Positions 1 through 64,000 of a stretch of 64,000 nt of DNA are shown in pieces (the first letter of the stretch is position 1; every line of letters starts with the position of its first letter). This stretch comes from an uncultured Candidatus Saccharibacteria bacterium (lineage in GTDB: Bacteria > Patescibacteriota > Minisyncoccia > Phycocordibacterales > UBA9973). Below the pieces are notes generated by a model. It did no database searches and was not told the origin of the DNA. It worked only from the letters and a program-made list of their open reading frames with translations. The position numbers and the translations under genes are program-made. The stretch covers positions 10,751 through 74,750 of the forward strand of contig CAYHBT010000001.1 in the NCBI GenBank assembly GCA_964354935.1. Reading direction: 5' to 3'.

Positions 1-1
1 T

Positions 2-1861
2 TTCGCTTTTGCCAAAAAATTCAATATTCCTTTACATGAAGTTGTTGAACCGCTTTTTGTTGATACTAGTAGTATTAGTGGAGTTCAAAATGATAAGCCT
101 TTTGTTGAACGAGAAGTTATTTCGGCTATCGTCAAACATTGGTCCGAAGACAAATATATAGGCCTTAGATGGAAAAAGGTTAATTGGGGAACTTTTATTA
201 CTGGCGGAGTAGAAGATGGTCAGACACCCGAAGAAGCGGCGCGAAGAGAAATAGAGGAGGAAACAGGTTACTTTAATTTCAAATCAGTTAAGGTCTTAGG
301 ACGTTCTTATAGTAAATTTTATCATGTACCGAAAAAGCAAAATCGTTTTGCGCATTTTACTAATTTTTATTTTGAATTAAAAAATGGAGAACAGAAAGTA
401 ATTTCGGAAGAAGAAAAAGGCAATCATGACATAGTCTGGCTTAAACCCGAAGAAATAGAAAATTTTATTACAGCCGAAGGCCAGAGACGCGATTGGAATT
501 TAGTGCAGGGAACAGAAAAAGCCATCGCAAAAAATGGAATTTTACTAGAACCATTAGAATTTAAAGGCAGGGAATGGGGTGAAGTGCGGGAAGATGTTAT
601 TAATTTTATTGTCAAAAATGGCTGGGGAGAAAGAAAAGTAAACTACAAACTCCGCGACTGGGTTTTTTCGAGGCAGAGGTATTGGGGCGAGCCTATACCG
701 GTGGTGCATTGCGCTAAGTGTGGCGTAGTCCCTGTTCCGGAGAAAGATTTGCCGGTGGAATTGCCGAAAGTAAAAAATTATCAGCCGACGGATAGCGGAG
801 AATCGCCGCTCGCCAATATTACAAAGTGGGTAAATACGAAATGTCCAAAGTGTAAAGGGCCTGCGAAGAGGGAAACAGACACGATGCCAAACTGGGCGGG
901 AAGTTCTTGGTATTTTTTGAGATATGTTGATGCTAAAAACAATAAAGAGTTTGCAAGCAAGAAAAATTTGGAATATTTCACGCCAGTCGATTGGTACAAC
1001 GGCGGAATGGAGCATACGACTTTGCATTTATTGTATTCTCGTTTCTGGCATAAATTTTTATATGATTTGAAAGTCGTGCCTACCAGCGAACCATATATGA
1101 AGCGTACTTCGCAAGGAATGATTTTAGGCGAAGGGGGGGTAAAAATGTCGAAATCTCTCGGGAATGTGATCAATCCGGACGATATTGTGAAAACCTACGG
1201 CGCAGACACTCTTCGATTGTATGAAATGTTTATGGGCCCGTTTGATCAATCAGTGGCATGGTCGTCGGAATCTATGATTGGACCGAGGAGGTTTTTGGAA
1301 AAAGTTTGGAGAATTGGATTTTCTATATCCTCGCCAAAGAAGAAAAATTCTTCGGCTTTCCTCCACCCTTCGGGCGGAACCTTCCGCCAGCAGAATTCTT
1401 CTTCTTTGGCTCGTCTCTTAAACAAAACCATCAAAAAAGTTTCAGAAGATATTGAAGGTATGAATTTCAACACGGCAATTTCCAGCATGATGATATTGGC
1501 GAACGAAATGGAAAAGACAGAAAATATTTCTATTGAAGATTATAAAATATTTTTAAAGCTTCTCTCACCATTTGCGCCACATATCTCGGAAGAGTTGTGG
1601 TCAATACTGGGTAATAAAAAGTCTATAAGTTTGGAATCTTGGCCGGCATATGATGTTTCTAAAATAAAAGACGATGAAATAAAAATTGTAATACAAATAA
1701 ACGGCAAACTTCGCGCAGAAATTATAATTCAAGCGGAAGACTCGGAAGAAAAAATCAAAGAAAAAGCTCTTGCAAACGAGTCTATTTCAAAGCATATCAC
1801 AGGTAAAAATATCAAAAAGGTAATATATGTAAAAAACCGACTTATCAACATTGTGCTGTAG
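2..1861 (+). CDS. leuS: leucyl-tRNA synthetase, C-terminal portion (5' end truncated by the window). Reading frame 2 is open from position 2. A Nudix-like domain lies upstream of the RDW/YWG catalytic motif.
   Basis: Carries GERKVNYKLRDWVFSRQRYWGEPIP and KMSKS motifs and a class I LeuRS C-terminal anticodon-binding region. The frame is continuous upstream of the first Met, through to the listed ORF 503..1861. Confidence 0.9.
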   Translation, partial: FAFAKKFNIPLHEVVEPLFVDTSSISGVQNDKPFVEREVISAIVKHWSEDKYIGLRWKKVNWGTFITGGVEDGQTPEEAARREIEEETGYFNFKSVKVLGRSYSKFYHVPKKQNRFAHFTNFYFELKNGEQKVISEEEKGNHDIVWLKPEEIENFITAEGQRRDWNLVQGTEKAIAKNGILLEPLEFKGREWGEVREDVINFIVKNGWGERKVNYKLRDWVFSRQRYWGEPIPVVHCAKCGVVPVPEKDLPVELPKVKNYQPTDSGESPLANITKWVNTKCPKCKGPAKRETDTMPNWAGSSWYFLRYVDAKNNKEFASKKNLEYFTPVDWYNGGMEHTTLHLLYSRFWHKFLYDLKVVPTSEPYMKRTSQGMILGEGGVKMSKSLGNVINPDDIVKTYGADTLRLYEMFMGPFDQSVAWSSESMIGPRRFLEKVWRIGFSISSPKKKNSSAFLHPSGGTFRQQNSSSLARLLNKTIKKVSEDIEGMNFNTAISSMMILANEMEKTENISIEDYKIFLKLLSPFAPHISEELWSILGNKKSISLESWPAYDVSKIKDDEIKIVIQINGKLRAEIIIQAEDSEEKIKEKALANESISKHITGKNIKKVIYVKNRLINIVL

Positions 1862-1908
1862 TTCTTTTGAGTTTGCATTTTTTTATTAAACCATAGTATA
1901 ATCTGCTT

Positions 1909-4077
1909 ATGCGATCAAACACATTTGACAGGCTTTCGTTTTTGTCACTCTTTTTAGTAATAATATTATTACCTTTTTTCTTTTTACCTTTTACCAATAT
2001 TCCGGTGGGGATTTCTAAGGGAGCGCTTCTGGTGATTGGGCTTGCTTTTTCTGTTATTTTTTGGGGTTTTGCCAGATTTTTTGACGGAAAAATCATTCTT
2101 CCAAAATCAATGTTTCTTGCGGCGGGTGGGGGGATAGTTTTAGTATTTTTCCTTTCGGCTCTTTTAGTGAAAGCTTCGCAAGTGTCTTTCTTTGGCACAA
2201 TGCTTGATGTCGGCACTTTTTGGTTTATGTTTGCTGGTTTTCTTTTGATGCTTATGTGTTCTATTTCTTTCCGTCACCCCAAGAGCGCTAGGCTGGTTTT
2301 ATTTGGAGCGATACTTTCTGCCGCGATTGTTTTAATTTTTCAAGCTATTCGTTTGTTGGCACCTCAAATTCTATCGCTGGGAGTGTTGGCTTCAAAAACC
2401 GATAATTTAATCGGTTCTTGGAACGAGCTGGGTATTTTTGCCGGATTTTCCGCAATAATGTCGCTTCTTGTTGTTGAATTTTTTTCAACTACAAGAATGG
2501 AAAAATTAATACTTCAATCTCTGATTGTGCTTTCAATGATATTGATTGCTGCTGTTAATTTTGCATTTGTGTGGGGTTTGCTCGGACTTTCGGCTTTGAT
2601 AATCTTCGTCTATAAAATTTCAATTTCTTCTAGTCGTAAGTTTGCGCAAGAATCAAAAGTGGAAGAAAATGGAGAGAAACATATTCATATATCCGGTGAA
2701 GGTGAAGAAAAAAATTATTTTCCAGTCTTTTCTTTTGCGATAGTGATGATTTCCCTGTTATTTTTTATGTCCGGACAGTCCATAGGATCAATATTGCCAA
2801 ATCGTCTCGGAATACAAAACAATGAAGTCGGTCCCAGTTTTCAAGCTACGGTTGAAGTTGCCAAATCAGTTCTTAAAGACAATCTTATTTTCGGTATAGG
2901 TCCAAATAAATTTGGAGAAGCTTGGACTATGTACAAGCCGAAGGCGGTAAATAGCACCGCTTTCTGGAATGTTTCTTTTGATACGGGTTCTGGATTGCTG
3001 CCAACCTTGGTCGCTACTACTGGTTATGCCAGTATCCTTGCTTGGCTCGTATTTTTTGTCTTTTTTATGATAAGTGGTGTCAAGTCTATTTTTTCGAGCA
3101 TCAAACATGGAATAAATTGGGAGACGATGGCTTTTTTCCTTCTGTCTCTATATTTATTTATTTCTTCTTTCTTTTATTCGACCGGTTCGGTAATATTTTT
3201 ACTCGCTTTAGCTTTCGCCGGAGTGTTTGCTGGTTTATCTGCCACAAACAACAAAGAGGGAGAAATTTCCATAGCGTTTTTAAGTGACCATAGGAAAAGT
3301 TTCTTTTCGATGATGTTTCTGGTTGTTTTGGTGATTCTTTCAGTGGCTGTCTCTTTTAAATATGTGGAACGTTTTGTTTCTGTTTCGTATTTTAGAAAAG
3401 CGCTTGCAGCAGAAACTGTTCCGGAAGCTATTACCTCAATTAGTAAAGCTCTTTCTCTATATACTAATGATTTATATTTGCGAGCGTATTCAGATGTTTA
3501 TCTTTTGAAATTAAATTCTTTAGTTTCTAAAGGAGATTCTTTGTCGGAAGCGGAAAAGACAGATTTACAGACAAGTTTAGATCAAGCTGTTTTGGGTGAT
3601 CAGCAGGCAATTGTCTATAATCCTAAAAATTATTTAAATTTTAGAGCTCTCGGTTCTCTGTATCAAAATCTAGCTTCATACGGAGTGAAAGATGCTTACG
3701 CTCGAGCAGTCGAAGCTTATCAAGCAGCTTCTACTTTAAATCCAAACAACCCCGGACTTAAGCTTTCTATGGCCATCTCATCTATTGCGGATAAAAAAAT
3801 TGATTCAGCGAAAGAGTATACTAATGCTGCTCTGGTTTTAAAACCAGATTATATAGATGCGTGGATTGTTCTCGCAGAAATAGCTAAAAGCGAAGGAGAT
3901 ACAAAAAATGCGCTTGAGTATGCGGAGACAGCTCTATATTTGGCTCCCACAAATGAAGATTTGAAAAAATATGTTAATTCTTTTAAAAACTCCAACTCTT
4001 CTTCGGTGACAGCTCCTTCGAATATTACTCCTCCTGATACTTCAAAGACCCCCGACGGTCCTATTAAGAAAAAATAA
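1909..4077 (+). CDS. polytopic membrane protein, O-antigen ligase (Wzy_C)-like with C-terminal TPR repeats
   Basis: At least 10 predicted TM helices, followed by TPR-like repeats (AYSDVYLLKL, ALGSLYQNLASYG, AYQAASTLNP, ALYLAPTNEDL). Confidence 0.6.
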   Translation: MRSNTFDRLSFLSLFLVIILLPFFFLPFTNIPVGISKGALLVIGLAFSVIFWGFARFFDGKIILPKSMFLAAGGGIVLVFFLSALLVKASQVSFFGTMLDVGTFWFMFAGFLLMLMCSISFRHPKSARLVLFGAILSAAIVLIFQAIRLLAPQILSLGVLASKTDNLIGSWNELGIFAGFSAIMSLLVVEFFSTTRMEKLILQSLIVLSMILIAAVNFAFVWGLLGLSALIIFVYKISISSSRKFAQESKVEENGEKHIHISGEGEEKNYFPVFSFAIVMISLLFFMSGQSIGSILPNRLGIQNNEVGPSFQATVEVAKSVLKDNLIFGIGPNKFGEAWTMYKPKAVNSTAFWNVSFDTGSGLLPTLVATTGYASILAWLVFFVFFMISGVKSIFSSIKHGINWETMAFFLLSLYLFISSFFYSTGSVIFLLALAFAGVFAGLSATNNKEGEISIAFLSDHRKSFFSMMFLVVLVILSVAVSFKYVERFVSVSYFRKALAAETVPEAITSISKALSLYTNDLYLRAYSDVYLLKLNSLVSKGDSLSEAEKTDLQTSLDQAVLGDQQAIVYNPKNYLNFRALGSLYQNLASYGVKDAYARAVEAYQAASTLNPNNPGLKLSMAISSIADKKIDSAKEYTNAALVLKPDYIDAWIVLAEIAKSEGDTKNALEYAETALYLAPTNEDLKKYVNSFKNSNSSSVTAPSNITPPDTSKTPDGPIKKK

Positions 4078-4082
4078 TAAAA

Positions 4083-5762
4083 ATGGATAGGATTCTCCGG
4101 ATCTTTGGCAAAGAGTACGCAAACATAAATCAAGCCGCGTTGCTTTTGGGTTCTTTTGCTTTTCTTTCACAAGTGCTGGCTTTATTCCGTGATCGCTCCA
4201 TTGCCCATTTTATAGGTCCCTCACCCTTGCTCGACGCTTATTATGCGGCTTTTCGCATACCGGATCTTATTTTTATCTGCATAGCGTCGCTAGCTTCTAT
4301 CACAGTGCTTATTCCATTTATCACAGCGAAGATGAATGCGGGTGTAGTGACGGACCAAGCACGCAAGTATCTCAACGATGTTTTTACTGTTTTTTTGATA
4401 ATGATAATATTTGTCTCTCTTGTGGCTTTTTTTGCTATACCGTATTTGACATCTTTTATCGCACCAGGATTTACGCCAGATATGCAAGCAAAGGTTATTG
4501 AGCTTTCACGCATAATGCTCCTTTCTCCGATATTGCTAGGACTTTCTAATTTGTTTGGAAGTATCACACAACTTTTTTCTAAATTTTTTATTTACTCTTT
4601 GAGTCCAATTTTTTATAATATTGGAATTATTATTGGTGTTATTTTTTTGTATCCTTTGTTTGGAATTTATGGATTAGCAACTGGAGTTGCTTTCGGAGCC
4701 TTGATGCATTTTGGTATACAAGCATTTGCATCTAAAAGTTGTGGCTTTACGCTCCGATTTTCTTTTTCGATTAATTTTTCCGATATCAAAGCTTTGGCTC
4801 TCATATCTCTTCCAAGGACATTGGGTCTCGCGTTCAACAACATAGCCCTGATTTCTATTATCGCTCTCGCATCATATTTGGAAGAAGGTTCTATCTCAAT
4901 TTTTAATCTTTCTTTCAACCTTCAATCTGTGCCACTTAATATCATCGGCATCTCTTATGCGGTTGCGGCTTTCCCAACTTTAGCCAAATCAATTTCTTTG
5001 GGAAAACTGGAAGAATTCAGAAAACATCTTAAATCTGCCGCGCGGGCAATAATTTTCTGGTCTTTGCCAGTAACTTTTCTTTTTATAGTGCTTCGCGCAC
5101 AGATTGTGCGTGTGATTCTCGGTTCTGGAAGTTTTTCTTGGGATAACACTCGTCTAGTGGCGGCGTCGCTCGCAATTTTTTCTATTTCTGTCATTGCGCA
5201 GGGAATGATTGCTCTACTGTCTAGAGCTTATTATGCAAGGGGAGATACCAAGCGTCCACTTACAGTAAATTTATTTTGTTCTATTTTAATCATAATTTTA
5301 TCTTTTGTCTTTACATATCTATTTGAAAATCTACTTTTGTTTAGATATTTCATCGAATCTCTGCTTAAGGTGTCGGATATTCCGGGTACCGCAGTCCTTA
5401 TGCTACCGCTCGCTTATTCTGTCGGTACTATTTTTAATGCTATCCTGCATTGGTTTTTTGTCAGGCGAGATTTTATGGGAGGGGAATCTTTTATCACCAA
5501 GACATTTTTCCAAAGTTTGGGCGCCTCGTTCTTTCTGGGGTTAGTGGCTTATCTATCCTTAAATATTATTTCTCCCATCTTTGGCACCACCACATTTTTG
5601 GGGGTGTTTCTGCAGGGGTTTATTTCCGGAATTTTTGGAATAATAGCGGCTGTTTTTGTGCTTTATCTTTTAAATAATGAGGAACTCAAAGATATAATTA
5701 AAACTCTCAAAACTAAATTTTGGAATACTAAAATCATCGCCTCCTCTCAGGAGGGGCTTTAA
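4083..5762 (+). CDS. murJ: lipid II flippase MurJ (MviN)
   Basis: N-terminal LSQVLALFRDRSIAHFIGPSPLLDAYYAAFRIPDLIF signature of the MurJ family. 14 TM helices. Confidence 0.85.
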   Translation: MDRILRIFGKEYANINQAALLLGSFAFLSQVLALFRDRSIAHFIGPSPLLDAYYAAFRIPDLIFICIASLASITVLIPFITAKMNAGVVTDQARKYLNDVFTVFLIMIIFVSLVAFFAIPYLTSFIAPGFTPDMQAKVIELSRIMLLSPILLGLSNLFGSITQLFSKFFIYSLSPIFYNIGIIIGVIFLYPLFGIYGLATGVAFGALMHFGIQAFASKSCGFTLRFSFSINFSDIKALALISLPRTLGLAFNNIALISIIALASYLEEGSISIFNLSFNLQSVPLNIIGISYAVAAFPTLAKSISLGKLEEFRKHLKSAARAIIFWSLPVTFLFIVLRAQIVRVILGSGSFSWDNTRLVAASLAIFSISVIAQGMIALLSRAYYARGDTKRPLTVNLFCSILIIILSFVFTYLFENLLLFRYFIESLLKVSDIPGTAVLMLPLAYSVGTIFNAILHWFFVRRDFMGGESFITKTFFQSLGASFFLGLVAYLSLNIISPIFGTTTFLGVFLQGFISGIFGIIAAVFVLYLLNNEELKDIIKTLKTKFWNTKIIASSQEGL

Positions 5763-5796
5763 AATAGTAATTTTAAATGCTAAGATGGTTTGATAT

Positions 5797-7557
5797 ATGA
5801 AAGTTAATTTTTTAAGAATTTTTCATTATCTTTGGCCTCAAGCAAAAAAACACCGAGTTTCTTTGGTGCTTGTGCTTTTTGCTTATGGGGTTGGGGTGGC
5901 ACTCGACGCTCTCCTTAAACCCCTTATTTTCAAACAAATTATCGACCTTTTTTCCTCTAGCGAAAATAGGGAAATTGTTTTACACCAAGCATTATATTTT
6001 GCCGCAATTACCTGTGTAGTTATATTTTTCTACAACATAGCATATCGTGTAGGAGATTATTCCGCTTCTTATTTTCAAAGCAAAGTGATCAAGCGTCTAT
6101 ATGATTTGACCTTTGAAAATTTAATGAAGCATTCTTATCATTTTTTTTCCAATAATTTCTCCGGAAGCATTATTGCTAAAGCAAAACGCTTTGCAAGATC
6201 TTTTGAAGTGTTATCCGATATAATCTTTTTTCAGATTTGGTTCTCTCTCATCACTCTTATCGGAGTCTTTATTATTTTATTTTTTAAGACTCAATTGCTC
6301 GCTTATATATTTTTAGGCTGGTCTTTGTTCTATATCGGTGTCACTCTTTTGTTTGTCAGGAAAAAAATCAAATACGATATTGCTGAAGCGGCGGCGGATT
6401 CGATGGTCACAGGTCGTTTTTCTGACGCTATTTTAAACATTTTGAACATAAAGATATTCAGCAGTAATAAAAAAGAGGAGCAGAGTTTCAGGTTGGTGAC
6501 CAAAGATCAGGAAATAAAACAACGTAACGCTTGGAATTTTAGTAATTTTCAAAATATGGCTCAGTCTTTGATGATGGCTGTGTTGCAAGTCACTGTCCTT
6601 TTTGCCAGTATTCGTCTTTGGTATGAAGGAGATATGTCATTGGGTATGTTGGTGCTTCTCCAAACATATATGCTCACTCTATTTGATATTTTATGGAATT
6701 TGGCGCGCTCGCTCACTAAAGCAATGAAGGCGCTGACCGACATGAAAGAGGTGGTTGATATTTTTGATTTACCTATCGACATCATTGATCCAAAAAAGCC
6801 GGAAGTTTTAAAAATAAATAAAGGACACATTGTTTTTCAAAATGTCTCTTTTGCCTATAAGGGTGGAAATGCCGTATTGAAAAATTTCAATTTAGATATT
6901 ACCCCTGGGGAGCGCATTGGTTTGGTTGGGCATTCAGGCGCCGGTAAATCGACTATCACTAAACTGCTTCTTCGTTTTGCCGATACAGTGGAAGGAAGTA
7001 TCATTATTGATGGGCAAGACATAAAAAATTTAACGCAAAATGATTTGCGTTCGGTTATTTCTTACGTTCCGCAAGAATCTATTTTATTTCATCGCACAAT
7101 CGGAGAAAATATTGCTTACAGTAAGCCACAAGCTACACAAAAAGAAATAGTTGAAGCCGCAAAAAAGGCGCACGCTGATGAGTTTATTTCCCAAATGCAA
7201 AAAGGCTATGAAACAATGGTGGGTGAGCGCGGAGTGAAACTCTCCGGCGGAGAAAGACAGCGAGTGGCGATAGCTCGCGCGATGCTGAAAGATTCGCCGA
7301 TACTAATGCTGGATGAGGCGACGAGTTCGCTAGATAGCATCAGCGAATCGTACATTCAGGACGCCTTCAATAAACTAATGGAAGGAAAAACAACTATTGT
7401 GATTGCGCACCGACTTTCGACTGTCCAAAAAATGGACAGAATTATTGTTTTAGAACAAGGTAAAATTGTTGAAGAGGGTACGCATAAAGAACTTTTAGAA
7501 AAGAAAGGTTTTTACGCCAATCTTTGGGAACATCAGACAGGTGGATTTTTGGAATAA
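5797..7557 (+). CDS. ABC exporter, fused permease and ATP-binding domains (MsbA-like)
   Basis: Six N-terminal TM helices. Walker A GHSGAGKST, ABC signature LSGGERQRVAIARA, Walker B ILMLDEATSSLD. Confidence 0.85.
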   Translation: MKVNFLRIFHYLWPQAKKHRVSLVLVLFAYGVGVALDALLKPLIFKQIIDLFSSSENREIVLHQALYFAAITCVVIFFYNIAYRVGDYSASYFQSKVIKRLYDLTFENLMKHSYHFFSNNFSGSIIAKAKRFARSFEVLSDIIFFQIWFSLITLIGVFIILFFKTQLLAYIFLGWSLFYIGVTLLFVRKKIKYDIAEAAADSMVTGRFSDAILNILNIKIFSSNKKEEQSFRLVTKDQEIKQRNAWNFSNFQNMAQSLMMAVLQVTVLFASIRLWYEGDMSLGMLVLLQTYMLTLFDILWNLARSLTKAMKALTDMKEVVDIFDLPIDIIDPKKPEVLKINKGHIVFQNVSFAYKGGNAVLKNFNLDITPGERIGLVGHSGAGKSTITKLLLRFADTVEGSIIIDGQDIKNLTQNDLRSVISYVPQESILFHRTIGENIAYSKPQATQKEIVEAAKKAHADEFISQMQKGYETMVGERGVKLSGGERQRVAIARAMLKDSPILMLDEATSSLDSISESYIQDAFNKLMEGKTTIVIAHRLSTVQKMDRIIVLEQGKIVEEGTHKELLEKKGFYANLWEHQTGGFLE

Positions 7558-7596
7558 CATCAACCCCACAGGCAAGACCTATGGGGTGAAAAAAAT

Positions 7597-9429
7597 ATGA
7601 AATTAGAAAATATAAGAAATTTTTCAATCATCGCGCACATAGACCACGGCAAAAGCACCTTGGCTGATAGAATGTTGGAAATCACGCATACAGTCGAAGC
7701 GCGAAAAATGCGTGATCAAGTGCTAGATTCTATGGAGCTTGAACGCGAACGCGGGATTACTATAAAAATGCAACCCGTAAGAATGGAATACGCAGTAGGT
7801 GCCGAAAAATACATTTTAAATCTCATCGATACCCCAGGGCATGTGGATTTCTCTTATGAAGTTTCTCGCGCTCTAAAGGCTGTAGAGGGTTCTATTTTAC
7901 TGGTTGATTCCACACAGGGAGTGCAGGCGCAGACACTCACCACGCTCGCTATGGCTCGCGGAGACAGTCTTGAGGGAGAGAGGAAGATTATTCCGGTGAT
8001 TTCCAAAATAGATTCGCCACTGGCTAGAATATCTGAAGTAAAAGAAGAGGTTGTAAAACTTTTAGGTTGCGATGAAAGCGAGATACTTTTAGTGTCGGGG
8101 CGTACAGGAGAAGGAGTCGAGAATCTTTTACAGGAAATAATAAAACGCGTTCCAGCGCCACCCTCCTCCCCTCATGAAGGGGAGGAGGGTGGGGTGGTGG
8201 GGGTGTTGCGCGCTTTGATTTTTGATTTCAAATATTCCAATCACCGAGGCGTGATAGTTTTTGTGCGAGTTCTTGATGGTAATGTTAAAAAAGGCGACAA
8301 TCTGCTATTTGCAGTTTCTGGTGAAAAATTTACCGCGCTTGAAGTGGGAACTTTCTCGCCAGAAGAAACCGCCCGTGAATCTCTTTCTTCGGGGGAAATC
8401 GGTTATATTGTCACTGGCATAAAAAAACCCGGTATCGCTTCGGTTGGAGACACAATTACTAAATTATCCAATCCTTTGCCTGCGCTTTCTGGATATATGC
8501 AGCCTATGCCGGTGGTCTGGGCGAGTGTCTTTCCGGAAGACGCCGATGATTTTGCTTTGCTTAAACTTTCTTTGGGCAAGCTTAAACTTTCTGATTCATC
8601 TTTCTCTTTTGAAGAAGAATCCTCGGGATCTTTGGGTAGAGGATTTCGTTGCGGATTTCTCGGAATGCTCCACTTGGAAATTATCACCGAAAGGCTTAAG
8701 CGAGAGTTTAATTTAAACTTGGTGATTACGACTCCTTCTATTATCTATGAAGTGGAAAACAATCAAGGGAAAAAAGAAAAAATTTATTCTCCCTATTTTT
8801 TTCCGGACGATGGAAATATAAAAGTCGTATTCGAACCTTGGGTGCACGCTCGCATCATTACACCTTCTCAATATTTGGGCAATATTATGCAAATTTTATT
8901 TGATCACGAAGCCGAAATCGGAGAAACCGAAAATTTCGGGGATAATCGCTCATCTATATCAGTCAGAATGCCTCTGCGTGAATTAATGCGTAATTTTTTC
9001 GATGAATTAAAAAGCACTTCTTCCGGCTATGGATCGATATCATATGAAATGGCGGAAATGCGCGAAGCGGATGTCACTCGGCTCGATATACTGGTGGCAG
9101 ACGAAGTCGTCCCTGCGTTTTCTAAAGTTATTTCCAAAAAAAGAGCTGAAGTTGAGGCGGAAAGTTCTGTTTTGAAATTGGAAAGTTTGCTGCCTCGACA
9201 GATGTTTACTCTCAAAATTCAAGGCAAGGCATTTGGGCGTATTATTTCTTCACGCACACTTTCTGGTATGAAAAAAGATGTTACTGCTCATATGTACGGA
9301 GGCGACATCACTCGTAAAATGAAACTTCGCGAAAAACAAAAGAAAGGTAAAAAGAAAATGAAAGAGCGTGGAAGAGTGAATATTCCGCAAGATGTATTCT
9401 TGAAAATGATGCGCAACGGAGAGAACTAG
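7597..9429 (+). CDS. lepA: elongation factor 4 (LepA)
   Basis: N-terminus IRNFSIIAHIDHGKSTLADR with GTPase motifs. Full LepA domain order. Contains an in-frame 15-bp palindrome encoding PPSSPHEGEEGG. Confidence 0.9.
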   Translation: MKLENIRNFSIIAHIDHGKSTLADRMLEITHTVEARKMRDQVLDSMELERERGITIKMQPVRMEYAVGAEKYILNLIDTPGHVDFSYEVSRALKAVEGSILLVDSTQGVQAQTLTTLAMARGDSLEGERKIIPVISKIDSPLARISEVKEEVVKLLGCDESEILLVSGRTGEGVENLLQEIIKRVPAPPSSPHEGEEGGVVGVLRALIFDFKYSNHRGVIVFVRVLDGNVKKGDNLLFAVSGEKFTALEVGTFSPEETARESLSSGEIGYIVTGIKKPGIASVGDTITKLSNPLPALSGYMQPMPVVWASVFPEDADDFALLKLSLGKLKLSDSSFSFEEESSGSLGRGFRCGFLGMLHLEIITERLKREFNLNLVITTPSIIYEVENNQGKKEKIYSPYFFPDDGNIKVVFEPWVHARIITPSQYLGNIMQILFDHEAEIGETENFGDNRSSISVRMPLRELMRNFFDELKSTSSGYGSISYEMAEMREADVTRLDILVADEVVPAFSKVISKKRAEVEAESSVLKLESLLPRQMFTLKIQGKAFGRIISSRTLSGMKKDVTAHMYGGDITRKMKLREKQKKGKKKMKERGRVNIPQDVFLKMMRNGEN

Positions 9430-9430
9430 T

Positions 9431-9472
9431 AGTGAGAGCTTTAGGCTCTAGGGAGAGTCTAAAGCTCTCACT
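9431..9472 (+). terminator. perfect 14-bp inverted repeat hairpin after lepA (AGTGAGAGCTTTAG...CTAAAGCTCTCACT). Belongs to the cagagcctaaRgc palindrome family.
   Basis: Inverted repeat read directly from the sequence. Downstream of it is an AT-rich stretch. Confidence 0.5.
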
Positions 9473-9580
9473 GAATGTTATTTTAGGCTGAAAATCGGAG
9501 AATAGAGCAAAATCATACTAATAATAATAAGAATGCTCACTGCCGCCCAAGCCATCTGTATCTTCTTTTGATGTTTTTTA

Positions 9581-9985
9581 TTGAAAAGCATATACTTAGT
9601 ATATCATTATATGAAAAGTTTTCAACAAAAAAGAGGATGGAGAAACATTCTGCAATCAAGACCTGTCTTAGTTTTTTTGTTTTTTTTACTTTTCATTTTT
9701 GCTTGGGGAGTGTTTGGCTTTATGGGCAAGATGAGAGCAACTAGCGAAAATCGTAAAATAGCCGAAAATAAAGTGGCACAACTACAAAAACAAAAAGCTA
9801 ATCTACAAAAAGAAATCAGTTCTCTGAATACCGAAGACGGTCGCGAAGAAAGTATTCGAGAAAGATTTCCTGTGGCCAAAGAGGGCGAAGAAGTGATTAT
9901 GATTATTGAAGATAAAAATAAGCCGGAAGTGAAGAAAGAAGATTCCGGAGGATTTTTTTCTTTTTTTGTTAATTTATTTAAATAA
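9581..9985 (+). CDS. septum formation initiator-like protein (FtsB/DivIC family)
   Basis: A single TM helix, then a coiled coil (KVAQLQKQKANLQKEISSL) and an ESIRERFPVAKEGEEVI motif resembling FtsB. Confidence 0.5.
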   Translation: MKSIYLVYHYMKSFQQKRGWRNILQSRPVLVFLFFLLFIFAWGVFGFMGKMRATSENRKIAENKVAQLQKQKANLQKEISSLNTEDGREESIRERFPVAKEGEEVIMIIEDKNKPEVKKEDSGGFFSFFVNLFK

Positions 9986-10002
9986 TATGATATAATGCGA
10001 TT

Positions 10003-11016
10003 ATGAAAATTGCATTATATGGTGTAGAAAAATCAGAACAATCCGTGTTTTTTAGTTCTCTTTCCGGTTCAGATATTTCATTTATTGAAGGAAAACTTGA
10101 TGAAGATAATACTGAAAAGGCAAAAGATGCCGATATGGTGTGTGTTTTTGTAGATTCAACAATAAATAAAATAGTTTTAGATTCTCTGCCTAATCTAAAA
10201 TTCATAGTCACGCGTTCGACTGGGCTTAATCATATTGATTGCGAATATGCTAAGAATAAAGGGATAAAAATTTCTTCTGTGCCCGCCTATGGCTCTCACA
10301 CTGTTGCCGAGTTTACTTTCGGATTAATTTTGAATCTTTCTAGAAATATAATTAAAGCAAACAACTATATTAGAGCATCATCTGATTTTAATTATTTTTT
10401 GGGAATGGAAGGATTTGATTTGTCTAATAAGACTTTAGGAATTATCGGTACAGGGAAAATAGGAAAAAATGTATTAAAAATAGCGAAAGGTTTTGCGATG
10501 AATGTGGTCGCCTATGATCTTCATCCGGATTTAATCTTTGCGAAAGAAAATAATTTTGAATACAAAAGTTTTCAAGAAGTTATTTCTCAATCCGACATAA
10601 TAACTCTACACGCTCCTTATAATAAAGAAAATCATCATTTAATAAACAAGGAAAATGTTTCTATTATGAAAAAAGGAGTTTTTCTGATAAATACTGCTCG
10701 TGGCGAGCTGATCGATACGGATGCGCTTATTTTCGGACTCAAGGAGGGGATTATTGCCGGAGCCGGCCTCGATGTGCTGGAAGGGGAAAAAGAATTAAAA
10801 GAAGAAATAGAGATTCTCGCTTCATCTTCAAGGTTGACCAGAATACAAGATTATAAAACGCTTCTTGAAGATCGCGTCTTGATCGATATGCCAAATGTGA
10901 TCATTACTCCACACATCGCTTTTTATACCCGTGAAGCTGTCGCTGAAATTTTAAAAGTGACCATTTTAAATATTCAAGGTTTTATTAATAACAATCCAAT
11001 AAATCTTGTACAATAA
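10003..11016 (+). CDS. D-isomer-specific 2-hydroxyacid dehydrogenase (hydroxypyruvate/glycerate dehydrogenase-like)
   Basis: Rossmann GIIGTGKIGKNV motif. Catalytic region resembles that of D-2-hydroxyacid dehydrogenases. Overlaps the start of the glycerate kinase gene (taATGa). Confidence 0.75.
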   Translation: MKIALYGVEKSEQSVFFSSLSGSDISFIEGKLDEDNTEKAKDADMVCVFVDSTINKIVLDSLPNLKFIVTRSTGLNHIDCEYAKNKGIKISSVPAYGSHTVAEFTFGLILNLSRNIIKANNYIRASSDFNYFLGMEGFDLSNKTLGIIGTGKIGKNVLKIAKGFAMNVVAYDLHPDLIFAKENNFEYKSFQEVISQSDIITLHAPYNKENHHLINKENVSIMKKGVFLINTARGELIDTDALIFGLKEGIIAGAGLDVLEGEKELKEEIEILASSSRLTRIQDYKTLLEDRVLIDMPNVIITPHIAFYTREAVAEILKVTILNIQGFINNNPINLVQ

Positions 11017-12287
11017 TGAAACGCTGGATACAGAATTTTGAAGAATTAGCTACGACAGAAAATCGAAAATTGATTCTAAATATTGCCGAAGCGGGTCTGG
11101 AATCAATTGATACAGAAGCTGTAATATCAAATTCAGTCAAACTCCAGAATGATGTTTTAAACATTATGGGTGAGGACTTTGATTTATCTAAATTTAAAAA
11201 AGTAAAAGTTGTTGGTTTTGGCAAAGCTTCTATTGATGGAGCTCACGCCTTGGAAAAAATTTTGGGTTCAAAGATTACGGCTGGCGCTGTAGTTGGTTTA
11301 CACAAGGGCGATTCAAAATATATTGAAATTTTTGCTGGAACTCACCCTCGACCCAGCCAGACCAATGTCGATGCTGGAGAGAAAATATATGAAATAGTAA
11401 AAGATTCTGGGGCAGAAGATTTAATTATTGTTTTGGTTTCAGGAGGTGGTTCCGCCTTGCTGTGTTATTCAGACAATGAATGCGAAAATAATGTTGCACT
11501 CTATGATCAATTTTTAAAAGTGGGGGGAACCATAGGAGAAATTAATACAATAAGAAAACATCTTTCAATACTAAAAGGTGGCGGTTTGGCAAAAATTGCC
11601 TATCCTGCGACAGTTGTTGGTCTGATTTTTTCTGATATCCCTGGAGATCATTTTGAAGATGTGGCGTCCGGTCCGACTTATAAAGATAAAAGCACGACAG
11701 AAGATGCTCTTAAAATTATCAGCAAATATAATTTAAGCAAATTTGATTTACTGGAGACGCTCAAAGAAGATAAATATTTTGAAAAAGTTAAAAATTTTGT
11801 TTTAGTTTCAAATAAAACAGCTCTTTTGGCGATGGCTAAAAAATCCAATGAGCTTGGTCTTAAGCCAAACATCATTTCGACTGAAATGTATGATGAAGTC
11901 AAAAGCGCTCTCGTGAAAATTTTTGACGCTAAAGAAAATGACACAGTTGTTTTAGCCGCCGGCGAACCCAAGCTCGAGGTTAAAAAGAAAGGCGGTAGCG
12001 GTGGCAGGAGTCTCTTTATGGGGCTACAGGCTATCCAGATGGGGCTAGTAGATAAAGATTCTGTATTAATACCCCTAGCTTCTGATGGTATGGATAATAG
12101 CGACGCGGCGGGAGCAATAATAGACCAAAATACCTTGGATAAAATAAAAAACTCAGGTTTCGATACGCAAAAGCATTTAGACGACTTCGACGCTTATCCG
12201 GTTTTCCAAAATTCTAAAGACATCATTATGACCGGCCCCACCGGCGCCAATGTTTCTGATTTGATGATTTTGCTTACGAAGAAATAA
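11016..12287 (+). CDS. glycerate 2-kinase (MOFRL family)
   Basis: LVSGGGSALL and KVVGFGKAS motifs typical of MOFRL/GckA glycerate kinases. Confidence 0.7.
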   Translation: MKRWIQNFEELATTENRKLILNIAEAGLESIDTEAVISNSVKLQNDVLNIMGEDFDLSKFKKVKVVGFGKASIDGAHALEKILGSKITAGAVVGLHKGDSKYIEIFAGTHPRPSQTNVDAGEKIYEIVKDSGAEDLIIVLVSGGGSALLCYSDNECENNVALYDQFLKVGGTIGEINTIRKHLSILKGGGLAKIAYPATVVGLIFSDIPGDHFEDVASGPTYKDKSTTEDALKIISKYNLSKFDLLETLKEDKYFEKVKNFVLVSNKTALLAMAKKSNELGLKPNIISTEMYDEVKSALVKIFDAKENDTVVLAAGEPKLEVKKKGGSGGRSLFMGLQAIQMGLVDKDSVLIPLASDGMDNSDAAGAIIDQNTLDKIKNSGFDTQKHLDDFDAYPVFQNSKDIIMTGPTGANVSDLMILLTKK

Positions 12288-13030
12288 TGAAACTAATCAA
12301 TTTAAATCTTCAAGGAGGTGTTGTATATGGACCTCTGATAGAATTTGTAAAAAAATACTCACCTGATATTGATATTTTTTGTTTTCAAGAAGTATTTCAT
12401 AATGCGCTAATTACAAGACCGCTTTTAGGTAATGTCCGGCCGAATCTTTTTTCTGAACTTAAAGATATTCTTCCCAATTTTAATGGGTATTATGCTGTTC
12501 CGATAGAAAATGATGTCGGCGGGTTGGCGATATTTATAAAAAAATCTTTTATTGTTAATAAAGTTGATAATATCGTTATTTTTCCGGAATTGAATACGAC
12601 AGAAGATGAAAATGATGATAGTTATTTTTCTATGGGCAGAAATTTACAATATGTGGAATTTAGCTATTTAGAAAAAACGTATATCGTTTTTAATTTTCAT
12701 GGCATGTGGATTGCAAAAGGGAAAGCGGATACAGAGAAACGCATTCTGCAATCTGAGAAGATAAGGGAAATTTTTGATAAATTAAAAGGAGCTAGGATTT
12801 TATGTACAGACTTAAATGTTACACCAGATACCGAAAGTATAGCTATTTTAAGAAAAGGAAACAAGGATTTAGTTCAGGAATATGGAATAACCTCAACCAG
12901 AAGTTTATCCAAAGGAAGATCGGAAGTAGTTGATTATGTAATAGTTTCTCTGGAAGTAGAAGTTAAAAATTTTGAAACTCTAAAAGAAGAAGTTTCGGAT
13001 CATTTGCCGTTGTTTTTAGATTTTAAATAA
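12287..13030 (+). CDS. endonuclease/exonuclease/phosphatase (EEP) family protein
   Basis: CFQEV catalytic Glu, TDLN, and C-terminal SDHLPL motifs. Confidence 0.65.
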   Translation: MKLINLNLQGGVVYGPLIEFVKKYSPDIDIFCFQEVFHNALITRPLLGNVRPNLFSELKDILPNFNGYYAVPIENDVGGLAIFIKKSFIVNKVDNIVIFPELNTTEDENDDSYFSMGRNLQYVEFSYLEKTYIVFNFHGMWIAKGKADTEKRILQSEKIREIFDKLKGARILCTDLNVTPDTESIAILRKGNKDLVQEYGITSTRSLSKGRSEVVDYVIVSLEVEVKNFETLKEEVSDHLPLFLDFK

Positions 13031-13049
13031 ATATCTATCCTTTTCCCAC

Positions 13050-13105
13050 GTTTTCGCAAGAACTTTTCGCAAGAACCGTTTTCGCAAGAACCGTTCTTGC
13101 GAAAG
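13050..13105. repeat. REP cluster: three tandem ttttcgcaagaac units ending in the perfect palindrome ttcgcaagaaccgttcttgcgaa
   Basis: Palindrome read directly from the sequence. It is repeated at 13805..13830. Confidence 0.8.
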
Positions 13106-13130
13106 TCTGGATGTTTAGTATAATTAAAGA

Positions 13131-13799
13131 ATGTTTCGTAAAGATCCATTTCTAACTGGTGAATACTACCACTTGTACAACCGTGGCATAGACAAGCGGG
13201 TAATTTTTAAACTAAAAAGAGATTACGAAAGATTTATGATGCTTCTTTATCTTGCAAATTCAAATGACTCTTTCCGACTTGATGATATTTTAAATAAAGA
13301 ACATAAGACATTTAGTGAAGTTTTAATATTAGAGAGAGGTGAACCGCTCGTTTCCATTGGCGCATGGTGCTTGATGACAAATCATTTTCATCTTTTAATT
13401 AGGCAAGAAATTGATGGTGGGATTACTAAATTTATGAGAAAGTTGGGTGTAGGATATTCAATGTTTTTTAATATAAAATATCAGAGAACAGGATCTCTTT
13501 TTGGTGGACTATTTAAATCAAAATTAATTGGAACTGATGATAATTACATGAGACAGTTGCTTGGATATATTCACATCAATCCTCTTGAGATAGAATTTCC
13601 CGAATGGAAAAATCAGATTAAAAAATCTTCAGTTGATATGAAAAAATTTCTTGAATCTTATAGATATTCTAGTTACCAAGATTATCTTGGCAAAGATAGA
13701 GTTGAGAAAAATATAATCAACCCTAAAGCTTTCCCTGAGTATTTTGAGAATTCAAAAAAGTTTGAGGATTTTGTTGATAATTATTTTGTTGAAATTTAA
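13131..13799 (+). CDS. REP-associated tyrosine transposase (RAYT; IS200-like Y1 HUH transposase) copy 1
   Basis: GEYYHLYNRG, HUH motif NHFHLL, and catalytic-Tyr region YIHINPLE. Confidence 0.8.
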   Translation: MFRKDPFLTGEYYHLYNRGIDKRVIFKLKRDYERFMMLLYLANSNDSFRLDDILNKEHKTFSEVLILERGEPLVSIGAWCLMTNHFHLLIRQEIDGGITKFMRKLGVGYSMFFNIKYQRTGSLFGGLFKSKLIGTDDNYMRQLLGYIHINPLEIEFPEWKNQIKKSSVDMKKFLESYRYSSYQDYLGKDRVEKNIINPKAFPEYFENSKKFEDFVDNYFVEI

Positions 13800-13804
13800 C
13801 CGAC

Positions 13805-13830
13805 TTTCGCAAGAACCGTTCTTGCGAAAG
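13805..13830. repeat. REP palindrome tttcgcaagaaccgttcttgcgaaag (3' flank of RAYT-1)
   Basis: Same palindrome as at 13081..13103. Confidence 0.8.
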
Positions 13831-13836
13831 TTGCTA

Positions 13837-15006
13837 TTATCCTTTTCCTACGGCTTCTGAGATATTTTTGTAGCCGTCTTTTTGGAGGAGTTGCACTAAT
13901 CCTAAATTTATATCGCTGATTAGTTGCGGACCTTCGAAAATCATTCCAGTGATGAGCTGTACGAGTGAAGCACCGGATTTTATTTTTCTATACGCGTCTT
14001 CTGCGCTAGATATTCCGCCGACGCCGATGATTACAAACTTTCCGTTTGTTTTTTTGTAAATATATCTTATTAATTCATCAGAAAGATTATCCAATACTTT
14101 GCCCGAAAGTCCGCCTAATTCTGATACATTTTTATCTATAATGTTTTTGTTGTCGCGGCTTTTTGTTAAATTAGTGCAAATAAATCCATCGATTTTCCAT
14201 TTTTCTGCGGTCTCGATTATTTCGCCAATTTCTTTTTTATCTAGGTCCGGAGACATTTTTAGAAAAATGGGTTTATTTTTAGGGACGGACATAATTTTTT
14301 CAAGCAAAGCATTTAATTTTACGCCATCATTAAACGGTTGACCGCCGAAAGCGTTTGGACAGCTGATGTTGATAGTGAAATAATCACCGATATCAGCCAA
14401 AATTTTATAAGCCTTAAAATAATCTCCTATTGCATTTTCAAGATCGGCTGTTTCTTTGCAGTTGGTCTTGGCTATGCTTATCCCGACCGGAATAGAGAAT
14501 TTTTTATTTTTTAATCTTTCAGCGATTTTTTCACAGCCGTCGTTTGCAAGACCATAATAAACAGCCAACGATTTGGATTTTTTTAATCGCCAAAGACGAG
14601 GTCTTGGATTACCTCTGCAAGGTTCTCCTGTGATTGATCCGGCTTCCATAAAACCGAATCCAATTGCTGGCATAATTTCCGTCAATTCAGCATTTTTGTC
14701 AAAACCAGCCGAAAGACCAACGGGGTTTTTAAATTTAATTCCCAAAATCTTTTGCTCCAAAGCCGGATTAAAATAATTAAAGCAAGCGCGGGAAATAGCT
14801 CTCGTTGTCGCATATTTACCCCAAAAAATTAGAAAGGCAGACATCCAGTCGTGAACCAATTCCGGATCAAATTTAAAGAAAATGGGCTTAAAAATCCATT
14901 TATACTTCTTTTCGATTATGAAATTTCTGGCAACAATTAGCTTATCTTGCATATGTTTTAATGGTAGCAAAAATGTGGTAAAATAAAAAGCGCAATGGAA
15001 GAACAA
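13837..15006 (-). CDS. pyrD: dihydroorotate dehydrogenase, class 2-like (quinone-type) with an N-terminal extension
   Basis: GFGFMEAGSIT, NISCPN and GVGGISSAEDA motifs of a DHODH TIM barrel. About 70 aa of hydrophobic N-terminal extension. Confidence 0.8.
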   Translation of the reverse strand: MFFHCAFYFTTFLLPLKHMQDKLIVARNFIIEKKYKWIFKPIFFKFDPELVHDWMSAFLIFWGKYATTRAISRACFNYFNPALEQKILGIKFKNPVGLSAGFDKNAELTEIMPAIGFGFMEAGSITGEPCRGNPRPRLWRLKKSKSLAVYYGLANDGCEKIAERLKNKKFSIPVGISIAKTNCKETADLENAIGDYFKAYKILADIGDYFTINISCPNAFGGQPFNDGVKLNALLEKIMSVPKNKPIFLKMSPDLDKKEIGEIIETAEKWKIDGFICTNLTKSRDNKNIIDKNVSELGGLSGKVLDNLSDELIRYIYKKTNGKFVIIGVGGISSAEDAYRKIKSGASLVQLITGMIFEGPQLISDINLGLVQLLQKDGYKNISEAVGKG

Positions 15007-16221
15007 GCAGAATATCCAATCAGTGCGATTTTAGCGGAAGAAATAAAGGATTCAAGGGGGAATCCGACCATTAAGGTCACGATCTCAGTCGGCGGTGTCT
15101 CCGACAGTTTTTCGGTGCCGTCCGGCGCCAGCACCGGTATTCACGAAGCACACGAATTGCGTGATGGCGACGGTAGAGGGGTAAAAGATGCAATTAAAAA
15201 AATAAACGACACAATTGCTCCGGCTTTGATTGGTAAAAATGTTCTCAATCAAAAAGAAATAGATAAAATAATGCTCGTGCTCGACGGCACTCCCAATAAA
15301 GATAATTTGGGCGGAAATTCAATGATTGGGGTAAGTATTGCTTGCGCTAAGGTTGCAGCTAAGGTGACTAATCGTGAGGTTTATGAATATTTGCGGACAT
15401 TAGAAGAGATGAAAAGTTCAAGAAAGACGCCGTATCTTTTTATGAATTTAATCAATGGTGGTAAACACGCGAAGAATGATCTAGCGTTTCAGGAATATCA
15501 CATAGTACCTGAGACATCAAATACAGCAGAAGCAATTAATATTGGTATTAAAATACAAAATACTTTAAAAGAAATTATTGTAAAAGATTTGGGCGAAGAA
15601 TCTTTGGTTTTAGGAGACGAAGGGGGGTTCGCGCCCAAAACAAGTGATATTTGTAAACCACTTACTTATTTGACCGAAGCGATAGAAAAAAATAATTTGC
15701 AAGATAAAGTTCGCCTAGCTCTCGATGTCGCCGCTTCTTCTTTTTACGAAAATGGCGTTTATAAAATTGCGAATAAAAATGTCGCCTCGGAAGGTCTGAT
15801 GGATATTTATAATTCTTTAATTTCAGAATTTAATCTATTTTCGATAGAAGATCCTTTTGATGAAGAAGATTTCGAAAATTTTAAAAAGCTGAAAGAAAAA
15901 AATCCCAGCCTGTATGTCGTCGGCGATGATCTGACTGTTTCCAATAAATTTAGATTAAGCAGGGCGATTGAAAACAAAAGTATAAATGCGATTATCATAA
16001 AACCGAATCAAATCGGTACATTGTCGGAAACGCTTGAGACGATGAAGCTTGCTAGAGAAAATGATATAGAAATCATTGTGAGCCACAGAAGCGGGGAAAC
16101 AGATGATGATTTTATTGCAGACTTGGCCTATGCTTTTGGTTGTTTTGGTTTTAAATCTGGCTCTCCTTTAAAACCCGAAAGAATGGTAAAATATCAAAGA
16201 TTAATAGAAATAACAAAATAA
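14995..16221 (+). CDS. eno: enolase
   Basis: SGASTGIHEAHELRDGD and SHRSGETDDDFIADLA motifs. Confidence 0.9.
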   Translation: MEEQAEYPISAILAEEIKDSRGNPTIKVTISVGGVSDSFSVPSGASTGIHEAHELRDGDGRGVKDAIKKINDTIAPALIGKNVLNQKEIDKIMLVLDGTPNKDNLGGNSMIGVSIACAKVAAKVTNREVYEYLRTLEEMKSSRKTPYLFMNLINGGKHAKNDLAFQEYHIVPETSNTAEAINIGIKIQNTLKEIIVKDLGEESLVLGDEGGFAPKTSDICKPLTYLTEAIEKNNLQDKVRLALDVAASSFYENGVYKIANKNVASEGLMDIYNSLISEFNLFSIEDPFDEEDFENFKKLKEKNPSLYVVGDDLTVSNKFRLSRAIENKSINAIIIKPNQIGTLSETLETMKLARENDIEIIVSHRSGETDDDFIADLAYAFGCFGFKSGSPLKPERMVKYQRLIEITK

Positions 16222-16223
16222 TT

Positions 16224-17021
16224 ATGAATTCAAAAGCGCAAATTATGGCTACTATCGGTCCAGCCACCAAAGATAAAAAAATAATCGGAGAAATGATAGC
16301 AGGTAATATGGACATTGCTCGTTTGAATTTTTCTTGGGGAACTCATGAAGAGCACACTCTTTATATTAAAAATATCAGAGAAGAGGCGCAAAAAGCCGGT
16401 AGAATTATTCCAATCGTTCAGGATTTGTCCGGTCCAAGAATACAAGAAATAGCTGGACATAAATTCAACATCGAAGCGCTGGAGCTGATTACATCTAAAG
16501 ATTTGTCTGATTTAAAATTTGGCATTGAGCAAGGGGTGGATTATGTAGCGATGTCGTTTGTCGGACACAAAGACGACATTTCTAATTTACGGGATAAAAT
16601 GCGGGAATTCGGCAAAGTGATTCCGATTATTGCCAAAATTGAACGCGAAATCGCGGTTCGCAACATAAATGAAATTATAGAAAATTCCGATGCCATTATG
16701 GTCGCTCGCGGAGATTTAGGAAATGAAGTTCCGCTTGAGCAGATTCCTTTTATTCAAAAGGATATTATTGAAAAATGCAAAGCGGCAGGTAAGCCGGTAA
16801 TCGTCGCCACTCAAATAATGGAATCTATGATGCACAATCCATATCCGACTCGCGCCGAAGTCACAGATGTCGCCTATGCTGTATTAAATGGGGCAGATAT
16901 TCTAATGCTTTCGGAAGAAACCGCCATAGGAAAATATCCGCTCGAATCCGTCGCGATGATGGAAAGGGGAATGATTGAAGCGGAAAAACATCTAAAAGAT
17001 ATTAAAATAAATAGTTTATAA
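16224..17021 (+). CDS. pyk: pyruvate kinase, minimal form (A-domain TIM barrel only; no B lid domain and no C-terminal domain)
   Basis: IMATIGPA, ARLNFSWG, IIAKIE, MVARGDLG, KPVIVATQIMESM and MLSEETAIGKYP motifs. Only 265 aa. Confidence 0.8.
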   Translation: MNSKAQIMATIGPATKDKKIIGEMIAGNMDIARLNFSWGTHEEHTLYIKNIREEAQKAGRIIPIVQDLSGPRIQEIAGHKFNIEALELITSKDLSDLKFGIEQGVDYVAMSFVGHKDDISNLRDKMREFGKVIPIIAKIEREIAVRNINEIIENSDAIMVARGDLGNEVPLEQIPFIQKDIIEKCKAAGKPVIVATQIMESMMHNPYPTRAEVTDVAYAVLNGADILMLSEETAIGKYPLESVAMMERGMIEAEKHLKDIKINSL

Positions 17022-17024
17022 AAG

Positions 17025-17095
17025 TGCGGAATGGGGTAATCGAAACCCCGCCTAATCCTTGGGAAGGACTCATTCTACCACTAAACTAATTCCGC
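17025..17095 (-). tRNA. tRNA-Gly(CCC)
   Basis: Reverse complement reads gcggaattagtttagtggtagaatgagtccttcccaaggattaggcggggtttcgattaccccattccgca. Anticodon loop ttCCCaa. No encoded CCA. Confidence 0.75.
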
Positions 17096-17108
17096 ATATT
17101 GTCCAACA

Positions 17109-17133
17109 TTGTCCAACACTCGGTGTTGGACAA
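17109..17133. repeat. REP palindrome ttgtccaacactcggtgttggacaa, with a tandem half-copy just upstream
   Basis: Perfect palindrome. Flanks RAYT-2. Confidence 0.8.
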
Positions 17134-17799
17134 TCAATTTATCCAATCTAATTCTTCCTTTAACAGTTTTGCCGAGCTTGTTTTCACAAATTCATCATAT
17201 TCGTTTTTATTTTTAAACTGTCCGTTGATTATAGCAGTAATCAATAATTCTTCAAATCTATTTTTATTTACACAATCTTGATAGCTTGACCAAGGGTAAA
17301 TATTTTCTTTATTCAGCCACTCTTTTAATTCTCTTGGATTTCTGTGGATATACGCAGACAGGTATAGAAGCTGATTATTATCTTTTACATGTACTGCTTT
17401 GTATGGTCCCTGAAATAGGTGTCCTGATTTGTGGTATTTTGTATTGTAATATTTTGTATAACTATTCAAAACTCTTTGCATATATCTAGCGATACCATTT
17501 TCTTCAACTTCCTTAACGATCAAGTGAAAATGGTTTGACATTAAACAAAAAGAGGTGAGTTCCACGAATCTACCTTTTACGATTTCTTTTTTGGTTTTTA
17601 TATCAATGTCAAACACTGAGTGTTGGACAAATGATTTTATCGAACGACCAATCTGTTGAAAAACAGTAGGGGATTGAAAGTATAAAATTAAAAACAAAAA
17701 TCTTATTCTATCCATGTTGTCGTGAAAGATTAATTGTTTACTCATTCCGCGATTAAAGATATGATAATACTCTCCCGGTGCTATTTTTATATTTCTCAT
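17134..17799 (-). CDS. REP-associated tyrosine transposase (RAYT) copy 2
   Basis: GEYYHIFNRG, MSNHFHLIV and YIHRNPRE motifs. Confidence 0.8.
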   Translation of the reverse strand: MRNIKIAPGEYYHIFNRGMSKQLIFHDNMDRIRFLFLILYFQSPTVFQQIGRSIKSFVQHSVFDIDIKTKKEIVKGRFVELTSFCLMSNHFHLIVKEVEENGIARYMQRVLNSYTKYYNTKYHKSGHLFQGPYKAVHVKDNNQLLYLSAYIHRNPRELKEWLNKENIYPWSSYQDCVNKNRFEELLITAIINGQFKNKNEYDEFVKTSSAKLLKEELDWIN

Positions 17800-17826
17800 A
17801 TTACTATTATATAACTTTATTTCTAA

Positions 17827-17851
17827 CTGTCCAACACTCGGTGTCGGACAG
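17827..17851. repeat. REP palindrome ctgtccaacactcggtgtcggacag (other flank of RAYT-2)
   Basis: Near-perfect palindrome. Same family as the one at 17109. Confidence 0.75.
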
Positions 17852-17994
17852 TTGCAGGGTTAAAGGAGAATGTGATAAAATTAAAATATGTCAAAACAAG
17901 ATGAATTTCCAAAGTCACAAGGAGCTGATAATACAAAAGAAGGTATAATGGCTAGAAAGGCAAGATTGTTGCAAGAGCAGAGAGAGAGAGAAGA

Positions 17995-18291
17995 TTGTCA
18001 GAGATTTTTGAAAAATTTAACCCAATAGAACAAGAACGTTTTCGTTTAGAATTTTATGAAACCAGAGAATGGGAATCTTTTTTACAAAATTTGAGTGAAG
18101 TTATTAATAGTTTGCTTTTAGCTGATGTATTTGCAGACAATGAGGAGTTAGAAAAAGAGTGTAAAGAGGTTTTATCGTTGGTTGACAATAAAGATGTTAG
18201 TCAACCCAAGAAATATTACGATTTAGTTGGGAAAATATCCACTTTCTTTTTTGAAAGGAATATCTATATACATTCAAAATTACCAGATTAG
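17995..18291 (+). CDS. hypothetical protein (acidic, about 98 aa), possibly using a TTG start. A 48-aa ORF at 17888..18034 overlaps it in another frame.
   Basis: ORF only. Confidence 0.3.
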   Translation: MSEIFEKFNPIEQERFRLEFYETREWESFLQNLSEVINSLLLADVFADNEELEKECKEVLSLVDNKDVSQPKKYYDLVGKISTFFFERNIYIHSKLPD

Positions 18292-18348
18292 TATTTTTAT
18301 TTTTTATGATATACTAAAAGCAATTAACAATTAGTTTTTTTAATTTTT

Positions 18349-18594
18349 ATGCCAAATACAAACAAAGAAGTAATAATTTATTCGACTCCAACCTGCCATT
18401 TCTGCCATATGGCAAAAGATTTTTTTAAGGAAAACAACATTGCTTATACCGAACACGATGTGGCAAGCGATCAAGCTAAAAGAAAAGAATTAGTGGAAAA
18501 AAGCGGACAACTTGGCGTGCCGGTCATTATCATCGGCGGCGAACTCGTCGTCGGCTTCAATAAACCTAAAATAGTAGAGTTGCTTGGACTTTAA
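18349..18594 (+). CDS. glutaredoxin-like protein (NrdH/YruB-type)
   Basis: CHFC active site and a thioredoxin-fold C-terminus (GVPVIIIGGELVVGF). Confidence 0.8.
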   Translation: MPNTNKEVIIYSTPTCHFCHMAKDFFKENNIAYTEHDVASDQAKRKELVEKSGQLGVPVIIIGGELVVGFNKPKIVELLGL

Positions 18595-18621
18595 TCTATC
18601 TCTAATATACTATTGTACTAT

Positions 18622-18693
18622 GCCCTCGTAGTTCAATGGATAGAACAAATTCGTCCTAAGAATTGGATGTCAGTTCGATTCTGGCCGAGGGCA
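18622..18693 (+). tRNA. tRNA-Arg(CCT)
   Basis: Sequence gccctcgtagttcaatggatagaacaaattcgtCCTaagaattggatgtcagttcgattctggccgagggca. Cloverleaf with a TTCGATT T-loop. Confidence 0.7.
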
Positions 18694-18733
18694 CAATTTT
18701 GATTTTTCTTTCTATTTTTGCTAGTATTTACTT

Positions 18734-18970
18734 ATGTTGCCGGAAGAAAGAGAACTTTTAAAAAAGAGTGTCAGTCTTGCGGAAGAGAATAATAAAATGC
18801 TTCATCTAATGAGGCGTTCTCAGCGGGTTTCGCAATTTATGAGCCTTTTGTATTGGGTGCTCATTATAGGTTCCGCCGTCGGCGCATATGTTCTTATCCA
18901 GCCGTATGTAGATCAAGTTGTGGAAACTTACGGAAGTTTTAGTTCGATGATTAAGAATTTTGCAAGATAA
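18734..18970 (+). CDS. hypothetical small membrane protein
   Basis: One predicted TM helix (LLYWVLIIGSAVGAYVLI). Confidence 0.35.
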   Translation: MLPEERELLKKSVSLAEENNKMLHLMRRSQRVSQFMSLLYWVLIIGSAVGAYVLIQPYVDQVVETYGSFSSMIKNFAR

Positions 18971-19058
18971 ATATATTGAGATGAAACTAAAAAAGTTGAA
19001 AAGACGTGATTATATTGCTAGTATAGTCAAAGATGGTTTTATAAAAATAAAACCTTAG

Positions 19059-19130
19059 GCCGAGGTAGCTCAGTAGTAGAGCTCTCCCCTGAAGAGGGAT
19101 AGGTCGGCAGTGCGATTCTGCCCCTCGGCA
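19059..19130 (+). tRNA. tRNA-Phe(GAA)
   Basis: Sequence gccgaggtagctcagtagtagagctctcccctGAAgagggataggtcggcagtgcgattctgcccctcggca. The T-loop reads tgcgatt, not the canonical ttcgatt. Confidence 0.75.
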
Positions 19131-19249
19131 CATATTCGGAATAAGTAGAGCCGACGCTGTACTCAGCTCCGACGATTCTGTCGGAGAGCCGACCTTGCGT
19201 CGGCTTTGGTAGTAGCGTTCCCCTCCGACGCTACGGTCGGAGCAGGCTG

Positions 19250-19306
19250 AAGAGGGATAGGTCACCAGTTCGATTCTGGTCCTCGGCACAAAGCACCAAC
19301 ATACAA
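19250..19306 (+). pseudogene. duplicated 3' half of tRNA-Phe (anticodon loop through acceptor end) with a canonical TTCGATT T-loop. It lies 120 nt downstream of the intact gene.
   Basis: ctgaagagggataggtcaccagttcgattctggtcctcggca parallels residues 32-73 of the upstream tRNA-Phe. Confidence 0.6.
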
Positions 19307-19308
19307 AA

Positions 19309-19334
19309 GAGCACACTGCTGTGCTCTTTTTCTG
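19309..19334 (+). terminator. rho-independent terminator (agagcacactgctgtgctct + TTTTT)
   Basis: Hairpin followed by a T-tract. Confidence 0.6.
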
Positions 19335-19575
19335 TGCTTTGTGCAGACGGAAGTATGTTTTTCTAGTAAGAAAAATAACTGAGTCCGGGGCTGGAAAATT
19401 TGCTTTTGACGGAAAGCAAATTATTGTGGCTCACATGAACTATGAACGCGAAGCGTTCTAATAATAGTATTCTCGCGGATTTCTTTTTAAAAATTCGGCG
19501 GGATTCGGAACTCTGCCCGCAGGAGAGATGTGCTATGAGGAATGTGTAGAGGATTTTTATACGAGATTCGTTTAG

Positions 19576-20538
19576 TTATTCTAATTCCAAGCCTATTCTG
19601 TTTTTTTTTGCTAAATTTAGATAATGTTTTCCAATTGCAATATCAAATATAGCCATACCCATTGGATTAAACATAACTGGCTGTTCTTTAGAATAAGATT
19701 TCATGCAGTTATTTATCACCATATCCACAATAGATTTCGTGTTCTCTTTCTGTAATGTTTTCTCAATGTGAAAAATTTCAATATCTGTTTTCTCCCTGCA
19801 CACTTCCTCCCAGTTATCTACTATTATTGAATTTTTCACAAACTCATACATATTGGTTTTATAATCTCGCAGTGACACATTAAGGAGTAAAGAACCTGGC
19901 TTTGGCTTTTTATCAATATATGTTTTTTTAGATACAGTGCATGTGATTACAACGTCACTTTGTTCGTATGCCTCTAACCAATTTCTTGCAATTACCACCT
20001 TGGGATTATTTTGAAAATTTTCTGGATCAATCTCTCGAAGATCATGAATAATAATTTTTGAAATTTTATCACCATATAATTCTTTGCACATATGATAGTG
20101 ATATTGACCGATGGGTCCAAAACCAATGATTCCAACGGTGAAACTATTTAAATTTCTAACTTGTAAAAAATATCTCAGGACTAAAGAACTTACGGATACT
20201 GTACGGATTATACTCAGACGATTGGCATTAATAATTGAGAGAAATTGACCCGTATTTGAGTTGTTTAGAATGATAACACTAGAAGCTCTCGGAATCTTTT
20301 TCTCGATATTTTTTGGGAAACTTGCAATCCATTTTATTCCAGCTATGTTGAATTTTCCACCAATATATGCTGGCATTGCAATGATCCTGTTTTTTAAATC
20401 CTTAAATCGTAGATATGGCTTAACAGGCTGAACTATGTCTGATTGGGCCAAACATTTAACCGCATCGACGATTATATCTGTGCACGATTTCCAATCAATA
20501 CCAAGCTTGTCTATATCTTTTTCATTTAAATAAATCAT
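19576..20538 (-). CDS. sbnB: SbnB-like NAD-dependent dehydrogenase (ornithine cyclodeaminase/mu-crystallin family). In SbnB this is the second step of L-2,3-diaminopropionate synthesis.
   Basis: Blocks VQPVKPYLR, RIIAMPAYIGGKFNIAGIKWIAS, VVITCTV and NPMGMAIFDI match S. aureus SbnB as recalled from memory. Translationally coupled to the upstream PLP enzyme (ATGA overlap). Confidence 0.7.
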   Translation of the reverse strand: MIYLNEKDIDKLGIDWKSCTDIIVDAVKCLAQSDIVQPVKPYLRFKDLKNRIIAMPAYIGGKFNIAGIKWIASFPKNIEKKIPRASSVIILNNSNTGQFLSIINANRLSIIRTVSVSSLVLRYFLQVRNLNSFTVGIIGFGPIGQYHYHMCKELYGDKISKIIIHDLREIDPENFQNNPKVVIARNWLEAYEQSDVVITCTVSKKTYIDKKPKPGSLLLNVSLRDYKTNMYEFVKNSIIVDNWEEVCREKTDIEIFHIEKTLQKENTKSIVDMVINNCMKSYSKEQPVMFNPMGMAIFDIAIGKHYLNLAKKNRIGLELE

Positions 20539-21491
20539 ATTGTTATTCCAAAATTTTCTTTACACCACTTAGCATTAAATATTGTGGTCAAGTATCGTTT
20601 ACCGTTGTCGGCAAAGATGGTTAACACAGTAGGTGGTTCAGCAAATGTTTTATTTTTGAAATAGGTCTCAATTGCAGATATTACAGATCCTGATGAACCA
20701 CCGACAAATAGGCCATGATCTTTTATAAGTCGATGGCACATTTCAATTGCTGATTTTTCTGGTACTTTTATGACTTCATCAATCTGAGCACTTTGCAGTA
20801 TTGACGGAACCATACTTGAACCCATTCCAGGGATATAACGTTTTTTTGGTTCACCGCCAAATATAATTGAACCTTCAGTATCGACTGCAATTATTTTTGT
20901 CTGAGGAAATAATTTCTTGATTTTTTGAGACACTCCTGTAATAGTTCCACCTGAACTTACGCCTACGAATACATAATCTATAATGGATAGATCATTACAA
21001 ATTTCAGTGCCTAATGTTTCATAATATGCAGCAGCATTGTATGGGTTGCTGTACTGGTTTACCCAGTATGAATTTGGGTATGCCGAAATTAGTTCCTTAA
21101 CTTTTTTGATGCGGTTGAGCAAGTAGCCTCCATTTCCATCAACTTCAGAAATCTTTGTGACATGCTCTGTCAGATTTTTCAAGATTGCTTCGTTGATGGG
21201 TGAGATGTTTTTGTCTATGATACAGTGGAATTTTAAGTCTAATTTTTTACAGTATGAAGCTAAGGAGATGCCTAAATTCCCCGATGACGACTCGATGATT
21301 ACAGTGTCTTTATTAATCTCACCAGTTGAAAGTACTTTATTAAGAATATAAGATGCAGCACGATCTTTAACGCTACCAGTTGGGTTATAGCCTTCCAGTT
21401 TTGCAAACAATTTAATATTGTCTAAACCATTATGGTTAATTTTAATGAGAGGAGTATTACCCACATTGTCTAGAAAATCTTTATATATCAT
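20535..21491 (-). CDS. sbnA: SbnA-like PLP-dependent enzyme (cysteine synthase fold). In SbnA this condenses O-phospho-L-serine with L-glutamate.
   Basis: KDR PLP-lysine region (TGSVKDRAASYIL), IESSSGNLGISLA, GGYLLNRIKKVKEL, YWVNQYSN, IIAVDTEGSIIFG and GMGSSMVPSIL, as in the SbnA family. Confidence 0.7.
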   Translation of the reverse strand: MIYKDFLDNVGNTPLIKINHNGLDNIKLFAKLEGYNPTGSVKDRAASYILNKVLSTGEINKDTVIIESSSGNLGISLASYCKKLDLKFHCIIDKNISPINEAILKNLTEHVTKISEVDGNGGYLLNRIKKVKELISAYPNSYWVNQYSNPYNAAAYYETLGTEICNDLSIIDYVFVGVSSGGTITGVSQKIKKLFPQTKIIAVDTEGSIIFGGEPKKRYIPGMGSSMVPSILQSAQIDEVIKVPEKSAIEMCHRLIKDHGLFVGGSSGSVISAIETYFKNKTFAEPPTVLTIFADNGKRYLTTIFNAKWCKENFGITI

Positions 21492-21646
21492 CGAAGTTCC
21501 TTTAATTTAGATGGTTAGTAATATATAATAGTATTTATTATTAGTCAAGCAAAACGTAATGGTTCAATAGCTTGAAATAATAAGACAGATCGAATACTTT
21601 TATGTTAATATATAAACACTTATCTATATTATAAATAAGTATAAAG

Positions 21647-22402
21647 ATGAAAGAAAATTTACCAAAACAAAATCCATCGCTCGGCATTAATGTTTTTAGA
21701 CACGGTAAATCACGATACAAACAAGAAGAAGTGCTAATTGAAGAAGCTAGGGACTTAACAGCAGAAGGAGTTGATGATGTTAAAAAAAGTGCTGAAGCAT
21801 TAGTTAAGCTTATTAAACCAGATGAAGAGGTTGAGATCTGGTCATCTCCGATGGGGAGAACATTACAAACTGCAAAAATAATTGCTCAGGTTTTAGAGGA
21901 AAAGCAAGTACATATTCGAAAAAAAGGAGATTCTAATAAACATGGGATAAAAGTTTTCGAACAATTTTCGGAAGTTAAAAATTTTTCGTGGAAACTTTTT
22001 TATCCACTTGTAGCTGGTGGTGAAGTTGAATTTGCTGGAAATCAACGAGACTTTCTATTACGTCGTTTATTTTCTCCTTCATTTAAAATGCCTTTAGTAA
22101 AAAATGTCTTAAAAGAAGGACTTGTTGAATTCAAACGAATAAGTAATATGGGTACGAATGATAAAAAAGGATTTAATCGTAAGTTTAGACGAAAAGATCG
22201 TCAGGAATTAAACTATTATCTAAATCATAAAGAAGAAGTAGGGTTTGGAAAAGCTATTTCTGAAGAAGATCAAATGACATTAACTCAAAATAATGCAAGA
22301 TTTTTAATCCAAAAAATGAACATTCCAGAGAGTATTTTAAATAAGCCTTTTCAGCAATTAAGTAATACTGAAATACAAATTTTAAGTGCTGCATTGCGTT
22401 AG
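21647..22402 (+). CDS. histidine phosphatase superfamily protein (phosphoglycerate mutase-like) with a C-terminal extension
   Basis: RHG motif (VFRHGKSRY) and IWSSPMGRTLQTA. Confidence 0.6.
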   Translation: MKENLPKQNPSLGINVFRHGKSRYKQEEVLIEEARDLTAEGVDDVKKSAEALVKLIKPDEEVEIWSSPMGRTLQTAKIIAQVLEEKQVHIRKKGDSNKHGIKVFEQFSEVKNFSWKLFYPLVAGGEVEFAGNQRDFLLRRLFSPSFKMPLVKNVLKEGLVEFKRISNMGTNDKKGFNRKFRRKDRQELNYYLNHKEEVGFGKAISEEDQMTLTQNNARFLIQKMNIPESILNKPFQQLSNTEIQILSAALR

Positions 22403-22484
22403 GTAAAAGATTAAAAAATTAAAGAAATATCCTTAGATTGATTTATGATTATTAGATCAATGATAGTATCTAAATAATTTTAAA

Positions 22485-23327
22485 ATGGACACAAATTATG
22501 GAAAAAAAACTGCTCCTCCCACTCAATTAATTGCTGAATCTTTTGGTTCTAGAAAAAAACCAGTCCCTTTGAAGGGTGGACAATGTACAACTTATATTTC
22601 TGGAAATATAGTTCTAAAACCAGTTGGACGCGCCGAATCATTAATCTGGAAAGCAGAAGTTTTTAACAATTTGCCCGAAGTTTCAGTTTCTAATGTTCGT
22701 TTCACTAAATACATTAAATCGATTTATAATACATGGATACACGAAGGTTATAGTGCATACTTTTTCTTAGCAGGAAAACATGTAAGTGGTAAATATAAAG
22801 AAAAATTAAAGGCTAGTTGCGAATATCATAAACTTCTTAAAAATATTAAAAAACCTAGTTTTTTAGATGTTCCCGGAGGTCCTTGGTCAACAGCTAATAA
22901 GGTTGCTTTAGATGAAAAGGAATTTGATTATGATTATGATTTTTTTGATTTATATAATCAGATAAAACCACATTTAGAACCCCTAGATAAAAATAAACAG
23001 TTAATTCACGCAGATTTATCAGGAAATTTTCTTTTTGATGAAATTTTACCTCCGGCCATTATAGATTTTTCTCCTGCTTGGGCGCCAAACGGATTTGCTG
23101 AAGCAATAATGTTGGCTGATGCAATTGTTTGGGAAAATGCTGACTACAAAGATTTGGAGGTTTTTAAGAAAGTACCTAATATTGGAAAATTGGTGTGGAG
23201 GGGAATTTTAACTAGAATTGTAGAACAAGCTGAACATATTAAATGGTTTGGTAAAGATAGAGTATTGGCTGTTAAGGACGCACAAGCATTTCAAAAGGCA
23301 ATAGATTATTTAAAAGTAAATTATTAG
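22485..23327 (+). CDS. APH/choline-kinase-like phosphotransferase family protein
   Basis: Gly-rich loop plus Lys (LKGGQCTTYISGNIVLKPV), catalytic loop HADLSGNFLF, and IDFSPAW. Confidence 0.5.
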   Translation: MDTNYGKKTAPPTQLIAESFGSRKKPVPLKGGQCTTYISGNIVLKPVGRAESLIWKAEVFNNLPEVSVSNVRFTKYIKSIYNTWIHEGYSAYFFLAGKHVSGKYKEKLKASCEYHKLLKNIKKPSFLDVPGGPWSTANKVALDEKEFDYDYDFFDLYNQIKPHLEPLDKNKQLIHADLSGNFLFDEILPPAIIDFSPAWAPNGFAEAIMLADAIVWENADYKDLEVFKKVPNIGKLVWRGILTRIVEQAEHIKWFGKDRVLAVKDAQAFQKAIDYLKVNY

Positions 23328-23347
23328 TTGCTCACAATTGAATTTTT

Positions 23348-23845
23348 CTAGAGCGATTTGACTTTAATGTTATTGGTTTTGTCTTTGTCCACTTTTTGCA
23401 GCTTGATGGTGAGCAGGCCGTGTTTTTCGGTCGCTTCGACTTCTTCCGGTTCTATTTCTTGCGGGAGTGAAAGAGTGCGAGAAAATCTTCCCCAATATAA
23501 TTCTTTGGTGAAATAATTTTCATCGTCTATATTGCGATGCTCTTCGCGTTGGCCGATGATGGTGATGATATCGCGAGCGATGGTCAACTCCAAATCTTCC
23601 GGTTTTACTCCGGCTACCATTGTCTGCACGACGATTTCCGTCGGAGTCTGATAGACATCGACTGCCAGCTCTGCTTCTTCATTTTCTTCTTCAATCCAAT
23701 TGTTGTTGGTCTCCTGTTTTTTTTCTTTATCGTTATTTTTACGCGAATGCGCGCCGACTGAAATTCTTTTCGGCTCTTCGTATTCTTCTTTTTCAGCGTG
23801 AGTATTTCCAGTTAGTCTATCCCAAAAACTTCTTTTTTTATCCAT
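23348..23845 (-). CDS. Hsp20/alpha-crystallin small heat-shock protein with a charged N-terminal extension
   Basis: Alpha-crystallin domain spanning VDVYQTPTEIVVQTMVAGVKPEDLELTIA through GLLTIKLQK. Confidence 0.75.
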   Translation of the reverse strand: MDKKRSFWDRLTGNTHAEKEEYEEPKRISVGAHSRKNNDKEKKQETNNNWIEEENEEAELAVDVYQTPTEIVVQTMVAGVKPEDLELTIARDIITIIGQREEHRNIDDENYFTKELYWGRFSRTLSLPQEIEPEEVEATEKHGLLTIKLQKVDKDKTNNIKVKSL

Positions 23846-23920
23846 CCCATTATAAATTAAATTAATAATCTTTGTTTATATATCCCGTTCGATTAAATTT
23901 ATAACGGGACAAGTAAATTT

Positions 23921-24640
23921 TTATTTCATTCTTCTTACTTTTTCAAAAAGTAACATCATAATAATAGTCACGACCCACAAGAAACCAAACACTTTCAGAA
24001 AGTCATTTCCACTATTCCTTATTATAAAAAAATTAAAGACACTATGCAAGAGGATAGCCGAGATTAGGCCAAGAAAGAGGTACAATACTCTTTTAAACAT
24101 TCCGGAATACATAGAAATCCCGAGCATTATTCCTAAAATTCCACTAGAAACGGTGTGTAAAAGAGTCGATCCTAAAAATCTGAGCTCTCCGGTTAGCAAT
24201 CCGACCGTGTTTTGTCCCAATTGAAGCGGTTTGATTAAAAATAGGGCGTTTTCAAGGGCTGCAAAGCCCAAGGCGGCAGTTATTAAGTAAACTGGCCAAT
24301 CCATCGGTTCATCAATAAAGCTTGTTCGGGCGAGCACAATTAGCACTGCGAGATACTTGATCACTTCTTCGACGCTTGCCCAAAGCGCGATTTGACTTTC
24401 CGCTCCGCCGATATGCGTTTGGATAAATCTTTGTATGGGCAAAGCAAAAATCACTCCTGCCATACCAACGATAAATACCACCGCGAGAATCCCTTTTGGT
24501 TCAGGATTCCTTTTGTCTTCTTTGAGCCAAAACCACAACCATAAAAGAGAGGGAATAATTCCCCCTAAAAAAGCCAAGCCTAAAATTTTCGGGTCGCTAG
24601 TCATTTGGCTTGCCCGCCAAACTGGAGGGCCATTTTTCAA
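23921..24640 (-). CDS. PrsW-family intramembrane metalloprotease-like membrane protein
   Basis: Multiple TM helices. EEVIKY, FAALEN and HTVSSG motifs. Confidence 0.5.
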   Translation of the reverse strand: MKNGPPVWRASQMTSDPKILGLAFLGGIIPSLLWLWFWLKEDKRNPEPKGILAVVFIVGMAGVIFALPIQRFIQTHIGGAESQIALWASVEEVIKYLAVLIVLARTSFIDEPMDWPVYLITAALGFAALENALFLIKPLQLGQNTVGLLTGELRFLGSTLLHTVSSGILGIMLGISMYSGMFKRVLYLFLGLISAILLHSVFNFFIIRNSGNDFLKVFGFLWVVTIIMMLLFEKVRRMK

Positions 24641-26762
24641 CCATTAATAAATTTTTATTTTTAGTTGGCATCATAGACCATATTTCTTCAGTGACGAATG
24701 GAGTGAAAGGATGCAGAATTTTTAAAATTTTTATAAGAGTGCTAATTAAAAATTGTTTGCGTGAAAGTATTATTGCCTCATGTAAGTTTGCTGTTTCAAA
24801 AATTGATTTACTTTCTTCAATAATGATATCCGCAAATCGCCCCCATGTATAATGATAAATTTTTTCGGCAGCAATATAAAATTTATATTCGTCCATCTCT
24901 TTAGTTATTTCGCTGATTAAGTTGTCTATTTCTTTTATTTGGTCTTTATCTTCTTGATTAAAATCAGTAAAATTTTCATCATATTTTATATCTTTCGTAT
25001 TGTCCAAGACAAATCTTGTTATATTCCAAATTTTGTTTGCAAAATTTTTATAGCCCCTAATTTTATCTTCAGATAAAGCAAGCGAAGTTCCCGGAGTGTT
25101 ACCTACAACCATTCCCATACGAAATGCGTCAGTGCCGTATTTCTCCGTTAGTATTAATGGATCAATAACATTTCCTTTGCTTTTGCTCATTTTTTGCCCC
25201 TTTGCGTCTAGGACTAGTCCGTGCAGATAAACGGTGGTAAAAGGTACTTTTCCTGTTATGTAAAGTCCCAACATAATCATTCTCGAAACCCAAAAAAATA
25301 TTATTTCTCCGGCTGTTTCCATCACATCGGTCGGGTAAAATGTTTTAAAATCAGGGGAGTCAGGATAACCGAGAGTTACAAAAGGCCATTGGCCTGATGA
25401 AAACCAAGTATCAAAAGTGTCGTGGTCTTGTGTAACTTCACTGCTACATTTTTCACATTTTTCAATTTTGTTTTCTAGATCTACCATGCCATGTCCGCAT
25501 TTAGCGCAAATTTTTGCCGGAATGGGAATGCCCCAGACTATTTGTCTCGAGATATTCCAATCCATTATATTTTCTAGCCAGTAAGTTGTGATCTTTTTAT
25601 AATGCTCGGGAATATATTTTATTTCTTCATTATTTATTTTTTCTAACGCTTTTTCCGCGAGCGGTTTCATTTTTACGAACCATTGGCTTTTTATTTGTGG
25701 TTCAATGATTGTTCCGCATTTATAACAAGTTCGGACGACATGTTTATAATTTTCATCTATTTTTTCCACCAAACCTTTTTTTTGAAGTTTTTCAACTATC
25801 AATGCTCGCGCTTTTTTTATATGCTGTCCCGCGAACTCTCCAGCGATAGGGAGCAGTTTGCCATTTTCATCAATAACTTGCTCTTTATCTAAATTATGTC
25901 TTTCAGCTATTCCAAAGTCAGTCGCATCGTGCCAAGGAGTGATGGTCATTACACCAGTACCGAAATTCATATCCAAAGCATCGTCTTTTATGATCGTGGC
26001 CGTAATTTTTCCATTTATCCACTCCAATTCAAATTGCTCTCCATCTTCGTATTGTTTATAGCGTTTATCGTCAGGATGCATAACAACATATTTATCTCCG
26101 AATTTTGTTTCAGGTCTTGAAGTTGATATCGTAAATGGTCCATATTTTAAATAATAATATGGCTCAACTCTTTCTTCGTCTTTTATTTCAAGATCAGAAA
26201 AAGAAGTTTGATGTTTTGAGCACCAACTAACAATTCTATTTCCTCGATAGATTAAATTGTCATCATTCATTCTTTTAAATGTCTGATAGACAGTTTTTAT
26301 CACATCAGGATCAAGGGTAAATTTTTCTCGTGACCAATCACAGGAAGCTCCCATTTTTTTTATCTGAGATTTTATATTTTTTGAATTGGTGAGAGTAAAG
26401 TCTAAAATTTCTTTATATAGTTGTTTTGGTTCTATTTCAAATCTAGTTCGTCCTTCTTTTTCTAATTTTTTTTCATAAACAACTTGAGTTTCAAAACCGG
26501 CATGGTCTAGTCCCGGAAGCCAAAGCGTTTTGAATCCTCTCATTCTTTTGTAACGAACCATTATGTCTTCAATCGTCATCACTAAGCCGTGCCCGGCGTG
26601 CAGAGAACCATTAGCATTAGTCGGGGGCATTATGAGTGTAAAGGGCTTCGCCTTAGGATCAGCCGTTTTGTCCGGATTAAAAAAACCGCTATCTTCCCAT
26701 AGCTTGTAGATTCTTTCTTCGGTTTCTTTGGGGTTGTAGGGCTTTTTTAGCTTTTCGTCCAT
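24597..26762 (-). CDS. valS: valyl-tRNA synthetase (short C-terminus)
   Basis: PPTNANGSLHAGH (HIGH), KMSKSKGN, and an editing domain (TSRPET, GTGVMTITPWHD). Confidence 0.9.
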   Translation of the reverse strand: MDEKLKKPYNPKETEERIYKLWEDSGFFNPDKTADPKAKPFTLIMPPTNANGSLHAGHGLVMTIEDIMVRYKRMRGFKTLWLPGLDHAGFETQVVYEKKLEKEGRTRFEIEPKQLYKEILDFTLTNSKNIKSQIKKMGASCDWSREKFTLDPDVIKTVYQTFKRMNDDNLIYRGNRIVSWCSKHQTSFSDLEIKDEERVEPYYYLKYGPFTISTSRPETKFGDKYVVMHPDDKRYKQYEDGEQFELEWINGKITATIIKDDALDMNFGTGVMTITPWHDATDFGIAERHNLDKEQVIDENGKLLPIAGEFAGQHIKKARALIVEKLQKKGLVEKIDENYKHVVRTCYKCGTIIEPQIKSQWFVKMKPLAEKALEKINNEEIKYIPEHYKKITTYWLENIMDWNISRQIVWGIPIPAKICAKCGHGMVDLENKIEKCEKCSSEVTQDHDTFDTWFSSGQWPFVTLGYPDSPDFKTFYPTDVMETAGEIIFFWVSRMIMLGLYITGKVPFTTVYLHGLVLDAKGQKMSKSKGNVIDPLILTEKYGTDAFRMGMVVGNTPGTSLALSEDKIRGYKNFANKIWNITRFVLDNTKDIKYDENFTDFNQEDKDQIKEIDNLISEITKEMDEYKFYIAAEKIYHYTWGRFADIIIEESKSIFETANLHEAIILSRKQFLISTLIKILKILHPFTPFVTEEIWSMMPTKNKNLLMVEKWPSSLAGKPND

Positions 26763-26800
26763 ACCCCAATAATATCATATTTATCCGCCCTTTGGCGAGG

Positions 26801-27955
26801 TTAAAGCTTTAAATTACCAGTCGCTTTAATGGATTCCGGCTTGGGGACTTTTTTCTTGTTTTTTATATAATTTAAATATCCGGCGATGCCGATCATTAGA
26901 GAATTGTCTCCTGCTAGACCTTTTGGAGGCAAAAAGAGTTTGGTTTGGCGGCCAACATTTTTCTTCATTTCTCTTTGTAGATGTGTATTGCAAGCTACTC
27001 CGCCGGCGACGATCAAAGTTTTTACGTCGTATTTTTCCATCGCTTTTTTGGTTTTATGGACGAGGCATTCGATTGCTGCGTTTTCAAATTCTAGAGCTAT
27101 CTTAGATTTTATCTCATCTGTTAATTTTCCGTCCGGAGAAATTTTTCTGATTAAATACAAAACAGCGGTTTTTAATCCCGCGAAAGAAAAATCAAAATTT
27201 TTACTGTGGAGCATGGGGCGAGGCAGGGAACAAGAGAAATCAAATCTTGTGGGGTCGCAATTTTTCTGCTGAAAAATTTGCTCCGTCCTCGGCCCGTCGG
27301 CCTGCGTAGACCCCCCAAGATTTATTTCTCTTGTTCCTCTTAACTGCTCCGCCAGTTTTGAAATCTGTGGACCGCCAGGGTAGGGAAGATCGAGCATTCT
27401 AGCGACTTTATCAAAAGCTTCGCCGACGGCATCGTCCAAAGTTTTGCCGATGATTTCGTAATCCATCCATTTTTTCATCAACACCAGTTGCGTGTGTCCG
27501 CCGGAAACCAAAAGTGATAATGCCGGAAATTTTATTTTGGAAACTGCAAATTTTCCTTTATGTTTTCCAAACACAGAAAGTATGTGCCCTTCCATATGGT
27601 TTACCGGAATCAAAGGTGTATTCCATTTTTCCGCCAAATTTTTCGCAAAAGAAATTCCTTCCCAGAGGCACATTTCTAGTCCCGGACCATAAGTGACGGC
27701 GATAGCGTCTACCGGTCTTCCTTTTTTATCCAACTTTGCTTGTTTCAAACTTGCCTCTAAAACAATCGGCAGGTTTTCTGCGTGTTCTCTTTTTGCCAAG
27801 ACAGGATACACTCCGCCGTAAGGAATATGAACATTTATCTGCGAATTTGAATTATTCGCTAAAACTTTAAAAGAAGCATTTGTGATGCCTCCCTTTATCT
27901 CCATTATGCTTATTGCTGTGTCATCACAACTTGTCTCAATACTTAAAAGTTTCAT
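26801..27955 (-). CDS. tsaD: tRNA N6-adenosine threonylcarbamoyltransferase TsaD, with an in-frame insertion of about 38 aa
   Basis: IETSCDDTAISI, HMEGH, VSGGHTQL and YPGGPQIS motifs. The insertion LRGTREIN...RFDFSCS lies before LPRPM. Confidence 0.85.
   Translation of the reverse strand: MKLLSIETSCDDTAISIMEIKGGITNASFKVLANNSNSQINVHIPYGGVYPVLAKREHAENLPIVLEASLKQAKLDKKGRPVDAIAVTYGPGLEMCLWEGISFAKNLAEKWNTPLIPVNHMEGHILSVFGKHKGKFAVSKIKFPALSLLVSGGHTQLVLMKKWMDYEIIGKTLDDAVGEAFDKVARMLDLPYPGGPQISKLAEQLRGTREINLGGSTQADGPRTEQIFQQKNCDPTRFDFSCSLPRPMLHSKNFDFSFAGLKTAVLYLIRKISPDGKLTDEIKSKIALEFENAAIECLVHKTKKAMEKYDVKTLIVAGGVACNTHLQREMKKNVGRQTKLFLPPKGLAGDNSLMIGIAGYLNYIKNKKKVPKPESIKATGNLKL
27227..27337. repeat. hairpin element copy A: about 29-bp inverted-repeat arms flanking a conserved 52-nt core (ttttctgctgaaaaatttgctccgtcctcggcccgtcggcctgcg), inserted in-frame in tsaD
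   Basis: The core is about 90% identical to the one at 52777..52828. The arms differ between copies. Confidence 0.75.
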
Positions 27956-27956
27956 G

Positions 27957-28029
27957 TGCGCGATACAGGATTCGAACCTATGGCCTACCCCACGTCAAGG
28001 GGTCGCTCTACCAACTGAGCTAATCGCGC
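27957..28029 (-). tRNA. tRNA-Val(GAC)
   Basis: Reverse complement reads gcgcgattagctcagttggtagagcgaccccttGACgtggggtaggccataggttcgaatcctgtatcgcgca. Confidence 0.8.
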
Positions 28030-28041
28030 TCAATCTAGATA

Positions 28042-29289
28042 TTAGCTTTTTTCTTGTATTCGTTCAAGCGCCAATATGAAAGCTCCCATGCGGAGCGAGG
28101 TTTTTGATTCTCGAGCTTTTTGGGAAACTTTTTTAGCCGCCGATTCCATAATCTTTTTTAATTTTTCAAAAACTGCTTTTTCCGTCCAATGTTCGCTTTT
28201 TAAATTTTGTTCCCATTCAAAATAGGATACGGTGACGCCTCCGGAATTCGCTAAAATATCCGGTATAACAGAAATGCCTTTTTTAAATAAAATTTCATCG
28301 GCTTCCGGCGTGATGGGGCCGTTTGCGAGTTCTAAAATAGCTTTAGCTTTTATTTTATTCGCGTTCTTTTCGGTGATGACATTTTCAAAAGCGGCAGGCA
28401 CCAAGAGATCACAGGGGAGTTCGAGCAATTCCTCATTTGTTATATTTTCCGCTTCCGGAAAATTTTTCAAACCGCCCGTTGTTTTTTTGTAAGCTTCAAC
28501 TTTTTTCAAATCCAGACCGTCTTTTTTAAAAATTGCGCTATGTGAGTCAGAGACAGCTATTACAGTATGTCCATTTTCAGCAAAAATACGCGCCGCATTT
28601 CCGCCGACATTTCCAAATCCCTGAATCGCTACTTTACATTTTTGCGGTTTTCGCGGAAGCCTTGCTTCCGCGCGGAGAGCTTCAAAGACATAAAATCCAC
28701 CGAGCCCAGTCGCAGGACCTCGGCCTTCTGAACCCTGCCCGCCCTGTGGCGTGGCTCCTTTTTCGACAGGTTTGCCGGTAAATGTGGCGCCTGTCCGGTC
28801 GCCGGTTATCTTGGAGTATTCATCTACCATATAAGCCATTATTTCTCCGTTGGTATTTACATCCGGAGCTGGCACATCTTTGTAGGGTCCCAAAACATCG
28901 GCAAGACCCTGCACCCACCCACGCGAAAGTCTTTCTAGTTCATCTTTAGACAAATCTTTTGGGTCAACTGTGATTCCACCCTTGCCTCCGCCCATCGGAA
29001 TTCCGACAACCGCGCATTTGAGGGTCATCCAAAATGCGAGCGCTTTCACTTCATTTATTTCGGTGTCTGGATGATATCTGATTCCGCCTTTATAAGGTCC
29101 GAGAGCGTTGTTGTATTGCACGCGGTAACCCGAAAAAATTTTCACAGACCCATCGTCCATTTTGATAGGAATAGAAATTCTAATATCGCGATTGGGTTCG
29201 CGTAGGTGCGTGATGAAATCGTTCCCGAAATTCTTAATTTTGGCGACTTTGTCGAGTTGCGCCATTGCGTTTTGAAAAGGATTTTGCAT
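28042..29289 (-). CDS. gdhA: glutamate dehydrogenase (Glu/Leu/Phe/Val dehydrogenase family)
   Basis: GGGKGG region, QGFGNVGG Rossmann motif, plus a low-complexity Gly-rich insertion. Confidence 0.85.
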   Translation of the reverse strand: MQNPFQNAMAQLDKVAKIKNFGNDFITHLREPNRDIRISIPIKMDDGSVKIFSGYRVQYNNALGPYKGGIRYHPDTEINEVKALAFWMTLKCAVVGIPMGGGKGGITVDPKDLSKDELERLSRGWVQGLADVLGPYKDVPAPDVNTNGEIMAYMVDEYSKITGDRTGATFTGKPVEKGATPQGGQGSEGRGPATGLGGFYVFEALRAEARLPRKPQKCKVAIQGFGNVGGNAARIFAENGHTVIAVSDSHSAIFKKDGLDLKKVEAYKKTTGGLKNFPEAENITNEELLELPCDLLVPAAFENVITEKNANKIKAKAILELANGPITPEADEILFKKGISVIPDILANSGGVTVSYFEWEQNLKSEHWTEKAVFEKLKKIMESAAKKVSQKARESKTSLRMGAFILALERIQEKS

Positions 29290-29297
29290 TAGTGTGA

Positions 29298-30071
29298 TTA
29301 TATTATCAATTTCTCCAAAATCTCTAATTCTTCTTTTGAATTTACACCCAAGGCTTCGCGCGGTTCTATATCTATCGATTCTATTTTTGTTTTTTCGTTC
29401 ATTGCTATTTTTACCAAATCTGTCAGATAATATTCTTTTTGAGCGTTGTTAGTATCTAAGGTTTTTAGTTTTTCCCAAAGCCATTTTGCCTCAAAACAAA
29501 AATAACACGGATTGACTTCCGTAACTTTTTTTTCTTCCTCGCTTGCGTCTTTAAACTGGACGTCTTTGATGATATTTCCCTTAGAGTCGCGAATTATTCG
29601 CGAGAAGTCTTTATAAAATACATTTCGCCAATCTTCAAAATCGGGAAGCTTTACCGTCGCCAGTGTTATTTTTATCTTAGAGTCTAAATGTTTTTCGACT
29701 AATTTTTTTATTGTTTCCGGATTGACAAAGGGGTGGTCGCCATAAAGCACAACTATATGCTCTGCGTTATTCTCGAGTTTATCCTCTGCCGCCATTACCG
29801 CGTGTCCGGTTCCTAGCTGTTTTGTTTGCGTGGCGTAATCATATTCACTGCCGAGCTCACGCATAACGGCTTCCTTGCCGTAGCCGACGACGATTACGGG
29901 TTTATCGTCAATGCCGGATTTTCTAACAGAAGAAAGCAGATGCTTGATCAAAGACTCACCACGAATTTTTATTAAAACTTTCGGTATTTCGCTTTGCATT
30001 CTATTGCCTTTCCCTCCAGCTAAAATCACTACTTTAATTTTGTTTTTCTCAGCCATTTCAAGATTATACAC
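29298..30071 (-). CDS. sugar-phosphate nucleotidyltransferase (GlmU N-terminal-like NTP transferase)
   Basis: VVILAGGKGNRM...PKVL motif. Confidence 0.65.
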   Translation of the reverse strand: MYNLEMAEKNKIKVVILAGGKGNRMQSEIPKVLIKIRGESLIKHLLSSVRKSGIDDKPVIVVGYGKEAVMRELGSEYDYATQTKQLGTGHAVMAAEDKLENNAEHIVVLYGDHPFVNPETIKKLVEKHLDSKIKITLATVKLPDFEDWRNVFYKDFSRIIRDSKGNIIKDVQFKDASEEEKKVTEVNPCYFCFEAKWLWEKLKTLDTNNAQKEYYLTDLVKIAMNEKTKIESIDIEPREALGVNSKEELEILEKLII

Positions 30072-30074
30072 TAA

Positions 30075-31466
30075 TCAATCATTTTTAAAACATTTATAGA
30101 TCGCAACGGTATTTAAGGGAGTGTCTGGAGAAATTCTTTCAAAAGATTTGTAAGGCGCGCAGAAGTTATCGAATATGTTTTTGTCGAAATATCCTTCAAA
30201 ACCTGTGTCTTTTATGTTTTGTTCCGGATAGTCCGCTATTCGCGCTACGAGATATATGCCGGATTTTGTCGCTCTTTCTGATATCAAACTCAAGTCTTGC
30301 GCGCTGGAAGCAAAATTTTGTACATTCGTGTCTATCACATTATCGAATATTTTTTTACCGGACATCAGAGCTAGAAGCGGAGTGGCTTCCGCTGAGCCAT
30401 AAATGGGCAAATTCTCCGGCGTGTCCTTTAGCATCTCTGATATTTCTTTTGGATTTTTAAAAATCCCCTGAGGTTGGTAAATATTTACATAAGCAGACAT
30501 TGAGTAAATAGCCACAAAGATAAAAAGAACGATGAGCGTCCAAGCGAATTCTTCGCGCTTGCTGTTTAAAAAATCTAAAAATTCCACTGCAAGTATTATC
30601 ATAAAGGGGATTAAAAGATGTAGGTACATATAATACAAATCTCTATAAAGCAGAAAAAATACGGCAGAAAATATTAATGAAAAAATCCAAGTCTTATTTT
30701 TCACCACAAATGCGCCGGCAATGGCGGAAGCAAAGAGCAACCATTCAAAACTGAAGAATACTCCGAAAATTTTTAATTTATCTATTCCAAAAGGACGATT
30801 GAGGTGATGGGTGATGAGGTTGTCGAAAGTCTGCTCGGGGAAAAATATAAAAAAGGGCGATAAAACTATGAATGAAGCGGTGAGTCCACCCAAAACAATA
30901 TCTCGAGCGGGCTTGTATTCTTTGGAGAAAAGTTTATAAACCAGAAAGCCGATCAGCGCGGCTCCGGCATAGAGCTTACATAGGCAGGCGAGGGCCCAAA
31001 GCGCGCCGGACCAAAAATGTTTTTTCTTTTGATCAAGTATAAGCGCTAGCAACATAAAAAATATCATCATTTCCGCTCCGGTCACATAATCGGAGGTGGA
31101 AATAACAGTAAAGGAGAAAAGATAGAGAGCTGGAGCCAGCACTGCGTAAAGATTATTTTTTCGCAGGAGAAGGTAAAGTAAAATAGCAGAAGCGCTGTCG
31201 AATAATATCGGCAAAGCTTTAAACAAGATGATATGCGAGCCGAAAAAAGCCTTGAACCCCGTCATTAGATATATGAAAAAAGGCGGGTCAGCGTAAAAGA
31301 AATCTTTGTATGGCACAAGGCCGTGAAGCACCGCGTCCGACATATAAAAGTAGACATTTTCATCGCCAAATCTGAATTGCAAAGTGGAGAGTTTCCAGAC
31401 GACAAAAGAGGCGACAGCTAAGACGACTATCCAAATATTTTTATAAGATGTGGGCTTGTTATCCAT
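30075..31466 (-). CDS. GT-C fold membrane glycosyltransferase (family 39 / ArnT-PMT-like)
   Basis: About 12 TM helices. N-terminal luminal loop with a YKDFFYADPP motif. Confidence 0.6.
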   Translation of the reverse strand: MDNKPTSYKNIWIVVLAVASFVVWKLSTLQFRFGDENVYFYMSDAVLHGLVPYKDFFYADPPFFIYLMTGFKAFFGSHIILFKALPILFDSASAILLYLLLRKNNLYAVLAPALYLFSFTVISTSDYVTGAEMMIFFMLLALILDQKKKHFWSGALWALACLCKLYAGAALIGFLVYKLFSKEYKPARDIVLGGLTASFIVLSPFFIFFPEQTFDNLITHHLNRPFGIDKLKIFGVFFSFEWLLFASAIAGAFVVKNKTWIFSLIFSAVFFLLYRDLYYMYLHLLIPFMIILAVEFLDFLNSKREEFAWTLIVLFIFVAIYSMSAYVNIYQPQGIFKNPKEISEMLKDTPENLPIYGSAEATPLLALMSGKKIFDNVIDTNVQNFASSAQDLSLISERATKSGIYLVARIADYPEQNIKDTGFEGYFDKNIFDNFCAPYKSFERISPDTPLNTVAIYKCFKND

Positions 31467-32037
31467 AAATTTTCTTTAAAACCTTTGGAATTTTTTTAAA
31501 ATCTTCTTTCAAAACTTCGCGCATTGAGCCATCATACAGCGCCGCCGCGGGGTGATAAAGAGGGAAGAAGTATTTGGTAGACATTCCTTTAAATGCTTTA
31601 ATGAGAAGCTTTCCATGCGCTTTTCCAATTTGTAATTCAGGGAAAAAATTATTCATCGCATGCCGGCCGAGGAAGATAATAAGCTTGGGGGAAATTATTT
31701 TCAATTCATCGAGTAGCCACGCTCGGCAAGCGGATTTTTCTTCCGGCAGGGGATCGCGGTTGTTTGGTGGACGGTATTTTACTATGTTTGTAATATAAAT
31801 ATCTTCTCGTTTTAGATTTATCAACCCCAGCATCTCGTTCAAAAATTTTCCTGCCGCTCCGACAAAAGGTTCGCCTGTCTTGTCTTCGGATTTCCCCGGA
31901 GCTTCGCCGATAAAGACAATCTCCGCGCTGGCGGAGCCCACTCCCGTCACCGCCTGCGTAGCCGTTTTCTTCAGTTCGCATTGGCATTCGGATTTCCATT
32001 TCGTGTGCAGATTTTGGAGTTGTTGAGCTTTGTCCAT
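31459..32037 (-). CDS. udg: uracil-DNA glycosylase, family 4
   Basis: GEAPGKSEDKTGEPFVGAAGKFL motif. Confidence 0.8.
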   Translation of the reverse strand: MDKAQQLQNLHTKWKSECQCELKKTATQAVTGVGSASAEIVFIGEAPGKSEDKTGEPFVGAAGKFLNEMLGLINLKREDIYITNIVKYRPPNNRDPLPEEKSACRAWLLDELKIISPKLIIFLGRHAMNNFFPELQIGKAHGKLLIKAFKGMSTKYFFPLYHPAAALYDGSMREVLKEDFKKIPKVLKKIYG

Positions 32038-32198
32038 ACGCTAAATTGTATATAATTTTCAACACTTTTTCAAGTTCGCCCCGTACCAAGCTTGGCTTTG
32101 GTGCGGGGTTATCCACAGCCCAGACTTGCGTAATGTATTTTGTACGTATAAAATATATTACATTATAAATAATACATCCGCTTCAGGCGGAAAATTAT

Positions 32199-32624
32199 AT
32201 GATAGGAAAACCAGAATGGTTTAGAAGGAGAAAATACACTGGCTGGGGATTCACTCCGGTCACTTGGCAGGGTTGGGTTTATGTGATTATTATGATACTT
32301 CCGATTGTCGCGCTCGCTTCCGCAAGCAATCTGGGTAAATTTTGGATAACGGCGGTCATCATTTGGGCGGTCGTGTTTACTCTCGATTGCGCTCATATTA
32401 TCGCTCATTTGCCGAAAGACGAACGCGACCGAATGCACGAAGCGATTGCCGAGAGAAACGCTCTATGGGTGATCGTCGCCGTCTTGGCGGTCGGGATAGG
32501 GTATCAAGCCGCTACTAGCGCCGCATCTCAAGTGGTAGAGATGGACCCTGTGATTCTCATCGCTATTTTTGCGGGGCTTGTTGCTAAAATAATTTCCAAC
32601 ATTTATTTGGATAAAAAAGACTAA
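32199..32624 (+). CDS. small membrane protein (partner of the YozG-like HTH regulator). GC-rich gene.
   Basis: Three or four TM helices. Its GC content is clearly above that of the surrounding sequence. Confidence 0.5.
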
Positions 32625-32632
32625 TAAATAAA

Positions 32633-32830
32633 ATGGAAACAAAAATTGCTTATTATAGAAACAAGCTTTCTCTGACCCAAGAAGAGCTCGCGCGGGTTGT
32701 CGGCGTCACTCGGCAGACGATTATCTCGCTCGAGCAGAATCGCTACAATCCCTCGCTTCACTTGGCGTATAAAATAACCAAAGCGCTCAAACAGAAAAAC
32801 ATCGAAGATGTTTTCACTGTACAAATTTGA
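32633..32830 (+). CDS. XRE-family HTH transcriptional regulator (YozG/HTH_26-like)
   Basis: [37 protein letters not shown]. Confidence 0.8.
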
Positions 32831-32899
32831 AAAATGTGGTAATCTATTTTTTGAGCAGTACCGCCTTGGTCTCAATCCAAAGGCTATTGTCGGGATCAC

Positions 32900-33196
32900 T
32901 GGGTGATCCTAACAAGAGTCAACCAAACTGATTGGTGAAAAAGGGTCTAGTATGGATAAAAAAAAGAAGGTAGGCGGCACCAAGGTGGTGCCGATGGGAT
33001 TCAAGCCTGCTCAGGCTGAGCAGGTAAATTTCCGGCCGAAGTTCCTTCGTCCGGTCGAGAAACCGAATGTGGTTCGAGAGGTGCCGTTGGTCTGGAGACA
33101 GACCGCACGCGGGGGCACGTGGGATCGTGCCCATAGTATCTGGTAGGAGGTGTGACCGTCGGGAGAGTTCTCTCCCGGCGGTCATTTTATTTTTGC
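32900..33196 (+). ncRNA. candidate structured RNA, or a decayed foreign gene. A GC-rich run of at least six consecutive perfect hairpins ends in a strong intrinsic terminator. A 64-aa Lys/Arg-rich ORF (32952..33146) overlaps it.
   Basis: Hairpins cggcaccaaggtggtgccg, cctgctcaggctgagcagg, ggtctggagacagacc, gggcacgtgggatcgtgccc, and gaccgtcgggagagttctctcccggcggtc followed by a T-tract. Confidence 0.3.
33154..33196 (+). terminator. rho-independent terminator (14-bp stem plus a T-tract)
   Basis: gaccgtcgggagag ttc tctcccggcggtc followed by attttatttttg. Confidence 0.7.
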
Positions 33197-33239
33197 AATT
33201 TAGCTTAAAAATGTTATATTTTCTCTGTAGTCATTTTTC

Positions 33240-33311
33240 GGCTCTATCGTCTAATAGTTAGGACACGAGCTTTTCAAGCTCGGAATCCGGGTGCGATTCC
33301 CGGTAGAGTCA
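33240..33311 (+). tRNA. tRNA-Glu(TTC)
   Basis: Sequence ggctctatcgtctaatagttaggacacgagctttTTCaagctcggaatccgggtgcgattcccggtagagtca. Confidence 0.8.
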
Positions 33312-33312
33312 C

Positions 33313-34308
33313 ATGCAATCATTAATCGAGAATTTCGGGAACCAGTTGGAAGAAGCGCTCCAAATAGGGGAGAAAGCGAAGCTGGCGAAGAGGAATAAAT
33401 CTTTTGCCAATGTTTTGATTGTCGGAATGGGCGGTTCGGGCATAGCGGGGACGATTATTTCCGAGCTTGTGGCGCACGAGTCCAAGATTCCCATCTTGGT
33501 CAGCAAGCATTATTTTCTGCCGGCTTTCGTGAGCGGGGCGAGCCTCGTCATTGTCTCTTCTTATTCCGGCAATACCGAAGAATCCATCGAGGCTATCCTT
33601 TATGCTCTAAAGAAAAAAGCCAAAGTTGTCTGCATCGCTTCCGGCGGGAAAATTTTAGAAATAGCCAAGAAAAAGAAACTGGATTATATCGTCATTCCCG
33701 CGGGTATGCCTCCTAGGGCCTGTCTCGGATATTCTCTGATGCAGATGTTTTTTATTTTGAACCGTTTTGGCATCATTACCGGAAAATTCAAGAAAGATTT
33801 CAAATTGGCAATTTCACTTATCAGAAATGAAAAGCAAAATATAAAAATAGAAGCGAGAAAAATCGCGAAAGTTTTGCTCGAGAAAATACCGATTATTTAT
33901 TCTTCGGCGGGGCACGAAGGCGTGTCTGTTCGTTTTCGCCAGCAATTAAATGAGAATTCCAAAATGCTGGCGTGGCACAACATTATTCCGGAGATGAATC
34001 ACAATGAATTGGTGGGCTGGACAAAAAAAGACAAAAATTTGGCGGTGGTTATTTTCCGCAACGATTCCGATTATTCACGAGTGAAAAAGCGGATTGATGT
34101 GACCAAAGAGATAATTTCAAAATATGCGCCAAAAATAGTGGAGATTCATTCAAAAGGTAAGTCTATGATTGAAAAGGCTGTGTATCACATTCATTTGACA
34201 GACTGGGTCTCGGCCATTTTGGCGGAAATGAAAGAAATAGATAGCCGTGAGAACAAGGTGATAGATTATTTAAAGAATATACTTGCTCGCGGAGATGGTG
34301 AGATTTGA
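33313..34308 (+). CDS. bifunctional phosphoglucose/phosphomannose isomerase (archaeal-type, SIS domain)
   Basis: VGMGGSGIAG and SYSGNTEE motifs of a SIS domain. About 330 aa. Confidence 0.75.
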   Translation: MQSLIENFGNQLEEALQIGEKAKLAKRNKSFANVLIVGMGGSGIAGTIISELVAHESKIPILVSKHYFLPAFVSGASLVIVSSYSGNTEESIEAILYALKKKAKVVCIASGGKILEIAKKKKLDYIVIPAGMPPRACLGYSLMQMFFILNRFGIITGKFKKDFKLAISLIRNEKQNIKIEARKIAKVLLEKIPIIYSSAGHEGVSVRFRQQLNENSKMLAWHNIIPEMNHNELVGWTKKDKNLAVVIFRNDSDYSRVKKRIDVTKEIISKYAPKIVEIHSKGKSMIEKAVYHIHLTDWVSAILAEMKEIDSRENKVIDYLKNILARGDGEI

Positions 34309-34374
34309 ACTCACGATACCTTGCGGTATGCCGGTTTTCGAAACCGGTGCCTTAAACCACTCAGCCACATCTCC
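34290..34374 (-). tRNA. tRNA-Ser(CGA); overlaps the last 19 nt of the PGI/PMI gene on the opposite strand
   Basis: Reverse complement reads ggagatgtggctgagtggtttaaggcaccggtttCGAaaaccggcataccgcaaggtatcgtgagttcaaatctcaccatctccg. Long variable arm. Confidence 0.8.
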
Positions 34375-34392
34375 CTTTTAAAAAAGTTACAA

Positions 34393-35361
34393 CTATTTCG
34401 TATTCAACGCAAGATAAATATCTTCGAGCGCGCGGACGGCATCGCCGGCGGCGATGTTGTTTTGATGATAGAGGACATCGGTGCAATCTCCGGCCGCCCA
34501 GATGCCTTGTGTCTGCGTCTTTTGCGTTTTAGGGTCTATTATTACTCTGCCTATTTCGTCGAGCGGAACGATGTCCTTAGCAAAACCGGTGTTTGGGATT
34601 TGCCCTATCTCCACAAAAATACCGGCGACAAGAAGCTCCACGATTTCTCCGGTCGTTTTATTTTTGTAGATAATGCCTTCCACGAATTTATCGCCTTTCA
34701 CTTCCAAAATGTCGACATTTTTAACCGCTTTCATTTTTGGATTTTTCAAAACTTTTTCTACCGTAATTTCATCGGCGCGGAAAGACTCGCTTCGATGTAA
34801 GAGGGTCACAGACTTGCAGTAAGCGAGGAGCTGGGAAGCGCTTTCAAATCCGGCGTTGCCTCCACCGATCACGACGACGTCTTGCCCTTCAAATAGAGGT
34901 CCGTCACAAGAAGCGCAATAGGTGAGGCCTTTATGTTCCAGTCTGTCCGCATTTTTCGCTTCCAACTTTCTGCGTCCGCTACCTGTCGCTATTAAAATAG
35001 TTTTTGTCTCAAATTCTTGACCGGATTCCGTCTTAACTAAGAAAACAGAGCCTAAAGCTCTGTTGAGTAGAGCTTTAGGCTCTGGAGGCACCATCTTTAC
35101 TGAAATTACTTTTTCACCCTCTTTCACTTCTAATGTTTGTCCGGCTCCGGCGTTTGCAAGCACATGTGTTTTTAAATTTTCCGCGAGTTCATTGCCGGAG
35201 AGGGAAGTCGTCCCGATCCAGTTGTATATTTTTTCAGACACGACAGACTGCCCGCCCCATTCGGCAGTGACGAAAAGGGTCTGTAGTCTTTTGCGAGAAG
35301 CATAGACTGCTGCCGCCGCTCCAGCCGGCCCGCCTCCGATGATTGTTAAATCGTAAATCAT
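34393..35361 (-). CDS. trxB: thioredoxin reductase
   Basis: IIGGGPAGAAAA, CASCDGPLF redox-active disulfide, and a second NAD(P)-binding GGGNAG motif. Contains an in-frame palindrome encoding PEPKALLNRALGS. Confidence 0.9.
   Translation of the reverse strand: MIYDLTIIGGGPAGAAAAVYASRKRLQTLFVTAEWGGQSVVSEKIYNWIGTTSLSGNELAENLKTHVLANAGAGQTLEVKEGEKVISVKMVPPEPKALLNRALGSVFLVKTESGQEFETKTILIATGSGRRKLEAKNADRLEHKGLTYCASCDGPLFEGQDVVVIGGGNAGFESASQLLAYCKSVTLLHRSESFRADEITVEKVLKNPKMKAVKNVDILEVKGDKFVEGIIYKNKTTGEIVELLVAGIFVEIGQIPNTGFAKDIVPLDEIGRVIIDPKTQKTQTQGIWAAGDCTDVLYHQNNIAAGDAVRALEDIYLALNTK
35045..35084. repeat. perfect 16-bp palindrome CAGAGCCTAAAGCTCT..AGAGCTTTAGGCTCTG, in-frame inside trxB
   Basis: Same family as the hairpins at 9431..9472 and 45716..45757. 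Confidence 0.8.
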
Positions 35362-35383
35362 ATGAACCTTATTTTATCAAATA

Positions 35384-36343
35384 CTATTTAAAATTCCTAA
35401 TACTTTTTAAATTAAAAGTCTTTCCAAATATTTTTGTTGAAATTTTTTCTATTTCTGGGTGTTTTTTGAATAAATCAATAAATTGTTTCTTTTTGCCATT
35501 AAATTCTGGATTTTTACTTGAAATTAACTGATGCCACCTAGTGTGAGTTTTTAATTTACTCGCTTTTCCTTGATAGCGAAATTTGTCGAAAGACGAACCC
35601 CCACCAAATAAACTCATTTTTTCAAAGGAGAGCAAAGTTTTATCTAAGTGTAATTTTTGGGCGATATTTTTTTTGGTTTTTGAAGAAGAAAACCAATCAT
35701 CGTATTTTATCATAATTGTTTTATCGAAACCGTAAATTTGTTGTTTTCTTAAAACAAAATTGGCATAAATTTTCCACAATTTCAGAAATTTTACGAGATT
35801 TATTTTTCCGGATATTTTCTCTTCTCTCGTAATAGGCTTTTCATACATTATTCTGCTTGCAAGAAGATTGAAAGGATTGCGAATGATGACAATTGCGATT
35901 TTTTCTCCCACATTGTCGCTCACTTTATCTATGCAGTGATTTATTTTTTCGCAATCGGTGTGAAGATTATAGTTTTCAAAATTCAGAATTACATTTTTAA
36001 ATGTAGAGTATTTTTTAAATACGTTTTTTACTTCAGGAATCCAATTATTTTTTCTAAAATAGACCAATCTTTGAATAGGTCCTTCTGTAGATGCAAAAAA
36101 AGTGGCGATACGTTCTTTTACATTTTTAAAATTATAATATTTTCTATTATTTAAATAAAATTTTCTTCTTTTTTCTATGGGCTGATTTAAGGGAGAGTCA
36201 TTGAAAAAAGCCTTATTCTTTTTTAAAGATTCATATATCCAATCTGTGATTGCGTGATGTCCAGAACGAGAAATGGCAAAGACGGCAAAAACTCTGTCTA
36301 TTTTTTTTATTTTGTAGTCAATCATATACACAACCGACTTCAA
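35384..36343 (-). CDS. hypothetical protein, possibly sulfotransferase-like (P-loop-like SRSGHHAITDW and RNPFNLLASR motifs). AT-rich gene.
   Basis: Weak motif resemblance only. Confidence 0.3.
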   Translation of the reverse strand: MKSVVYMIDYKIKKIDRVFAVFAISRSGHHAITDWIYESLKKNKAFFNDSPLNQPIEKRRKFYLNNRKYYNFKNVKERIATFFASTEGPIQRLVYFRKNNWIPEVKNVFKKYSTFKNVILNFENYNLHTDCEKINHCIDKVSDNVGEKIAIVIIRNPFNLLASRIMYEKPITREEKISGKINLVKFLKLWKIYANFVLRKQQIYGFDKTIMIKYDDWFSSSKTKKNIAQKLHLDKTLLSFEKMSLFGGGSSFDKFRYQGKASKLKTHTRWHQLISSKNPEFNGKKKQFIDLFKKHPEIEKISTKIFGKTFNLKSIRNFK

Positions 36344-36363
36344 AAACTGAAACTGGTTGTTTT

Positions 36364-37548
36364 TTACTTTTTACGTCTTAAAAATGCTGGAACAGCGCTC
36401 CAATCATCTCCGTCATCTTCGATGATTTCTTCTTTTATTTCTTTCTTTTCTATTTTCTTAATGAAATCATTATTGCTGATGGTTCCGCCTTGAATAGTAT
36501 TGTGAATTCCTCTTTTGATTACGGCTGGACTTTCATCTTTGACGAGTGGGCCGGAAGCGCTTGCTCCACTAAAAAGATTCTTGCGAGGCATATCGGCAGG
36601 GAAGTTGGTAGCAATGACAGTTACTTTGAGTTCGCCTTTTTTCAAATTCTCGTCCAAGATTGTGCCGAAGATCACCTTTGCGTCCTTGTCGATGGATTCG
36701 GTGATTACTTTTGCGGCTTCCTGAATTTCGTGAATCGTCAAATCATCTCCGCCGGAAATTGCAAAGAGTACTCCTTTGGCGCCGTGAATAGATATTTCCA
36801 AAAGGGGAGAATTGATTGCAGCGACGGCAGCTTTTTCCGCGCGATTCTCTCCAGAAGAGGTTCCGATACCCATCAGCGCGCTACCAGCGTCTTTCATCAC
36901 GGCTTTGATATCGGCAAAGTCGACATTGATTATACCGGGGGTGGTGATAAGGTCGGAAATGCCTTCTACTGCTTGACGCAATACATTGTCGGCGCTAGAA
37001 AAAGCATCTTTGAAATTAGTATTTTTATCAGAAAGTTGAAGCAATTTGTCGTTTGGAATAACGATGATTGCGTCCACTTCTTTAGATAATTCTTCAATTC
37101 CTTTTTCTGCAATTTTCATTCGGTGATTGCCTTCAAAGAAGAAAGGTTTGGTCGTGACGGCGACGGTCAGGATTCCTTGCTCTTTCGCCGCGCGGGCGAC
37201 AATCGGTGCGGCGCCGGTGCCGGTGCCTCCGCCCATTCCGCAAGCAATGAAAATCATATCCGCTCCCTTGATGACATCTTGAATTTCTGATTTTGTCTCT
37301 TCGGCGGCCTTTCTGCCGACTTCCGGATCCATTCCCGCTCCGAGACCTTTCGTCAAATTTTTTCCAATGTGAATTTTTTTATCAGCCAATGAGTGGTGCA
37401 GGTCTTGCGTATCGGTATTCATACAAATAAAGGAAACTCCTTTGACTTTGGAATTGATCATATGGTTCACGGCATTTTTTCCAGATCCACCGACTCCGAT
37501 GACCATAATTCGAGCGAAACTCTCTATTGCTTGATTTACTTTTGGCAT
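36364..37548 (-). CDS. ftsZ: cell division protein FtsZ
   Basis: [13 protein letters not shown] tubulin signature. [15 protein letters not shown]. Confidence 0.95.
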
Positions 37549-37664
37549 AATTTTAGTTTTTATTGATAATTAAGGTGTATGAAAGCATACTAGCACTGAA
37601 CCTAAAAAAAGCAAATTTCCTTGCTTTTCTAGAACCTAGCCCCTAGAACCTAAAACCTAATTCT

Positions 37665-38828
37665 TTAAGGCATTAGTTGTCTTACACTTGATTTTATTGA
37701 ATTTTTTATGTCCTTAAAAAGATTTCTGAACGAGCCTTCCGAGTAACCATTGTTGTCTCTACCCGTTATCACCAGACCGAGAGCGGTAAACCACGCAGAG
37801 TCGCGGAGTTTGGTTTTAGTGGTGCCAAAGATTTCTGTCGTGCCGAGGCTGGCAGGAAGTTTGAGTGTTGATTTTGAAAGTTCCACGAGTCCTTCAGTGT
37901 TTGCTCCTCCTCCGGTAAACACAATACCCGCAGGCAAGAGCTCAGATCTCTTAATTTTCTTTAGATGATTATCTATCAACTCAAAAATATCCGAGAGACG
38001 CGCTTCAATAATTTCGTCTAATTTTTTCTTGGAAAAATCCTCAAAAATTTCTCCCTGCTTAAAGTTTTCCGCCTTATTGAGAGGGATTTTGAATCCGAGC
38101 GCAATGTCGTTGGTGATGTCGGCAGAGCCGATTGAAAAAGTGTGGATTGATATTGGTAAATTATTTTCAAAAACAGCCAAAGAAGTTTTTTGTGATCCGA
38201 TGTCTACTAGCGCCACTCCGACTATTTTTTGTTTTTGATCAAGCGCAATCTGGCTCAAAGCAATTGGAGAAGCGATGACATCAATCGTTTCGATTCCGGA
38301 TTCGGCTAAGACACTTATTAATTCATCTAGATGCTGAATGGAGTAAGTCACAAAAAGCCCTCTTACTTCGAGTTTGGTTCCGCGCATGCCTTCAGGTCGG
38401 CCTAGCACTTCTTTGCCGTCTAGTCGGAAAGAAATAGGAAAAGTCTGAATTATTTTTTTGTTAGTTAAATTTAAATTTTCCTCACAATCCTGCAGAGCTT
38501 TGCCGATGTCGAGTCCGGTCACTTCGCCGTCTGCCTTGGATACAATCGCTGTGCCGGTAGTTGTTTCTCCACGCAGAGAGATTCCTCCGACTGAAACAAA
38601 AGCGCGTTTTATTTTTATTGTTGAAGTTTTCTCTGCAGTCTCTACGGCAGTTTTTATTGAAACAAGAAGCAGAGCAGGGTCGACGACAAATCCGTGGCGC
38701 ATACCGAGCGTTTCACTCTCGCCGATGCCGATAATTTTAGGATTTTTTTCTCCTTTTAGAAACTCTCCCACCACGACTCTCGTCGAGGTGGAGCCAACGT
38801 CTATTCCGACTGAAATATTTCGTATCAT
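37665..38828 (-). CDS. ftsA: cell division protein FtsA
   Basis: Actin-like ATPase motifs VGIDVGSTSTRVVVGE and GGGANTEGL. Confidence 0.9.
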   Translation of the reverse strand: MIRNISVGIDVGSTSTRVVVGEFLKGEKNPKIIGIGESETLGMRHGFVVDPALLLVSIKTAVETAEKTSTIKIKRAFVSVGGISLRGETTTGTAIVSKADGEVTGLDIGKALQDCEENLNLTNKKIIQTFPISFRLDGKEVLGRPEGMRGTKLEVRGLFVTYSIQHLDELISVLAESGIETIDVIASPIALSQIALDQKQKIVGVALVDIGSQKTSLAVFENNLPISIHTFSIGSADITNDIALGFKIPLNKAENFKQGEIFEDFSKKKLDEIIEARLSDIFELIDNHLKKIKRSELLPAGIVFTGGGANTEGLVELSKSTLKLPASLGTTEIFGTTKTKLRDSAWFTALGLVITGRDNNGYSEGSFRNLFKDIKNSIKSSVRQLMP

Positions 38829-39189
38829 ATTTTTTTTCCGCTCTCTCCATTGTACTACTATGTTCGAGACCTTTCAAATGCAACATTCCGTGGATAACTA
38901 AGAATCCCAAGAACTGTTCGAAATTTTTGGAAAAATTCTTCGCTTCTCTTTTAATAACTGCGGGGCATAAAATTAGCTCCCCTTTATTTTTAAGCAAAGC
39001 AAAAGACAAGACATTGGTGGATTTATCTTTGTTGCGATATTTTTTATTTATCTCACGAGATTGCTTTTCATTCACAAAAGCAATCGAGAGAGAATATTTC
39101 TTTCCTAAAATATCATTCTTAATCTCAACAAAAGGCAGGCTTGGAAGCTTGCCTTTTGTTTTATTTATTAGAGAAAAATCTTCTTCCAT
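38737..39189 (-). CDS. ybeY: rRNA maturation endoribonuclease YbeY
   Basis: HGMLHLKGLEH zinc-binding motif. Its C-terminal tail overlaps the start of ftsA. Confidence 0.8.
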   Translation of the reverse strand: MEEDFSLINKTKGKLPSLPFVEIKNDILGKKYSLSIAFVNEKQSREINKKYRNKDKSTNVLSFALLKNKGELILCPAVIKREAKNFSKNFEQFLGFLVIHGMLHLKGLEHSSTMERAEKKYDTKYFSRNRRWLHLDESRGGRVSKRRKKS

Positions 39190-39195
39190 ATCGGA

Positions 39196-39435
39196 CTACT
39201 TGGTTTTGACGACCATTTTGCCGAGCTTTTTCAGATGTTCTATTTCTTTTCGGCGAGCCATTCTCTTGAGCGCGCTTTTCTTCATCTTGAGTTTGGACTC
39301 TTTTCGGACATTATAGCGGGCGCCTTTTACCTTGCGAATGATGCCGGATTCTTGAATTCTGCGTGAAAAACGACGCAAAATGCTCGAATTGTTTTCGTTT
39401 GGGTTTTTCTTCACTTCAATGACTGTGTTTGCCAT
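39196..39435 (-). CDS. rpsU: 30S ribosomal protein S21
   Basis: LRRFSRRIQESGI...KMKKSALKRMARRKE follows the bS21 pattern. Confidence 0.7.
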   Translation of the reverse strand: MANTVIEVKKNPNENNSSILRRFSRRIQESGIIRKVKGARYNVRKESKLKMKKSALKRMARRKEIEHLKKLGKMVVKTK

Positions 39436-39511
39436 ATCGCTAGATTATCACATAAATAGAATTTTGCAAAGTTTCATTGACTTTAGTCTCTAAAAAGGAT
39501 AAATTTAAAAT

Positions 39512-39988
39512 ATGAAAAGCGTAAATCAGACTGGTGACTATATAACTGAAGAAAAAAGACGCGAATTAGAAAACGAGCTCGCGGATTTGAAGGGACCAAA
39601 AAGAAAAGAAATTTTGGTGAATTTAGAGTATGCAAAATCCCTCGGCGATTTGTCGGAAAATGCCGAATATCATCAAACTCGCGAAGATCAAGGCAAGCTC
39701 GAAGAGCGTATTGCCAAAGTCGAGCAAATTTTGCAATCCTCAGAGACTTTCAAGAGACACGGCGGAGATGTAGTTTGTGTCGGTTCTAAAGTCGTCGTCC
39801 AAAAAGAAGGCAAACAAGAAGATATAATATATACTATAGTGGGGTCTGAGGAAGCAGATATGGCAAAAGGGAAAATTTCCAACAAGTCTCCTTTTGGAAT
39901 AGTGCTCTTGGGTAAAAAGAAGGGCGAAAATGTTTCTTTAAAGACCCCGAACGGAGTGGTAAAATATAAAATAATTAGTGTGTCTTAA
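39512..39988 (+). CDS. greA: transcription elongation factor GreA
   Basis: LGDLSENAEYHQTREDQ coiled-coil motif. C-terminal FKBP-like domain. Confidence 0.9.
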   Translation: MKSVNQTGDYITEEKRRELENELADLKGPKRKEILVNLEYAKSLGDLSENAEYHQTREDQGKLEERIAKVEQILQSSETFKRHGGDVVCVGSKVVVQKEGKQEDIIYTIVGSEEADMAKGKISNKSPFGIVLLGKKKGENVSLKTPNGVVKYKIISVS

Positions 39989-40010
39989 CTGAAGCTAGTA
40001 AATTAAATAA

Positions 40011-41504
40011 ATGTCTTCAATTGATGAAATTAGAGATGCCAGAATAAAAAAGCTCGAACTCTTGCGAAGCAAGGGTTCGAACCCGTATCCGGCGGATTCA
40101 AAAAGGGAGCTTTCTTTGAAGGAAGCGATAGAAAATTTCGATAAACTAGAAAAAGAAAAAAATACAAAATGGATTGCCGGCAGGATAATGTCTATCCGCG
40201 GGCAGGGAGCTATTGTCTTTGTGACATTAAATGATGGCACAGCGCTTTTCCAAGGTTTACTAAAAAAAGATATTCTAGGTGAAGATAAGTTAAATTTTTT
40301 TAGTGAAGTGGTAGACATCGGAGACTTCGTAGAAATTCAAGGTACTTTTTTTGCCACCAAGAGAGGGGAGAAGACGCTCGAAGCGAAAGATTGGCGAATG
40401 CTTTCCAAAAGCTTGCGACCGCTTCCAGAAAAATGGCACGGTTTGCAGGATGTGGAAGAAAGATTCCGAAAAAGATATTTGGATATTTTGATGAATCCGG
40501 AGCTCAAAGAGCTTTTTGAAAAGAAGGCAAAGTTTTGGAATACTATCCGCGAATATTTAATTTCTAAAAATTTTCTAGAAGTGGAGACTCCAGTGCTAGA
40601 AAATACCACAGGCGGAGCCGATGCTCGTCCGTTTATCACTCATCACAATGCTCTTGATATTGATGTGTATATGAGAATTTCCGCTGGGGAATTATGGCAA
40701 AAAAAGTTGTTAGTTGCTGGTTTTCCGAGAACATTTGAAATTGGGCGTATTTTTAGAAACGAAGGAATTTCACCGGAGCACCTGCAGGATTACACTCAGC
40801 TTGAATACTATATGGCGTATGCGGATTATGAGACGGGTATGGAAATGACCAAAGAATTATATCGATTAATTGCAGAAAAAGTTTTCGGCACAACCAAATT
40901 TAAAATAAAAGGGTTCGATATCGATTTGAATAAAGAATGGGAAATTTACGACTTCAGTAAATTAATCGAAGAAAAATTCGGCATCAATCCGGTTACAGAA
41001 ATTTATTCTAAAACAGGCAAGATGGTAGAAGAAAAAGATTTAAAAGAAATTTGTAAAAAAGCCGGTATCGAATATGAAAGTGCGGAATTTAATATCACTC
41101 GTACTATAGATAATCTTTGGAAAGTTTTAAGAAAAGAAATAGGAGGTCCGGGGTTCTTGATTAATGTTCCAGTATCACTCGAACCGCTAGCTAAGAGAAA
41201 TAGGAATAATCCAAACACAGTCGAAAGATTTCAAGTCATTCTCGCTGGCAGTGAAATGGGCAAGGGTTTCAGCGAGCTCAATGATCCAGTCGATCAGCGT
41301 GGGAGATTTATGGAACAGCAAGCTTTGCGCGACGCTGGAGATGATGAAGCGCAAATGGCAGATATGGAATTTGTGGAAGCGCTCGAATACGCGATGCCTC
41401 CGGCGTTCGGCTTCGGTCTTTCCGAAAGACTTTTTAGTTTTCTAATGGACAAACCAGTTCGCGAGACACAGCTTTTTCCTTTAATGAGGCTAAAAGAAGA
41501 ATAA
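40011..41504 (+). CDS. lysS: lysyl-tRNA synthetase (class II)
   Basis: FLEVETPVL (motif 1), FRNEGISPEHLQDYT (motif 2), and a C-terminal motif 3. Confidence 0.9.
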   Translation: MSSIDEIRDARIKKLELLRSKGSNPYPADSKRELSLKEAIENFDKLEKEKNTKWIAGRIMSIRGQGAIVFVTLNDGTALFQGLLKKDILGEDKLNFFSEVVDIGDFVEIQGTFFATKRGEKTLEAKDWRMLSKSLRPLPEKWHGLQDVEERFRKRYLDILMNPELKELFEKKAKFWNTIREYLISKNFLEVETPVLENTTGGADARPFITHHNALDIDVYMRISAGELWQKKLLVAGFPRTFEIGRIFRNEGISPEHLQDYTQLEYYMAYADYETGMEMTKELYRLIAEKVFGTTKFKIKGFDIDLNKEWEIYDFSKLIEEKFGINPVTEIYSKTGKMVEEKDLKEICKKAGIEYESAEFNITRTIDNLWKVLRKEIGGPGFLINVPVSLEPLAKRNRNNPNTVERFQVILAGSEMGKGFSELNDPVDQRGRFMEQQALRDAGDDEAQMADMEFVEALEYAMPPAFGFGLSERLFSFLMDKPVRETQLFPLMRLKEE

Positions 41505-41721
41505 GAAACAAACTTGCCTAAGTCGGACTTCGGCAGTCTGTATAAATGAAAAACTCCGGAATCAAAGATTCTCGGAGCATCTTGGTGGGCGCTTTTTGCA
41601 CCCGATTTTGGAGCACTACCTCCCTCTCACTTAGACCCGCGTAATTGCTACTGTCTTTGTGAGAGGGAGGCCGATCAATATACGCCAGAGACATTATCTC
41701 ACAAAATATAATTTAAGTAAA

Positions 41722-41754
41722 TAAAAAAACCCGAGGGTACCATGTGGTCCTCGG
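41722..41754 (-). terminator. intrinsic-terminator-like hairpin cccgagg..cctcggg. The T-tract is on the minus strand, so it may be bidirectional.
   Basis: A-run on the plus strand before the stem. Confidence 0.4.
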
Positions 41755-41928
41755 GCTCAACCGGATGGCAGATTTATTTGCCGAACTGGTTTCGATCTTG
41801 CCCACGAGCTCGGGAGAGGGTTGCGGGTCGGAGGTGGGGAAATCCCGCAACCACCTTTTTCCCGATGGGTCTGCTCGTGGGCAAAATCTATAATACTTAA
41901 AGTTTTTAATTTGTCAAATTTATGACTA

Positions 41929-41965
41929 TTTTGAACATATGTAAAAGATAGTAAGATAAAAATTA
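41929..41965 (-). promoter_or_regulatory. conserved about 30-nt palindromic motif (cttacTATCTTTTACATATGTTCAAaatagtcataa on the minus strand), copy 3, about 250 nt upstream of mraZ
   Basis: Same motif as at 55882..55919 and 56541..56575. Core ACATATGT palindrome. Confidence 0.5.
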
Positions 41966-42208
41966 TTTATAAATAAAAACGCTCCTGAGGTGTTAGCCTA
42001 GGAGCGAAATTGGTGGCGCATCGCGCCGATTTAGTTTGGAAGAATTACCCCCTGCTAGCTCTTGTGTCACACTCGCGGTGCGAATTAACAAGAAACCAAC
42101 AGGGGGGGTCAACCAAACCGCCATATTCCTATGGCGAGAAAAGTATAAAACTTAAAGACACCAAAGTCACTAAAGTTATCCACAGGGTAGCTTTGTATTT
42201 CGCTTGTT

Positions 42209-42712
42209 TTGTTTTATGGGTGGAGTACAATATATATGAAGTGGGAAAAAGTGGGAAATAATAATTTTATGCTAATCGGAGAATACATACACACAATCGA
42301 TGAGAAGAGTAGAATTTCTTTGCCGGTAAAATTTCGCAAAGAGATGGGCAGAAAAATCATTATTACTCCAGGGCTTGGTCAGTGTTTGTTTATCTTTACA
42401 AACAAAGAATGGGAAAAAGTGAGCAAGAGGCTTTCTAGTTCAGATTCAGATCTTTCGTTTCTTAAAGCTGATCAAAGAAATTTCAATCGATATATGTTTG
42501 GACGAGCGGCAGAAGTAGAAATTGATTCAATAGGTAGAATGCTAATTCCTGAATATTTACAGACAAGAATTGGTTTGAAAAATTCGGCGGCGATTATCGG
42601 AGTCAAAGACAGAGTGGAAATTTGGAATGAGAAGATGTGGTCGGAGCAGAAAGCAATCGTCGAAAAGCAAGCGGAAGAATTAGCGGAAAAGCTTGGAAAC
42701 GAAGAGAAATAA
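42209..42712 (+). CDS. mraZ: transcriptional regulator MraZ (likely true start MLIGEY at 42269)
   Basis: Tandem MraZ repeats: GEYIHTIDEKSRISLP and GRAAEVEIDSIGRMLIP. Confidence 0.85.
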   Translation: MFYGWSTIYMKWEKVGNNNFMLIGEYIHTIDEKSRISLPVKFRKEMGRKIIITPGLGQCLFIFTNKEWEKVSKRLSSSDSDLSFLKADQRNFNRYMFGRAAEVEIDSIGRMLIPEYLQTRIGLKNSAAIIGVKDRVEIWNEKMWSEQKAIVEKQAEELAEKLGNEEK

Positions 42713-43613
42713 GATGAGCGTACACAAGACAGTTCTTTTAAATGAAGCTATAGAAGGTTTAAACCTAAAAGCAAAATCAACCGTATTGGACGGCACATTT
42801 GGCGGCGGTGGGCACAGCTTAGAGATTTGTCGCAGATTTCCTGATGTAAAAATAATCGCCCTTGACCAAGACAAGAATGTTTTTGTGCGGGAAGATAAAT
42901 TCAAAAGTTGCAACATTTCTTTTGTTAATGAAAATTTTAGGAATATAGATAAAGTTTTGTCCGCCCAAGGCGGACTCACCTCGGGCGAGGAGAAAATAGA
43001 TGGAATCATTTTTGATTTAGGTTTGAGTTCTGATCAGTTGGAAAGTTCCGGACGAGGATTTTCTTTTATGCGAGATGAGCCGCTCATAATGACGATGAAA
43101 GAAAATCCTCTTCCGGAAGATATCACAGCTTTTGAGGTTGTGAATACTTGGGCAGAGGAAAGTTTGGCTGATATTATTTATGGTTACGGTGAAGAAAAGC
43201 AGGCTCGACCGATTGCTAAATCGATAGTGGAGTTTAGAAAGAAAAGAGAGATTAAAACCACTTTTGATTTAGTCAAAATAATCGAGCAAGCGATTCCTGC
43301 CAGATTTCGAAGGGGAAGAATCCACTGCGCGACCAAAACTTTTCAAGCAATCAGAATCGCGGTGAATGATGAATTGGGCGCATTATCTGAAGGGCTATCC
43401 AAAGGATTTCAGGCATTAAAGGTGGGAGGCAGAATGTCAGTGATAACATTTCATAGTTTGGAGGATCGGATAGTCAAGAGATTTTTTAAAAAACAAGCAG
43501 AAGAAAAGATGGTCTTATTAATAAATAAAAAACCAATCACCGCAAGCATTGAAGAAATTAAAAATAATCCGAGGGCTAGAAGCGCAAAGTTAAGAATTTT
43601 AGAAAAAAAATAA
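42693..43613 (+). CDS. rsmH: 16S rRNA (cytosine1402-N4)-methyltransferase RsmH (likely start MSVHKTV at 42717)
   Basis: VLDGTFGGGGHS SAM-binding motif. Confidence 0.9.
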   Translation: METKRNKMSVHKTVLLNEAIEGLNLKAKSTVLDGTFGGGGHSLEICRRFPDVKIIALDQDKNVFVREDKFKSCNISFVNENFRNIDKVLSAQGGLTSGEEKIDGIIFDLGLSSDQLESSGRGFSFMRDEPLIMTMKENPLPEDITAFEVVNTWAEESLADIIYGYGEEKQARPIAKSIVEFRKKREIKTTFDLVKIIEQAIPARFRRGRIHCATKTFQAIRIAVNDELGALSEGLSKGFQALKVGGRMSVITFHSLEDRIVKRFFKKQAEEKMVLLINKKPITASIEEIKNNPRARSAKLRILEKK

Positions 43614-43617
43614 AAAT

Positions 43618-44013
43618 ATGAAGCAAATAAGTTCAAAATTAAATATGTATGTAAGCAGTGTCGGTATTGTAAACAACAATATCGAAAAGCTTGCCTTAAA
43701 ACTCATCACATGGTCTTTTGGGGCGTTTGCGCTTCTCTATATTTTATTTTTAGGAAATATGGTTATAAATATTGTCGAACGCCGAAGTTTTGAGACTGAA
43801 GCACGCTCACTTTCAAGTGAAGTTGGCGATTTAGAGCTCATTTATTTATCAATGTCCAAAGATATCGATCTCACTTTGTCGTATTCTATGGGATTTAAAG
43901 AAACCAAAACAACATTTGCCAACCGTAAATCTCTCAGTTCTGCCGGTTTCAATTCTGTGTCTCCTGTTGATGAAATATTTGAAAGCGTAAAAGCAACTCA
44001 AAATGGCATCTAG
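43618..44013 (+). CDS. ftsL: FtsL-like cell division membrane protein
   Basis: Single TM helix. Sits between rsmH and ftsI in the dcw cluster. Confidence 0.5.
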   Translation: MKQISSKLNMYVSSVGIVNNNIEKLALKLITWSFGAFALLYILFLGNMVINIVERRSFETEARSLSSEVGDLELIYLSMSKDIDLTLSYSMGFKETKTTFANRKSLSSAGFNSVSPVDEIFESVKATQNGI

Positions 44014-45715
44014 TCTCATTTGGCGATCTAAAATTATTTTATTTTGCTTTATAATTTTTAGTTTGGTTTTGATATCCAAACTTTTTTTGGTGCAGGTGGT
44101 GCGTGGTAGCGATTATTCCGAATTGGCGGATCGTCAGTATTCCACTCCTTCTCCAAATATCTATGAACGCGGAACTATTTTTTTTCAAAGTAAGGACGGA
44201 CAACTCATTTCGGCTGCCACCCAGACTACCGGATTCAAAATTGCCATCAATCCAAGCAAAATTTCTGATGTGGAAAGTGTTTTTCAGAGACTTTCTAAAA
44301 TAATAAAATTAGACCAAGTCGATTTCATTTCTAAAGCTGGCAAAAAAAATGATCCATACGAAGAGATTGCCTTTCATCTTTCCAAGGAAGAGGCGGACGC
44401 GGTATCCAACTTGAAAATTTCTGGTCTGAGTATTTTTAAGGAAAAATGGCGTTTTTACCCTGGTGGATCTTTGGCTTCTCATACGCTCGGTTTGGTGGGG
44501 TATAAAGATGCCGAGCTCGGAGGACGCTACGGTCTCGAGAGATTTTACAACGACGAGCTTCTGCGCACCAACGACAATCTGTATGTAAATTTTTTTGCTG
44601 AAGTTTTTTCCGATATAAATCGCACCCTATTCAGCGGAGGAATCAAAGAAGGTGATATCGTGACGACCATTGAGCCGACTGTTCAAAATTTTTTAGAGAA
44701 AAAATTAGAAGAAGTGAAAGAAAAATATCAGGTGGATTCGATTGGCGGGATCATTATGAATCCGATTGATGGTTCGATTTATGCTATGGGCGTGAAGCCG
44801 GATTTTAATCCAAACGATTTTTCTCAAGTCAAAAAGACTTCTACCTTTTCTAACCCTTTAGTGGAGAATGTTTTAGAATTCGGCTCCGTCGTAAAACCAC
44901 TGGTGATGGCTTCCGCGCTTGATGCCGGCGTCGTCACTCCCGCTACTACCTATAACGACAAGGGATCAGTGATAGTTGAAAAAAAAGAAATTTTTAATTT
45001 TGATAAAAAAGGCAGAGGTCCGGAGACGACAATGCAGGAAGTACTCAATCAATCTCTCAATACCGGAATGGTTTTCGTGGAACAAAAACTCGGCAAAGAA
45101 AAATTTAAAGATTACTTGCTTTCATATGGCATTAAAGAAAAAACTGGAATTGATTTACCAAACGAAACTAGGGGGTTGGTAGCCAATTTAAATAGTCCGC
45201 GTGAAATAGAATATGCAAACGCTGCTTTTGGTCAAGGTATAGCTTTGACGCCTATGGAGATGATTCGAGCGCTTGCTTCACTTTCAAATGGAGGAAATTT
45301 GGTTGTGCCTCATATTGCCAAAGAAATACTCTATGAAAGCGGTGGTTCAAAAAAAATCACTTATCCTGTGACTCGCGCAAAAATAAGCAAAGAAACATCC
45401 GAGGTGATAACCGGAATGTTGGTGGAGGTGATGGATAAAGCCATTAAAAGCGGTGCGGGAAAATTAGAGCATTTTAATGTGGCAGTAAAAACCGGCACAG
45501 CGCAGGTTGCAGACAACACCACGGGGGGATACTATGAAGATAGACATACTCATTCATTTGTGGGATATTTCCCAGCTTATGATCCGAAATTTATTGTTTT
45601 TCTGTATGCAGTAAATCCAAAGGGGGTGCCGTATGCCGCGACGACTTGGTCTGATCCGTTTTTAGATATCACCAAGTTTTTATTGAATTATTATGAAATT
45701 TCACCGGACAGATAA
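44003..45715 (+). CDS. ftsI: peptidoglycan D,D-transpeptidase FtsI (class B PBP)
   Basis: SVVKP (SxxK), SLN and KTGTA motifs. N-terminal TM anchor. Confidence 0.85.
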   Translation: MASSLIWRSKIILFCFIIFSLVLISKLFLVQVVRGSDYSELADRQYSTPSPNIYERGTIFFQSKDGQLISAATQTTGFKIAINPSKISDVESVFQRLSKIIKLDQVDFISKAGKKNDPYEEIAFHLSKEEADAVSNLKISGLSIFKEKWRFYPGGSLASHTLGLVGYKDAELGGRYGLERFYNDELLRTNDNLYVNFFAEVFSDINRTLFSGGIKEGDIVTTIEPTVQNFLEKKLEEVKEKYQVDSIGGIIMNPIDGSIYAMGVKPDFNPNDFSQVKKTSTFSNPLVENVLEFGSVVKPLVMASALDAGVVTPATTYNDKGSVIVEKKEIFNFDKKGRGPETTMQEVLNQSLNTGMVFVEQKLGKEKFKDYLLSYGIKEKTGIDLPNETRGLVANLNSPREIEYANAAFGQGIALTPMEMIRALASLSNGGNLVVPHIAKEILYESGGSKKITYPVTRAKISKETSEVITGMLVEVMDKAIKSGAGKLEHFNVAVKTGTAQVADNTTGGYYEDRHTHSFVGYFPAYDPKFIVFLYAVNPKGVPYAATTWSDPFLDITKFLLNYYEISPDR

Positions 45716-45757
45716 ACAGAGCCTAAGGCACTGGCTAGCCAGTGCCTTAGGCTCTGT
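45716..45757 (+). terminator. perfect 19-bp palindrome ACAGAGCCTAAGGCACTGG..CCAGTGCCTTAGGCTCTGT after ftsI
   Basis: Same family as the palindromes at 9431 and 35045. Confidence 0.5.
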
Positions 45758-45766
45758 AAAGCAACT

Positions 45767-47071
45767 ATGAAAACCACATTCAAAAAAATAATAGCTTATA
45801 TTTTGCGCTTGGAATCGCAATTGGTTCTCGCTAAATATAAACCAAAAATTATCGCTATCACCGGTAGCGTCGGCAAGACTTCCACCAAAGATGCCGTCTA
45901 TGCTGTGCTTTCAAAAGTCGCCCATGTTCGCAAAAGCGAAAAAAGTTACAACAGCGAAATCGGGCTGCCACTCACTATTTTAGGAATCCCTAATGGCTGG
46001 AACAATCCTTTCGTGTGGTTTTTAAATATTCTGAAAGGTCTATGGCTTTTCATTGTGCCCTTTAAGCGGAATAAATATCCGAAATGGCTGGTGCTCGAAG
46101 TCGGAGTCGGCAAGGAAGGAGATATGCGTCGTACGGCTTCGTGGCTCCAAACCGATGTGGTCATCATCACCGCAATCGGAGAAACTCCTGTGCATATCGA
46201 ATTTTTTAGTTCGCGCAAGCATTTAATTGAAGAAAAATCACAGCTTATAAAAACTCTTAAAAAAGACGGGCTTCTGATATTAAATGCCGATGACCCTGAT
46301 GTATTGTCGATGAAAACTAAAACAAGAAATCTGACAACAACTTTTGGTTTTGGAGAAAATGCCGATGTGCTTGGGTCTAGCGATAGTATGACTTACGACG
46401 AAAAAGGAGTTCCCATTGGGGTAACTTTTCGAATCGATGAAGCGGGCACAAGTTTGCCGATTGTCATCGAGGGGGTTTTTGGCAGGAATCATATATATGC
46501 ATCTTTGGCGTCTTTAGCGCTCGCTTCGGCGTTAAAATTGAATATGATATCAGCGATAGAAGCTCTTAAAAATTATGATATTGCTCCGGGGAGAATGCGG
46601 TTATTGCAAGGCATCAATGGTTCGATGATTATTGACGATACTTACAATTCTTCTCCGACCGCTTCTCTGTCTGCGCTTTTGACATTGGGGCAAGTGAAAT
46701 GTCTGGGGAGAAAAATAGCAGCGCTTGGCGATATGCTTGAATTAGGTAAACACACCGAGGAAGCTCACAAAAACATAGGAAAAATTGCCAAAGACTATTG
46801 TGATATTTTGGTAGTTGTCGGATCCCGAGCTCAAGGAATAAAAGAAGGCGCGATAGAGGCGGGTATGAACAAAGAAAATATTTTTGATTTTTTAAAATCG
46901 CTGGAAGCTGGAGAATTTATAAAAACTTTTGTGCAGAAAGGGGATTTAGTGTTGGTGAAAGGCTCTCAAGGAATGCGTATGGAGCGAGTCTCCGAGTCGA
47001 TACTTTTTGATAAAGAAAACAAAGAAAAATTGCTCGTCCGCCAAGACAAAGAGTGGCAAAAAAAACTGTAA
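45767..47071 (+). CDS. murF: UDP-N-acetylmuramoyl-tripeptide--D-alanyl-D-alanine ligase MurF
   Basis: ITGSVGKTSTKD P-loop and Mur ligase middle and C-terminal domains. Confidence 0.85.
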   Translation: MKTTFKKIIAYILRLESQLVLAKYKPKIIAITGSVGKTSTKDAVYAVLSKVAHVRKSEKSYNSEIGLPLTILGIPNGWNNPFVWFLNILKGLWLFIVPFKRNKYPKWLVLEVGVGKEGDMRRTASWLQTDVVIITAIGETPVHIEFFSSRKHLIEEKSQLIKTLKKDGLLILNADDPDVLSMKTKTRNLTTTFGFGENADVLGSSDSMTYDEKGVPIGVTFRIDEAGTSLPIVIEGVFGRNHIYASLASLALASALKLNMISAIEALKNYDIAPGRMRLLQGINGSMIIDDTYNSSPTASLSALLTLGQVKCLGRKIAALGDMLELGKHTEEAHKNIGKIAKDYCDILVVVGSRAQGIKEGAIEAGMNKENIFDFLKSLEAGEFIKTFVQKGDLVLVKGSQGMRMERVSESILFDKENKEKLLVRQDKEWQKKL

Positions 47072-47072
47072 G

Positions 47073-47321
47073 TTAAATTTCTCCTATAAATTTAGCGATC
47101 CATTTTTCCGCTTTATCAACTACGGAGGAGACGTGACTAGATTTTTGCGCGTGTTTTTGAATATGAAAACGGACGATGGGAAAATAAAGTGAAAGAAGTA
47201 AAAAGCCGATTACTAAGAAGAGAATTCCCTGCAAGACAGGTAACACCAAGCCGAGTAATCCCAGTACAATAAATACAATTCCAGAGGTTAGGATTAAAAC
47301 TTTTTTTATCTGCTTTTGCAT
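47073..47321 (-). CDS. small two-TM membrane protein
   Basis: Hydrophobic segments only. Confidence 0.35.
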   Translation of the reverse strand: MQKQIKKVLILTSGIVFIVLGLLGLVLPVLQGILFLVIGFLLLSLYFPIVRFHIQKHAQKSSHVSSVVDKAEKWIAKFIGEI

Positions 47322-47352
47322 AATTAGATTGTAACAAAAATTTTATAAATTA

Positions 47353-48651
47353 TTAAGCGTTGCTTCCAGCAATGTATCCCGTCGTCCAGCAGAGCTGAAG
47401 AGAAAATCCTCCGCTCGGGCGGTTTATGTGTAATAGGTCTCCAGTGATAAAGAGATTTTCAAAAATTTTCGACCGCATTGTTTTCGTGTCGATTTCCGCC
47501 AAATCTACTCCGCCGTCGGCGACCACCGCTCTATCGAAACCCATAAGTCCGGTGATGGTTGCAGGTAGAGCTTTCAAAAGAGAAATTAAGCGCTTGCGGG
47601 ATTCTCGCGAAAGGCTATGGATTTTGGTTTCGGTATCTAAATCTTTCAAGAGAGACAAAATTGCTTTTGCTGTGCCATTTGGCAAAAGTTCAGGCAAAAT
47701 ATTTTTAAACATTTTATTTTTATTATCATCAAAAAGTTTCAATATTTTTTTCTCTAGCCTAGATTCGTCATTCTCCGGAAAAAGATCGATTTTTGCAGTG
47801 ACGGCTCCTTCTTCGAGCAAGTCGGCGATTTTTCCGGCAGAGTTTAATATGAGCGGACCAGAAAGACCGAAGTGAGTGAATAAAAGTTTACCCGTTTTAG
47901 AAAATTTTTTCTTGCCGTTTACGCAGAAAGTGATTTTCATGTTTGGAACAGAAATGCCGGATAGAGATTTTATCCATTCATCTTCGACTTTTATCGGCAC
48001 AATTGTCGGAGTGGGGGATTTTACAGTATGACCCAAATTTTTGAGCCAATTAAATCCATCTCCTGTCGAGCCTGTTTCGGGGTGTGAATTGCCTCCGGTT
48101 GCCAATATGTATGAATGAGCGGTGTATGTGTCGTTGCCGGATTGGATACCAGTAATTACCCCCACCTTGCCTCCCCCTACATAGGGGGAGGTGCCGAAGG
48201 CGGAGGGGGTATGAGAGGTCAGTATTTTTTTCACCGCCGAATTTGTTTTTATCATTACTCCTAAACTTTTCAAATCTTTTTCCAAAACCTTAAAAACATC
48301 AAAAGCTTTTTCTGTTTTCGGGAAGGCTCTTTTGCGCGCCTGCACAACAAGGGGTAGACCTCTCTTTTCAAAATATTCAAATGTCTCTTTTACTCCAAAC
48401 TGCGCGAAAGAAGAATACAAAAACTGCTCGGCTTCTCCGTAATTTTTTAATAGCGCACGGGTATCATATTCAGCATTGGTGATGTTGCATCTGCCTCCGC
48501 CGGTGATTTTTAGTTTTTTCCCAAGCTCGCGATTTTTCTCTATTAGCAACACTTTTTTGCCGTTTTGCGCGCTACAAGCGGCCGCCATCATTCCAGACGC
48601 TCCTCCGCCGATTACAATTACATCAAAATCATTTTCAGGGTTTTTATGCAT
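47353..48651 (-). CDS. HI0933/BaiN-like FAD-dependent oxidoreductase
   Basis: DVIVIGGGASGMMAA FAD-binding motif and a GGGRCNITN motif. Contains a GC-rich in-frame palindrome at 48170..48191. Confidence 0.75.
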   Translation of the reverse strand: MHKNPENDFDVIVIGGGASGMMAAACSAQNGKKVLLIEKNRELGKKLKITGGGRCNITNAEYDTRALLKNYGEAEQFLYSSFAQFGVKETFEYFEKRGLPLVVQARKRAFPKTEKAFDVFKVLEKDLKSLGVMIKTNSAVKKILTSHTPSAFGTSPYVGGGKVGVITGIQSGNDTYTAHSYILATGGNSHPETGSTGDGFNWLKNLGHTVKSPTPTIVPIKVEDEWIKSLSGISVPNMKITFCVNGKKKFSKTGKLLFTHFGLSGPLILNSAGKIADLLEEGAVTAKIDLFPENDESRLEKKILKLFDDNKNKMFKNILPELLPNGTAKAILSLLKDLDTETKIHSLSRESRKRLISLLKALPATITGLMGFDRAVVADGGVDLAEIDTKTMRSKIFENLFITGDLLHINRPSGGFSLQLCWTTGYIAGSNA

Positions 48652-48727
48652 TTAGTCTAACTATACAGAATTTCAGCTTATTTTCAATTTCGCATACGTA
48701 TTGTGTATGCAAATAATGATCGCCCTT

Positions 48728-49600
48728 TTATCTCTCAAGCAAATGAGAAATATCGCCTATTGGGGTGAGTTTGAATCTGTTTAGGAGCGGGGAGAGGATG
48801 TCTACGAATTTTTTAATTTTATCAAGCTCAGCATCGAGTTCGGCAAAACTATTGAATCTTTTTTTGCTGTAAATCACCAGTTCACCATCTACGAATTCCA
48901 TGTCGTGATTCCATTTTGAGTCGAGAAGGAGCGCGAAAATTTGCGGAGTAAAAATTTGGAGCGTCTCTATCTCATATTCTTTCGGTGAATACAATTTAAA
49001 TTTATCTTCAAATTCGCTCGGTAGAGTTATTTTAGCAAGAGGAGAAAAAAAAGAAGGGGCATTCGAATACCAATCGCTTTTGTAATTCAAATAAAGATGC
49101 GGAAATGTTCCGGTGAATTTTATTTCAAATACCGTAAATGAATATGTTGTTTTATTTTTTCCGCTACCGATAGTGTATTGATATTCAAAGATATGAAAGG
49201 GATGATTGTTGTAACTACCGGAAATTCCGTGGCTTACATTCGGCGAATGCCCGATATTAAATAAAAGAGCTTTTTCGTGCGAGATGTCTTTACTCAATGT
49301 GTATTCCCATCCGTATTTTAGGGCAAGCTGTTTCCAAAATGCTTCACGAACTCGTGAATAGATTATTGTGAACCACACTACCAAAAGAATCCAAGGGAAA
49401 GCAGGAATCCAAAATCCTAGTTCTGATGAAGTAATTTCCGGCGGCAAATATAAAATACAAGCTACTGTCCAGATTAATAACAGCAAAATCGTAAGAATAA
49501 TTTTTCTAGATTTTTTCTTGAGAGCCTGAAAAAATAACTGCTTTACATCAAGCACTTCGCCGTATTCAGGAGAAGGGGATTCAGGTTTGGTTTCGTTCAT
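48728..49600 (-). CDS. hypothetical membrane-anchored protein
   Basis: Two N-terminal TM helices. No recognisable motifs. Confidence 0.35.
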   Translation of the reverse strand: MNETKPESPSPEYGEVLDVKQLFFQALKKKSRKIILTILLLLIWTVACILYLPPEITSSELGFWIPAFPWILLVVWFTIIYSRVREAFWKQLALKYGWEYTLSKDISHEKALLFNIGHSPNVSHGISGSYNNHPFHIFEYQYTIGSGKNKTTYSFTVFEIKFTGTFPHLYLNYKSDWYSNAPSFFSPLAKITLPSEFEDKFKLYSPKEYEIETLQIFTPQIFALLLDSKWNHDMEFVDGELVIYSKKRFNSFAELDAELDKIKKFVDILSPLLNRFKLTPIGDISHLLER

Positions 49601-49733
49601 AATATGGACTGATTATAACATTTTTGATTTATTAACAAAAAATGCTATATTTGGCAGCGAGGGAGAAGAAAAAAATGTATTTTTACTTCGACCGAGTGAA
49701 CCAAATATATTGTACTCAATATATTTTTTCTAC

Positions 49734-49805
49734 GGCTCTATCGTCTAACGGTTAGGACGAATCCTTCTCAAGGATTAAATCGCGGTTCGATTCCGCGTAG
49801 AGTCA
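49734..49805 (+). tRNA. tRNA-Glu(CTC)
   Basis: Sequence ggctctatcgtctaacggttaggacgaatcctTCTCaaggattaaatcgcggttcgattccgcgtagagtca. The anticodon CTC sits in the loop ttCTCaa. Confidence 0.8.
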
Positions 49806-49946
49806 CAACGAAATTTATTAAGATAATGTTGGTAATTTACGCATATGCAGAAATTACCAACAAAAAAATTATTCCTCCAACTTCGGTTTCTCCACTTCGA
49901 GTGGTGTCTGCTTTGTTAATTTTATTTCTTGTTATATAATTAAAAT

Positions 49947-50294
49947 ATGGAAAATACAAAACTTGTAGTCGAAAATTTTAGGACAAAATCCGCGATGTCT
50001 GCAATAGAGACTGAGCAAAACATCAGAAAGTTTGGCAGAATTTTATCGAGGGCCCGTGCGGAGCTTCAAGTTTCTAGGGCATATATGGCTCAAATACTTG
50101 GTGTGCGTGAACCTGCTATAATCCAGTGGGAAGAGGGTAAAGCTTTTCCAGAAAGAAGGAGACTTGCGGATATAGCCAAAATCTATGAAATAGATCTAGC
50201 AGAATTAATCACAGCCTATGAAATTTCGACAAATGTTCATAAAAAAAGTACCGAAGTTGTAAAAACAATACGGGGTATGGGCGGATCATATTAA
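49947..50294 (+). CDS. XRE-family HTH DNA-binding protein
   Basis: ARAELQVSRAYMAQILGVREPAIIQWEEGKAFP helix-turn-helix. Confidence 0.7.
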   Translation: MENTKLVVENFRTKSAMSAIETEQNIRKFGRILSRARAELQVSRAYMAQILGVREPAIIQWEEGKAFPERRRLADIAKIYEIDLAELITAYEISTNVHKKSTEVVKTIRGMGGSY

Positions 50295-50301
50295 TTTTTT
50301 C

Positions 50302-51357
50302 TTATTCCTCTATTTTCGGCTTTTCCACTTCCAGCAAAGTCAGCTCCGGCGAAGTGCCGGCGATACGCAACACATCTTTGTCTATCTTTTTAAGTTCTTT
50401 ACTGGAAGCATTGTAATGATTGGAGACGGTATTGAGCGCGTTGCCTAATTTCACATGATATTCATCATAGGCTTTCAGGTGTTTTCCCAAATCGGAGACT
50501 TTTTTGATTATTTCTTTGGCAGATTCTTCTATTTTGAGAGCTTTGAGTCCTTGCAAGACGGTCTGCAAATACGCGAGGAAAGAAGTCGGACTCGTGATGA
50601 TCACTTTGTATTTTCCTGCGGCCCTTTGGATTAGGTTTTCATTATCTTCTCCCGCGCCGACTTTGTTGGTAATCAAATCATAATAAATGGCTTCGTGAGG
50701 GATAAACATAAAGGCGAAATCGGTCGTGCCTTTTGTCGGCTGGATGTATTTGGAAGTTTCGACAATTCTATTTTTCAAATCATTCTCAAAAATTTTCTCT
50801 AGCTTTTTCTTTTCTGTTTCGTCTCTTTCCTCAACCATCTTGTTATAATTCTCCAGCGAGAATTTTGAGTCTATCGGAATGATTTTGTCTTTCACGAAGA
50901 CTACGGCGTCAACTATGGTTTTGTCTGGGAATTCATACTGCATCTGATAGCTCCCCGGAGGGAGGACATTTTTCAGAACTGTCTCGAGGTAATATTCACC
51001 CAGTATTCCGCGCTGTTTTGGATTCTTCAAAATATTCTCCAAGCTCTGCAATTGATCGGCGAAAGAAATGACTTGCTTGTTTGTCTCGTCGAGTCTCGTG
51101 AGCCTCTCCGTCACATCGCGAATAATTTTATTTGATTCAGAAGAATGAAATTTCAAGCTCTCATTGACCTGCTTGTGGCTTTCGCCAATCTTATTGTCTA
51201 CTGTTCGCGAGAGTTCATTTATCTGTGTTAAAATTAAATTTAAACCGATTTCTTTTTCTTTTGAATCTTCACCATCTTCTTTTCTTTTTCCAAAGACAAA
51301 AAAGCCCACTACCAACCCTCCCAAAATTGCTATAAAAATCCAGACGATGTTTTGCAT
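50302..51357 (-). CDS. rmuC: DNA recombination protein RmuC
   Basis: N-terminal TM helix, a long coiled coil, and a conserved RmuC C-terminal nuclease-like domain (FAFMFIPHEAIYYD). Confidence 0.75.
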   Translation of the reverse strand: MQNIVWIFIAILGGLVVGFFVFGKRKEDGEDSKEKEIGLNLILTQINELSRTVDNKIGESHKQVNESLKFHSSESNKIIRDVTERLTRLDETNKQVISFADQLQSLENILKNPKQRGILGEYYLETVLKNVLPPGSYQMQYEFPDKTIVDAVVFVKDKIIPIDSKFSLENYNKMVEERDETEKKKLEKIFENDLKNRIVETSKYIQPTKGTTDFAFMFIPHEAIYYDLITNKVGAGEDNENLIQRAAGKYKVIITSPTSFLAYLQTVLQGLKALKIEESAKEIIKKVSDLGKHLKAYDEYHVKLGNALNTVSNHYNASSKELKKIDKDVLRIAGTSPELTLLEVEKPKIEE

Positions 51358-51394
51358 TAGTTTATTTTAGCATATTTTAGAATTTGTATTTCAA

Positions 51395-51440
51395 CCCCTC
51401 CTCAATTGAGGAGGGGTACCCTTTAGGGCGGGGTGGTAAT
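51395..51440. repeat. GC-rich palindrome CCCCTCCTCaattgAGGAGGGG with a G-rich tail. Intergenic copy of the lepA/oxidoreductase palindrome family.
   Basis: Read directly from the sequence. Confidence 0.7.
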
Positions 51441-51524
51441 TTAAAAAATAAGTAAAAATAAGAAACCGCCTGCAAGAGCCAGACGGTCTCTCACAAGCGG
51501 CGATGCGCACGCTTTCAATTTTCA

Positions 51525-51752
51525 TTATGAAATCCTTTCCACGATGATTCCAGATTTTTTAAGTTTCTGGATATCTTCGTCGTTGACATTTAACATTGAA
51601 AAAATAGGTCCAGTTTTTTCTTTTGATTTGGAAAGCAAGAATTGTTCTTTTCCCACCATTCCTTCAAGACTCTTTCCCGTAATAAGAACGATGTCATCTG
51701 TGACCTCATTGATGCTTTTTTCCTTTGGCCAACTCACAAGCTGTATTTCCAT
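51525..51752 (-). CDS. hypothetical small protein
   Basis: ORF only. Confidence 0.3.
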   Translation of the reverse strand: MEIQLVSWPKEKSINEVTDDIVLITGKSLEGMVGKEQFLLSKSKEKTGPIFSMLNVNDEDIQKLKKSGIIVERIS

Positions 51753-51861
51753 ATTTTTTTATCCCTTTCGTGAAAAAATTTAACACACACACGATACGAT
51801 TGTCAAGAAAACTTTGTTAATTTTAAGTTCAGGAATATAATTGTTTTATGTATTTATCTTA

Positions 51862-51899
51862 TCCAAAAACAAACCCGCCCAAGCGGTAAAGCTTGGGCG
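51862..51899 (-). terminator. rho-independent terminator of the exonuclease gene (CGCCCAAGC-ggtaaa-GCTTGGGCG plus a T-tract on the minus strand)
   Basis: Perfect 9-bp stem with a T-rich tail on the minus strand. Confidence 0.65.
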
Positions 51900-52001
51900 A
51901 GGTATAAATACAATCCTAATATCCTATAGGCGAGGGCAACTTTCGTTACTATTAGATTATAGTATATGTGTGCTAAAAATACAATGAGCTGTGGATAACC
52001 A

Positions 52002-52718
52002 TTATTTCCCCAAATAATGTTTTAAAGTATATATCCAATCCTCATCTATCTGGTCGCCCGCAAGTTTTTGGGCTAGCAGCCATTCTAAATAATCTCTATT
52101 TGTCTTTAAAACATCTTCAATTTTTTTGCCGATATGTTTGCCGAAGTTAAACGAACGAAGGAGGGAAGGGTGGCCGGAGATTTCTATCATTTTTTCTATG
52201 GCTTCGCTTTCACTTACTTTATCCTCTGACATTATTTTATTTTTCAGTCGTTCAAAAAGTTTCTCCAAGACCATCACATCGCCGAGGGCGTCGTGCGCCG
52301 TCGCGTCTATTTCTATATCGAGATAGTAACGCAGGTATTGGAGTTTGTATTGTGCTATTTTTTCTTCTTTATCCAAAAATCTGGCAACTCGCAAGGTGCA
52401 GATAAAGTTCGCAGGTTCTATACCTTCTTTTTTAATAATCATCAAATCAAAAGGCGCGTTGTGGGCGACCACGACAGAATCCTCATCTTCAAAAATGGAT
52501 TTTATTTTTTCTTTGTCTTCACTTTCGGAAAAAGATGGTTTGTCCGCCACCATTTTATTAGTGATGTGATGTACGGCAGAAGCTTCCGGGGGGATTTTGA
52601 TTTCCGGCTTGTAAAGACCGACAAACTTTTCATCACCGGATTTGTAAGCAATCTGGCACAAAAAATCTTTCTGTTCGTTGCCCGTGGTTTCTGTATCAAA
52701 GAATATAAGTTTAGACAT
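52002..52718 (-). CDS. DEDDh 3'-5' exonuclease (DnaQ/epsilon-like) with a C-terminal FGKHIGKKIEDV...YLEWL domain
   Basis: FFDTETTG (Exo I), VAHNAPFD (Exo II) and HDALGD (Exo III) motifs. Confidence 0.75.
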   Translation of the reverse strand: MSKLIFFDTETTGNEQKDFLCQIAYKSGDEKFVGLYKPEIKIPPEASAVHHITNKMVADKPSFSESEDKEKIKSIFEDEDSVVVAHNAPFDLMIIKKEGIEPANFICTLRVARFLDKEEKIAQYKLQYLRYYLDIEIDATAHDALGDVMVLEKLFERLKNKIMSEDKVSESEAIEKMIEISGHPSLLRSFNFGKHIGKKIEDVLKTNRDYLEWLLAQKLAGDQIDEDWIYTLKHYLGK

Positions 52719-52746
52719 TTCACTATTTTAACATAGTTTGATATAA

Positions 52747-52858
52747 TACAGAAAGGAAATTTGCTGTTTTTGGGTCACATAATTTTCTGCTGAAAATTTG
52801 TTCCTTCTCGGCCCGTCGGCCTGCGAAAGACCCAAAAACAGCAAATTTCCTTTCTGTA
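52747..52858. repeat. hairpin element copy B: perfect 30-bp inverted-repeat arms (tacagaaaggaaatttgctgtttttgggtc / gacccaaaaacagcaaatttcctttctgta) flanking the conserved 52-nt core. Intergenic.
   Basis: The core matches copy A in tsaD. The arms are unrelated to those of copy A. Confidence 0.8.
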
Positions 52859-52859
52859 T

Positions 52860-53309
52860 ATGTTGCATGAACAAATAAAATCTGGAATAAAAGAAGCCAT
52901 GATGGCGAAAGATGCCTTGCGTCTTGCGTCATTTCGGGCCATGTCGGCCGCTTTTACCAACGAGCTGGTCGCTAAAAACAAAAAACCGCAAGATATGCTC
53001 TCCGACGAAGAGGCGATTGCTGTGATTGCTCGACTCGCCAAACAACGCAAAGATTCCATCGAGCAATTTAAAAAAGGAGGCAGGGAGGATTTGGTCAAAG
53101 AAGAACAAGCTGAGCTTTCAATATTAGAAACCTATCTGCCGAAAATGATGAGTAAAGCAGAAGTTGAAAAAATTGCTAAAGCGAAAAAGGCTGAATTGGG
53201 TATTACTGATGCCACCAAGAAAGGAATGCTGATGTCGGCGTTGATGAAAGATTTGAAAGGCAAGGCAGACGGCGCTGTAGTCAAAGAAGCCGTCGATTCA
53301 CTTTTCTAA
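52860..53309 (+). CDS. yqeY: GatB/YqeY domain protein
   Basis: YqeY-like helical domain. About 149 aa. Confidence 0.7.
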   Translation: MLHEQIKSGIKEAMMAKDALRLASFRAMSAAFTNELVAKNKKPQDMLSDEEAIAVIARLAKQRKDSIEQFKKGGREDLVKEEQAELSILETYLPKMMSKAEVEKIAKAKKAELGITDATKKGMLMSALMKDLKGKADGAVVKEAVDSLF

Positions 53310-53328
53310 AAATTGGCGGCGAAAAATT

Positions 53329-54234
53329 ATGGAAAGAACAAACAAAAAACTGGTCACGCACGACGGCTCGTTTCATACGGACGATATTTTTGCCTGTGCT
53401 GCTCTTTCGCTCGTTCTTGAAAAAAATGGTGAAGCTTTTGAGATTATTCGCACGAGAGATGAAGAGATTGTAAAAAGCGGGGATTTTGTCTTTGATGTAG
53501 GAGGTATATATGATGAAAAAAATAATCGGTTTGATCATCATCAGGCTGGTGGAGCGGGAAAAAGAGAAAATGGTATTGAGTATTCTTCTTTTGGCCTCGT
53601 TTGGCGTAAATTCGGTGTTGAAATTTCCGGCAATCAAGAAGTCGCTCAATTTATAGAACAAAAGCTCGTAATTCCGGTCGATGCCAATGACAACGGAATT
53701 GATTTATACAAAAATAATTTTCCAAATGTTTCTGTGTATACGCTGCAAGATATTTTCGCCACCTTTTCTCCGACCGCATTGGAAGATTTAGAAAAAGATA
53801 AGCAATTTTTAATTGCGCTTATTTGGGCGAAAGAAATTTTAAAAAGAGAAATAAAAAAAGCGAATGATCAAATAGAAATTACTAAAATTATTCGAGGTTT
53901 TTACAACCAAGCAAAAGACAAGAGATTGATTGTGATAGATGCGCCGAAAGTTTCTAGGTTTGAAATTTGGGATAGCTTGCAAGATTTTTCCGAACCTCTC
54001 TTTGCGGTCTATGGAGACAATGAAGGCTGGTCTGTGGTGGCAATGAGAAAAGATAAAAATAGTTTTGGCAACAGAAAGGATTTTCCAAAATTATGGGGTG
54101 GTAAAAAAGCAAAAGAATTGCAAGATATTGCGGGTGTTGATGATGCTGTCTTCTGCCACAACAAGCTTTTCTTATCAATTGCCAAAACAAAAGAAGGAGC
54201 TATCAAATTAGCGCAAATTGCTGTAGAATCCTAA
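53329..54234 (+). CDS. MYG1/UPF0160-family metal-dependent hydrolase
   Basis: THDGSFHTDDIFACAAL N-terminal motif and DHHQ. Confidence 0.7.
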   Translation: MERTNKKLVTHDGSFHTDDIFACAALSLVLEKNGEAFEIIRTRDEEIVKSGDFVFDVGGIYDEKNNRFDHHQAGGAGKRENGIEYSSFGLVWRKFGVEISGNQEVAQFIEQKLVIPVDANDNGIDLYKNNFPNVSVYTLQDIFATFSPTALEDLEKDKQFLIALIWAKEILKREIKKANDQIEITKIIRGFYNQAKDKRLIVIDAPKVSRFEIWDSLQDFSEPLFAVYGDNEGWSVVAMRKDKNSFGNRKDFPKLWGGKKAKELQDIAGVDDAVFCHNKLFLSIAKTKEGAIKLAQIAVES

Positions 54235-54236
54235 AT

Positions 54237-55229
54237 ATGGCATTTATTGATGAAATACAAATACACGCAGAAGCTGGTCGCGGTGGCAACGGCGTCGTGC
54301 GCTGGCATCGGCAGAAATTCGAGCCAAAAGGCGGACCGGCGGGTGGAGACGCGGGGCGGGGTGGAGATTTTTTCGTACGAGCAATTCGCGATGTGCATGT
54401 GCTTTTGAAATATAAAGCCAAAAAGAATTTTAGCGCGGGCAGGGGAGAAGACGGCGGAAGTAAAAGTCTACACGGAGCAAACGGCGAAGATTTTATTTTA
54501 GATTTGCCCATTGGTTCCATTGTTACCAATTTAGCGACGGAGGAAAAATGGCAATTGACCGAGGAGGGGCAACAGATTTTGCTTTTAAAGGGAGGCTTTG
54601 GCGGATTTGGCAATGAGCATTTTAAAAGTTCGGTCAACACAACTCCACGCGAATCAAATACCGGCGGACCCGGAGAGACGGGGGATTTCAAAATAGAACT
54701 CGAGCTTTTTGCCGATATTGGATTTGTGGGGCTTCCAAACGCGGGCAAGTCTTCGCTATTGAATGCGCTCACCAATGCAGATGCAAAAGTGGGAGATTAT
54801 GCTTTCACGACTCTTGATCCGAATTTGGGGGATTTTCACGGTTATATAATTGCCGATATTCCGGGAATTATCGAAGGAGCTTCTGAAGGAAAAGGGCTAG
54901 GTGTAAAATTCTTGCGTCATATCAAACGCACCAAAATGCTTGCGCACTTGGTATCTTTTGAAAATCCAAATATGATGAAAAGCTACAAAGAGATTCGTAA
55001 AGAACTCCAAAAATACGATAAAGATTTGAATTTAGGCGAAGAGGGACTTTCTGAAAAAGAAGAAATAATTATTTTGACAAAGACAGATGTGGTAGACGAA
55101 AAAGTTGTCGATAAAAAAATTAAAGACTTCAAGAAAGTTAGTAAAAATATTTTTGCAATCTCCTTATATGATGATAAAATAGTAAAAAAGTTCGCTGACT
55201 CTCTCATAAAAATTTTGAAAAAAGCTTAA
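54237..55229 (+). CDS. obg: GTPase Obg
   Basis: N-terminal Gly-rich Obg fold (GRGGNGVVRW, GGPAGGDAGRGGD). G1 GLPNAGKSS, DIPGII. Confidence 0.9.
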   Translation: MAFIDEIQIHAEAGRGGNGVVRWHRQKFEPKGGPAGGDAGRGGDFFVRAIRDVHVLLKYKAKKNFSAGRGEDGGSKSLHGANGEDFILDLPIGSIVTNLATEEKWQLTEEGQQILLLKGGFGGFGNEHFKSSVNTTPRESNTGGPGETGDFKIELELFADIGFVGLPNAGKSSLLNALTNADAKVGDYAFTTLDPNLGDFHGYIIADIPGIIEGASEGKGLGVKFLRHIKRTKMLAHLVSFENPNMMKSYKEIRKELQKYDKDLNLGEEGLSEKEEIIILTKTDVVDEKVVDKKIKDFKKVSKNIFAISLYDDKIVKKFADSLIKILKKA

Positions 55230-55239
55230 AAAATAATTT

Positions 55240-55850
55240 ATGAAAATTTTTAGGAACGGTTTAGCAACAGGATTGATTCTCCAGCTTGCGGTAGGTCCAG
55301 TATTTTTTTTATCACTAATCTCGCATTGCAAAGAACAATTTTTGACGGATTGGCTGGTGTGGTGGCGGTCACTATAGTTGATTACTTTTATATTATGCTA
55401 TCCGTTCTAGGTATTGGGAAATTATTAGAAAACAAGAAGATTAAAAAGTGGTTTGGAATTTTGAGTTCGATTATATTGGTTGTCTTTGGAATGATTATCA
55501 TAAAGGGTGCAATGAATGGAAACGTTTTAACTACCATTAACGCCAATTCAGCGAATTTATTTTCCAGTTTCATTTCCGTTTTTCTCCTTACTGTTTCTAG
55601 TCCCATGACTATTGTTTCCTTTACAAGCATATTTTTCACAAAAGCCATTGAATATAATTATACAAAAAAGGAATTGTTTATTTTTGGTTTCGGGACTGGA
55701 ATGGCAACATTTTTGTTTATGGGAACATTTGTAATTTTATTTTCCTTAATCAAAGGAACCATGCCTATATTACTAACTCAAACATTGAATATGGTTGTTG
55801 GATGTTTACTTGTTGCATATGGAGGAATAAGATTTTTAAAAACATTGTAA
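55240..55850 (+). pseudogene. LysE/RhtB-family translocator, frameshifted at a T8 homopolymer (55303..55310). N-terminal 20 aa are in one frame, the rest in ORF 55326..55850.
   Basis: Frame A reads MKIFRNGLATGLILQLAVGPVFF. After the T-run, frame B continues ...ITNLALQRTIFDGLAGVV. A run of nine T would restore a single ORF. Confidence 0.55.
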
Positions 55851-55881
55851 GAAATTATTGAGACTTCTTTTTGTTTTATTA

Positions 55882-55919
55882 TTTATGACTATCTTTTACA
55901 TATGTTTAAGATGGTCATA
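55882..55919 (+). promoter_or_regulatory. conserved about 30-nt palindromic motif, copy 1 (ttatgacTATCTTTTACATATGTTTAAgatggtcataa), 30 nt upstream of the PaaX-like gene. A TATAAT sits at 55936.
   Basis: Repeat of the motif at 56541 and 41929(rc). Confidence 0.55.
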
Positions 55920-55947
55920 AGGATTATGTTATTGTATAATAGGCAAC

Positions 55948-56502
55948 ATGAAAGGAGAAATAATTTATAAAATTCTAAATTCTTTGGGTGATGTGGTGCT
56001 TGACCAAGTTGATTTTGTAAACGCTTTTTTGGCGGCAGGATATGGCGCAACAGGCAATAAAATAAATTATGAATTTTCAAAAATACAAGACAAAAGAATT
56101 AGAAGACAGCTGGAAAAAGAAAAAATATCAAAATTTAAAAATTACTTAGCCAAGCTCAAAGGTAACGGACTGATTTTAGAGAATGAATCAAAAAAAATAT
56201 ATCTAAGCGAAAAAGGCAAGAACAAATTAAATAAATTTAAAAATTCCCCTTTATCAAACAAAGAAAATTATAAAAAGAAAATAGGGGAAAGAGTTGTGGT
56301 TGTCAGCTATGACATACCAATAGCTTTTAACAAAGAAAGAAATATTTTGAGAGATATGTTGCGTATGCTAGGTTTCAATTTAGTTCATAAAAGTGTCTGG
56401 ATTGGCAAGGTTTTATTACCCGAGAGATTTGTTGCTGATTTAAGCAAATTGGGAATTTTGGATTATGTAGAAATTTTAGAAGTAACAAAAAACGGTACTT
56501 AA
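55948..56502 (+). CDS. PaaX-like transcriptional regulator (N-terminal winged HTH plus a Cas2/VapD-like middle domain; lacks the usual PaaX C-terminal domain)
   Basis: IYLSEKGKNKL wing. RVVVVSYDIPIAFNKERNILRDMLRMLGFNLVHKSVWIG resembles the PaaX/Cas2 fold pattern. Confidence 0.5.
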   Translation: MKGEIIYKILNSLGDVVLDQVDFVNAFLAAGYGATGNKINYEFSKIQDKRIRRQLEKEKISKFKNYLAKLKGNGLILENESKKIYLSEKGKNKLNKFKNSPLSNKENYKKKIGERVVVVSYDIPIAFNKERNILRDMLRMLGFNLVHKSVWIGKVLLPERFVADLSKLGILDYVEILEVTKNGT

Positions 56503-56540
56503 AAATCAAAAGATTAATTAATCTAATTTATTGCGGGTTT

Positions 56541-56575
56541 CTTACTATCTTTTACATATGTTCAACATCGTAAGG
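56541..56575 (+). promoter_or_regulatory. conserved about 30-nt palindromic motif, copy 2 (cttacTATCTTTTACATATGTTCAAcatcgtaagg), 55 nt upstream of gatB
   Basis: Repeat of the motif at 55882 and 41929(rc). Confidence 0.55.
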
Positions 56576-56627
56576 TTCTGTAGGAAGATTTATTAAAATA
56601 TTTTAAATATGTTAATATATTAGAGTT

Positions 56628-58058
56628 ATGGCGAACAAATATTACCCCACAATTGGACTAGAGATTCACGCAGAATTAAAGACGGAAACCAAGATGTTTT
56701 GTGGTTGCAGGAATAATCCTGATGAGGAGAAGCCGAACACTAATATTTGTCCGGTTTGTATGGCGCATCCGGGGGCTTTGCCGGTTTTAAACAAGAAAGC
56801 CATAAAGAATGTTATCAAAGTTGGCTTGGCGGTCGGCGGCAAGATTGCAGACTTCACAGAATTTGACCGAAAAAATTATTTTTATCCGGACATCCCGAAA
56901 GGTTATCAGATTTCGCAGTACAAATATCCGATAGTTTCTGGTGGAAATTTGGCGGGCATAGACATCACTCGAGTGCATTTAGAAGAAGATACAGCGAATA
57001 ATAAACATGACAGGGGAGACTTCTCTTTGATTGATTTCAACCGTTCCGGCGTGCCGCTTATGGAGCTTGTGACTGAAGCGCATACTTTTGAAAGTGCAGA
57101 GGAGACAGCTAAGACAGCCTCAAAATTTGCCAAAGAGCTTCAGCTTATACTTTGGTACTTGGGTGTGTCTGAAGCGAATATGGAGAAAGGCGAAATGCGA
57201 GTGGAAGCGAATATTTCTGTTTCCACTGACCCCAAAAAATTAAGCACAAAAGTGGAAGTAAAAAATTTGAACTCTTTCAAGAGTGTGGAAAAAGCAATCA
57301 AGTTTGAGATAGATAGAATGATAGAACTTCATGAAAGCGGCAAAGCGTCGGAAATAGTGCAGGAGACGCGCGGCTGGGACGAATCAAAGCAGAAAACTTT
57401 TTCGCAGAGAAAAAAAGAGGGGAGTGCGGACTATCGATATTTTCCTGAGCCGGATTTACCGAAGCTGTATTTGCATAAGGCTTTCGATTTAGAAAAAATA
57501 AAAAAAGAATTGCCGGAATTACCGGAGGCAAAACGCGCACGATATAAAAAAGATTTTGGAATAAAAGAAGAAGATATAGAGGTTTACATAAATGATCCTG
57601 AACTGGGCGCATGGTTTGAAGAAGCGGCGAAGATTTTGAAAGATAAAGAAAAAATAAAAATAGCATCAAATTATATTACGACAGACTATATGGGTCTCAA
57701 AAAAGCCCACTTGGCGGTTAAACCGCCAAGTGTTGGGAATTTCGCTGAATTAATAAATTTGGTGGCAGAAAATAAAATTTCTTCACGAGTAGCGAAAGAT
57801 ATCTTGGCGATGATTGTTGTAAGCGATGAATCGCCGCTTAAAATTGCAACAGAAAAAAATCTTCTACAAAGTAGCGACACAGGTGAACTTAAAAAAATTG
57901 CTCAAAAAATTATCGATGCCAATCCGAAAGTTGTGGCAGACTACAAAGGCGGTAAAGAACAGGCCACAATGTCCTTGGTTGGACAAATAATGAAAGAAAC
58001 CAAAGGCTCGGCGAATCCGGCGGTGACGAAGCAAATATTAGTTGAACTTCTAAAATAA
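56628..58058 (+). CDS. gatB: aspartyl/glutamyl-tRNA amidotransferase subunit B
   Basis: YPTIGLEIHAEL and CGCRNNPDE N-terminal region. C-terminal YqeY-like domain. Confidence 0.9.
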   Translation: MANKYYPTIGLEIHAELKTETKMFCGCRNNPDEEKPNTNICPVCMAHPGALPVLNKKAIKNVIKVGLAVGGKIADFTEFDRKNYFYPDIPKGYQISQYKYPIVSGGNLAGIDITRVHLEEDTANNKHDRGDFSLIDFNRSGVPLMELVTEAHTFESAEETAKTASKFAKELQLILWYLGVSEANMEKGEMRVEANISVSTDPKKLSTKVEVKNLNSFKSVEKAIKFEIDRMIELHESGKASEIVQETRGWDESKQKTFSQRKKEGSADYRYFPEPDLPKLYLHKAFDLEKIKKELPELPEAKRARYKKDFGIKEEDIEVYINDPELGAWFEEAAKILKDKEKIKIASNYITTDYMGLKKAHLAVKPPSVGNFAELINLVAENKISSRVAKDILAMIVVSDESPLKIATEKNLLQSSDTGELKKIAQKIIDANPKVVADYKGGKEQATMSLVGQIMKETKGSANPAVTKQILVELLK

Positions 58059-58132
58059 GAGTACTTGTCCCGTTAGAAATTCTACGGATATGTTATAATA
58101 ATTAAAATTATTAATTTAAAATTTCTAACGGG

Positions 58133-59005
58133 ATGAAAACATACAAAGAATATATTTTAGAAGCCGACCAAAAGGGAATCGCGATTGGGCATTTTAATGT
58201 TTCAAATTTAGAAGCCTTGCATGGTATTTACAATGCGGCAAAAAAATTAAACTTGCCGATTATTATCGGACTCTCCGAGGGAGAAGAGGCGTTTTTCGGC
58301 AAAGAAGAAGCTGTCGCTGTCGTCAGAGCTTTGCGAACAAGAGATAATTATCCGATATTTTTGAATGCCGATCACCATTATAGTTTTGAAGCGGTCAAGG
58401 CGTCGCTTGACGCGGGTTTTGATTCCGCGGTCATTGATCTGGTCAAGCTTCCGCTCGAAGAAAACATAAGAATCACCAAACAATGCGTCGAATACGCTCG
58501 CGAGCTTTCTAAAAAAGAAAACAGAGAAATTTTGATAGAAGCGGAACTGGGTTTTATCGGTTCTTCTTCAAAAATTTTAGACAAAATTCCTGATGGCGTG
58601 TCGGAAGCGACGATGACTACGCCGGAAGACGCAAAATATTTCGTCGAGGCGACCGGAGTAGATCTGCTCGCGCCTTCTATCGGCAATGTTCACGGAATGG
58701 TTAAAAGCGGAAATCCAAGGCTTCATCCAGAACGAGTCAAAGCTATTCGCGCGGCGACCGGCGTTCCGCTTGTCCTGCACGGCGGGTCTGGTTCGATGGA
58801 CGAAGATTTCATCGCTTGCATCAAAGAAGGGGTGGATATCGTACACATAAATACCGAAATCCGCGTCGCTTTCACTAATACATTGAGGAAATCTTTGGCG
58901 GAAAATCTAGAAGAAATCACTCCTTACAAATATATGCCTGCAAGCATCGATGCGGTCCAAAAAGTTGTCGAATCCCGACTGAAATTATTTAGCGGAATGA
59001 AATAA
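58133..59005 (+). CDS. fba: class II fructose/ketose-bisphosphate aldolase
   Basis: GHFNV, the His-rich metal site LNADHH, and HGGSG. Confidence 0.85.
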   Translation: MKTYKEYILEADQKGIAIGHFNVSNLEALHGIYNAAKKLNLPIIIGLSEGEEAFFGKEEAVAVVRALRTRDNYPIFLNADHHYSFEAVKASLDAGFDSAVIDLVKLPLEENIRITKQCVEYARELSKKENREILIEAELGFIGSSSKILDKIPDGVSEATMTTPEDAKYFVEATGVDLLAPSIGNVHGMVKSGNPRLHPERVKAIRAATGVPLVLHGGSGSMDEDFIACIKEGVDIVHINTEIRVAFTNTLRKSLAENLEEITPYKYMPASIDAVQKVVESRLKLFSGMK

Positions 59006-59009
59006 TTTT

Positions 59010-60860
59010 TTGAAAAACTTGAAATCTGAAATTAAAAAATTTTTTAAGGGAGATGCGGAGGATAGTGAAGCGACCCTCTTTAAGTATTCGCACGATGCGA
59101 GCTTGCTCGAAGTGATGCCCAAGCTCGTGCTTTTTCCGAAAGATTCGGAAGATGTGAAAAATTTGCTTAAATGGGTGAATGCAAATTCCACTCGCTCAGA
59201 CTTACTAGAAAAATACGGCAAACTTTCTGTGACTGCCAGATGCGCGGGGACAGATATGTCGGGTGGAGCCATCGGAGAATCGATTATTTTGGATTTTACT
59301 CGTTATATGAATAAATTAATCGGCGGACCGTTGCCGATTGGCGGTGCGGGATTTAAAAAGAATAAAAATTATCCAGTTACGACTTCATCTATCACCGTGG
59401 AGCCCGGAATGTTTTATCGGGATTTTGAAAAAATAACTTTAGCAAAAGGACTTATCTTGCCCTGCTTCACCGCTTCAAAAAGCTTGAATGCGATGGGTGG
59501 AATGTTTGGCAACAATTCAGCGGGAGAGCGCACTTTGAAATATGGCAAAACCGAAGATTATATTTTGGAGACAAAGGTTGTCCTTGCTGATGGCAGTGAA
59601 TGCGTAGTTAAACCTTTAAACAAAGAAGAATTAAATAAAAAAATCGCACAGAATGATTTCGAAGGAGAAATTTATAAAAAAATATCTCAATTAATCACGC
59701 AAAATGAAGACGAGATAAGACATTCCAAACCAGTCGTTCATAAAAATTCTGCCGGATACTATATTTGGAATGTTGTGGAGGATTCGGCTGTAAAAAATTC
59801 TTCCGCTTTCCTCCACCCTGCGGGCGGAACCTTCCGCGGGGCGAATTCTTCACAGCCGAATCCTGAAGTGCCAAAAAATTCTCTTGATTCCTATTTTGAT
59901 CTAAACAAACTTCTCGTCGGCTCGCAAGGCACTTTAGGTATTGCGACCGAGCTGACTTTCAAAATAATACCGGAAAATAAGTATTCCAAATTAGTAGCGA
60001 TTTTTATGAAAGATCTGGCGCCGCTTGGTCGCTTGGTTGATGAGATTTTAAGATTAAACCCTGAAACACTAGAATCTTACGATGACAAGACGATGAGGTT
60101 GGCGGTACGATTTTTCCCAGATTTTTTGAAAACCAAAGGAATCTTTGGAATGTTGAAATTAATGAGGAATTTTTTGCCTGAATTTTTAATGATGATAAAG
60201 GGCGGTTTTCCAAAGCTGATTCTTTTGGTTGAATTTACCGGAGATGATGAAAAATTCGTCAATCAAAAATGTTTAAAGCTAGCAGATCAAATTAAAAATT
60301 TTAAATTAGAAGTTCACATCACCAAGTCCAACGAAGAGGCGAATAAATATTGGGATATCAGAAGAGAGAGTTTTGCTCTTTTGCGAAAACATGTAAAAGG
60401 AATGCGTACAGCGCCGTTTATTGATGATATCATCGTGCGACCAGAATTTCTACCGAAATTTATTCCCGAGCTGAATACTATTTTAAGCAAATATAATCTA
60501 ACTTACACGCTGGCGGGGCACGCGGGAGATGGCAATTTTCATATTATTCCTCTGATGGATTTCAAACGCCCCGATATTGCTAAAATAATAATGGATCTTT
60601 CTGAGAAAGTTTACGATTTAGTGGCGAAATATCAAGGTTCAATTACCGCCGAACACAATGACGGATTAATTCGCACTCCATATCTTAGTAAAATGTACGA
60701 CGAGATAATGCTTAAAATTTTCGCGCAAATTAAGGAAATTTTTGACTCCAAAAATATTTTAAATACTGGAAAAAAAGTCCCGACAGAAAATTTCGGTGGA
60801 ACGAAAGAATACATTGCTTCGCATATCGCGATGGAACACCAAGCTGGGCACAAAATTTAA
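59010..60860 (+). CDS. FAD-linked oxidase (GlcD/D-lactate dehydrogenase-like, FAD_binding_4 plus C-terminal domain) containing the same in-frame 60-nt repeat found in leuS
   Basis: FAD_binding_4 region (GAGTDMSGGA). C-terminal oxidase domain. Shares the repeat peptide KNSSAFLHPAGGTFR with leuS. Confidence 0.7.
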   Translation: MKNLKSEIKKFFKGDAEDSEATLFKYSHDASLLEVMPKLVLFPKDSEDVKNLLKWVNANSTRSDLLEKYGKLSVTARCAGTDMSGGAIGESIILDFTRYMNKLIGGPLPIGGAGFKKNKNYPVTTSSITVEPGMFYRDFEKITLAKGLILPCFTASKSLNAMGGMFGNNSAGERTLKYGKTEDYILETKVVLADGSECVVKPLNKEELNKKIAQNDFEGEIYKKISQLITQNEDEIRHSKPVVHKNSAGYYIWNVVEDSAVKNSSAFLHPAGGTFRGANSSQPNPEVPKNSLDSYFDLNKLLVGSQGTLGIATELTFKIIPENKYSKLVAIFMKDLAPLGRLVDEILRLNPETLESYDDKTMRLAVRFFPDFLKTKGIFGMLKLMRNFLPEFLMMIKGGFPKLILLVEFTGDDEKFVNQKCLKLADQIKNFKLEVHITKSNEEANKYWDIRRESFALLRKHVKGMRTAPFIDDIIVRPEFLPKFIPELNTILSKYNLTYTLAGHAGDGNFHIIPLMDFKRPDIAKIIMDLSEKVYDLVAKYQGSITAEHNDGLIRTPYLSKMYDEIMLKIFAQIKEIFDSKNILNTGKKVPTENFGGTKEYIASHIAMEHQAGHKI

Positions 60861-60862
60861 AT

Positions 60863-60888
60863 TTGCGTTAGAGGTCTTACCTAGTGCA
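60863..60888. repeat. degenerate REP3 copy (ttgcgttagaggtcttacctagtgca)
   Basis: Resembles the gcgttaggtcttgcctaacgc palindrome. Confidence 0.5.
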
Positions 60889-60900
60889 GAAAAAATTATT

Positions 60901-61419
60901 ATGGATCAACAATTTAAACAAATAAATCAAAATCAGTTTTCAAAAGGTGAGATTGAAAGTACAAGAAAGCTTAAGGAAAGAGCAGATATTAAACAAAATA
61001 TCGTTACAGCTATTCACAACGGAAATGCTGAACAATTAGTGAACGCTATTCAGAAAGCTAGGTATGTATTATTTGATCTTGAACACAAAGACCCCAAAAT
61101 AATGGATAGACAGAATAGATTGCATGTTGATGACGGCCACTGGCAGAGGCAGTTTGAAAAATTTCTTCAGGAAGTAAAAAGGAATGACGAACGCAAAGAT
61201 TATACTAATAATTCAGGCGAGATATATCTAGATGGTGTTTCAAGGATTTTCATTGAAGTTAAAGGAGATGAAGTCAAGCTTATACCTTCTTCGGTGTCTA
61301 AAGCAGAAGTCGCAAATATCTTAGCTCTCATAAATCAAGCCTTTGATTTTTATTACGACAAAGATAAATCAGTAGTTAGCCCAGAACTGAAAGCCTATAT
61401 TGAAACCAACCCAAATTAG
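60901..61419 (+). CDS. hypothetical protein bracketed by REP3 copies (listed ORF 60796..61419; likely start MDQQF at 60901)
   Basis: ORF only; no motifs recognised. Confidence 0.35.
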   Translation: MDQQFKQINQNQFSKGEIESTRKLKERADIKQNIVTAIHNGNAEQLVNAIQKARYVLFDLEHKDPKIMDRQNRLHVDDGHWQRQFEKFLQEVKRNDERKDYTNNSGEIYLDGVSRIFIEVKGDEVKLIPSSVSKAEVANILALINQAFDFYYDKDKSVVSPELKAYIETNPN

Positions 61420-61423
61420 ATTA

Positions 61424-61449
61424 CTGCGTTAGGTCTTGCCTAACGCAAG
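61424..61449. repeat. REP3 palindrome ctgcgttaggtcttgcctaacgcaag
   Basis: Perfect palindrome. The listed RAYT-3 ATG lies inside it. Confidence 0.8.
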
Positions 61450-62143
61450 GGTTATTTGGTATTATATTAATATGTCTATTCGGAAAGTGAACTTAGTTCA
61501 AGGTGAGTATTATCACATTTACAATCGCGGCAATAGTAAACAGAAAATTTTCCACGACAAGGAGGATTATTTAAGATTCATTTCTTTGCTTTATATTTCA
61601 AATACAAGCGAAAGTTTTAATCTTTACGATTTAAGCAGAGATCCTAATTTTAATATTTACGAGTTAGAAAGGAATAATCTTTTGGTTAACATAGGAGCAC
61701 ATTGTCTGATGCCAAATCATTTTCATATATTGATGACCGAAATATCAGAAGGAGGAATAAGTAAATTTATGCAAAAACTAGGTACTGCTTATTCTATGTA
61801 TTACAACACAAAGTACGAAAGAACTGGCGGGTTGTTTGAGGGCAAGTTTAAAGCTCAACACGCAAGTACAGATCGACATTTAAAATATTTATTTTCTTAT
61901 ATACATTTAAATCCAGTAAAGCTTATTCAAAGAGATTGGAAAGAGAAAGGGATTAAAAATAAAAGAGAAGCGATAGACTATCTGATTAAATATACTTATT
62001 CAAGCTACCTAGATTTTATGGGGGACAAGCGAGTTCAAAATAAAATATTAAATTTAGAATCATTCCCAAATTACTTCCCTAACAAGACTTCATTTAACGA
62101 AGAAATTTTTGAGTGGCTTAGCTTTCAGGAAGAATTGCGTTAG
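61436..62143 (+). CDS. REP-associated tyrosine transposase (RAYT) copy 3 (probable start MSIRKVN at 61473)
   Basis: GEYYHIYNRG, MPNHFHILM and YIHLNPVK motifs. Confidence 0.8.
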   Translation: MPNARVIWYYINMSIRKVNLVQGEYYHIYNRGNSKQKIFHDKEDYLRFISLLYISNTSESFNLYDLSRDPNFNIYELERNNLLVNIGAHCLMPNHFHILMTEISEGGISKFMQKLGTAYSMYYNTKYERTGGLFEGKFKAQHASTDRHLKYLFSYIHLNPVKLIQRDWKEKGIKNKREAIDYLIKYTYSSYLDFMGDKRVQNKILNLESFPNYFPNKTSFNEEIFEWLSFQEELR

Positions 62144-62169
62144 GCAAGACCTAACGCAACCTAACGCAA
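62135..62169. repeat. REP3 palindrome ttgcgttaggcaagacctaacgcaa plus a cctaacgcaa half-copy. Overlaps the RAYT-3 stop codon.
   Basis: Perfect palindrome in inverted orientation relative to 61424. Confidence 0.8.
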
Positions 62170-62205
62170 TTTGCATTTTAATTTTTTTTCTGTATACTTG
62201 AATTT

Positions 62206-62898
62206 ATGTTTGTAATTAAAGCTTCCAAGCGAGATTTGGACACAAAATTAGGAGTTTTAAGGAAATCCGGAATTATTCCGGCTGTTTTTTATGGAGCTGG
62301 CAAGGAAAGTACTTCTATTTCTATTTCGAATACTGAATTCAAGAAAGTCTGGAGAGAAGCCGGGGAATCTTCGGCTGTTAAAATCGGAATGGACAAAGGC
62401 GGAGATATTGATGTGCTAATTCACGAGGTGCAAGTCGATCCGGTAACCGATGAGCCAATACATGTAGATTTTCTCGCTATCGATATGACAAAGAAAATCA
62501 AAGTTAAAGTTCCTCTCGTCTTTGAAGGCATTTCCGGCGCAGTCAAGAGTGGAATTGGAAATCTTGTGAAGGTTCTTCACGAAATTGAAATCGAAGCCTT
62601 GCCAGCCGCATTGCCTCAGAATCTAAAAGTTGATATTTCCAAGCTTGAAGGTCTAGATAATAATATCATTGTTTCCGATATAAAACTTCCATCTGGAGTC
62701 GTGGCAATCACACACGGTACTGATGTCGTCGCTTCTATTGTCGCTCAGGTTGAGGAAAAAGAAGAAGTCGCCGCGCCGGTTGATTTGTCTGCTATTGAAG
62801 TAGAAAAGAAAGGCAAGGTTGAAGAGGAAGGAGCCGGAGCAGATGCTGCCGCCCCAGCTAAAGACGAAAAACCTGAAAAGAAAGCGGAGAAGAAGTAA
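62206..62898 (+). CDS. rplY: 50S ribosomal protein L25/general stress protein Ctc, with a C-terminal Ala/Lys/Glu-rich tail
   Basis: bL25 beta-barrel pattern (VFYG, VKIG, VQVDPVTDEPIHVDF) plus a CTC-type second domain. Confidence 0.8.
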   Translation: MFVIKASKRDLDTKLGVLRKSGIIPAVFYGAGKESTSISISNTEFKKVWREAGESSAVKIGMDKGGDIDVLIHEVQVDPVTDEPIHVDFLAIDMTKKIKVKVPLVFEGISGAVKSGIGNLVKVLHEIEIEALPAALPQNLKVDISKLEGLDNNIIVSDIKLPSGVVAITHGTDVVASIVAQVEEKEEVAAPVDLSAIEVEKKGKVEEEGAGADAAAPAKDEKPEKKAEKK

Positions 62899-62933
62899 AA
62901 TAAAAAATTAAAATTATGCTATAATAAAAACTA

Positions 62934-64000
62934 TGGGTAAGAAAACCATAGTTTTTATTTTGTTGGGTTTTGTATATATATTTAGTTTTTCCATCTCGAA
63001 ATCAATTTTGGCTTTTGATTGTCTTTCTCTCACCATATCCTCCGCTCAATCGGACAAAGATTATTGCAAAGGCGAGTTGGCTCAAATAGAAGCTGAACTC
63101 GCAGGACTAATAAATCAGCAAAAAGAGCAACAAAAACAAACAGGCACATTGAAGGGTGATGTCGACTATTTGACTAGTCAAATTAATGCCCTGAAGGCAA
63201 AAATCAAAGCGAGGGGCCTTATCATTGCCCAGCTTAAAGTAAATATAATAGAAAAAAACAATACCATCAAATCGCTTTCGGAAAAAATAGAGCGTGAACA
63301 TGAATCTTTGGCCCAACTTTTACGCAATACCAACGAATTTGATGAAGAGACAATAATACATTTAGTATTATCAGACGACAGTGTTTCTGGTTTTTTTAGC
63401 GATCTAGAATCTTATGCTTCAATCAAGCAAGCGGTAAAAAATTCAATTGATATTATCAATGGAGTAAAAGTCCAGACTGAAATTGCAAAAAAAGATTTAG
63501 AGATAAAACAAGATGCTGAGACTGATGCTAAAGCAGAACTTGAAAGCGCTCAAAAAAAAGTGTCTCAATCTGAAGCAGACAAAAAAGTATTATTGGCAAT
63601 TTCAAAAAACAAAGAGGCTGAATATCAAAAACTCGCGGCACAGAAAAAAATTCAAGCAGATAGAATTCGTAGCGCCCTATTCAGCCTTGCCGGCATATCG
63701 CAAAAAATAGATTTCGGCACGGCGCTTGAGTATGCAAATTTTGTAAAAAATCAGACAGGAGTGGATCCAGCTTTTTTGCTGGCTATTTTGACGCAGGAAA
63801 GTAATTTGGGATCAAATGTCGGCCAATGCTATCTGACCAATACCGAAACCGGAGCCGGAGTCGGCAAAAATACCGGAGCTGTTTTTGCAAATGTAATGAA
63901 GCCGACTCGTGATGTCGGACCTTTTTTAGAAATAACAAATATGCTTGAGATAAACGCTTTTCAAACTGCTGTTTCTTGTCCAATTGCCGGAGTCGCGGGG
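62934..64000 (+). CDS. secreted or membrane-anchored coiled-coil protein with a C-terminal lytic transglycosylase (SLT) domain. 3' partial: runs off the window.
   Basis: N-terminal signal/TM segment, a long coiled coil, and an SLT motif LLAILTQESNLGS. No stop codon before the window ends. Confidence 0.6.

Follow-up and report, generated by a model that had tools for sequence, protein, structure and literature searches.

Two genes of the 64-kb stretch of DNA analysed here (hereafter, the window) harbor, in frame, nearly identical copies of a short repeat. The first host ORF encodes LeuRS (gene leuS; frame 2, from the window start to position 1861), and the second, located at 59010-60860, a FAD-linked oxidase whose Pfam domains are FAD_binding_4 and FAD-oxidase_C. 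The two copies (1343-1401 and 59793-59851) share 53 out of 59 bases (90%). A search of the window with a 30-mer across the core, allowing up to three mismatches, matched only these two sites, and none of 100 dinucleotide-preserving shuffles gave a match, the chance expectation being none. The near-identity of the two segments, reported in a first-pass annotation of this DNA, is thus borne out, as is the leuS start at 1343, whereas the oxidase segment, placed there at 59803-59863, had been set about 10 nt too far to the right; the repeat is indeed present, but each copy actually lies inside a longer hairpin of 78-86 nt with site-specific arms. The repeat of leuS and of the oxidase is referred to as family A, and its features in the window are the following:

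1333..1410 (+): whole imperfect palindrome in leuS; arms 1333-1351 and 1392-1410, 19 nt with 1 mismatch; encodes (S)PKKKNSSAFLHPSGGTFRQQNSSSLA
1343..1401 (+): conserved 59-nt repeat, copy 1, in leuS; nhmmer 70.6 bits against the family A profile
1352..1391 (+): spacer separating the two arms in copy 1, asymmetric; GC 0.68
59779..59864 (+): whole imperfect palindrome in the FAD-linked oxidase; arms 59779-59800 and 59843-59864, 22 nt with 2 mismatches
59793..59851 (+): conserved 59-nt repeat, copy 2, in the oxidase; nhmmer 64.5 bits against the family A profile

From one AATT-containing end to the other, copy 1 comprises a covarying 3-bp stem, an asymmetric core rich in GC, and the partner stem. 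The open frames around both copies are long, translation in a common phase gives KNSSAFLHPSGGTFRQQNSS and KNSSAFLHPAGGTFRGANSS, and the GC content of their asymmetric centres (68% and 71%) exceeds that of the window and of both host genes (38%), so that the same-frame translation and the GC-richness described in the first-pass annotation both hold. The internal palindrome ggcggaaccttccgcc, also described there, is complete in the leuS copy only and does not correspond to the covarying pairing of the family. The leuS hairpin, folded as a 99-nt RNA, reaches -35.1 kcal/mol (z = -5.8), and as ssDNA -21 to -24 kcal/mol; the mRNA hairpins of the two window copies have energies of -35 and -43 kcal/mol (z = -5.8 and -4.1).

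The hairpin anatomy is shared by the whole family: every copy possesses arms that are specific to its site, measure 15-26 nt, contain 0-4 mismatches and form a hairpin of 70-92 nt around the conserved 59-nt unit. At the two window sites, the outer arms differ from one site to the other, being complementary within each of them. The triplet upstream of the core covaries with the one downstream (GGC/GCC, CGC/GCG, GAC/GTC, CGG/CCG), and the arm positions located 21-29 nt from the core are Watson-Crick paired in 81-97% of cases, against 28-44% for shuffled partners, with all four pair types occurring in the outer part of this range. The blocks RAAAATTYT and ARAATTYT are kept on both sides of the core and represent terminal inverted repeats conserved between copies. 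Both window copies contain identical AATTCTTC strings 48 nt apart; their interpretation as a target-site duplication was rejected, the symmetry being inverted rather than direct across 31 copies; as AGAATTCT is self-complementary, a direct match results as well. No direct target-site duplication was found, the flanks being inverted repeats, and the family alignment carries no GTAG/CGTC tag at either end.

Between orthologous copies, the arms are 38% identical, compared with 71-76% for the flanking gene DNA. If the 22-mer on which the search depended is left out, the centres of orthologous copies are about 70% identical, similar to the flanking gene DNA, and the idea that the centre might be more conserved than the host DNA was not upheld. 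The decay of the centre is weakly correlated with arm pairing (rho = 0.19, p = 0.08). At two loci (L014 and L073), the right arm spans conserved (Y)FD codons, the left one being extra; in leuS, the right flank of the window copy is also found at locus L031, where the left-arm codons SPKK are missing. In the oxidase, the left arm starts with E-D-S codons, resembling the D-S-E or E-D-P start of long-form orthologues devoid of the element, and the right arm (SQPNP) is an inverted copy of it. As far as can be judged from these alignments and from the rsmH gene described below, one arm appears to be ancestral and the other to be its inverted copy.

The analysis of public data disclosed 26 family A loci in a genome scan and 66 more in a metagenome scan, and nhmmer retrieved 88 distinct copies from numerous MAGs, where they are embedded in a large variety of housekeeping genes unrelated to each other. 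All of them come from contigs of CPR Paceibacteria type (Paceibacteria/Nomurabacteria); the same core pattern gave 0 matches in the viral contigs scanned, and hence no sign of a phage origin. The copies were found in both orientations, giving two different peptides, and 82 of the 88 (about 93%) lie inside long ORFs, about 6 being outside genes. In the ORFs of at least 150 aa, 56 copies are sense and 26 antisense, and in 82/82 a single phase per orientation is used, free of stops. The window copies are open in each of the three sense phases and in two or more of the antisense ones, yet only one phase is used per orientation. The sense phase yields a hydrophilic peptide rich in Gly, Pro and Ser (KNSS..LHPSGGTFR..QNSS), the antisense one a different sequence (..GGRFRPKGGVM..). 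Three copies seemed to use another phase: two of them lie upstream of the real start codon, and the third belongs to a single site at the 3' end of recA. These results also answer the call of the first-pass annotation for further copies and their frames. The single phase per orientation may be due to selection on the peptide. A junction-covering peptide such as NSSAFLHPSGGTFR would be expected if the insert is translated.

The copies outside genes (about 6/88) are fewer than expected if two thirds of the genic insertions had been lost; this scarcity may be due to inheritance of hot spots, to faster decay outside genes, or to a targeting bias. Copies of the same genome are no more alike than those of different genomes (0.707 vs. 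0.710, p = 0.55), so that recent bursts find no support, and concerted evolution within a genome was rejected on the same values.

Both window copies are located in predicted low-confidence loops, in agreement with the loop position whose verification had been proposed. In the AlphaFold2 model of the oxidase, the insert (residues 262-281, approximately) lies inside a coil (259-292) with a pLDDT of 25-28, and in that of LeuRS, residues 237-251, placed between helices 211-229 and 254-274, have a pLDDT below 50. When aligned to solved LeuRS structures, this linker shows a gap in 3ziu, the best match, and its conservation is poor in both. According to these models, the segment encoded by the repeat is predicted to occupy a disordered surface or loop position.

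Many close orthologues of both proteins, which had been suggested for comparison, are devoid of the segment. Empty LeuRS sites were found in P0011, P0022, P0025 and others, and 25 of 120 oxidase orthologues are empty (e.g., WNVLKNNIFDLNKL), about 80% carrying some insert at one codon position. At this same position, different cores, an inverted core between identical arms, or nothing at all can be observed. In L073 and L062, the arms are identical and the centres exactly inverted, with 3 differences; the mnmA, ligA and oxidase sites likewise have copies in the one and the other orientation, and the window shares arms with L029, the cores being different. Inverted in place, the copy 1 centre (1352..1391) yields exactly the peptide frame of the antisense copies found elsewhere. 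The state of the site is common to the nearest-neighbour orthologue in 11/11 cases at a protein identity of at least 95%, in 6/13 at 90-95%, and in 12/28 at 85-90%; site state thus changes within about 5-10% of host-protein divergence, i.e., turnover is rapid. No filled/empty pair from nearly identical genomes was found among the orthologues compared, and therefore no single insertion or arm-writing event was directly reconstructed. The presence of the segment at the same position in distant phyla, which would have indicated a conserved protein sequence, was not observed: recurrence at the same position occurs only within Paceibacteria-type CPR genomes, where the segment is distributed patchily, other cores or empty sites being found in its stead.

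Family A is not the only hairpin of the window, and at least five of its genes (leuS, the oxidase, tsaD, rsmH and trxB) contain hairpins in frame; over the wider set of repeats, the AATT-containing ends are common and the cores different. The other hairpins are:

27233..27331 (-): family B, in frame in tsaD; conserved two-hairpin core with site-specific arms; adds about 30 residues, REINLGGSTQADGPRTEQIFQQKNCDPTRFD
43046..43118 (+): 24-bp inverted repeat in rsmH (Pfam Methyltransf_5), without a foreign core
52746..52859 (strand not assigned): family B copy between divergent genes; site-specific arms of 31 bp, perfect

The left arm of the rsmH hairpin encodes the conserved SGRGFSFM motif, the right one is its reverse complement (MKENPLPE), and the centre is a small native palindrome, ATGAGCcGCTCAT. 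Read at the level of the sequence, this hairpin shows what would be the arm-writing process acting on native sequence. The first-pass annotation did not include the site-specific inverted-repeat arms, the in-place inversion of the centre, the several core families with common ends, or the other hairpin families of the window.

The proposal that the two segments represent a mini-element able to move or recombine and tolerated by the genes that carry it, similar to the Rickettsia palindromic elements (RPEs), is supported: the repeat is dispersed, missing in close orthologues, predicted to lie in loops, and found in both orientations. Family A is, in our opinion, probably a selfish, palindromic, GC-rich dispersed repeat, tolerated in coding loops as RPEs are, whose hairpin is written and flipped by template switching. 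Such a repeat would survive within genes at loop positions of housekeeping enzymes, its length preserving the reading frame; since a single phase per orientation is retained, the ribosome would read through it and the protein would gain a disordered loop. The conserved centre, with its AATT-containing inverted ends, might fold as a hairpin in ssDNA at the replication fork, where the nascent strand would fold back or switch template, copying one flank in inverted form and thereby generating the site-specific arms. When the template is switched between short inverted repeats, arms are known to become homogeneous and longer (from 5 to 16 bp) and spacers to be inverted, also within coding sequence (PMC8604942); hairpins can be created and maintained in this way, too (PMC8794818). 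We infer that the same process writes the arms and flips the centre of family A: it would keep the two arms identical and now and then invert the centre in place. Over a short evolutionary time, the same hot spots acquire cores, lose them and exchange them for others. Alternatively, the arms could have been present before the arrival of the core, if the core targets hairpin tips. A cut-and-ligate insertion at restriction-type R^AATTY sites, an idea prompted by the AATT bracketing the core and by which both orientations would be possible, was set aside, not being needed once inversion mediated by inverted repeats is allowed.

A more far-reaching form of this reading, possible but rather doubtful, is that hairpin writing in the coding DNA of Paceibacteria is self-perpetuating, i.e., that the core seeds the fold-back, arms are copied, and cores are flipped, deleted and re-copied without any transposase. 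In this case, the GC-rich core with its self-complementary AATT-containing ends would seed fold-back or template-switch synthesis copying the host codons in reverse, and the common ends of 8-10 bp would let cores be deleted, by a 48-nt in-frame slip, or re-copied between sites. In an alternative version, the copying would be carried out by RAYT-like Y1 enzymes, for which the window contains three candidate genes:

13131..13799 (+): RAYT-like Y1 (HUH) transposase gene 1; own flanking palindrome 13080-13106 / 13805-13831
17134..17799 (-): RAYT-like Y1 transposase gene 2; flanking palindromes 17107-17140 / 17825-17858
61436..62143 (+): RAYT-like Y1 transposase gene 3; flanking palindromes 61425-61448 / 62135-62158

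The three genes score above the Pfam Y1_Tnp cut-off, have the HUH (NHFHL/I) and YIHxNP motifs, and are flanked by perfect palindromes, and they might be regarded as candidate enzymes for hairpin DNA. Between the oxidase gene and rplY, gene 3 and an ORF of unknown function make up a block of 1.3 kb, which is missing in three related genomes. On these grounds, family A might be a REPIN/MITE-like non-autonomous element, moved as ssDNA by RAYT-like Y1 (HUH) transposases, with a preference for the tips of pre-existing hairpins, the arms being the target and not a result of insertion. The existence in rsmH of a native hairpin without a core agrees with this, and so does the strand asymmetry of the core, an imperfect hairpin whose two strands have fold energies of -24.6 and -14.4 kcal/mol as RNA and of -23.5 and -21.3 kcal/mol as ssDNA, one strand folding clearly better because the A·C mismatches of either strand are G·T on its complement. 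An asymmetry of this kind is typical of hairpins recognised by HUH enzymes. However, the palindromes flanking the RAYT-like genes have no sequence in common with the cores of family A or B and were not found in the other 98 loci, a tblastn search of which disclosed RAYT-like genes in two only (L002 and L080), and the scores of the three genes with the NCBIfam model REP_Tyr_transpos (27-39) are far below the cut-off of 80. Moreover, the lack of a GTAG/CGTC tag and of a target duplication, as well as of any long hairpin at the empty orthologous sites, speaks against such an origin, which we regard as unlikely; the tests made between the RAYT-like genes and the repeat (palindrome sharing and co-occurrence) revealed no link. 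No insertion sequence with ends matching the repeat was found in the 64-kb window, whose only transposase-like genes are these Y1_Tnp genes with unrelated palindromes.

The element might act at the RNA level, as an mRNA hairpin that is cut out in the manner of a mini-intron or other intervening sequence, or that the ribosome skips as it does the byps of Magnusiomyces, with the identical AAT TCT codons of the two sides as take-off and landing sites. The very stable mRNA hairpins and the 48-nt spacing of the identical strings in the window copies would suit this, and GC clusters bypassed in translation are known (PMC8811140); nevertheless, skipping or excision would tolerate any phase and stop codons, which is at odds with the exclusive, stop-free phase of the internal copies, the occurrence of both orientations implies an mRNA without a constant sequence, and diverged copies change in length by whole codons. 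Rfam 15 returned no family match, the leuS copy giving only generic miRNA-type hairpin matches below the E-value threshold. A bulge-helix-bulge intron of the archaeal type, an RNase III intervening sequence, and ribosome hopping were all rejected on phase exclusivity and lack of stops, and an RNA-level element appears very improbable. Equally, the conservation of the peptide across many hosts, with N-x-S motifs at both ends, might point to a functional module (e.g., a motif for binding or modification) that several enzymes have acquired independently of one another and that selection on the protein has maintained. Against this, the identity is at the nucleotide level, third codon positions included, the reversed DNA gives an unrelated peptide at the same sites, intergenic copies occur, many close orthologues have no segment or other cores, and the segment itself is predicted to be disordered, so that we consider a module of this kind extremely improbable. 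Finally, all the data come from metagenome-assembled contigs, and an adapter, a chimera or a collapsed repeat might mimic a dispersed element; yet about 90 contigs, generated in many independent studies and with many assemblers, contain copies, which lie in frame inside conserved genes that are intact and whose arms are peculiar to their site, and an independent ENA assembly (P0121) contains an oxidase identical over its 455 aa, insert included. The probability of an artefact of assembly or library is practically negligible.

The selfish repeat written by template switching, which we favour, bears on how CPR genomes are viewed: they are tiny and assumed to be streamlined, yet 64 kb contain at least five genes with in-frame hairpins. 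Such hairpins account for many lineage-specific insertions in CPR proteins, which should not be taken for functional motifs and which affect alignment, phylogeny and structure prediction. The copies would also serve as naturally replicated instances of template switching within coding sequence (writing of arms, homogenisation, inversion of a 40-nt spacer), and they raise the question of whether RAYT-like HUH enzymes or replication alone move a gene-dwelling repeat. If copying by RAYT-like Y1 enzymes were true, this would be the first REP/RAYT-type system located mainly inside genes; if hairpin writing were true, in either version, it would steadily supply the essential enzymes of these ultra-small bacteria with new disordered loops. 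In the literature on palindromic coding repeats of CPR/Parcubacteria, our coverage of which was incomplete, no description of these elements was found.

Several known systems resemble family A in part. Bacterial MITEs (the 107-bp form of Correia/NEMIS, ERIC, YPAL; PMC2229807) are likewise small and non-autonomous, with terminal inverted repeats and stable stem-loops, and some are fused to ORFs in frame. They are, however, about 100-170 bp long and mostly intergenic, with TA or other target duplications and related IS elements, whereas for family A, in spite of its conserved terminal inverted repeats, no target-site duplication was found, nor any parent IS in the 64-kb window. REP/REPIN-RAYT systems (PMC3116915, PMC3733652) share with it short imperfect palindromes in many copies, hairpins of two inverted units in the case of REPINs, and the palindrome-flanked RAYT-like genes of the window, but REPs are extragenic, tagged by GTAG/CGTC, and match the palindromes flanking their own RAYT gene, none of which is true of family A. 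The GC clusters of yeast mitochondria (var1, and the byps of Magnusiomyces; PMC8811140) are also short, GC-rich and palindromic in an AT-rich genome; some of them are optional in-frame coding inserts, different clusters have common terminal repeats, and turnover, merging and shuffling are fast. Nonetheless, they are mitochondrial and mostly intergenic, family A being about 93% intragenic, and target-site duplications (AG/TAG) are reported for them and were not seen here. The byps are skipped by the ribosome, whereas phase exclusivity argues for read-through in family A; translational bypass, as in byps or T4 gene 60, admits any phase and stops, a pattern from which the 82/82 stop-free copies in one phase depart, as judged from their reading frames.

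The mutations that template switching produces at short inverted repeats (Ripley model; PMC8604942, PMC8794818) match exactly the three behaviours of arms and centre in family A, namely homogenisation and lengthening of the arms and inversion of the spacer within coding sequence, and these are shared by the core-less rsmH hairpin. In family A, arms are homogenised and extended with one of them ancestral, and the spacer is inverted between unchanged arms (L073 vs. L062). Template switching is, however, a mutational process and not an element, which leaves the arrival of the core at new sites unexplained, and the reported spacers are of a few nucleotides, whereas here a 40-nt centre is flipped.

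The closest parallel is with RPEs, reportedly described by Ogata et al. in 2000. Like family A, they are dispersed palindromic repeats forming a long stem-loop, in frame in conserved protein genes (PMC2229807), and the added segment is missing in orthologues and tolerated at the surface or in loops, with no transposase assigned and in a small, reduced genome. RPEs measure 105-146 bp with conserved ends, a description that sets apart family A, where a centre of about 59 nt is conserved, the outer arms differ at every site, the centre is inverted in place, and several core families with the same ends replace each other at one codon. The host (CPR Paceibacteria instead of Rickettsia) and the unit length place family A outside the RPEs sensu stricto (RPE-1 to RPE-8); in its stem-loop, its in-frame location with absence from orthologues, and its loop position as predicted from models, it conforms to the functional class of RPE-like coding palindromic repeats.

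The GC-rich hairpin repeat (family A) is a real feature. Its two copies in the window, AAAAATTCTTCGGCTTTCCTCCACCCTTCGGGCGGAACCTTCCGCCAGCAGAATTCTTC in leuS (1343-1401) and AAAAATTCTTCCGCTTTCCTCCACCCTGCGGGCGGAACCTTCCGCGGGGCGAATTCTTC in the FAD-linked oxidase gene (59793-59851, about 10 nt to the left of the position assigned in the first-pass annotation), have 53 of 59 positions in common and share one reading phase within long ORFs, and their centres contain 68% and 71% GC vs 38% for the window; the near-identity, common phase and GC-richness noticed previously are all confirmed. A 30-mer spanning the core, with up to three mismatches, occurs in the window only at these two sites and gave 0 hits on 100 shuffles, and the family profile retrieved no third family A copy in the window. 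With 20 nt of flank per side, each copy folds into one long hairpin (leuS, -35.1 kcal/mol, z = -5.8; oxidase, -42.9 kcal/mol, z = -4.1), the paired flanks being GCCAAAGAAGAA and TTCTTCTTTGGC for leuS, AGGATTCGGCTGT and ACAGCCGAATCCT for the oxidase gene. These arms are complementary inside each site and unrelated in sequence between the two sites. Since the flanks of each copy pair, the full units are 1333-1410 and 59779-59864; hence, the segment initially described exists, but the feature is larger than reported. The RNA fold of the core is more stable on the complementary strand, where two sense-strand A·C mismatches become G·U pairs, than on the sense strand (-24.6 vs -14.4 kcal/mol).

When 185,579 species, each represented by one genome, were scanned with a 21-base core pattern, 26 loci emerged, all of them in MAGs designated Nomurabacteria, Paceibacterota or Minisyncoccia, along with two that carry the label Saccharibacteria; metagenomes added 66 further loci, and a viral scan for family A gave none. 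Over the collected sequence, nhmmer recognized 88 distinct copies, in agreement with the mobile or recombining element postulated earlier. The same layout is found in every copy, i.e., a site-specific outer arm, RAAAATTYT(T/C)C, a 3-bp stem triplet, (A/T)TT(A/C)CTC, CACCC-TNC-GGGCGG, AACCTTCC, the partner triplet, 3 nt, ARAATTYT and the complementary outer arm. The triplet covaries with its partner (GGC/GCC, CGC/GCG, GAC/GTC, CGG/CCG), and in one subfamily CCAGCC/GGCTGG replaces CCACCC/GGGCGG, a compensatory change in the tip hairpin. In 31 copies, the arm positions that precede the core by 21-29 nt are paired with their partners in 81-97% of cases, with all four Watson-Crick pair types in the outer part of this range, vs just 28-44% when partners are shuffled between copies; pairing drops to background about 38 nt from the core.

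Most copies (82/88) are embedded in ORFs of at least 150 aa; two others lie just upstream of real start codons, one at the recA 3' end and one or two between genes. All 56 sense copies read K-N-S/F-S-x-L/F-L-H/Q-P-x-G-G-T-F-R/P-x-Q-N-S/F, and all 26 antisense copies read ..N-S/F-x-G/D-G-R-F-R-P-K/Q-G-G-V-M-x-K-N-S/F. In the window copies all three sense phases and at least two antisense phases are open; therefore, the use of a single phase is not trivial. In-place inversion of the window centre 1352-1391 yields exactly the antisense phase found elsewhere, so that the two phases represent one geometric choice. Hosts recognised by their sequence motifs include LeuRS, the oxidase, MnmA, LigA, PheS-like and Dus-like proteins, the Pfam check covering LeuRS (class I tRNA ligase with anticodon-binding domain) and the oxidase (FAD_binding_4/FAD-oxidase_C); by the same motifs, the oxidase has two or three sites, MnmA two and LigA two or three. 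Two or three copies, often adjacent and in opposite orientation, occur within single genes (ligA, the oxidase gene and an unidentified one) in the following loci from the scans:

L017, 2015-2165
L008, 5609-5753
L024, 3851-3995
L019, 5392-5540
L005, 5404-6025

The LeuRS frame also contains a NUDIX hydrolase domain upstream of the catalytic core (window 182-466, frame 2; PF00293, 58 bits, residues 61-155 of the partial protein), found in many LeuRS homologues of the clade as well; in L031, leuS is called in several pieces.

The location in loops, which had been suggested for structural mapping, was observed in the predicted models of both proteins, where the inserts fall in low-pLDDT coil. The oxidase model, built on a 61-sequence alignment, has a mean pLDDT of 73; the insert and its arms correspond in it to residues 259-292 (coil, pLDDT 25-28). 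In that of the LeuRS fragment, helix 211-229 is followed by coil and by helix 254-274, with pLDDT <50 at residues 237-251 (KNSSAFLHPSGGTFR); when solved LeuRS structures are aligned, the best match (3ziu) has a gap at this linker, whose conservation is poor in both. A second low-confidence oxidase loop (residues 112-124, window 59340-59400, GGPLP..SITVEPG) carries family A, in either orientation, in L002, L014, L062, L064 and L073, and no recognisable core in the window.

Orthologues lacking the segment do exist. The LeuRS site, between the RFLEKVWRI and LLHKTIKKV helices, is empty in several of the closest homologues (proteins P0011, P0022, P0025, P0026, P0027 and P0031); in the DNA of three empty sites the long hairpin is absent and an AAAAAT..TTCT-like string is present in all three. 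In other LeuRS homologues the core differs, while the K-N-S-S ... Q-N-S-S ends are the same, e.g., KNSSGLTLPGVPGGTHTVQNSS and KNFRNYALGDIGQGTH... At the oxidase site, filled and empty states were both found, and one locus with an empty site (L100) belongs to a MAG that has family A in ligA and mnmA. The state at the oxidase codon turns over rapidly.

State of the oxidase site in 120 orthologues and the window sequence, classed by peptide pattern (A2-A6, other insert types)
Family A: 31
A2: 20
A3: 8
A5: 5
A4: 3
A6: 3
Other: 26
Empty, e.g., WNVLKNNIFDLNKL: 25

Nearest neighbours sharing the oxidase state, by protein identity
95% or more: 11/11
90-95%: 6/13
85-90%: 12/28
80-85%: 19/55
Random expectation: 0.19

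Several sequence comparisons show that one arm is host sequence, of which the other is an inverted copy. In both L014 and L073, the conserved (Y/V)FD codons of FDLNKL fall in the right arm, and the left arm (DQNKNP, DQKQE) is extra with respect to empty orthologues. In the window oxidase copy the polarity is reversed: the new arm is the right one (SQPNP), and the E-D-S codons at the beginning of the left arm resemble the way in which element-free orthologues of the long form start (D-S-E / E-D-P). In leuS, the right flank TTCTTCTTTGG is common to L031 and the window, and L031 lacks the left-arm codons SPKK. The rsmH gene (window 43046-43118) contains a 24-bp inverted repeat made entirely of native coding sequence, with no foreign core: the left arm encodes the conserved SGRGFSFM, a small native palindrome is central, and the right arm, the reverse complement of the left one (of its GRGFSFM codons), takes the place of the variable region downstream. 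At the same oxidase site, L073 and L062 have identical arms and centres that are exact reverse complements save three differences; in leuS, the window and L029 have arms in common and different cores. At orthologous sites the arms are 38% identical, vs 71-76% for the surrounding gene DNA. In coding DNA, template switching at short inverted repeats is documented to homogenise arms, to extend them (from 5 to 16 bp) and to invert spacers (PMC8604942), and hairpins can be both created and maintained by it (PMC8794818). The behaviour of arms and centre agrees with this documented process, and we infer that replication template switching at short inverted repeats probably copied and homogenised the arms and inverted the centre.

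As to the movement of the core, the window contains three RAYT-like genes, matching Pfam Y1_Tnp above cut-off, with HUH and YIHxNP motifs, each bracketed by its own perfect palindrome:

13052-13831, RAYT-like Y1 (HUH) gene with flanking palindromes
17107-17858, RAYT-like Y1 (HUH) gene with flanking palindromes
60862-62170, RAYT-like Y1 (HUH) gene with flanking palindromes

Their flanks also hold incomplete tandem copies of one half-arm. Together, the third gene and an unannotatable 207-aa ORF make up a block of 1.3 kb that separates the oxidase gene from rplY; it is missing from three related genomes (L099-L101) and present in the same place in L002. Since Y1 (HUH) enzymes act on single-stranded hairpins, these proteins are candidates for moving the core; however, their flanking palindromes show no relation to the repeat cores and are absent from other loci, and their NCBIfam scores are far under its cut-off. 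It is also conceivable, as a speculation, that the core moves or is lost through its ends without a transposase. The ends AGAATTCT are self-complementary and form a direct repeat at 48 nt spacing; an in-frame deletion of the core would result from slippage between them, and a core could be gained by template switching to another copy over short homology. Footprint-like orthologues (KNFS alone; a mini-insert in L031) are consistent with this possibility.

Two further palindrome families were disclosed. Family B (AATTTTTCTGCTGAAAAATT..CGGCCCGTCGGCC) has a conserved two-hairpin core and site-specific arms of up to 31 bp; the third shares the motif CAGAGCCTAAAGCTCT.

Window 27233-27331, family B, in frame in tsaD
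Window 52746-52859, family B, between genes, 31-bp perfect arms
L019 3923-4014 and L070 297-412, family B, different arms
Window 9431-9472, 45716-45757 and 35046-35084, third palindrome CAGAGCCTAAAGCTCT

Two copies of the third palindrome are directly 3' of genes and terminator-like; the other is in frame in a thioredoxin-reductase-like gene, encoding PPEPKALLNRALGSV. Both families also occur in frame in window genes, which makes in-frame hairpins a general feature of this genome. A palindromic motif, ACTATCTTTTACATATGT(A/T), located upstream of genes in three intergenic regions (41918-41961, 55879-55920, 56537-56574), may be an operator or promoter element, and two intergenic AT-rich hairpins (58068-58133, 23845-23909) have the common arm form TCCCGTTA(G/T)AAATT. 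The tRNA-Phe 3' half (19089-19132) is repeated with 89% identity at 19247-19290, preceded by two GC-rich hairpins (19166-19243; region concerned, 19133-19290). ARAGORN and Rfam called the first tRNA only, with no second one at 19247-19290; the repeated half could have been left behind when an insertion into the tRNA gene took place.

No prior description of family A was found in the searchable, incomplete literature. REP/REPIN identity was rejected, the repeat being intragenic, with no tag and no match to the RAYT-flanking palindromes. Unlike MITEs, family A has no target duplication, and it differs from RPEs (Rickettsia palindromic elements) in the strict sense in host and size. It stands out by its very short conserved unit, by arms specific to each site, by in-place inversion and by cores that are interchangeable and share their ends. 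The dispersed copies, empty orthologues and loop positions all favour the original proposal of a mobile or recombining mini-element in coding sequence; in behaviour, the closest analogues of family A are RPEs and the GC clusters that occur in frame in yeast mitochondria (PMC2229807, PMC8811140).

Follow-up and report, generated by a model that had tools for sequence, protein, structure and literature searches.

The window analysed here is a stretch of 64,000 nucleotides (64 kb) from the AT-rich, gene-dense genome of a Nomurabacteria-like CPR bacterium, in which three GC-rich palindromes lie within or close to protein-coding genes (Table 1). One palindrome (copy A) is read in frame in lepA, a second (copy B) in the gene of a flavoprotein, and a third (copy C) lies in the intergenic region upstream of rmuC. 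A previous sequence-only reading had claimed three such sites and a perfect 15-bp inverted repeat in lepA; all are present as it described, and the three sites can be assigned to one dispersed family, as it had proposed. The hairpin of copy A, followed by a G-rich run that ends at position 8207, reaches into a native Pro codon. The encoded peptides are PAPPSSPHEGEEGGVVGV in the lepA frame and TPSAFGTSPYVGGGKVGV in the minus-strand flavoprotein frame.

Table 1. Positions of the three palindromic copies, their parts and the associated genes in the 64-kb window
Feature	Positions	Strand	Remarks
lepA (EF4), host gene of copy A	7597..9429	+	Pfam, PDB alignment, structure model
Copy A, single-sided triplex-type motif in lepA	8158..8207	+	sense strand of lepA
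Copy A, pyrimidine arm CCACCCTCCTCCCCT	8158-8172	+	
Copy A, loop CATGA	8173-8177	+	
Copy A, purine arm AGGGGAGGAGGGTGG	8178-8192	+	
Copy A, mirror segment TGGTGGGG in G-rich tail	8195-8202		tail faces AGGAGGGG, 8186 back to 8179
HI0933-like / aminoacetone-oxidase-family FAD protein, host of copy B	47353..48651	-	Pfam, structure model
Copy B, double-sided motif in flavoprotein gene	48158..48210		motif on both strands
Copy B, tail complement ACCCCCACC	48158-48166		
Copy B, pyrimidine arm CCTCCCCCT	48170-48178		
Copy B, loop acat	48179-48182		
Copy B, purine arm AGGGGGAGG	48183-48191		
Copy B, small second hairpin GCC-gaa-GGC	48193-48201		
Copy B, tail GGAGGGGGT	48202-48210		
rmuC	50302..51357	-	copy C 37 nt upstream of start codon
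Copy C, intergenic single-sided motif	51394..51440	+	
Copy C, pyrimidine arm ACCCCTCCTC	51394-51403		
Copy C, loop aatt	51404-51407		
Copy C, purine arm GAGGAGGGGT	51408-51417		
Copy C, second hairpin CCC-ttta-GGG	51419-51428		
Copy C, tail GGGGTGGT	51430-51437		then aat, 51438-51440

A scan of the 64-kb window for GC-rich hairpins that pair a pyrimidine arm with a purine arm returned only copies A, B and C. A finder for the three-part motif likewise returned exactly these sites (copy B on both strands), and relaxed settings of the finder gave no further sites in the window. The motif is dispersed, multi-copy and over-represented, with three sites in 64 kb versus no GC-rich hits in 200 shuffled windows (first-order Markov simulations, dinucleotide frequencies matched to the window). 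Single-strand DNA folding, computed with Watson-Crick pairs only, yielded z-scores of -3.0 to -5.8 for the copies, and copy B is predicted to form an outer stem enclosing two hairpins on either strand (about -19.6 to -19.9 kcal/mol). An Rfam scan of the window identified tRNAs only, with no family at copies A, B or C.

Judged by their sequence, copies A, B and C are members of the described BoxC / PIT / TM_ECO class II intrastrand-triplex-motif class. This class has been defined as CCCTCNCCC N3-6 GGGNGAGGG N3 GGGNGAGGG, with the E. coli copies listed (Holder 2015, PMC4666352), and an earlier description of BoxC / PIT elements is that of Hoyne et al. 2000, as cited in Holder 2015 (PMC4666352). 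Each copy in the window shows the same order of parts: a homopyrimidine arm, a loop of 4-5 nt, a complementary homopurine arm, a linker that is either short or holds a small variable hairpin, and a G-rich tail. Against a minimum arm length of 8 nt and a loop of about 3-6 nt, arms and loops measured 15 bp/5 nt (A), 9 bp/4 nt (B) and 10 bp/4 nt (C). The G-rich tails, which the sequence-only reading had noticed, are the defining third-strand domain of the class: the tail repeats the purine arm in mirror image and places A or T across from every A-T pair. An antiparallel mirror using only G.G-C, A.A-T and T.A-T triplets (at most one mismatch over at least 8 nt) was found at all three sites, on both strands for copy B, with 8/8 matching triplets in copy A (T.A-T or G.G-C) and 8/8 in copy C; a direct-repeat rule for the tail misses copy C. 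The second loop is 3 nt long in TM_ECO and 1-6 nt in the ITxF search (Holder 2015, PMC4666352), and here measures 3 nt (B, minus strand), 8 nt (A), 10 nt (B, plus strand) and 12 nt (C), the two longest each forming a small hairpin.

The TM_ECO consensus CCCTCNCCC...GGGNGAGGG...GGGNGAGGG is not matched by the window copies, which are not TM_ECO proper because their arm sequences differ (CCTCCCCCT, CCCCTCCTC and CCTCCTCCCC). Copies in the lepA, flavoprotein and tsaD genes of relatives ("family 2") do fit this consensus, and the element in a relative's lepA, ACCCTCTCC-tgtc-AGGAGAGGGG-tta-GGGGTGAGGT, has nearly the E. coli type A sequence. Among the matches listed, hairpin plus tail occurred at more than 120 genome loci in many phyla, and it was also found in 94 viral contigs. 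Within 35 nt of bare-hairpin hits from other phyla, GGWGGGGG was present in 110 of 137 cases, versus 10 for a direct-repeat control, and the base facing an A-T pair across phyla was A in 41 cases, T in 16, G in one and C in none. Second loops in other phyla were 3 or 5 nt long in 87 of 114 tails and 17-24 nt long, with a hairpin, in 16.

Formation of a purine-motif triplex by a single strand has been recorded by CD and NMR for E. coli oligonucleotides in vitro only, and the triplex was not detected in vivo in E. coli (Holder 2015, PMC4666352). The geometry of copy A is a counterpoint to the class assignment, being non-canonical in its 8-nt second loop and in a 15-bp hairpin whose formation would be in competition with binding of the third strand. 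Hairpin stability is very high, and the copies in coding sequence are found at boundaries of domains or strands (the LepA linker, a beta-turn, and inter-domain linkers of AlaRS and MnmA), as might be expected of selected DNA or mRNA signals, whether terminators, attenuators or ribosome pause sites that aid co-translational folding at domain boundaries. We nonetheless consider such signals very improbable. None of the copies has a T-run after it, and copy C is located upstream of rmuC, so a preference for terminator positions, for which the sequence-only reading had suggested a check, was not borne out. Moreover, copies run in either direction with respect to the gene, are missing in the closest orthologues, are swapped between near-identical strains and match no Rfam family, while those of E. 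coli are without promoter or terminator activity (Holder 2015, PMC4666352).

Orthologue comparison indicates that the lepA and flavoprotein copies, correctly said to stand in frame in conserved genes, are lineage-specific additions. In the closest LepA orthologues (89%), an AT-rich linker stands where the window has copy A, and the closest species-level flavoprotein orthologue (84% identical) carries AAAGAAAATAAAAAA at the copy B site; L129, a strain with 98% identity, also has the element. As a separate observation, the window and L129 sequences differ at ten positions, all inside copy B and all towards C or G; coverage of the L129 contig is 3x, so sequencing error is inseparable from hypermutation in these differences. 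At the domain linker or beta-turn that it occupies, each genic copy stands in place of a short, AT-rich loop. Because native loop codons are missing from the filled sites, there is no clean empty/filled junction and no definable target duplication, and on these alignments the genic sites are filled by native-loop replacement, not by clean insertion. For lepA, replacement of a shorter PPPEGDPEGP-type linker had been claimed; the native loop is indeed replaced, but close relatives usually have a KETYxGDNN-like linker, and PPPKGDPEAP is the Thermus form.

Both inserts occupy spots that tolerate 10-19 extra Pro/Gly/Ser-rich residues. That of LepA, 18 residues long, is situated in the linker from the G domain to domain II (PDB alignment), where residues 185-204 are modelled as coil and residues 192-200 have a pLDDT below 50. 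The flavoprotein insert caps a beta-hairpin (model strands 140-148 and 163-171), with a pLDDT below 50 for residues 152-160. The suggestion that these peptides had been domesticated finds no support in such low-confidence loops, which are also subject to fast turnover. The same protein sites in other lineages hold other subfamilies of the motif, in either orientation, and further in-frame cases were found in tsaD, AlaRS and MnmA. At one tsaD site, the element differs between two strains whose LepA is identical and whose flanking sequences there are nearly the same, and this apparent strain-level swap at a fixed site suggests very rapid turnover.

The peptide from one element varies with frame and orientation, and the conserved unit is the DNA and not the peptide. 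A 73-aa concatenated bait of the encoded peptides retrieved no protein matches. The arms contain no stop codons because they are pure pyrimidine or pure purine, and stops are possible in the loops only. Frames through the motif were open in 78% of cases versus 79% for random segments (mostly GC-rich loci), and therefore freedom from stop codons is advantageous only relative to AT-rich DNA.

Repeats of this kind might be classical MITEs or RPE-like elements, that is, cut-down insertion sequences served by a DDE-type transposase in trans, the triplex-like tail being incidental. Double-sided copies do have 9-nt terminal inverted repeats (ACCCCCWCC / GGWGGGGGT) around the hairpin, and the in-frame occurrence parallels RPEs and Coxiella MITEs in the literature. 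However, inverted termini are found in double-sided copies only, and copies in other phyla are mostly single-sided (both-sided in 4 of 137 hairpin hits) and so without them. No target-site duplication was seen, a simple inverted repeat leaves the A/T mirror rule of the tail unexplained, and no transposase gene bracketed by the motif was found; the sole gene seen in such a position encodes a DUF559 protein, and the candidate parent is a DUF559 cassette and no known insertion sequence. We regard a MITE origin as improbable on these grounds. Even less credible to us are REP/REPIN elements moved by the RAYT-like Y1 transposase of the window (17134-17799). A Y1_Tnp gene with a weak match to REP-associated tyrosine transposases is present and has hairpins on both sides, but these hairpins differ (TGTCCAACAC-tcg-GTGTTGGACA) and are confined to the flanks of that gene, the GTAG/CGTC REP tags are absent from copies A, B and C, and the match to the RAYT model reaches 33 bits against a cut-off of 80. 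This enzyme is thus disfavoured as a mobiliser, its flanking hairpins being unlike the three copies.

YcjD-like DUF559 genes were found flanked by inverted motif copies at 80 metagenomic loci, in several cultured phyla and at E. coli ycjD. Motif density was 5.85/kb within 120 nt of the 80 DUF559 genes and 0.06/kb farther out (a difference of about 100-fold), with motifs 9-30 nt from the start and stop of the gene. The nearest motifs at the two gene ends were inverted in all 19 of the 19 two-sided loci inspected by hand (a separate count gave 22 two-sided loci), and motif subtype tracks DUF559 protein clade. The same pairing was observed in Deinococcus, Synechocystis, Azospirillum, Sinorhizobium, Photobacterium, Neisseria, Sphingomonas and one gammaproteobacterial MAG. 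At E. coli ycjD, TM_ECO no. 9 lies 168 nt downstream and a degenerate copy covers the stop codon. E. coli has 23 motif loci, and TM_ECO is reported to be missing from Salmonella. Copies B and C match two DUF559-flanking subtypes: copy B corresponds to the cluster-2 termini, and copy C is homologous over about 30 nt to the left terminal repeat of the DUF559 cassette of L237, as well as to positions 4469-4519 of L130. The closest solved structure to the DUF559 proteins is 3HRL, an "endonuclease-like protein".

For the majority of motifs, at over 200 loci, no DUF559 gene lies in the vicinity, and neither tblastn nor a profile search detected one in the 64-kb window. Some modules of DUF559 gene plus repeats are syntenic across species, and for this reason they are not obviously jumping. 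The ycjD gene is absent from about 38% of E. coli genomes, and 1768 of 2049 such genomes keep at least one detectable motif copy. Across a sample of 60 E. coli genomes, motif-like places numbered 4.4 on average in those with ycjD versus 2.2 in those without, a higher count that is suggestive but confounded by phylogroup and based on near-identical copies only. An unlikely alternative reading of this association is that the motifs are fragile sites or recombination hotspots that catch small mobile genes, DUF559 included, with the nuclease unrelated to their spread. Local variability is raised around E. coli copies (Holder 2015, PMC4666352), and in L130 the motifs enclose a number of small, variable genes, located from exoX to rmuC, which are absent from the window. 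Capture at hotspots accounts poorly, however, for so tight and specific a link to gene starts and stops, always inverted and about 100-fold above background, for the tracking of DUF559 clade by motif subtype, and for syntenic modules that have not newly landed.

Overall, we consider the copies in this window to be, most probably, repeats of the triplex-motif class at tolerant coding loops, with a putative origin via the DUF559 gene. To our knowledge, no mobilising enzyme for BoxC / PIT / triplex repeats has been known since the 1990s, and the DUF559 gene may be what spreads them. A broader proposal is a serious contender, although we would put it slightly below even odds: BoxC / PIT / triplex repeats would be the cognate repeats of YcjD-like DUF559 (Vsr-fold) endonucleases, a second partnership of the REP-RAYT kind, spanning many phyla, and in gene-dense CPR genomes non-autonomous copies would be forced into coding sequence, repeatedly remodelling the same surface loops of conserved proteins, mostly ones linked to translation (LepA, TsaD, AlaRS, MnmA), along with others such as the flavoprotein. 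In the favoured account of their origin, the motifs would be cognate to the small endonuclease gene, which in many lineages stands between inverted copies of them as RAYT genes stand between REPs; single copies scattered elsewhere, and the collapsed "double-sided" ones, would then represent non-autonomous derivatives or what is left of older elements. Such copies would be multiplied, replaced or eroded via nuclease-triggered repair, recombination or template switching at places where a polypurine loop or an earlier copy is already present.

While this class of repeat has been described before, the translated copies, their fast turnover and a candidate enzyme would be new if upheld. Conserved genes, including several central to translation, could then harbour triplex motifs in frame, and recurrent motif hits on the same CPR protein loops would offer a simple source of many unexplained short CPR insertions. 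In-frame motifs would also call for caution in annotation and phylogeny. The DUF559 endonuclease would be the first candidate enzyme for BoxC-type repeats, and E. coli ycjD would gain a first functional lead, directly testable in E. coli. Searches of the literature on palindromes in CPR, triplexes in Patescibacteria, DUF559 and YcjD yielded no description of such a situation.

Among known systems, Rickettsia palindromic elements (RPEs), reportedly described by Ogata et al. in 2000, are likewise palindromic repeats that stand in frame in conserved genes and add surface peptides, with the DNA as the conserved unit. RPEs are about 100-150 bp long, are known only from Rickettsia, are presumably unrelated in sequence and are without a triplex-type tail, whereas the window elements measure about 35-55 bp and have another architecture. 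The RPE-like pattern proposed by the sequence-only reading therefore holds for behaviour but not for family membership, which size and design do not support. With BoxC / TM_ECO, the window elements share the three-part design (arms of about 9 nt, first loop of 3-6 nt), the G-rich mirror repeat as third domain, in which A or T faces the A-T pairs, and a dispersed multi-copy distribution with some inverted pairs and local differences between strains; relatives of the window genome have a near-identical sequence, including the TTA second loop. The two differ in that two of three window copies are genic and translated, whereas E. coli copies are "always intergenic", that compact double-sided forms with one common hairpin are frequent here, that the second loop may here hold a variable small hairpin, and that the host is a CPR bacterium.

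REP/REPIN elements with RAYT (Y1) transposases, said to have been described by Nunvar in 2010 and by Bertels and Rainey in 2011, resemble the DUF559 modules in three ways: one small nuclease gene stands between inverted copies of a short palindromic repeat, further copies of which are dispersed elsewhere in the genome; the repeat subtype varies together with the protein clade; and vertical inheritance of the module at a fixed position is possible. The putative DUF559 enzyme is PD-(D/E)xK / Vsr-like, however, while RAYT is an HUH Y1 enzyme, and the repeat with its putative DUF559 link is three-part while REP is a tagged hairpin. At the level of the fold family, DUF559 proteins can also be likened to Vsr-like (PD-(D/E)xK) homing endonucleases (Dassa et al. 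2009, PMC2677866) such as I-Bth0305I (Taylor et al. 2011, PMC3239194), which are small free-standing selfish nucleases of the same broad fold. These enzymes target specific genes or introns, without dispersed flanking repeats, but they provide a precedent for a Vsr-fold enzyme that drives the spread of DNA.

Three GC-rich palindromes (copies A, B and C) that the sequence-only reading had reported are indeed present in this Nomurabacteria/Paceibacteria-type CPR bacterium, and the window (38% G+C) contains no other GC-rich hairpin that pairs a pyrimidine arm with a purine arm. Copy A is translated within lepA as PAPPSSPHEGEEGGVVGV, and copy B encodes TPSAFGTSPYVGGGKVGV in a flavoprotein. The G-rich tails are an integral rather than incidental part of the motif: in all three copies, the tail is a mirror image of the purine arm in which A or T faces each A-T pair. 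The motif thus described has a three-part architecture, and its occurrence is non-random. A motif finder (pyrimidine arm, loop, purine arm, linker and mirror tail; arms ≥8 nt, ≤1 mismatch) matched exactly copies A, B and C, with copy B recovered on both strands; relaxed settings returned no further sites in the window, and 200 first-order Markov simulations based on its dinucleotide frequencies contained no GC-rich matches. Copy B is "double-sided", with the order ACCCCCACC, hairpin, small GCC-gaa-GGC hairpin and GGAGGGGGT, and either strand folds into an outer stem and two hairpins (approximately −20 kcal/mol).

Triplex-type motifs and other hairpin-associated features of the window
Feature	Position (nt)	Description	Purine arm	Tail
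Copy A	Arms 8158-8172 and 8178-8192	Perfect 15-bp inverted repeat, loop CATGA, followed by GGTGGTGGGGGTG; inside lepA (7597-9429)	AGGGGAGGA	TGGTGGGG
Copy B	48158-48210	Inside minus-strand HI0933-like/aminoacetone-oxidase-family flavoprotein gene (47353-48651)	AGGGGGAGG	GGAGGGGGT; other strand, GGTGGGGGT
Copy C	51394-51440	Intergenic, 37 nt upstream of rmuC	AGGAGGGG	GGGGTGGT
Y1 transposase gene	17134-17799	Minus strand, IS200/RAYT-like; adjoins tRNA (17025-17095)		
Y1-gene hairpin	17110-17132, 17828-17850	TGTCCAACAC-tcg-GTGTTGGACA, bracketing the gene; related copy inside it (17607-17629)		
Second palindrome family	9431-9472, 35046-35084, 45716-45757	Near-perfect, on AGAGCCTAA(A)GGC / GCTTTAGGCTCT		
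GC-rich hairpin	41619-41670	CCTCCCTCTCAC...GTGAGAGGGAGG; 18-bp arms, 16-nt loop; in 500-nt gene-free stretch (41505-42009)		
Short hairpin	5740-5756	CCTCCTctcAGGAGG, last codons of murJ; no third-strand tail		

Other hairpins also occur in the window. Mobilization of copies A, B and C by the Y1 gene, as in REP-RAYT systems, would be one explanation for their dispersal, but the hairpins bracketing that gene differ from them and were found nowhere else in the window. Two of the three members of the second palindrome family directly follow stop codons (of lepA and of a gene ending at 45715), and the family may represent terminators or another repeat family. The hairpin in the gene-free stretch matched no Rfam family and lacks a mirror tail. 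The one in murJ may be a decayed copy or a chance occurrence.

Copies A, B and C are built like class II purine-motif intrastrand triplexes, of which the BoxC/PIT/TM_ECO repeat, CCCTCNCCC N3-6 GGGNGAGGG N3 GGGNGAGGG, is present in 23 copies in Escherichia coli K-12, every one intergenic (Holder et al. 2015, PMC4666352). In published work, which covers only E. coli sequences, the isolated TM_ECO strand forms a triplex in vitro, and none was detected in vivo; the repeat has no promoter or terminator activity, no known mobilizing enzyme and no identified link with mobile elements, and local variability between strains is higher around its copies (PMC4666352). No Rfam family matched copies A, B or C. 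A scan of species genomes for the bare family-1 hairpin, using a pattern that excluded the tail, identified at least 120 loci, and the matches listed include Proteobacteria, Chloroflexota, Planctomycetota, Nitrospirota, Actinomycetota, Bacteroidota and three CPR lineages. GGWGGGGG lay within 35 nt of the hairpin in 110 of the 137 matches listed (versus 10 for a direct-repeat control), and the base opposite the A-T pair was A in 41 cases, T in 16, G in 1 and C in 0, illustrating that the tail rule is conserved across phyla. The right half of copy B was found exactly in a Dehalococcoidia chromosome, and a second, BoxC-like subfamily in lepA, tsaD and flavoprotein genes of relatives resembles the E. 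coli type A sequence, including its TTA second loop. The family-1 hairpin also occurs in 94 IMG/VR viral or prophage contigs (14 with G+C <45%), with a mirror tail on 94 of 125 hairpins. The repeat class is already known, and its translated, hotspot-bound CPR form is new.

In most of 120 LepA orthologues (82%–100% identical), the G domain is joined to domain II through a KETYxGDNN linker of 8-9 residues. The copy A peptide is confined to this genome, and the nearest relatives have AT-rich linkers; other GC-palindrome peptides occupy the site in about 25 of the 120, including a B-type element in reverse orientation read in two frames (TPTLLPLGKGEVPKAEGV and TPTLPPPTVGGGVRMTEGV) and the BoxC-like subfamily, read as TSPLTPLLTGEGGQRSGEV. 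Similarly, the flavoprotein insert is limited to this genome and one 98%-identical strain; an 84% identical orthologue has AAA GAA AAT AAA AAA at the site, and another lineage carries the BoxC-like subfamily there. The sequence-only reading had interpreted the palindromes as repeat DNA read out as peptides, and this comparison agrees: the peptides are lineage-specific in both proteins, and the same element is read in differing frames and orientations; therefore, what is conserved is the DNA rather than the peptide. A role as a regulatory or pause signal is opposed by the occurrence of the element in both orientations, its absence from the closest relatives and the lack of a T-run.

Structure models place both inserts in low-confidence loops: the coil leading from the final G-domain helix into the first domain II strand in LepA, and the tip of a beta-hairpin in the flavoprotein. 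Further in-frame copies occur in tsaD and, at inter-domain linkers, in AlaRS and MnmA of a Minisyncoccia genome. Lineage-specific in-frame occupation of loops is accompanied by recurrent hits at the same sites. Every case lacks the native loop codons, which makes the copies replacements and not simple insertions, and no target duplication is visible at filled sites. The missing duplication, together with the lack of a transposase and the mostly single-sided copies, argues against classical MITEs. LepA contains at least three more hotspots (after residues 68, 390-393 and 449 of the window protein) with short lineage-specific inserts, some BoxC-type. Examples in orthologues are TPSPSPLENGEGGRRPGEV (BoxC-type), NLVVGLPSGSP, PARHALQGDAGG and EVRPTNPKDLFRPE; those other than the BoxC-type one, seen at the peptide level, may derive from further palindromic DNA families, and they suggest that several such families colonize CPR proteins.

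The element is also swapped at strain level. Two assemblies with identical LepA (L003 and L004) have near-identical tsaD genes, in which one site is filled in frame by a different triplex-motif subfamily in each assembly (L003 19126-19190, L004 19180-19240). The L003 gene alone has a second 27-nt hairpin insertion (CCCCGCC-tatttc-GGCGGGG), close to a recombination breakpoint. In the flavoprotein gene of the 98%-identical strain (L129, 1248-2546), 10 of 1,299 positions differ from the window, all within copy B; the substitutions turn A/T into C/G (or interchange G and C) and lengthen the C and G runs, reflecting either sequencing error (L129 coverage 3x) or local hypermutation.

The motif is associated with genes encoding DUF559 (YcjD-family) endonucleases, whose closest solved structure is 3HRL. 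The exoX-rmuC interval of the closest syntenic relative (L130) contains four C-type motifs. Two near-identical inverted 35-bp motifs (33/35 matching) bracket a 115-aa DUF559 gene in a 442-bp unit (3480-3921), and an inverted pair without a gene lies at 4469-4594. Copy C is orthologous to one of the four other than the bracketing pair, and the window contains neither the DUF559 gene nor the remaining small genes that L130 has in this interval. A metagenome scan with the L130 protein yielded 322 relatives, and in 68 of the 80 loci retained, a motif lay within 120 nt of the gene (on both sides in 22). The motifs nearest the gene ends were inverted in all 19 two-sided loci inspected by hand, DUF559 reading frames often end within the downstream motif, and motif density was 5.85/kb near the gene versus 0.06/kb at distances above 300 nt within these loci. 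The same arrangement was found in Deinococcus, Synechocystis, Azospirillum, Sinorhizobium, Photobacterium, Neisseria, Sphingomonas and a gammaproteobacterial MAG. On pAQ6 of Picosynechococcus PCC 7002 (20688-21778), a DUF559 gene has miniature motifs on both sides with 5-nt arms (CCCCC-agaat-GGGGG-tca-GGGGG), below the thresholds of usual triplex searches. A less likely alternative, in which the motifs are simply places where DUF559 genes land, is hard to square with the covariation of motif subtype and protein clade: cluster 2 is accompanied by the copy B type, and cluster 3 by the copy C type with the same small second hairpin.

The DUF559 gene identified in E. coli K-12, ycjD (within NC_000913.3 1351150-1351830), is separated by 168 nt from TM_ECO no. 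9, a proximity with an estimated chance of ~0.004, given 23 copies in 4.64 Mb. The ycjD start codon is overlapped by a perfect hairpin of 16 bp (CACCTCATTCTGACAA...), and the gene ends inside a degenerate BoxC-like hairpin that overlaps its stop codon, followed by a partial duplicate of the ycjD 3' end and then the intact TM_ECO no. 9. The gene is present in ~62% and absent from ~38% of complete E. coli genomes; in a 60-genome sample, near-identical motif copies averaged 4.4 with ycjD versus 2.2 without, a difference confounded by phylogroup.

The DUF559 nuclease may be proposed to act on the motif and drive its copying, with solo and double-sided copies arising from gene-bearing units, such as via recombination between both hairpins. 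Recurrence of sites could stem from the small number of loops able to accommodate 16-19 additional residues and, perhaps, from an attraction of new copies to older ones or to polypurine loop codons. Only 2 of ~214 loci selected for carrying the motif contain a DUF559 gene, the pattern expected of many solo copies and few master copies. A literature search found no paper linking DUF559 or YcjD to BoxC or triplex repeats, and the association is a new, testable lead beyond the published picture.

The earlier comparison with Rickettsia palindromic elements (RPEs) holds for selfish-looking repeat DNA that is read in frame in conserved genes, with the DNA rather than the peptide conserved, but the class is that of BoxC/triplex motifs, not RPEs. 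Some DUF559 modules are syntenic across species and others lack shared flanks; overall, they are more like single-copy RAYT genes and their REPs than a jumping insertion sequence.

Follow-up and report, generated by a model that had tools for sequence, protein, structure and literature searches.

RAYT-like Y1/HUH genes with cognate palindromes of atypical form in an undescribed Patescibacteria lineage

The known systems closest to the genes studied here are REPtrons of the E. coli type, in which a single-copy gene lies between cognate hairpin palindromes (PMC6006769, PMC8266576). The Y---NP tyrosine motif is the signature of class 2 TnpA-Y1 proteins (PMC6006769), and in characterised RAYTs a GTAG/CGTC tag guides the choice of cleavage site (PMC8266576). 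Low copy number, the lack of recent duplicates and mainly vertical inheritance are RAYT traits (Bertels et al. 2017), while in REPINs the palindromes occur chiefly as close inverted doublets (Bertels and Rainey). One group, subclass 2.1 (Bertels Group 1; TIRYT), is described as having no REP-like sequences nearby (PMC6006769). TIRYTs have long terminal inverted repeats with GGGGWSAS, and many of them carry a C-terminal HTH of the DnaA_C type (Di Nocera et al. 2013, PMC3733652). Work on RAYT/REP systems has so far been done almost entirely in Proteobacteria and a few other cultured phyla, and within the literature searched we found no relevant paper on REP, RAYT or IS200 in CPR/Patescibacteria.

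The window, by which we mean the whole 64-kb stretch of DNA that was analysed, comes from a small Parcubacteria-type genome and contains a known kind of system in an undescribed Patescibacteria lineage, with atypical palindromes. In the reading that we prefer, to which we assign a probability of roughly 0.75, it holds three separate REPtrons, each a single-copy class-2 Y1/HUH (RAYT-like) gene with cognate palindromes whose hairpins would be processed in trans. The three genes are the following.

13131..13799, plus strand: RAYT-1, 222-aa Y1/HUH protein with NHFH and YIHINP
17134..17799, minus strand: RAYT-2, 221-aa Y1/HUH protein with NHFH and YIHRNP
61472..62143, plus strand: RAYT-3, 223-aa Y1/HUH protein with NHFH and YIHLNP

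All the hallmarks by which the sequence-only reading had recognised three RAYT-like ORFs are present, since GEYYH..NRG, NHFH and YIHxNP are common to the three proteins in a sequence alignment. A check proposed with that reading, comparison with a Y1 transposase model (here Pfam Y1_Tnp, PF01797), was passed by RAYT-1, RAYT-2 and RAYT-3 at 24.5, 37.3 and 34.3 bits, all above the gathering cut-off of 23 bits. Across 60 sequences from the three clades, N84-H85-F86-H87, H148 and N150 are invariant and Y146 is kept in at least 90%; of 360 homologues, all carry NH.H and 339 carry Y..NP. An AlphaFold model, listed as evidence for RAYT-1, has a pLDDT of 91.7. When it was compared with the PDB by Foldseek, the E. 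coli TnpA-REP bound to a REP hairpin (4ER8) ranked first, above the ISDra2 and IS608 TnpA proteins; the matches 4ER8, 2XO6, 2VJV and 2A6M each had a probability of 1.00. At the sequence level, a three-sequence profile had no PDB match at E <= 1, so the link to 4ER8 is made by fold search only, and the sequence identity to it is 13%. Assignment of the three proteins to the Y1/HUH enzymes of the Y---NP (TnpA-REP-like) class is supported. The RAYT identity proposed earlier therefore held for the Y1/HUH domain, the Y---NP motif and the TnpA-REP fold, but not for two further features. The NCBIfam RAYT model NF047646 gave 27.6, 33.2 and 39.3 bits for RAYT-1, RAYT-2 and RAYT-3, far below its equivalog cut-off of 80 bits, and the GTAG/CGTC tag was not found, either as a conserved flanking tetranucleotide at 153 oriented sites of the REP-2 family or by inspection beside REP-1 and REP-3.

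The three proteins are only 33-44% identical to each other, with no near-identical copies, and their genes have a GC content of 30-31%, against 38% for the window. No fourth Y1 gene was found in the 64 kb, and Pfam gave no match to an HTH or DnaA_C domain in any of the three. As for RAYT-3, the ATG at 61472 aligns with the starts of its paralogues, gene callers give the 223-aa product, and a -10 box stops 6 nt short of it; this codon is thus the likely start.

Each gene is accompanied on both sides by a palindrome family of its own, designated REP-1, REP-2 and REP-3, with promoter elements in two cases:

13051..13079, plus strand: extra tandem left half-arms of REP-1, TTTTCGCAAGAAC twice
13080..13104: upstream REP-1 palindrome, 12-nt arms and 1-nt centre
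13097..13124, plus strand: RAYT-1 promoter, sigma-70-like TTGCGA-16-TATAAT, with the -35 box in the REP-1 right arm
13803..13831: downstream REP-1 palindrome, 14-nt arms
17098..17107: extra half-arm of REP-2, ATTGTCCAAC
17108..17134: 3'-flanking REP-2 palindrome of RAYT-2, perfect, 12-nt arms and 3-nt loop
17606..17630, minus strand: internal REP-2-like segment in RAYT-2, 3 mismatches, encoding FVQHSVFD
17806..17833, minus strand: RAYT-2 promoter, sigma-70-like TGGACA-16-TATAAT, 11/12 matches, with the -35 box inside the upstream REP-2 arm
17827..17851: 5'-flanking REP-2 copy of RAYT-2, mispaired at a single position
~60856..60878: degenerate REP-3-like sequence, GCGTTAGAGGTCTTACCTAGTGC, read directly
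60901..61419, plus strand: hypothetical ORF of 172 aa, between the degenerate and the upstream REP-3
61425..61447: upstream REP-3 palindrome, loop TCTTG
62135..62159: downstream REP-3 palindrome, loop CAAGA, inverted relative to the upstream copy and overlapping the TAG stop at 62141-62143
62160-62169: extra right half-arm of REP-3, CCTAACGCAA, adjoining the downstream REP-3

In the 64-kb window each family was found only at its own gene, and 0 of 100 dinucleotide shuffles gave a match. The claim that every gene has its own palindrome on both sides, at the positions given, was thereby upheld, with the single mispair in the copy at 17827-17851. Likewise, the half-units reported upstream of RAYT-1 are there, as two extra left half-arms beside the palindrome at 13080-13104, and so are the internal REP-2-like segment and the degenerate third REP-3 copy upstream of the 172-aa ORF. 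REP-3 had also been said to overlap both the start and the stop codon of its gene: the stop does lie in the palindrome, whereas overlap with the start would need the TTG at 61436 and the ATG at 61472 is likelier. The hairpins are stable when folded as ssDNA, the upstream REP-1 reaching -14.4 kcal/mol (z = -7.5). In RAYT-1 there are 6 nt between the -10 box and the ATG, a layout shared by the orthologues in L004 and L014, and the RAYT-1 and RAYT-2 promoters take the top two places among promoter matches in 5.2 kb. Leaderless transcripts are predicted, with starts 6-7 nt beyond the -10 box. We rejected the palindromes as intrinsic terminators, as they are not followed by a T-run and are absent from the list of a terminator scan. 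An Rfam scan of the window returned tRNAs only.

Neither Pfam nor NCBIfam models matched the 172-aa ORF. Locus L030 has an exact third REP-3 copy (at 9189), in a position analogous to the degenerate copy of the window, but the ORF found there is not homologous to ours; a conserved REP-3 cargo is therefore absent and that candidate was rejected.

The arrangement is conserved among relatives. Orthologous loci share the layout, and at homologous loci the flanking palindrome is the one proper to the clade. Palindrome family follows protein clade in the 35 distinct homologues whose flanks were usable; 24 of them have a perfect palindrome on both sides, the two copies matching in 20 of these 24. From sequence comparison, the palindrome arms are shown to evolve by compensatory substitutions. 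The variable arm pair of REP-1 is A-T in 142 sites, G-C in 106 and mismatched in 12, and three variable REP-2 pairs are Watson-Crick at 130, 112 and 118 of 152 sites, where 65, 56 and 97 were expected. Half-arm number of REP-1 varies between otherwise identical strain contigs. The internal REP-2 copy is kept in other members of the RAYT-2 clade (L053, L059, L063, L080, L093 and L108), and the peptide FV[KQ]H[SR]VF[ND] that it encodes occurs in 94 of 120 homologues.

Gene order gives a similar picture. RAYT-1 lies between MOFRL and pyrD both in the window and in L014, where the neighbouring genes are 62-86% identical, and in orthologous loci RAYT-2 always adjoins tRNA-Gly and glutaredoxin; this synteny supports vertical inheritance of both genes. 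In the window the tRNA is placed as follows.

17024..17095, minus strand: tRNA-Gly(CCC), 2 nt from the REP-2 half-arm

It stands directly downstream of RAYT-2 and its REP in all RAYT-2 orthologues examined. The placing of RAYT-2 beside this tRNA and a truncated pyk was right as to the tRNA, but the 265-aa pyk is not truncated, since its orthologue in L014 (71% identical) is equal in length. RAYT-2 is missing from L014, where tRNA-Gly is inverted, and L027 lacks both RAYT-1 and pyrD. When homologous loci were compared, the flanking palindromes were found to be kept, while no clean empty site with precise boundaries appeared in related loci for RAYT-1 or RAYT-2. In one case, third-codon identity between RAYT-1 and its counterpart in L004 is 0.60, compared with 0.38 for LepA, which makes a horizontal transfer of a RAYT-1 clade gene likely. 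Paralogues that are 33-44% identical, syntenic orthologues and one likely horizontal transfer all fit the RAYT trait described by Bertels et al. (2017).

Having several RAYT systems had been called unusual for a streamlined genome. Within this clade of bacteria that did not survive comparison, and several such genes per genome are common: homologues of each of the three RAYT clades number in the thousands in Parcubacteria, and two RAYT-like genes lie 3 kb apart at another locus, from Nomurabacteria. A profile search (E <= 1e-30) gave at least 1,585 clusters at 50% identity, in a lineage essentially confined to Patescibacteria.

Palindromes of these families also occur far from the genes. Among the matches listed, 77 of 100 sites of the REP-2 family in species-representative genomes lie at a distance from any RAYT; for REP-1, again among the matches listed, 55 metagenome sites away from contig ends have no RAYT close by and 21 flank one. 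About 70-77% of the sampled REP-1 and REP-2 sites in Patescibacteria, among the matches listed, are thus away from RAYT-like genes, the counts being pooled across genomes irrespective of a cognate RAYT in the same genome. Their settings are intergenic, beside tRNAs, or in-frame in pheT-like genes (L046, L107), gatB and other ORFs, and exact REP-3 copies were also found apart from RAYT-3 genes. The RAYT/REP reading is largely right, given this dispersal of the REP-1 and REP-2 families in Patescibacteria, with some members in-frame in housekeeping genes. Among the matches listed, the dispersed REP-1 and REP-2 sites are mostly singletons, the few pairs are spaced at 0.07-1.5 kb and often share one orientation, and the pattern is thus not REPIN-like. 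The dispersal expected of true REPs was seen for REP-1 and REP-2 in other Patescibacteria but not in the part of the source genome that was covered, where the 64-kb window and about 10 kb of extra flank hold no dispersed copy of REP-1, REP-2 or REP-3; trans-mobilisation of REPs in the source organism is therefore only putative. This genome does have many palindrome families at 1-3 copies each, several with no RAYT in view. One palindrome is in-frame in lepA (8158), and another represents a fourth REP family, whose members flank a distant RAYT in locus L110 and also sit within it:

57708..57732: orphan palindrome, CACTTGGCGGTTAAACCGCCAAGTG, in-frame in gatB

How closely do these units match the systems known so far? 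The fold, the Y---NP motif and the best structural match are those of E. coli TnpA-REP (RayT/YafM, 4ER8), and the single-copy gene between cognate hairpin palindromes is likewise that of an E. coli-type REPtron. As in class 2 TnpA-Y1 REPtrons, several systems share a genome, each with its own palindrome, and copies are found away from the gene and inside ORFs; unlike them, the window palindromes lack a 5' GT[AG]G tag. They also differ from those of E. coli in being perfect, with 1-5 nt loops and no bulge, and in a very low copy number per family where this is visible, while the proteins have about 70 extra C-terminal residues with a (W/Y)SSY motif. By their motifs, the three proteins resemble TnpA-Y1 subclass 2.1: they share with it (PMC6006769, Table 1) NH[YF]H, 'FQ' instead of 'WQ', Y[IV]HLNP and SS in the proximal tail, and their length is similar to its median of 238 aa. 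Compared with TIRYTs, however, they have short perfect palindromes and no detected HTH. Subclass 2.4 has REP copies in-frame within the tnpA-REP gene, as the RAYT-2 and L110 clades have in-frame cognate palindromes, but the internal copy of RAYT-2 is N-terminal to the HUH motif and the motif set differs. Short palindromes in-frame in housekeeping genes of a reduced genome, as in this window, recall the Rickettsia palindromic elements. The latter are longer (about 100-150 bp), and no cognate HUH enzyme is known for them. Intragenic REPs (Di Nocera et al. 2013) offer a similar parallel.

Could each unit instead be an autonomous IS200-like insertion sequence, in which palindrome, gene and palindrome transpose together and lone palindromes are solo ends or MITE-like derivatives? 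The HUH/Y1 fold is shared with the IS200/IS605 TnpA proteins of IS608 and ISDra2 (fold-search ranks 2-5 and 7), as are subterminal hairpins as recognition elements and, by inference, ssDNA chemistry. RAYT-1-clade units do sit at differing sites, between MOFRL and pyrD in the window, between murJ and an ABC gene in L275 and in another context in L004, and the murJ/ABC site is an empty 35-nt spacer at 5762-5797 in the window. The low GC of the genes and the horizontal transfer suggested by the L004 comparison point the same way, and so do imperfect direct repeats of target DNA around the units, of 15 nt in the window and 30-65 nt in L275, L243, L076, L266 and L134. The copies in the window are:

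13036..13050: left copy of an imperfect 15-nt direct repeat, TATCCTTTTCCCACG, outside the REP-1 array, a remnant pyrD 3' end
13838..13852: right copy, the functional pyrD 3' end (minus strand, ..VGKG-stop)

They are identical at 14 of 15 positions, a score reached by 0 of 300 shuffles; outside the REPs of RAYT-2 and RAYT-3 no direct repeats above chance were found. Against an insertion sequence stand the divergence of the three paralogues, the synteny of RAYT-1 and RAYT-2 among genomes with core genes of about 70-80% identity, and a protein 70 aa longer than IS200 TnpA. Going by Table 1 of PMC6006769, the TnpA of IS200/IS605 has Y---Q in place of Y---NP, is a core-only protein of about 130-150 aa and occurs as multicopy near-identical elements. 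Such elements also have left and right ends that differ and leave the target unduplicated. The units here show none of these traits, and target duplications as long and variable as 15-65 nt would be unlike the outcome of IS200-type peel-and-paste. We consider this explanation unlikely.

Two others seem to us far less probable still. The palindromes might be local regulatory sites (an operator or promoter element, or an mRNA 3' stabiliser) of a domesticated gene and never mobile, as the -35 boxes within the upstream arms of RAYT-1, RAYT-2 and their orthologues, the rank of these promoters and the confinement of the palindromes to RAYT genes in the window would allow; yet the same families stand at many unrelated sites far from any RAYT, half-arm number is polymorphic between strains, and RAYT-2 has a copy inside its coding sequence, which leaves this idea very little room. 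That dispersed palindromes spread or persist by slippage, another enzyme or as uptake signals, with RAYT adjacency a mere insertion-site preference, is just as improbable. It would suit the many low-copy families with no RAYT in view and the missing GTAG guide tag, but not the match between protein clade and palindrome family over 35 distinct units, the presence of one family on both flanks, or internal copies in the RAYT-2 and L110 clades that belong to their own flank families.

Keeping to three REPtrons with cognate palindromes, we hypothesize that each palindrome would fold into a hairpin on ssDNA, for example on the lagging-strand template. The cognate RAYT would recognise it, cut through a 5'-phosphotyrosine intermediate and rejoin the strand, this way copying or moving hairpins in trans. 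Binding of the protein at the upstream palindrome may also autoregulate its transcription. The genes would be inherited mostly vertically at fixed loci, whole units occasionally moving or being transferred. More tentatively, and with the odds clearly against it, the REPtrons of Patescibacteria may not be mere domesticated relics: whole units may go in at the 3' ends of genes or at terminators, with target duplications of variable length (15-65 nt), and pairs of tag-less palindromes could delimit and shuffle small accessory cassettes (toxin-antitoxin, RhuM, GNAT, pilin) and add in-frame segments to housekeeping proteins.

In summary, our results point to a very large Patescibacteria-specific lineage in which a subclass-2.1-like enzyme, of a kind formerly thought to be REP-less, is paired with tag-less perfect palindromes, and several RAYT/REP systems stand side by side in genomes of roughly one megabase. 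Such minimal enzyme/hairpin pairs lend themselves to the study of symmetric-hairpin recognition without a guide tetranucleotide. The palindromes account for assembly and annotation oddities in CPR MAGs, among them extended start codons, unexpected insertions within conserved proteins and indels between strains, and they are a possible source of structural variation in genomes usually called static and streamlined. If unit insertion and cassette shuffling were true, they would provide hairpin-based genome plasticity in these otherwise streamlined genomes.

The window is best read as carrying three REPtrons (RAYT-like genes with their own cognate palindromes on both sides), belonging to a subclass-2.1-like RAYT lineage specific to Patescibacteria. 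All three genes named by the sequence-only reading were found, with the motifs GEYYH..NRG, NHFH and YIHxNP that it described. They also share a C-terminal (W/Y)SSY and are 33-44% identical in pairs; a family HMM found no fourth RAYT gene in the window. When each palindrome was searched against the whole window (up to 3 mismatches), REP-1, REP-2 and REP-3 were each confined to the surroundings of their own gene, and 100 shuffled sequences gave no match.

Features of the three units (window positions)
13131-13799, + strand: RAYT-1, 222 aa
13080-13104 and 13803-13831: REP-1
13051-13076: two further left half-arms of REP-1
13097-13124: predicted RAYT-1 promoter, TTGCGA-16-TATAAT
17134-17799, - strand: RAYT-2, 221 aa
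17108-17134 (perfect) and 17827-17851 (one mispaired position): REP-2
17098-17107: REP-2 half-arm
17606-17630: internal REP-2 copy, inside RAYT-2
17833-17806: predicted RAYT-2 promoter, TGGACA-16-TATAAT
17024-17095: tRNA-Gly(CCC)
61436/61472-62143, + strand: RAYT-3, 235 or 223 aa by start codon
61425-61447 and 62135-62159: REP-3, loop inverted between copies (TCTTG vs CAAGA)
62160-69: REP-3 half-arm
near 60856: degenerate REP-3 copy

The extra half-units upstream of RAYT-1, the REP-2-like segment inside RAYT-2 and the degenerate third REP-3 copy had all been anticipated. REP-3 was said to overlap both the start and the stop codon of its gene; the stop overlap stands, while the start overlap would need a TTG start and the ATG at 61472 is the one supported. 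The GC content of the three genes is 30-31%, vs 38% for the whole window.

The identity of the enzymes is established. RAYT-1, -2 and -3 pass the gathering score of Pfam Y1_Tnp, in agreement with their earlier designation as Y1 transposases, and reach only 27-39 bits with the NCBIfam RAYT equivalog model (cut-off 80). An alignment of 60 sequences from all three clades shows no variation in NHFH, H148 and N150, and keeps the tyrosine in at least 90%. AlphaFold models RAYT-1 with confidence (pLDDT 91.7, pTM 0.90), and the closest PDB structure to this model is 4ER8, E. coli TnpA-REP with bound REP hairpin (E = 2.4e-5), followed by the ISDra2 and IS608 transposases. Table 1 of Quentin et al. 2018 (PMC6006769) served as the reference for the motifs. 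The Y---NP motif places the three proteins in class 2 (TnpA-REP-like) and not with IS200 (Y---Q), and the set NH[YF]H / FQ / Y[IV]HLNP / SS-tail agrees with that of subclass 2.1 (Bertels Group 1), an assignment at motif level only.

Gene and palindrome have demonstrably co-evolved. Flanks at homologous loci, which the sequence-only reading had named as a test, retain a palindrome on both sides in orthologues, and the arms vary through paired changes: TTCGCAAGAAC, TCTAGCAAGAAC and TTCGCAAGGAC for REP-1; GTCCAACAC, GTTAAACAC and GTTCAACAC for REP-2, with a constant CGA loop; GCGTTAGG and CTGCTAGG for REP-3, with a constant TCTTG loop. Across the 35 distinct homologues whose flanks were usable, palindrome family tracks protein clade, and more distant RAYT clades have different palindromes. 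Arm covariation is strong in the REP-1 and REP-2 families. The variable pair of REP-1 is A-T 142 times, G-C 106 times and mismatched 12 times; the three variable pairs of REP-2 are Watson-Crick at 130, 112 and 118 of 152 sites (expected 65, 56 and 97), with ten distinct arm triplets. Folded as single-stranded DNA, the palindromes reach -10 to -14 kcal/mol (z ~ -7).

The upstream palindrome also contributes, through its right arm, the -35 box of the RAYT gene. The predicted promoters of RAYT-1 and RAYT-2 are the best two promoter-like matches in 5.2 kb. In all three genes 6 nt separate the end of the -10 box from the ATG, a spacing that suggests leaderless transcripts.

Close homologues are very numerous (1,187 matches for RAYT-1, the best 120 at 76-90% identity; 2,434 for RAYT-2; at least 7,944 for RAYT-3), and those with a named host come almost all from Parcubacteria/Patescibacteria. 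When 1.84 billion cluster representatives were searched with a profile, 1,585 clusters matched at E <= 1e-30, and relaxing the threshold to E <= 1e-10 raised the number to 16,585. Several RAYTs had been thought unusual in a small genome; however, another Nomurabacteria locus holds two RAYT-like genes 3 kb apart, so several paralogues per genome are normal in this clade.

The main rival explanation is that each unit is an autonomous IS200-like element. Movement at the level of the unit speaks for it. RAYT-1-clade genes occur in further contexts (relative loci L004 and L275), third-codon identity between RAYT-1 and its L004 counterpart (0.60, vs 0.38 for LepA) indicates horizontal transfer, and RAYT-3 homologues with identical REP-3 sequence lie in unrelated contexts; these varied contexts point to movement of whole units. 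Direct repeats flanking the units agree with it as well. The RAYT-1 unit is bracketed by a 15-nt imperfect repeat (13036-13050/13838-13852) that reproduces the pyrD 3' end and was matched in score by 0/300 shuffles. L275 carries a RAYT-1-clade unit at the junction of murJ and the ABC gene, which in the window is a 35-nt spacer; an imperfect repeat of 42-47 nt, reproducing the 3' end of murJ, brackets this unit (~3960-4004/~4760-4805). Similar repeats of 30-65 nt lie outside units in L243, L076, L266 and L134. Target duplication is not expected from Y1 transposition.

Against an IS200-like element stand the lack of duplicate copies, the Y---NP tyrosine motif, the protein architecture and synteny kept over the long term. 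RAYT-1 lies between the MOFRL gene and pyrD in the window, and a 77%-identity orthologue takes that place in L014-type genomes, whose surrounding backbone (LeuRS-MurJ-ABC-LepA-DivIC-...-enolase-PK) encodes proteins 62-86% identical to those of the window. RAYT-2 orthologues (77-86% identity) are always flanked by glutaredoxin and tRNA-Gly(CCC). These shared slots point to vertical inheritance. In L014, a related genome lacking RAYT-2, tRNA-Gly(CCC) (14765-14836) is inverted after pyk relative to the window, and no REP-2 remnant is present there. The adjacent pyruvate kinase (16224-17021), previously called truncated, is a conserved 265-aa form, equally long and 71% identical in L014; L027 has a PPDK gene at this position.

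Signs of activity accompany the three REPtrons. Contigs from other samples match the window exactly save for the number of REP-1 half-arms, with 20 nt more upstream in L002 (~3843-3862 vs window 13078) and 15 nt more downstream in L003 (~2131-2145 vs window 13801). Duplicated outer half-arms are seen again at orthologues and next to dispersed copies. RAYT-2-clade genes carry their own palindrome in-frame, in both loop orientations, with FV[KQ]H[SR]VF[ND] in 94 of 120 homologues.

Dispersal, proposed earlier as a check on true REP behaviour, was found in part. It is not visible for the three REP types in this genome, where neither the window nor ~10 kb of additional flanking sequence of this strain holds further copies, but the palindrome families are dispersed in other Patescibacteria. 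RAYT genes in relative loci were called with an HMM built from 150 of the homologues. Scanning one genome per species with TGTNNNACACCGAGTGTNNNACA gave REP-2-family matches of which those listed are nearly all from Patescibacteria; 77/100 of the listed sites lack a nearby RAYT. Their settings are intergenic DNA, the vicinity of tRNA ends and positions after terminators, and some are in-frame within long ORFs at homologous positions across genomes. In metagenomes scanned with TCGCAAGRACNGTYCTTGCGA, the listed REP-1-family sites away from contig ends comprise 55 without a nearby RAYT and 21 flanking one. Exact REP-3 copies away from RAYT-3 occur in L030, L070 and L097. No conserved tetranucleotide tag adjoins REP-2 (153 oriented sites), and the inverted doublets typical of REPINs are not the rule here.

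RAYT-less palindrome pairs of the REP-1 or REP-2 family, 0.7-1.5 kb apart, enclose accessory genes (L055 87-975; L069 1528-2300; L164, L165, L172, L205, L244), a suggestive arrangement. Pfam confirms a YafQ-type toxin (L055) and RhuM (L069); a putative antitoxin (L055) and GNAT, peroxiredoxin + VIT, HicB-like, AbiEii-like and pilin genes were assigned by reading the sequence.

Other palindromes were also observed. The lepA gene contains a perfect GC-rich one (8158-8192; 15-nt arms CCACCCTCCTCCCCT/AGGGGAGGAGGGTGG), in-frame at a variable loop; it is missing from four orthologous LepA genes, which are 1-6 residues shorter there. An orphan, CACTTGGCGGTTAAACCGCCAAGTG (57708-57732), is in-frame in gatB; members of its family lie on the flanks of a distant RAYT in L110 and, twice, within that RAYT, and further orphans occur in L036 and L085. 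Long perfect palindromes at 35046-35084 and 45716-45757 (16- and 21-nt arms) have the arm sequence CAGAGCCTAARGC in common and no cognate gene in view; a thioredoxin-reductase-like ORF encloses one of them, and the other coincides with the called start of a Mur-ligase ORF. CCTCC/GGAGG-rich palindromes (48170-48191, 51394-51417 and that at 8158) adjoin a TTACCACCCC-like motif; similar composites in L024, L266, L107 and L245 may represent another repeat family. About 550 nt past the right end of the window, between rpmE and prfA (L277, same genome, 11722-11763), a tandem doublet ACATAGGTC[G/C]GACCTATGT resembles palindromes flanking a RAYT in L107. Just upstream of tRNA-Glu, a GC-rich, ORF-poor stretch with several hairpins (~32840-33195) ends in a terminator-like hairpin (33153-33184) and a T-run. 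Rfam gives it no credible match, even with the threshold relaxed to E <= 1, and it may be a structured RNA that has so far gone unrecognised.

If they act like E. coli TnpA-REP (PMC3479197, PMC8266576), the RAYTs would cut and ligate hairpins on single-stranded DNA, could mobilise palindromes in trans and may regulate their own expression. RAYT/REP systems of this kind are already known. Relative to the literature searched, what is new is the host clade, perfect palindromes without a tag, a subclass-2.1-like protein associated with REPs, a promoter embedded in the upstream palindrome and direct repeats flanking the units.
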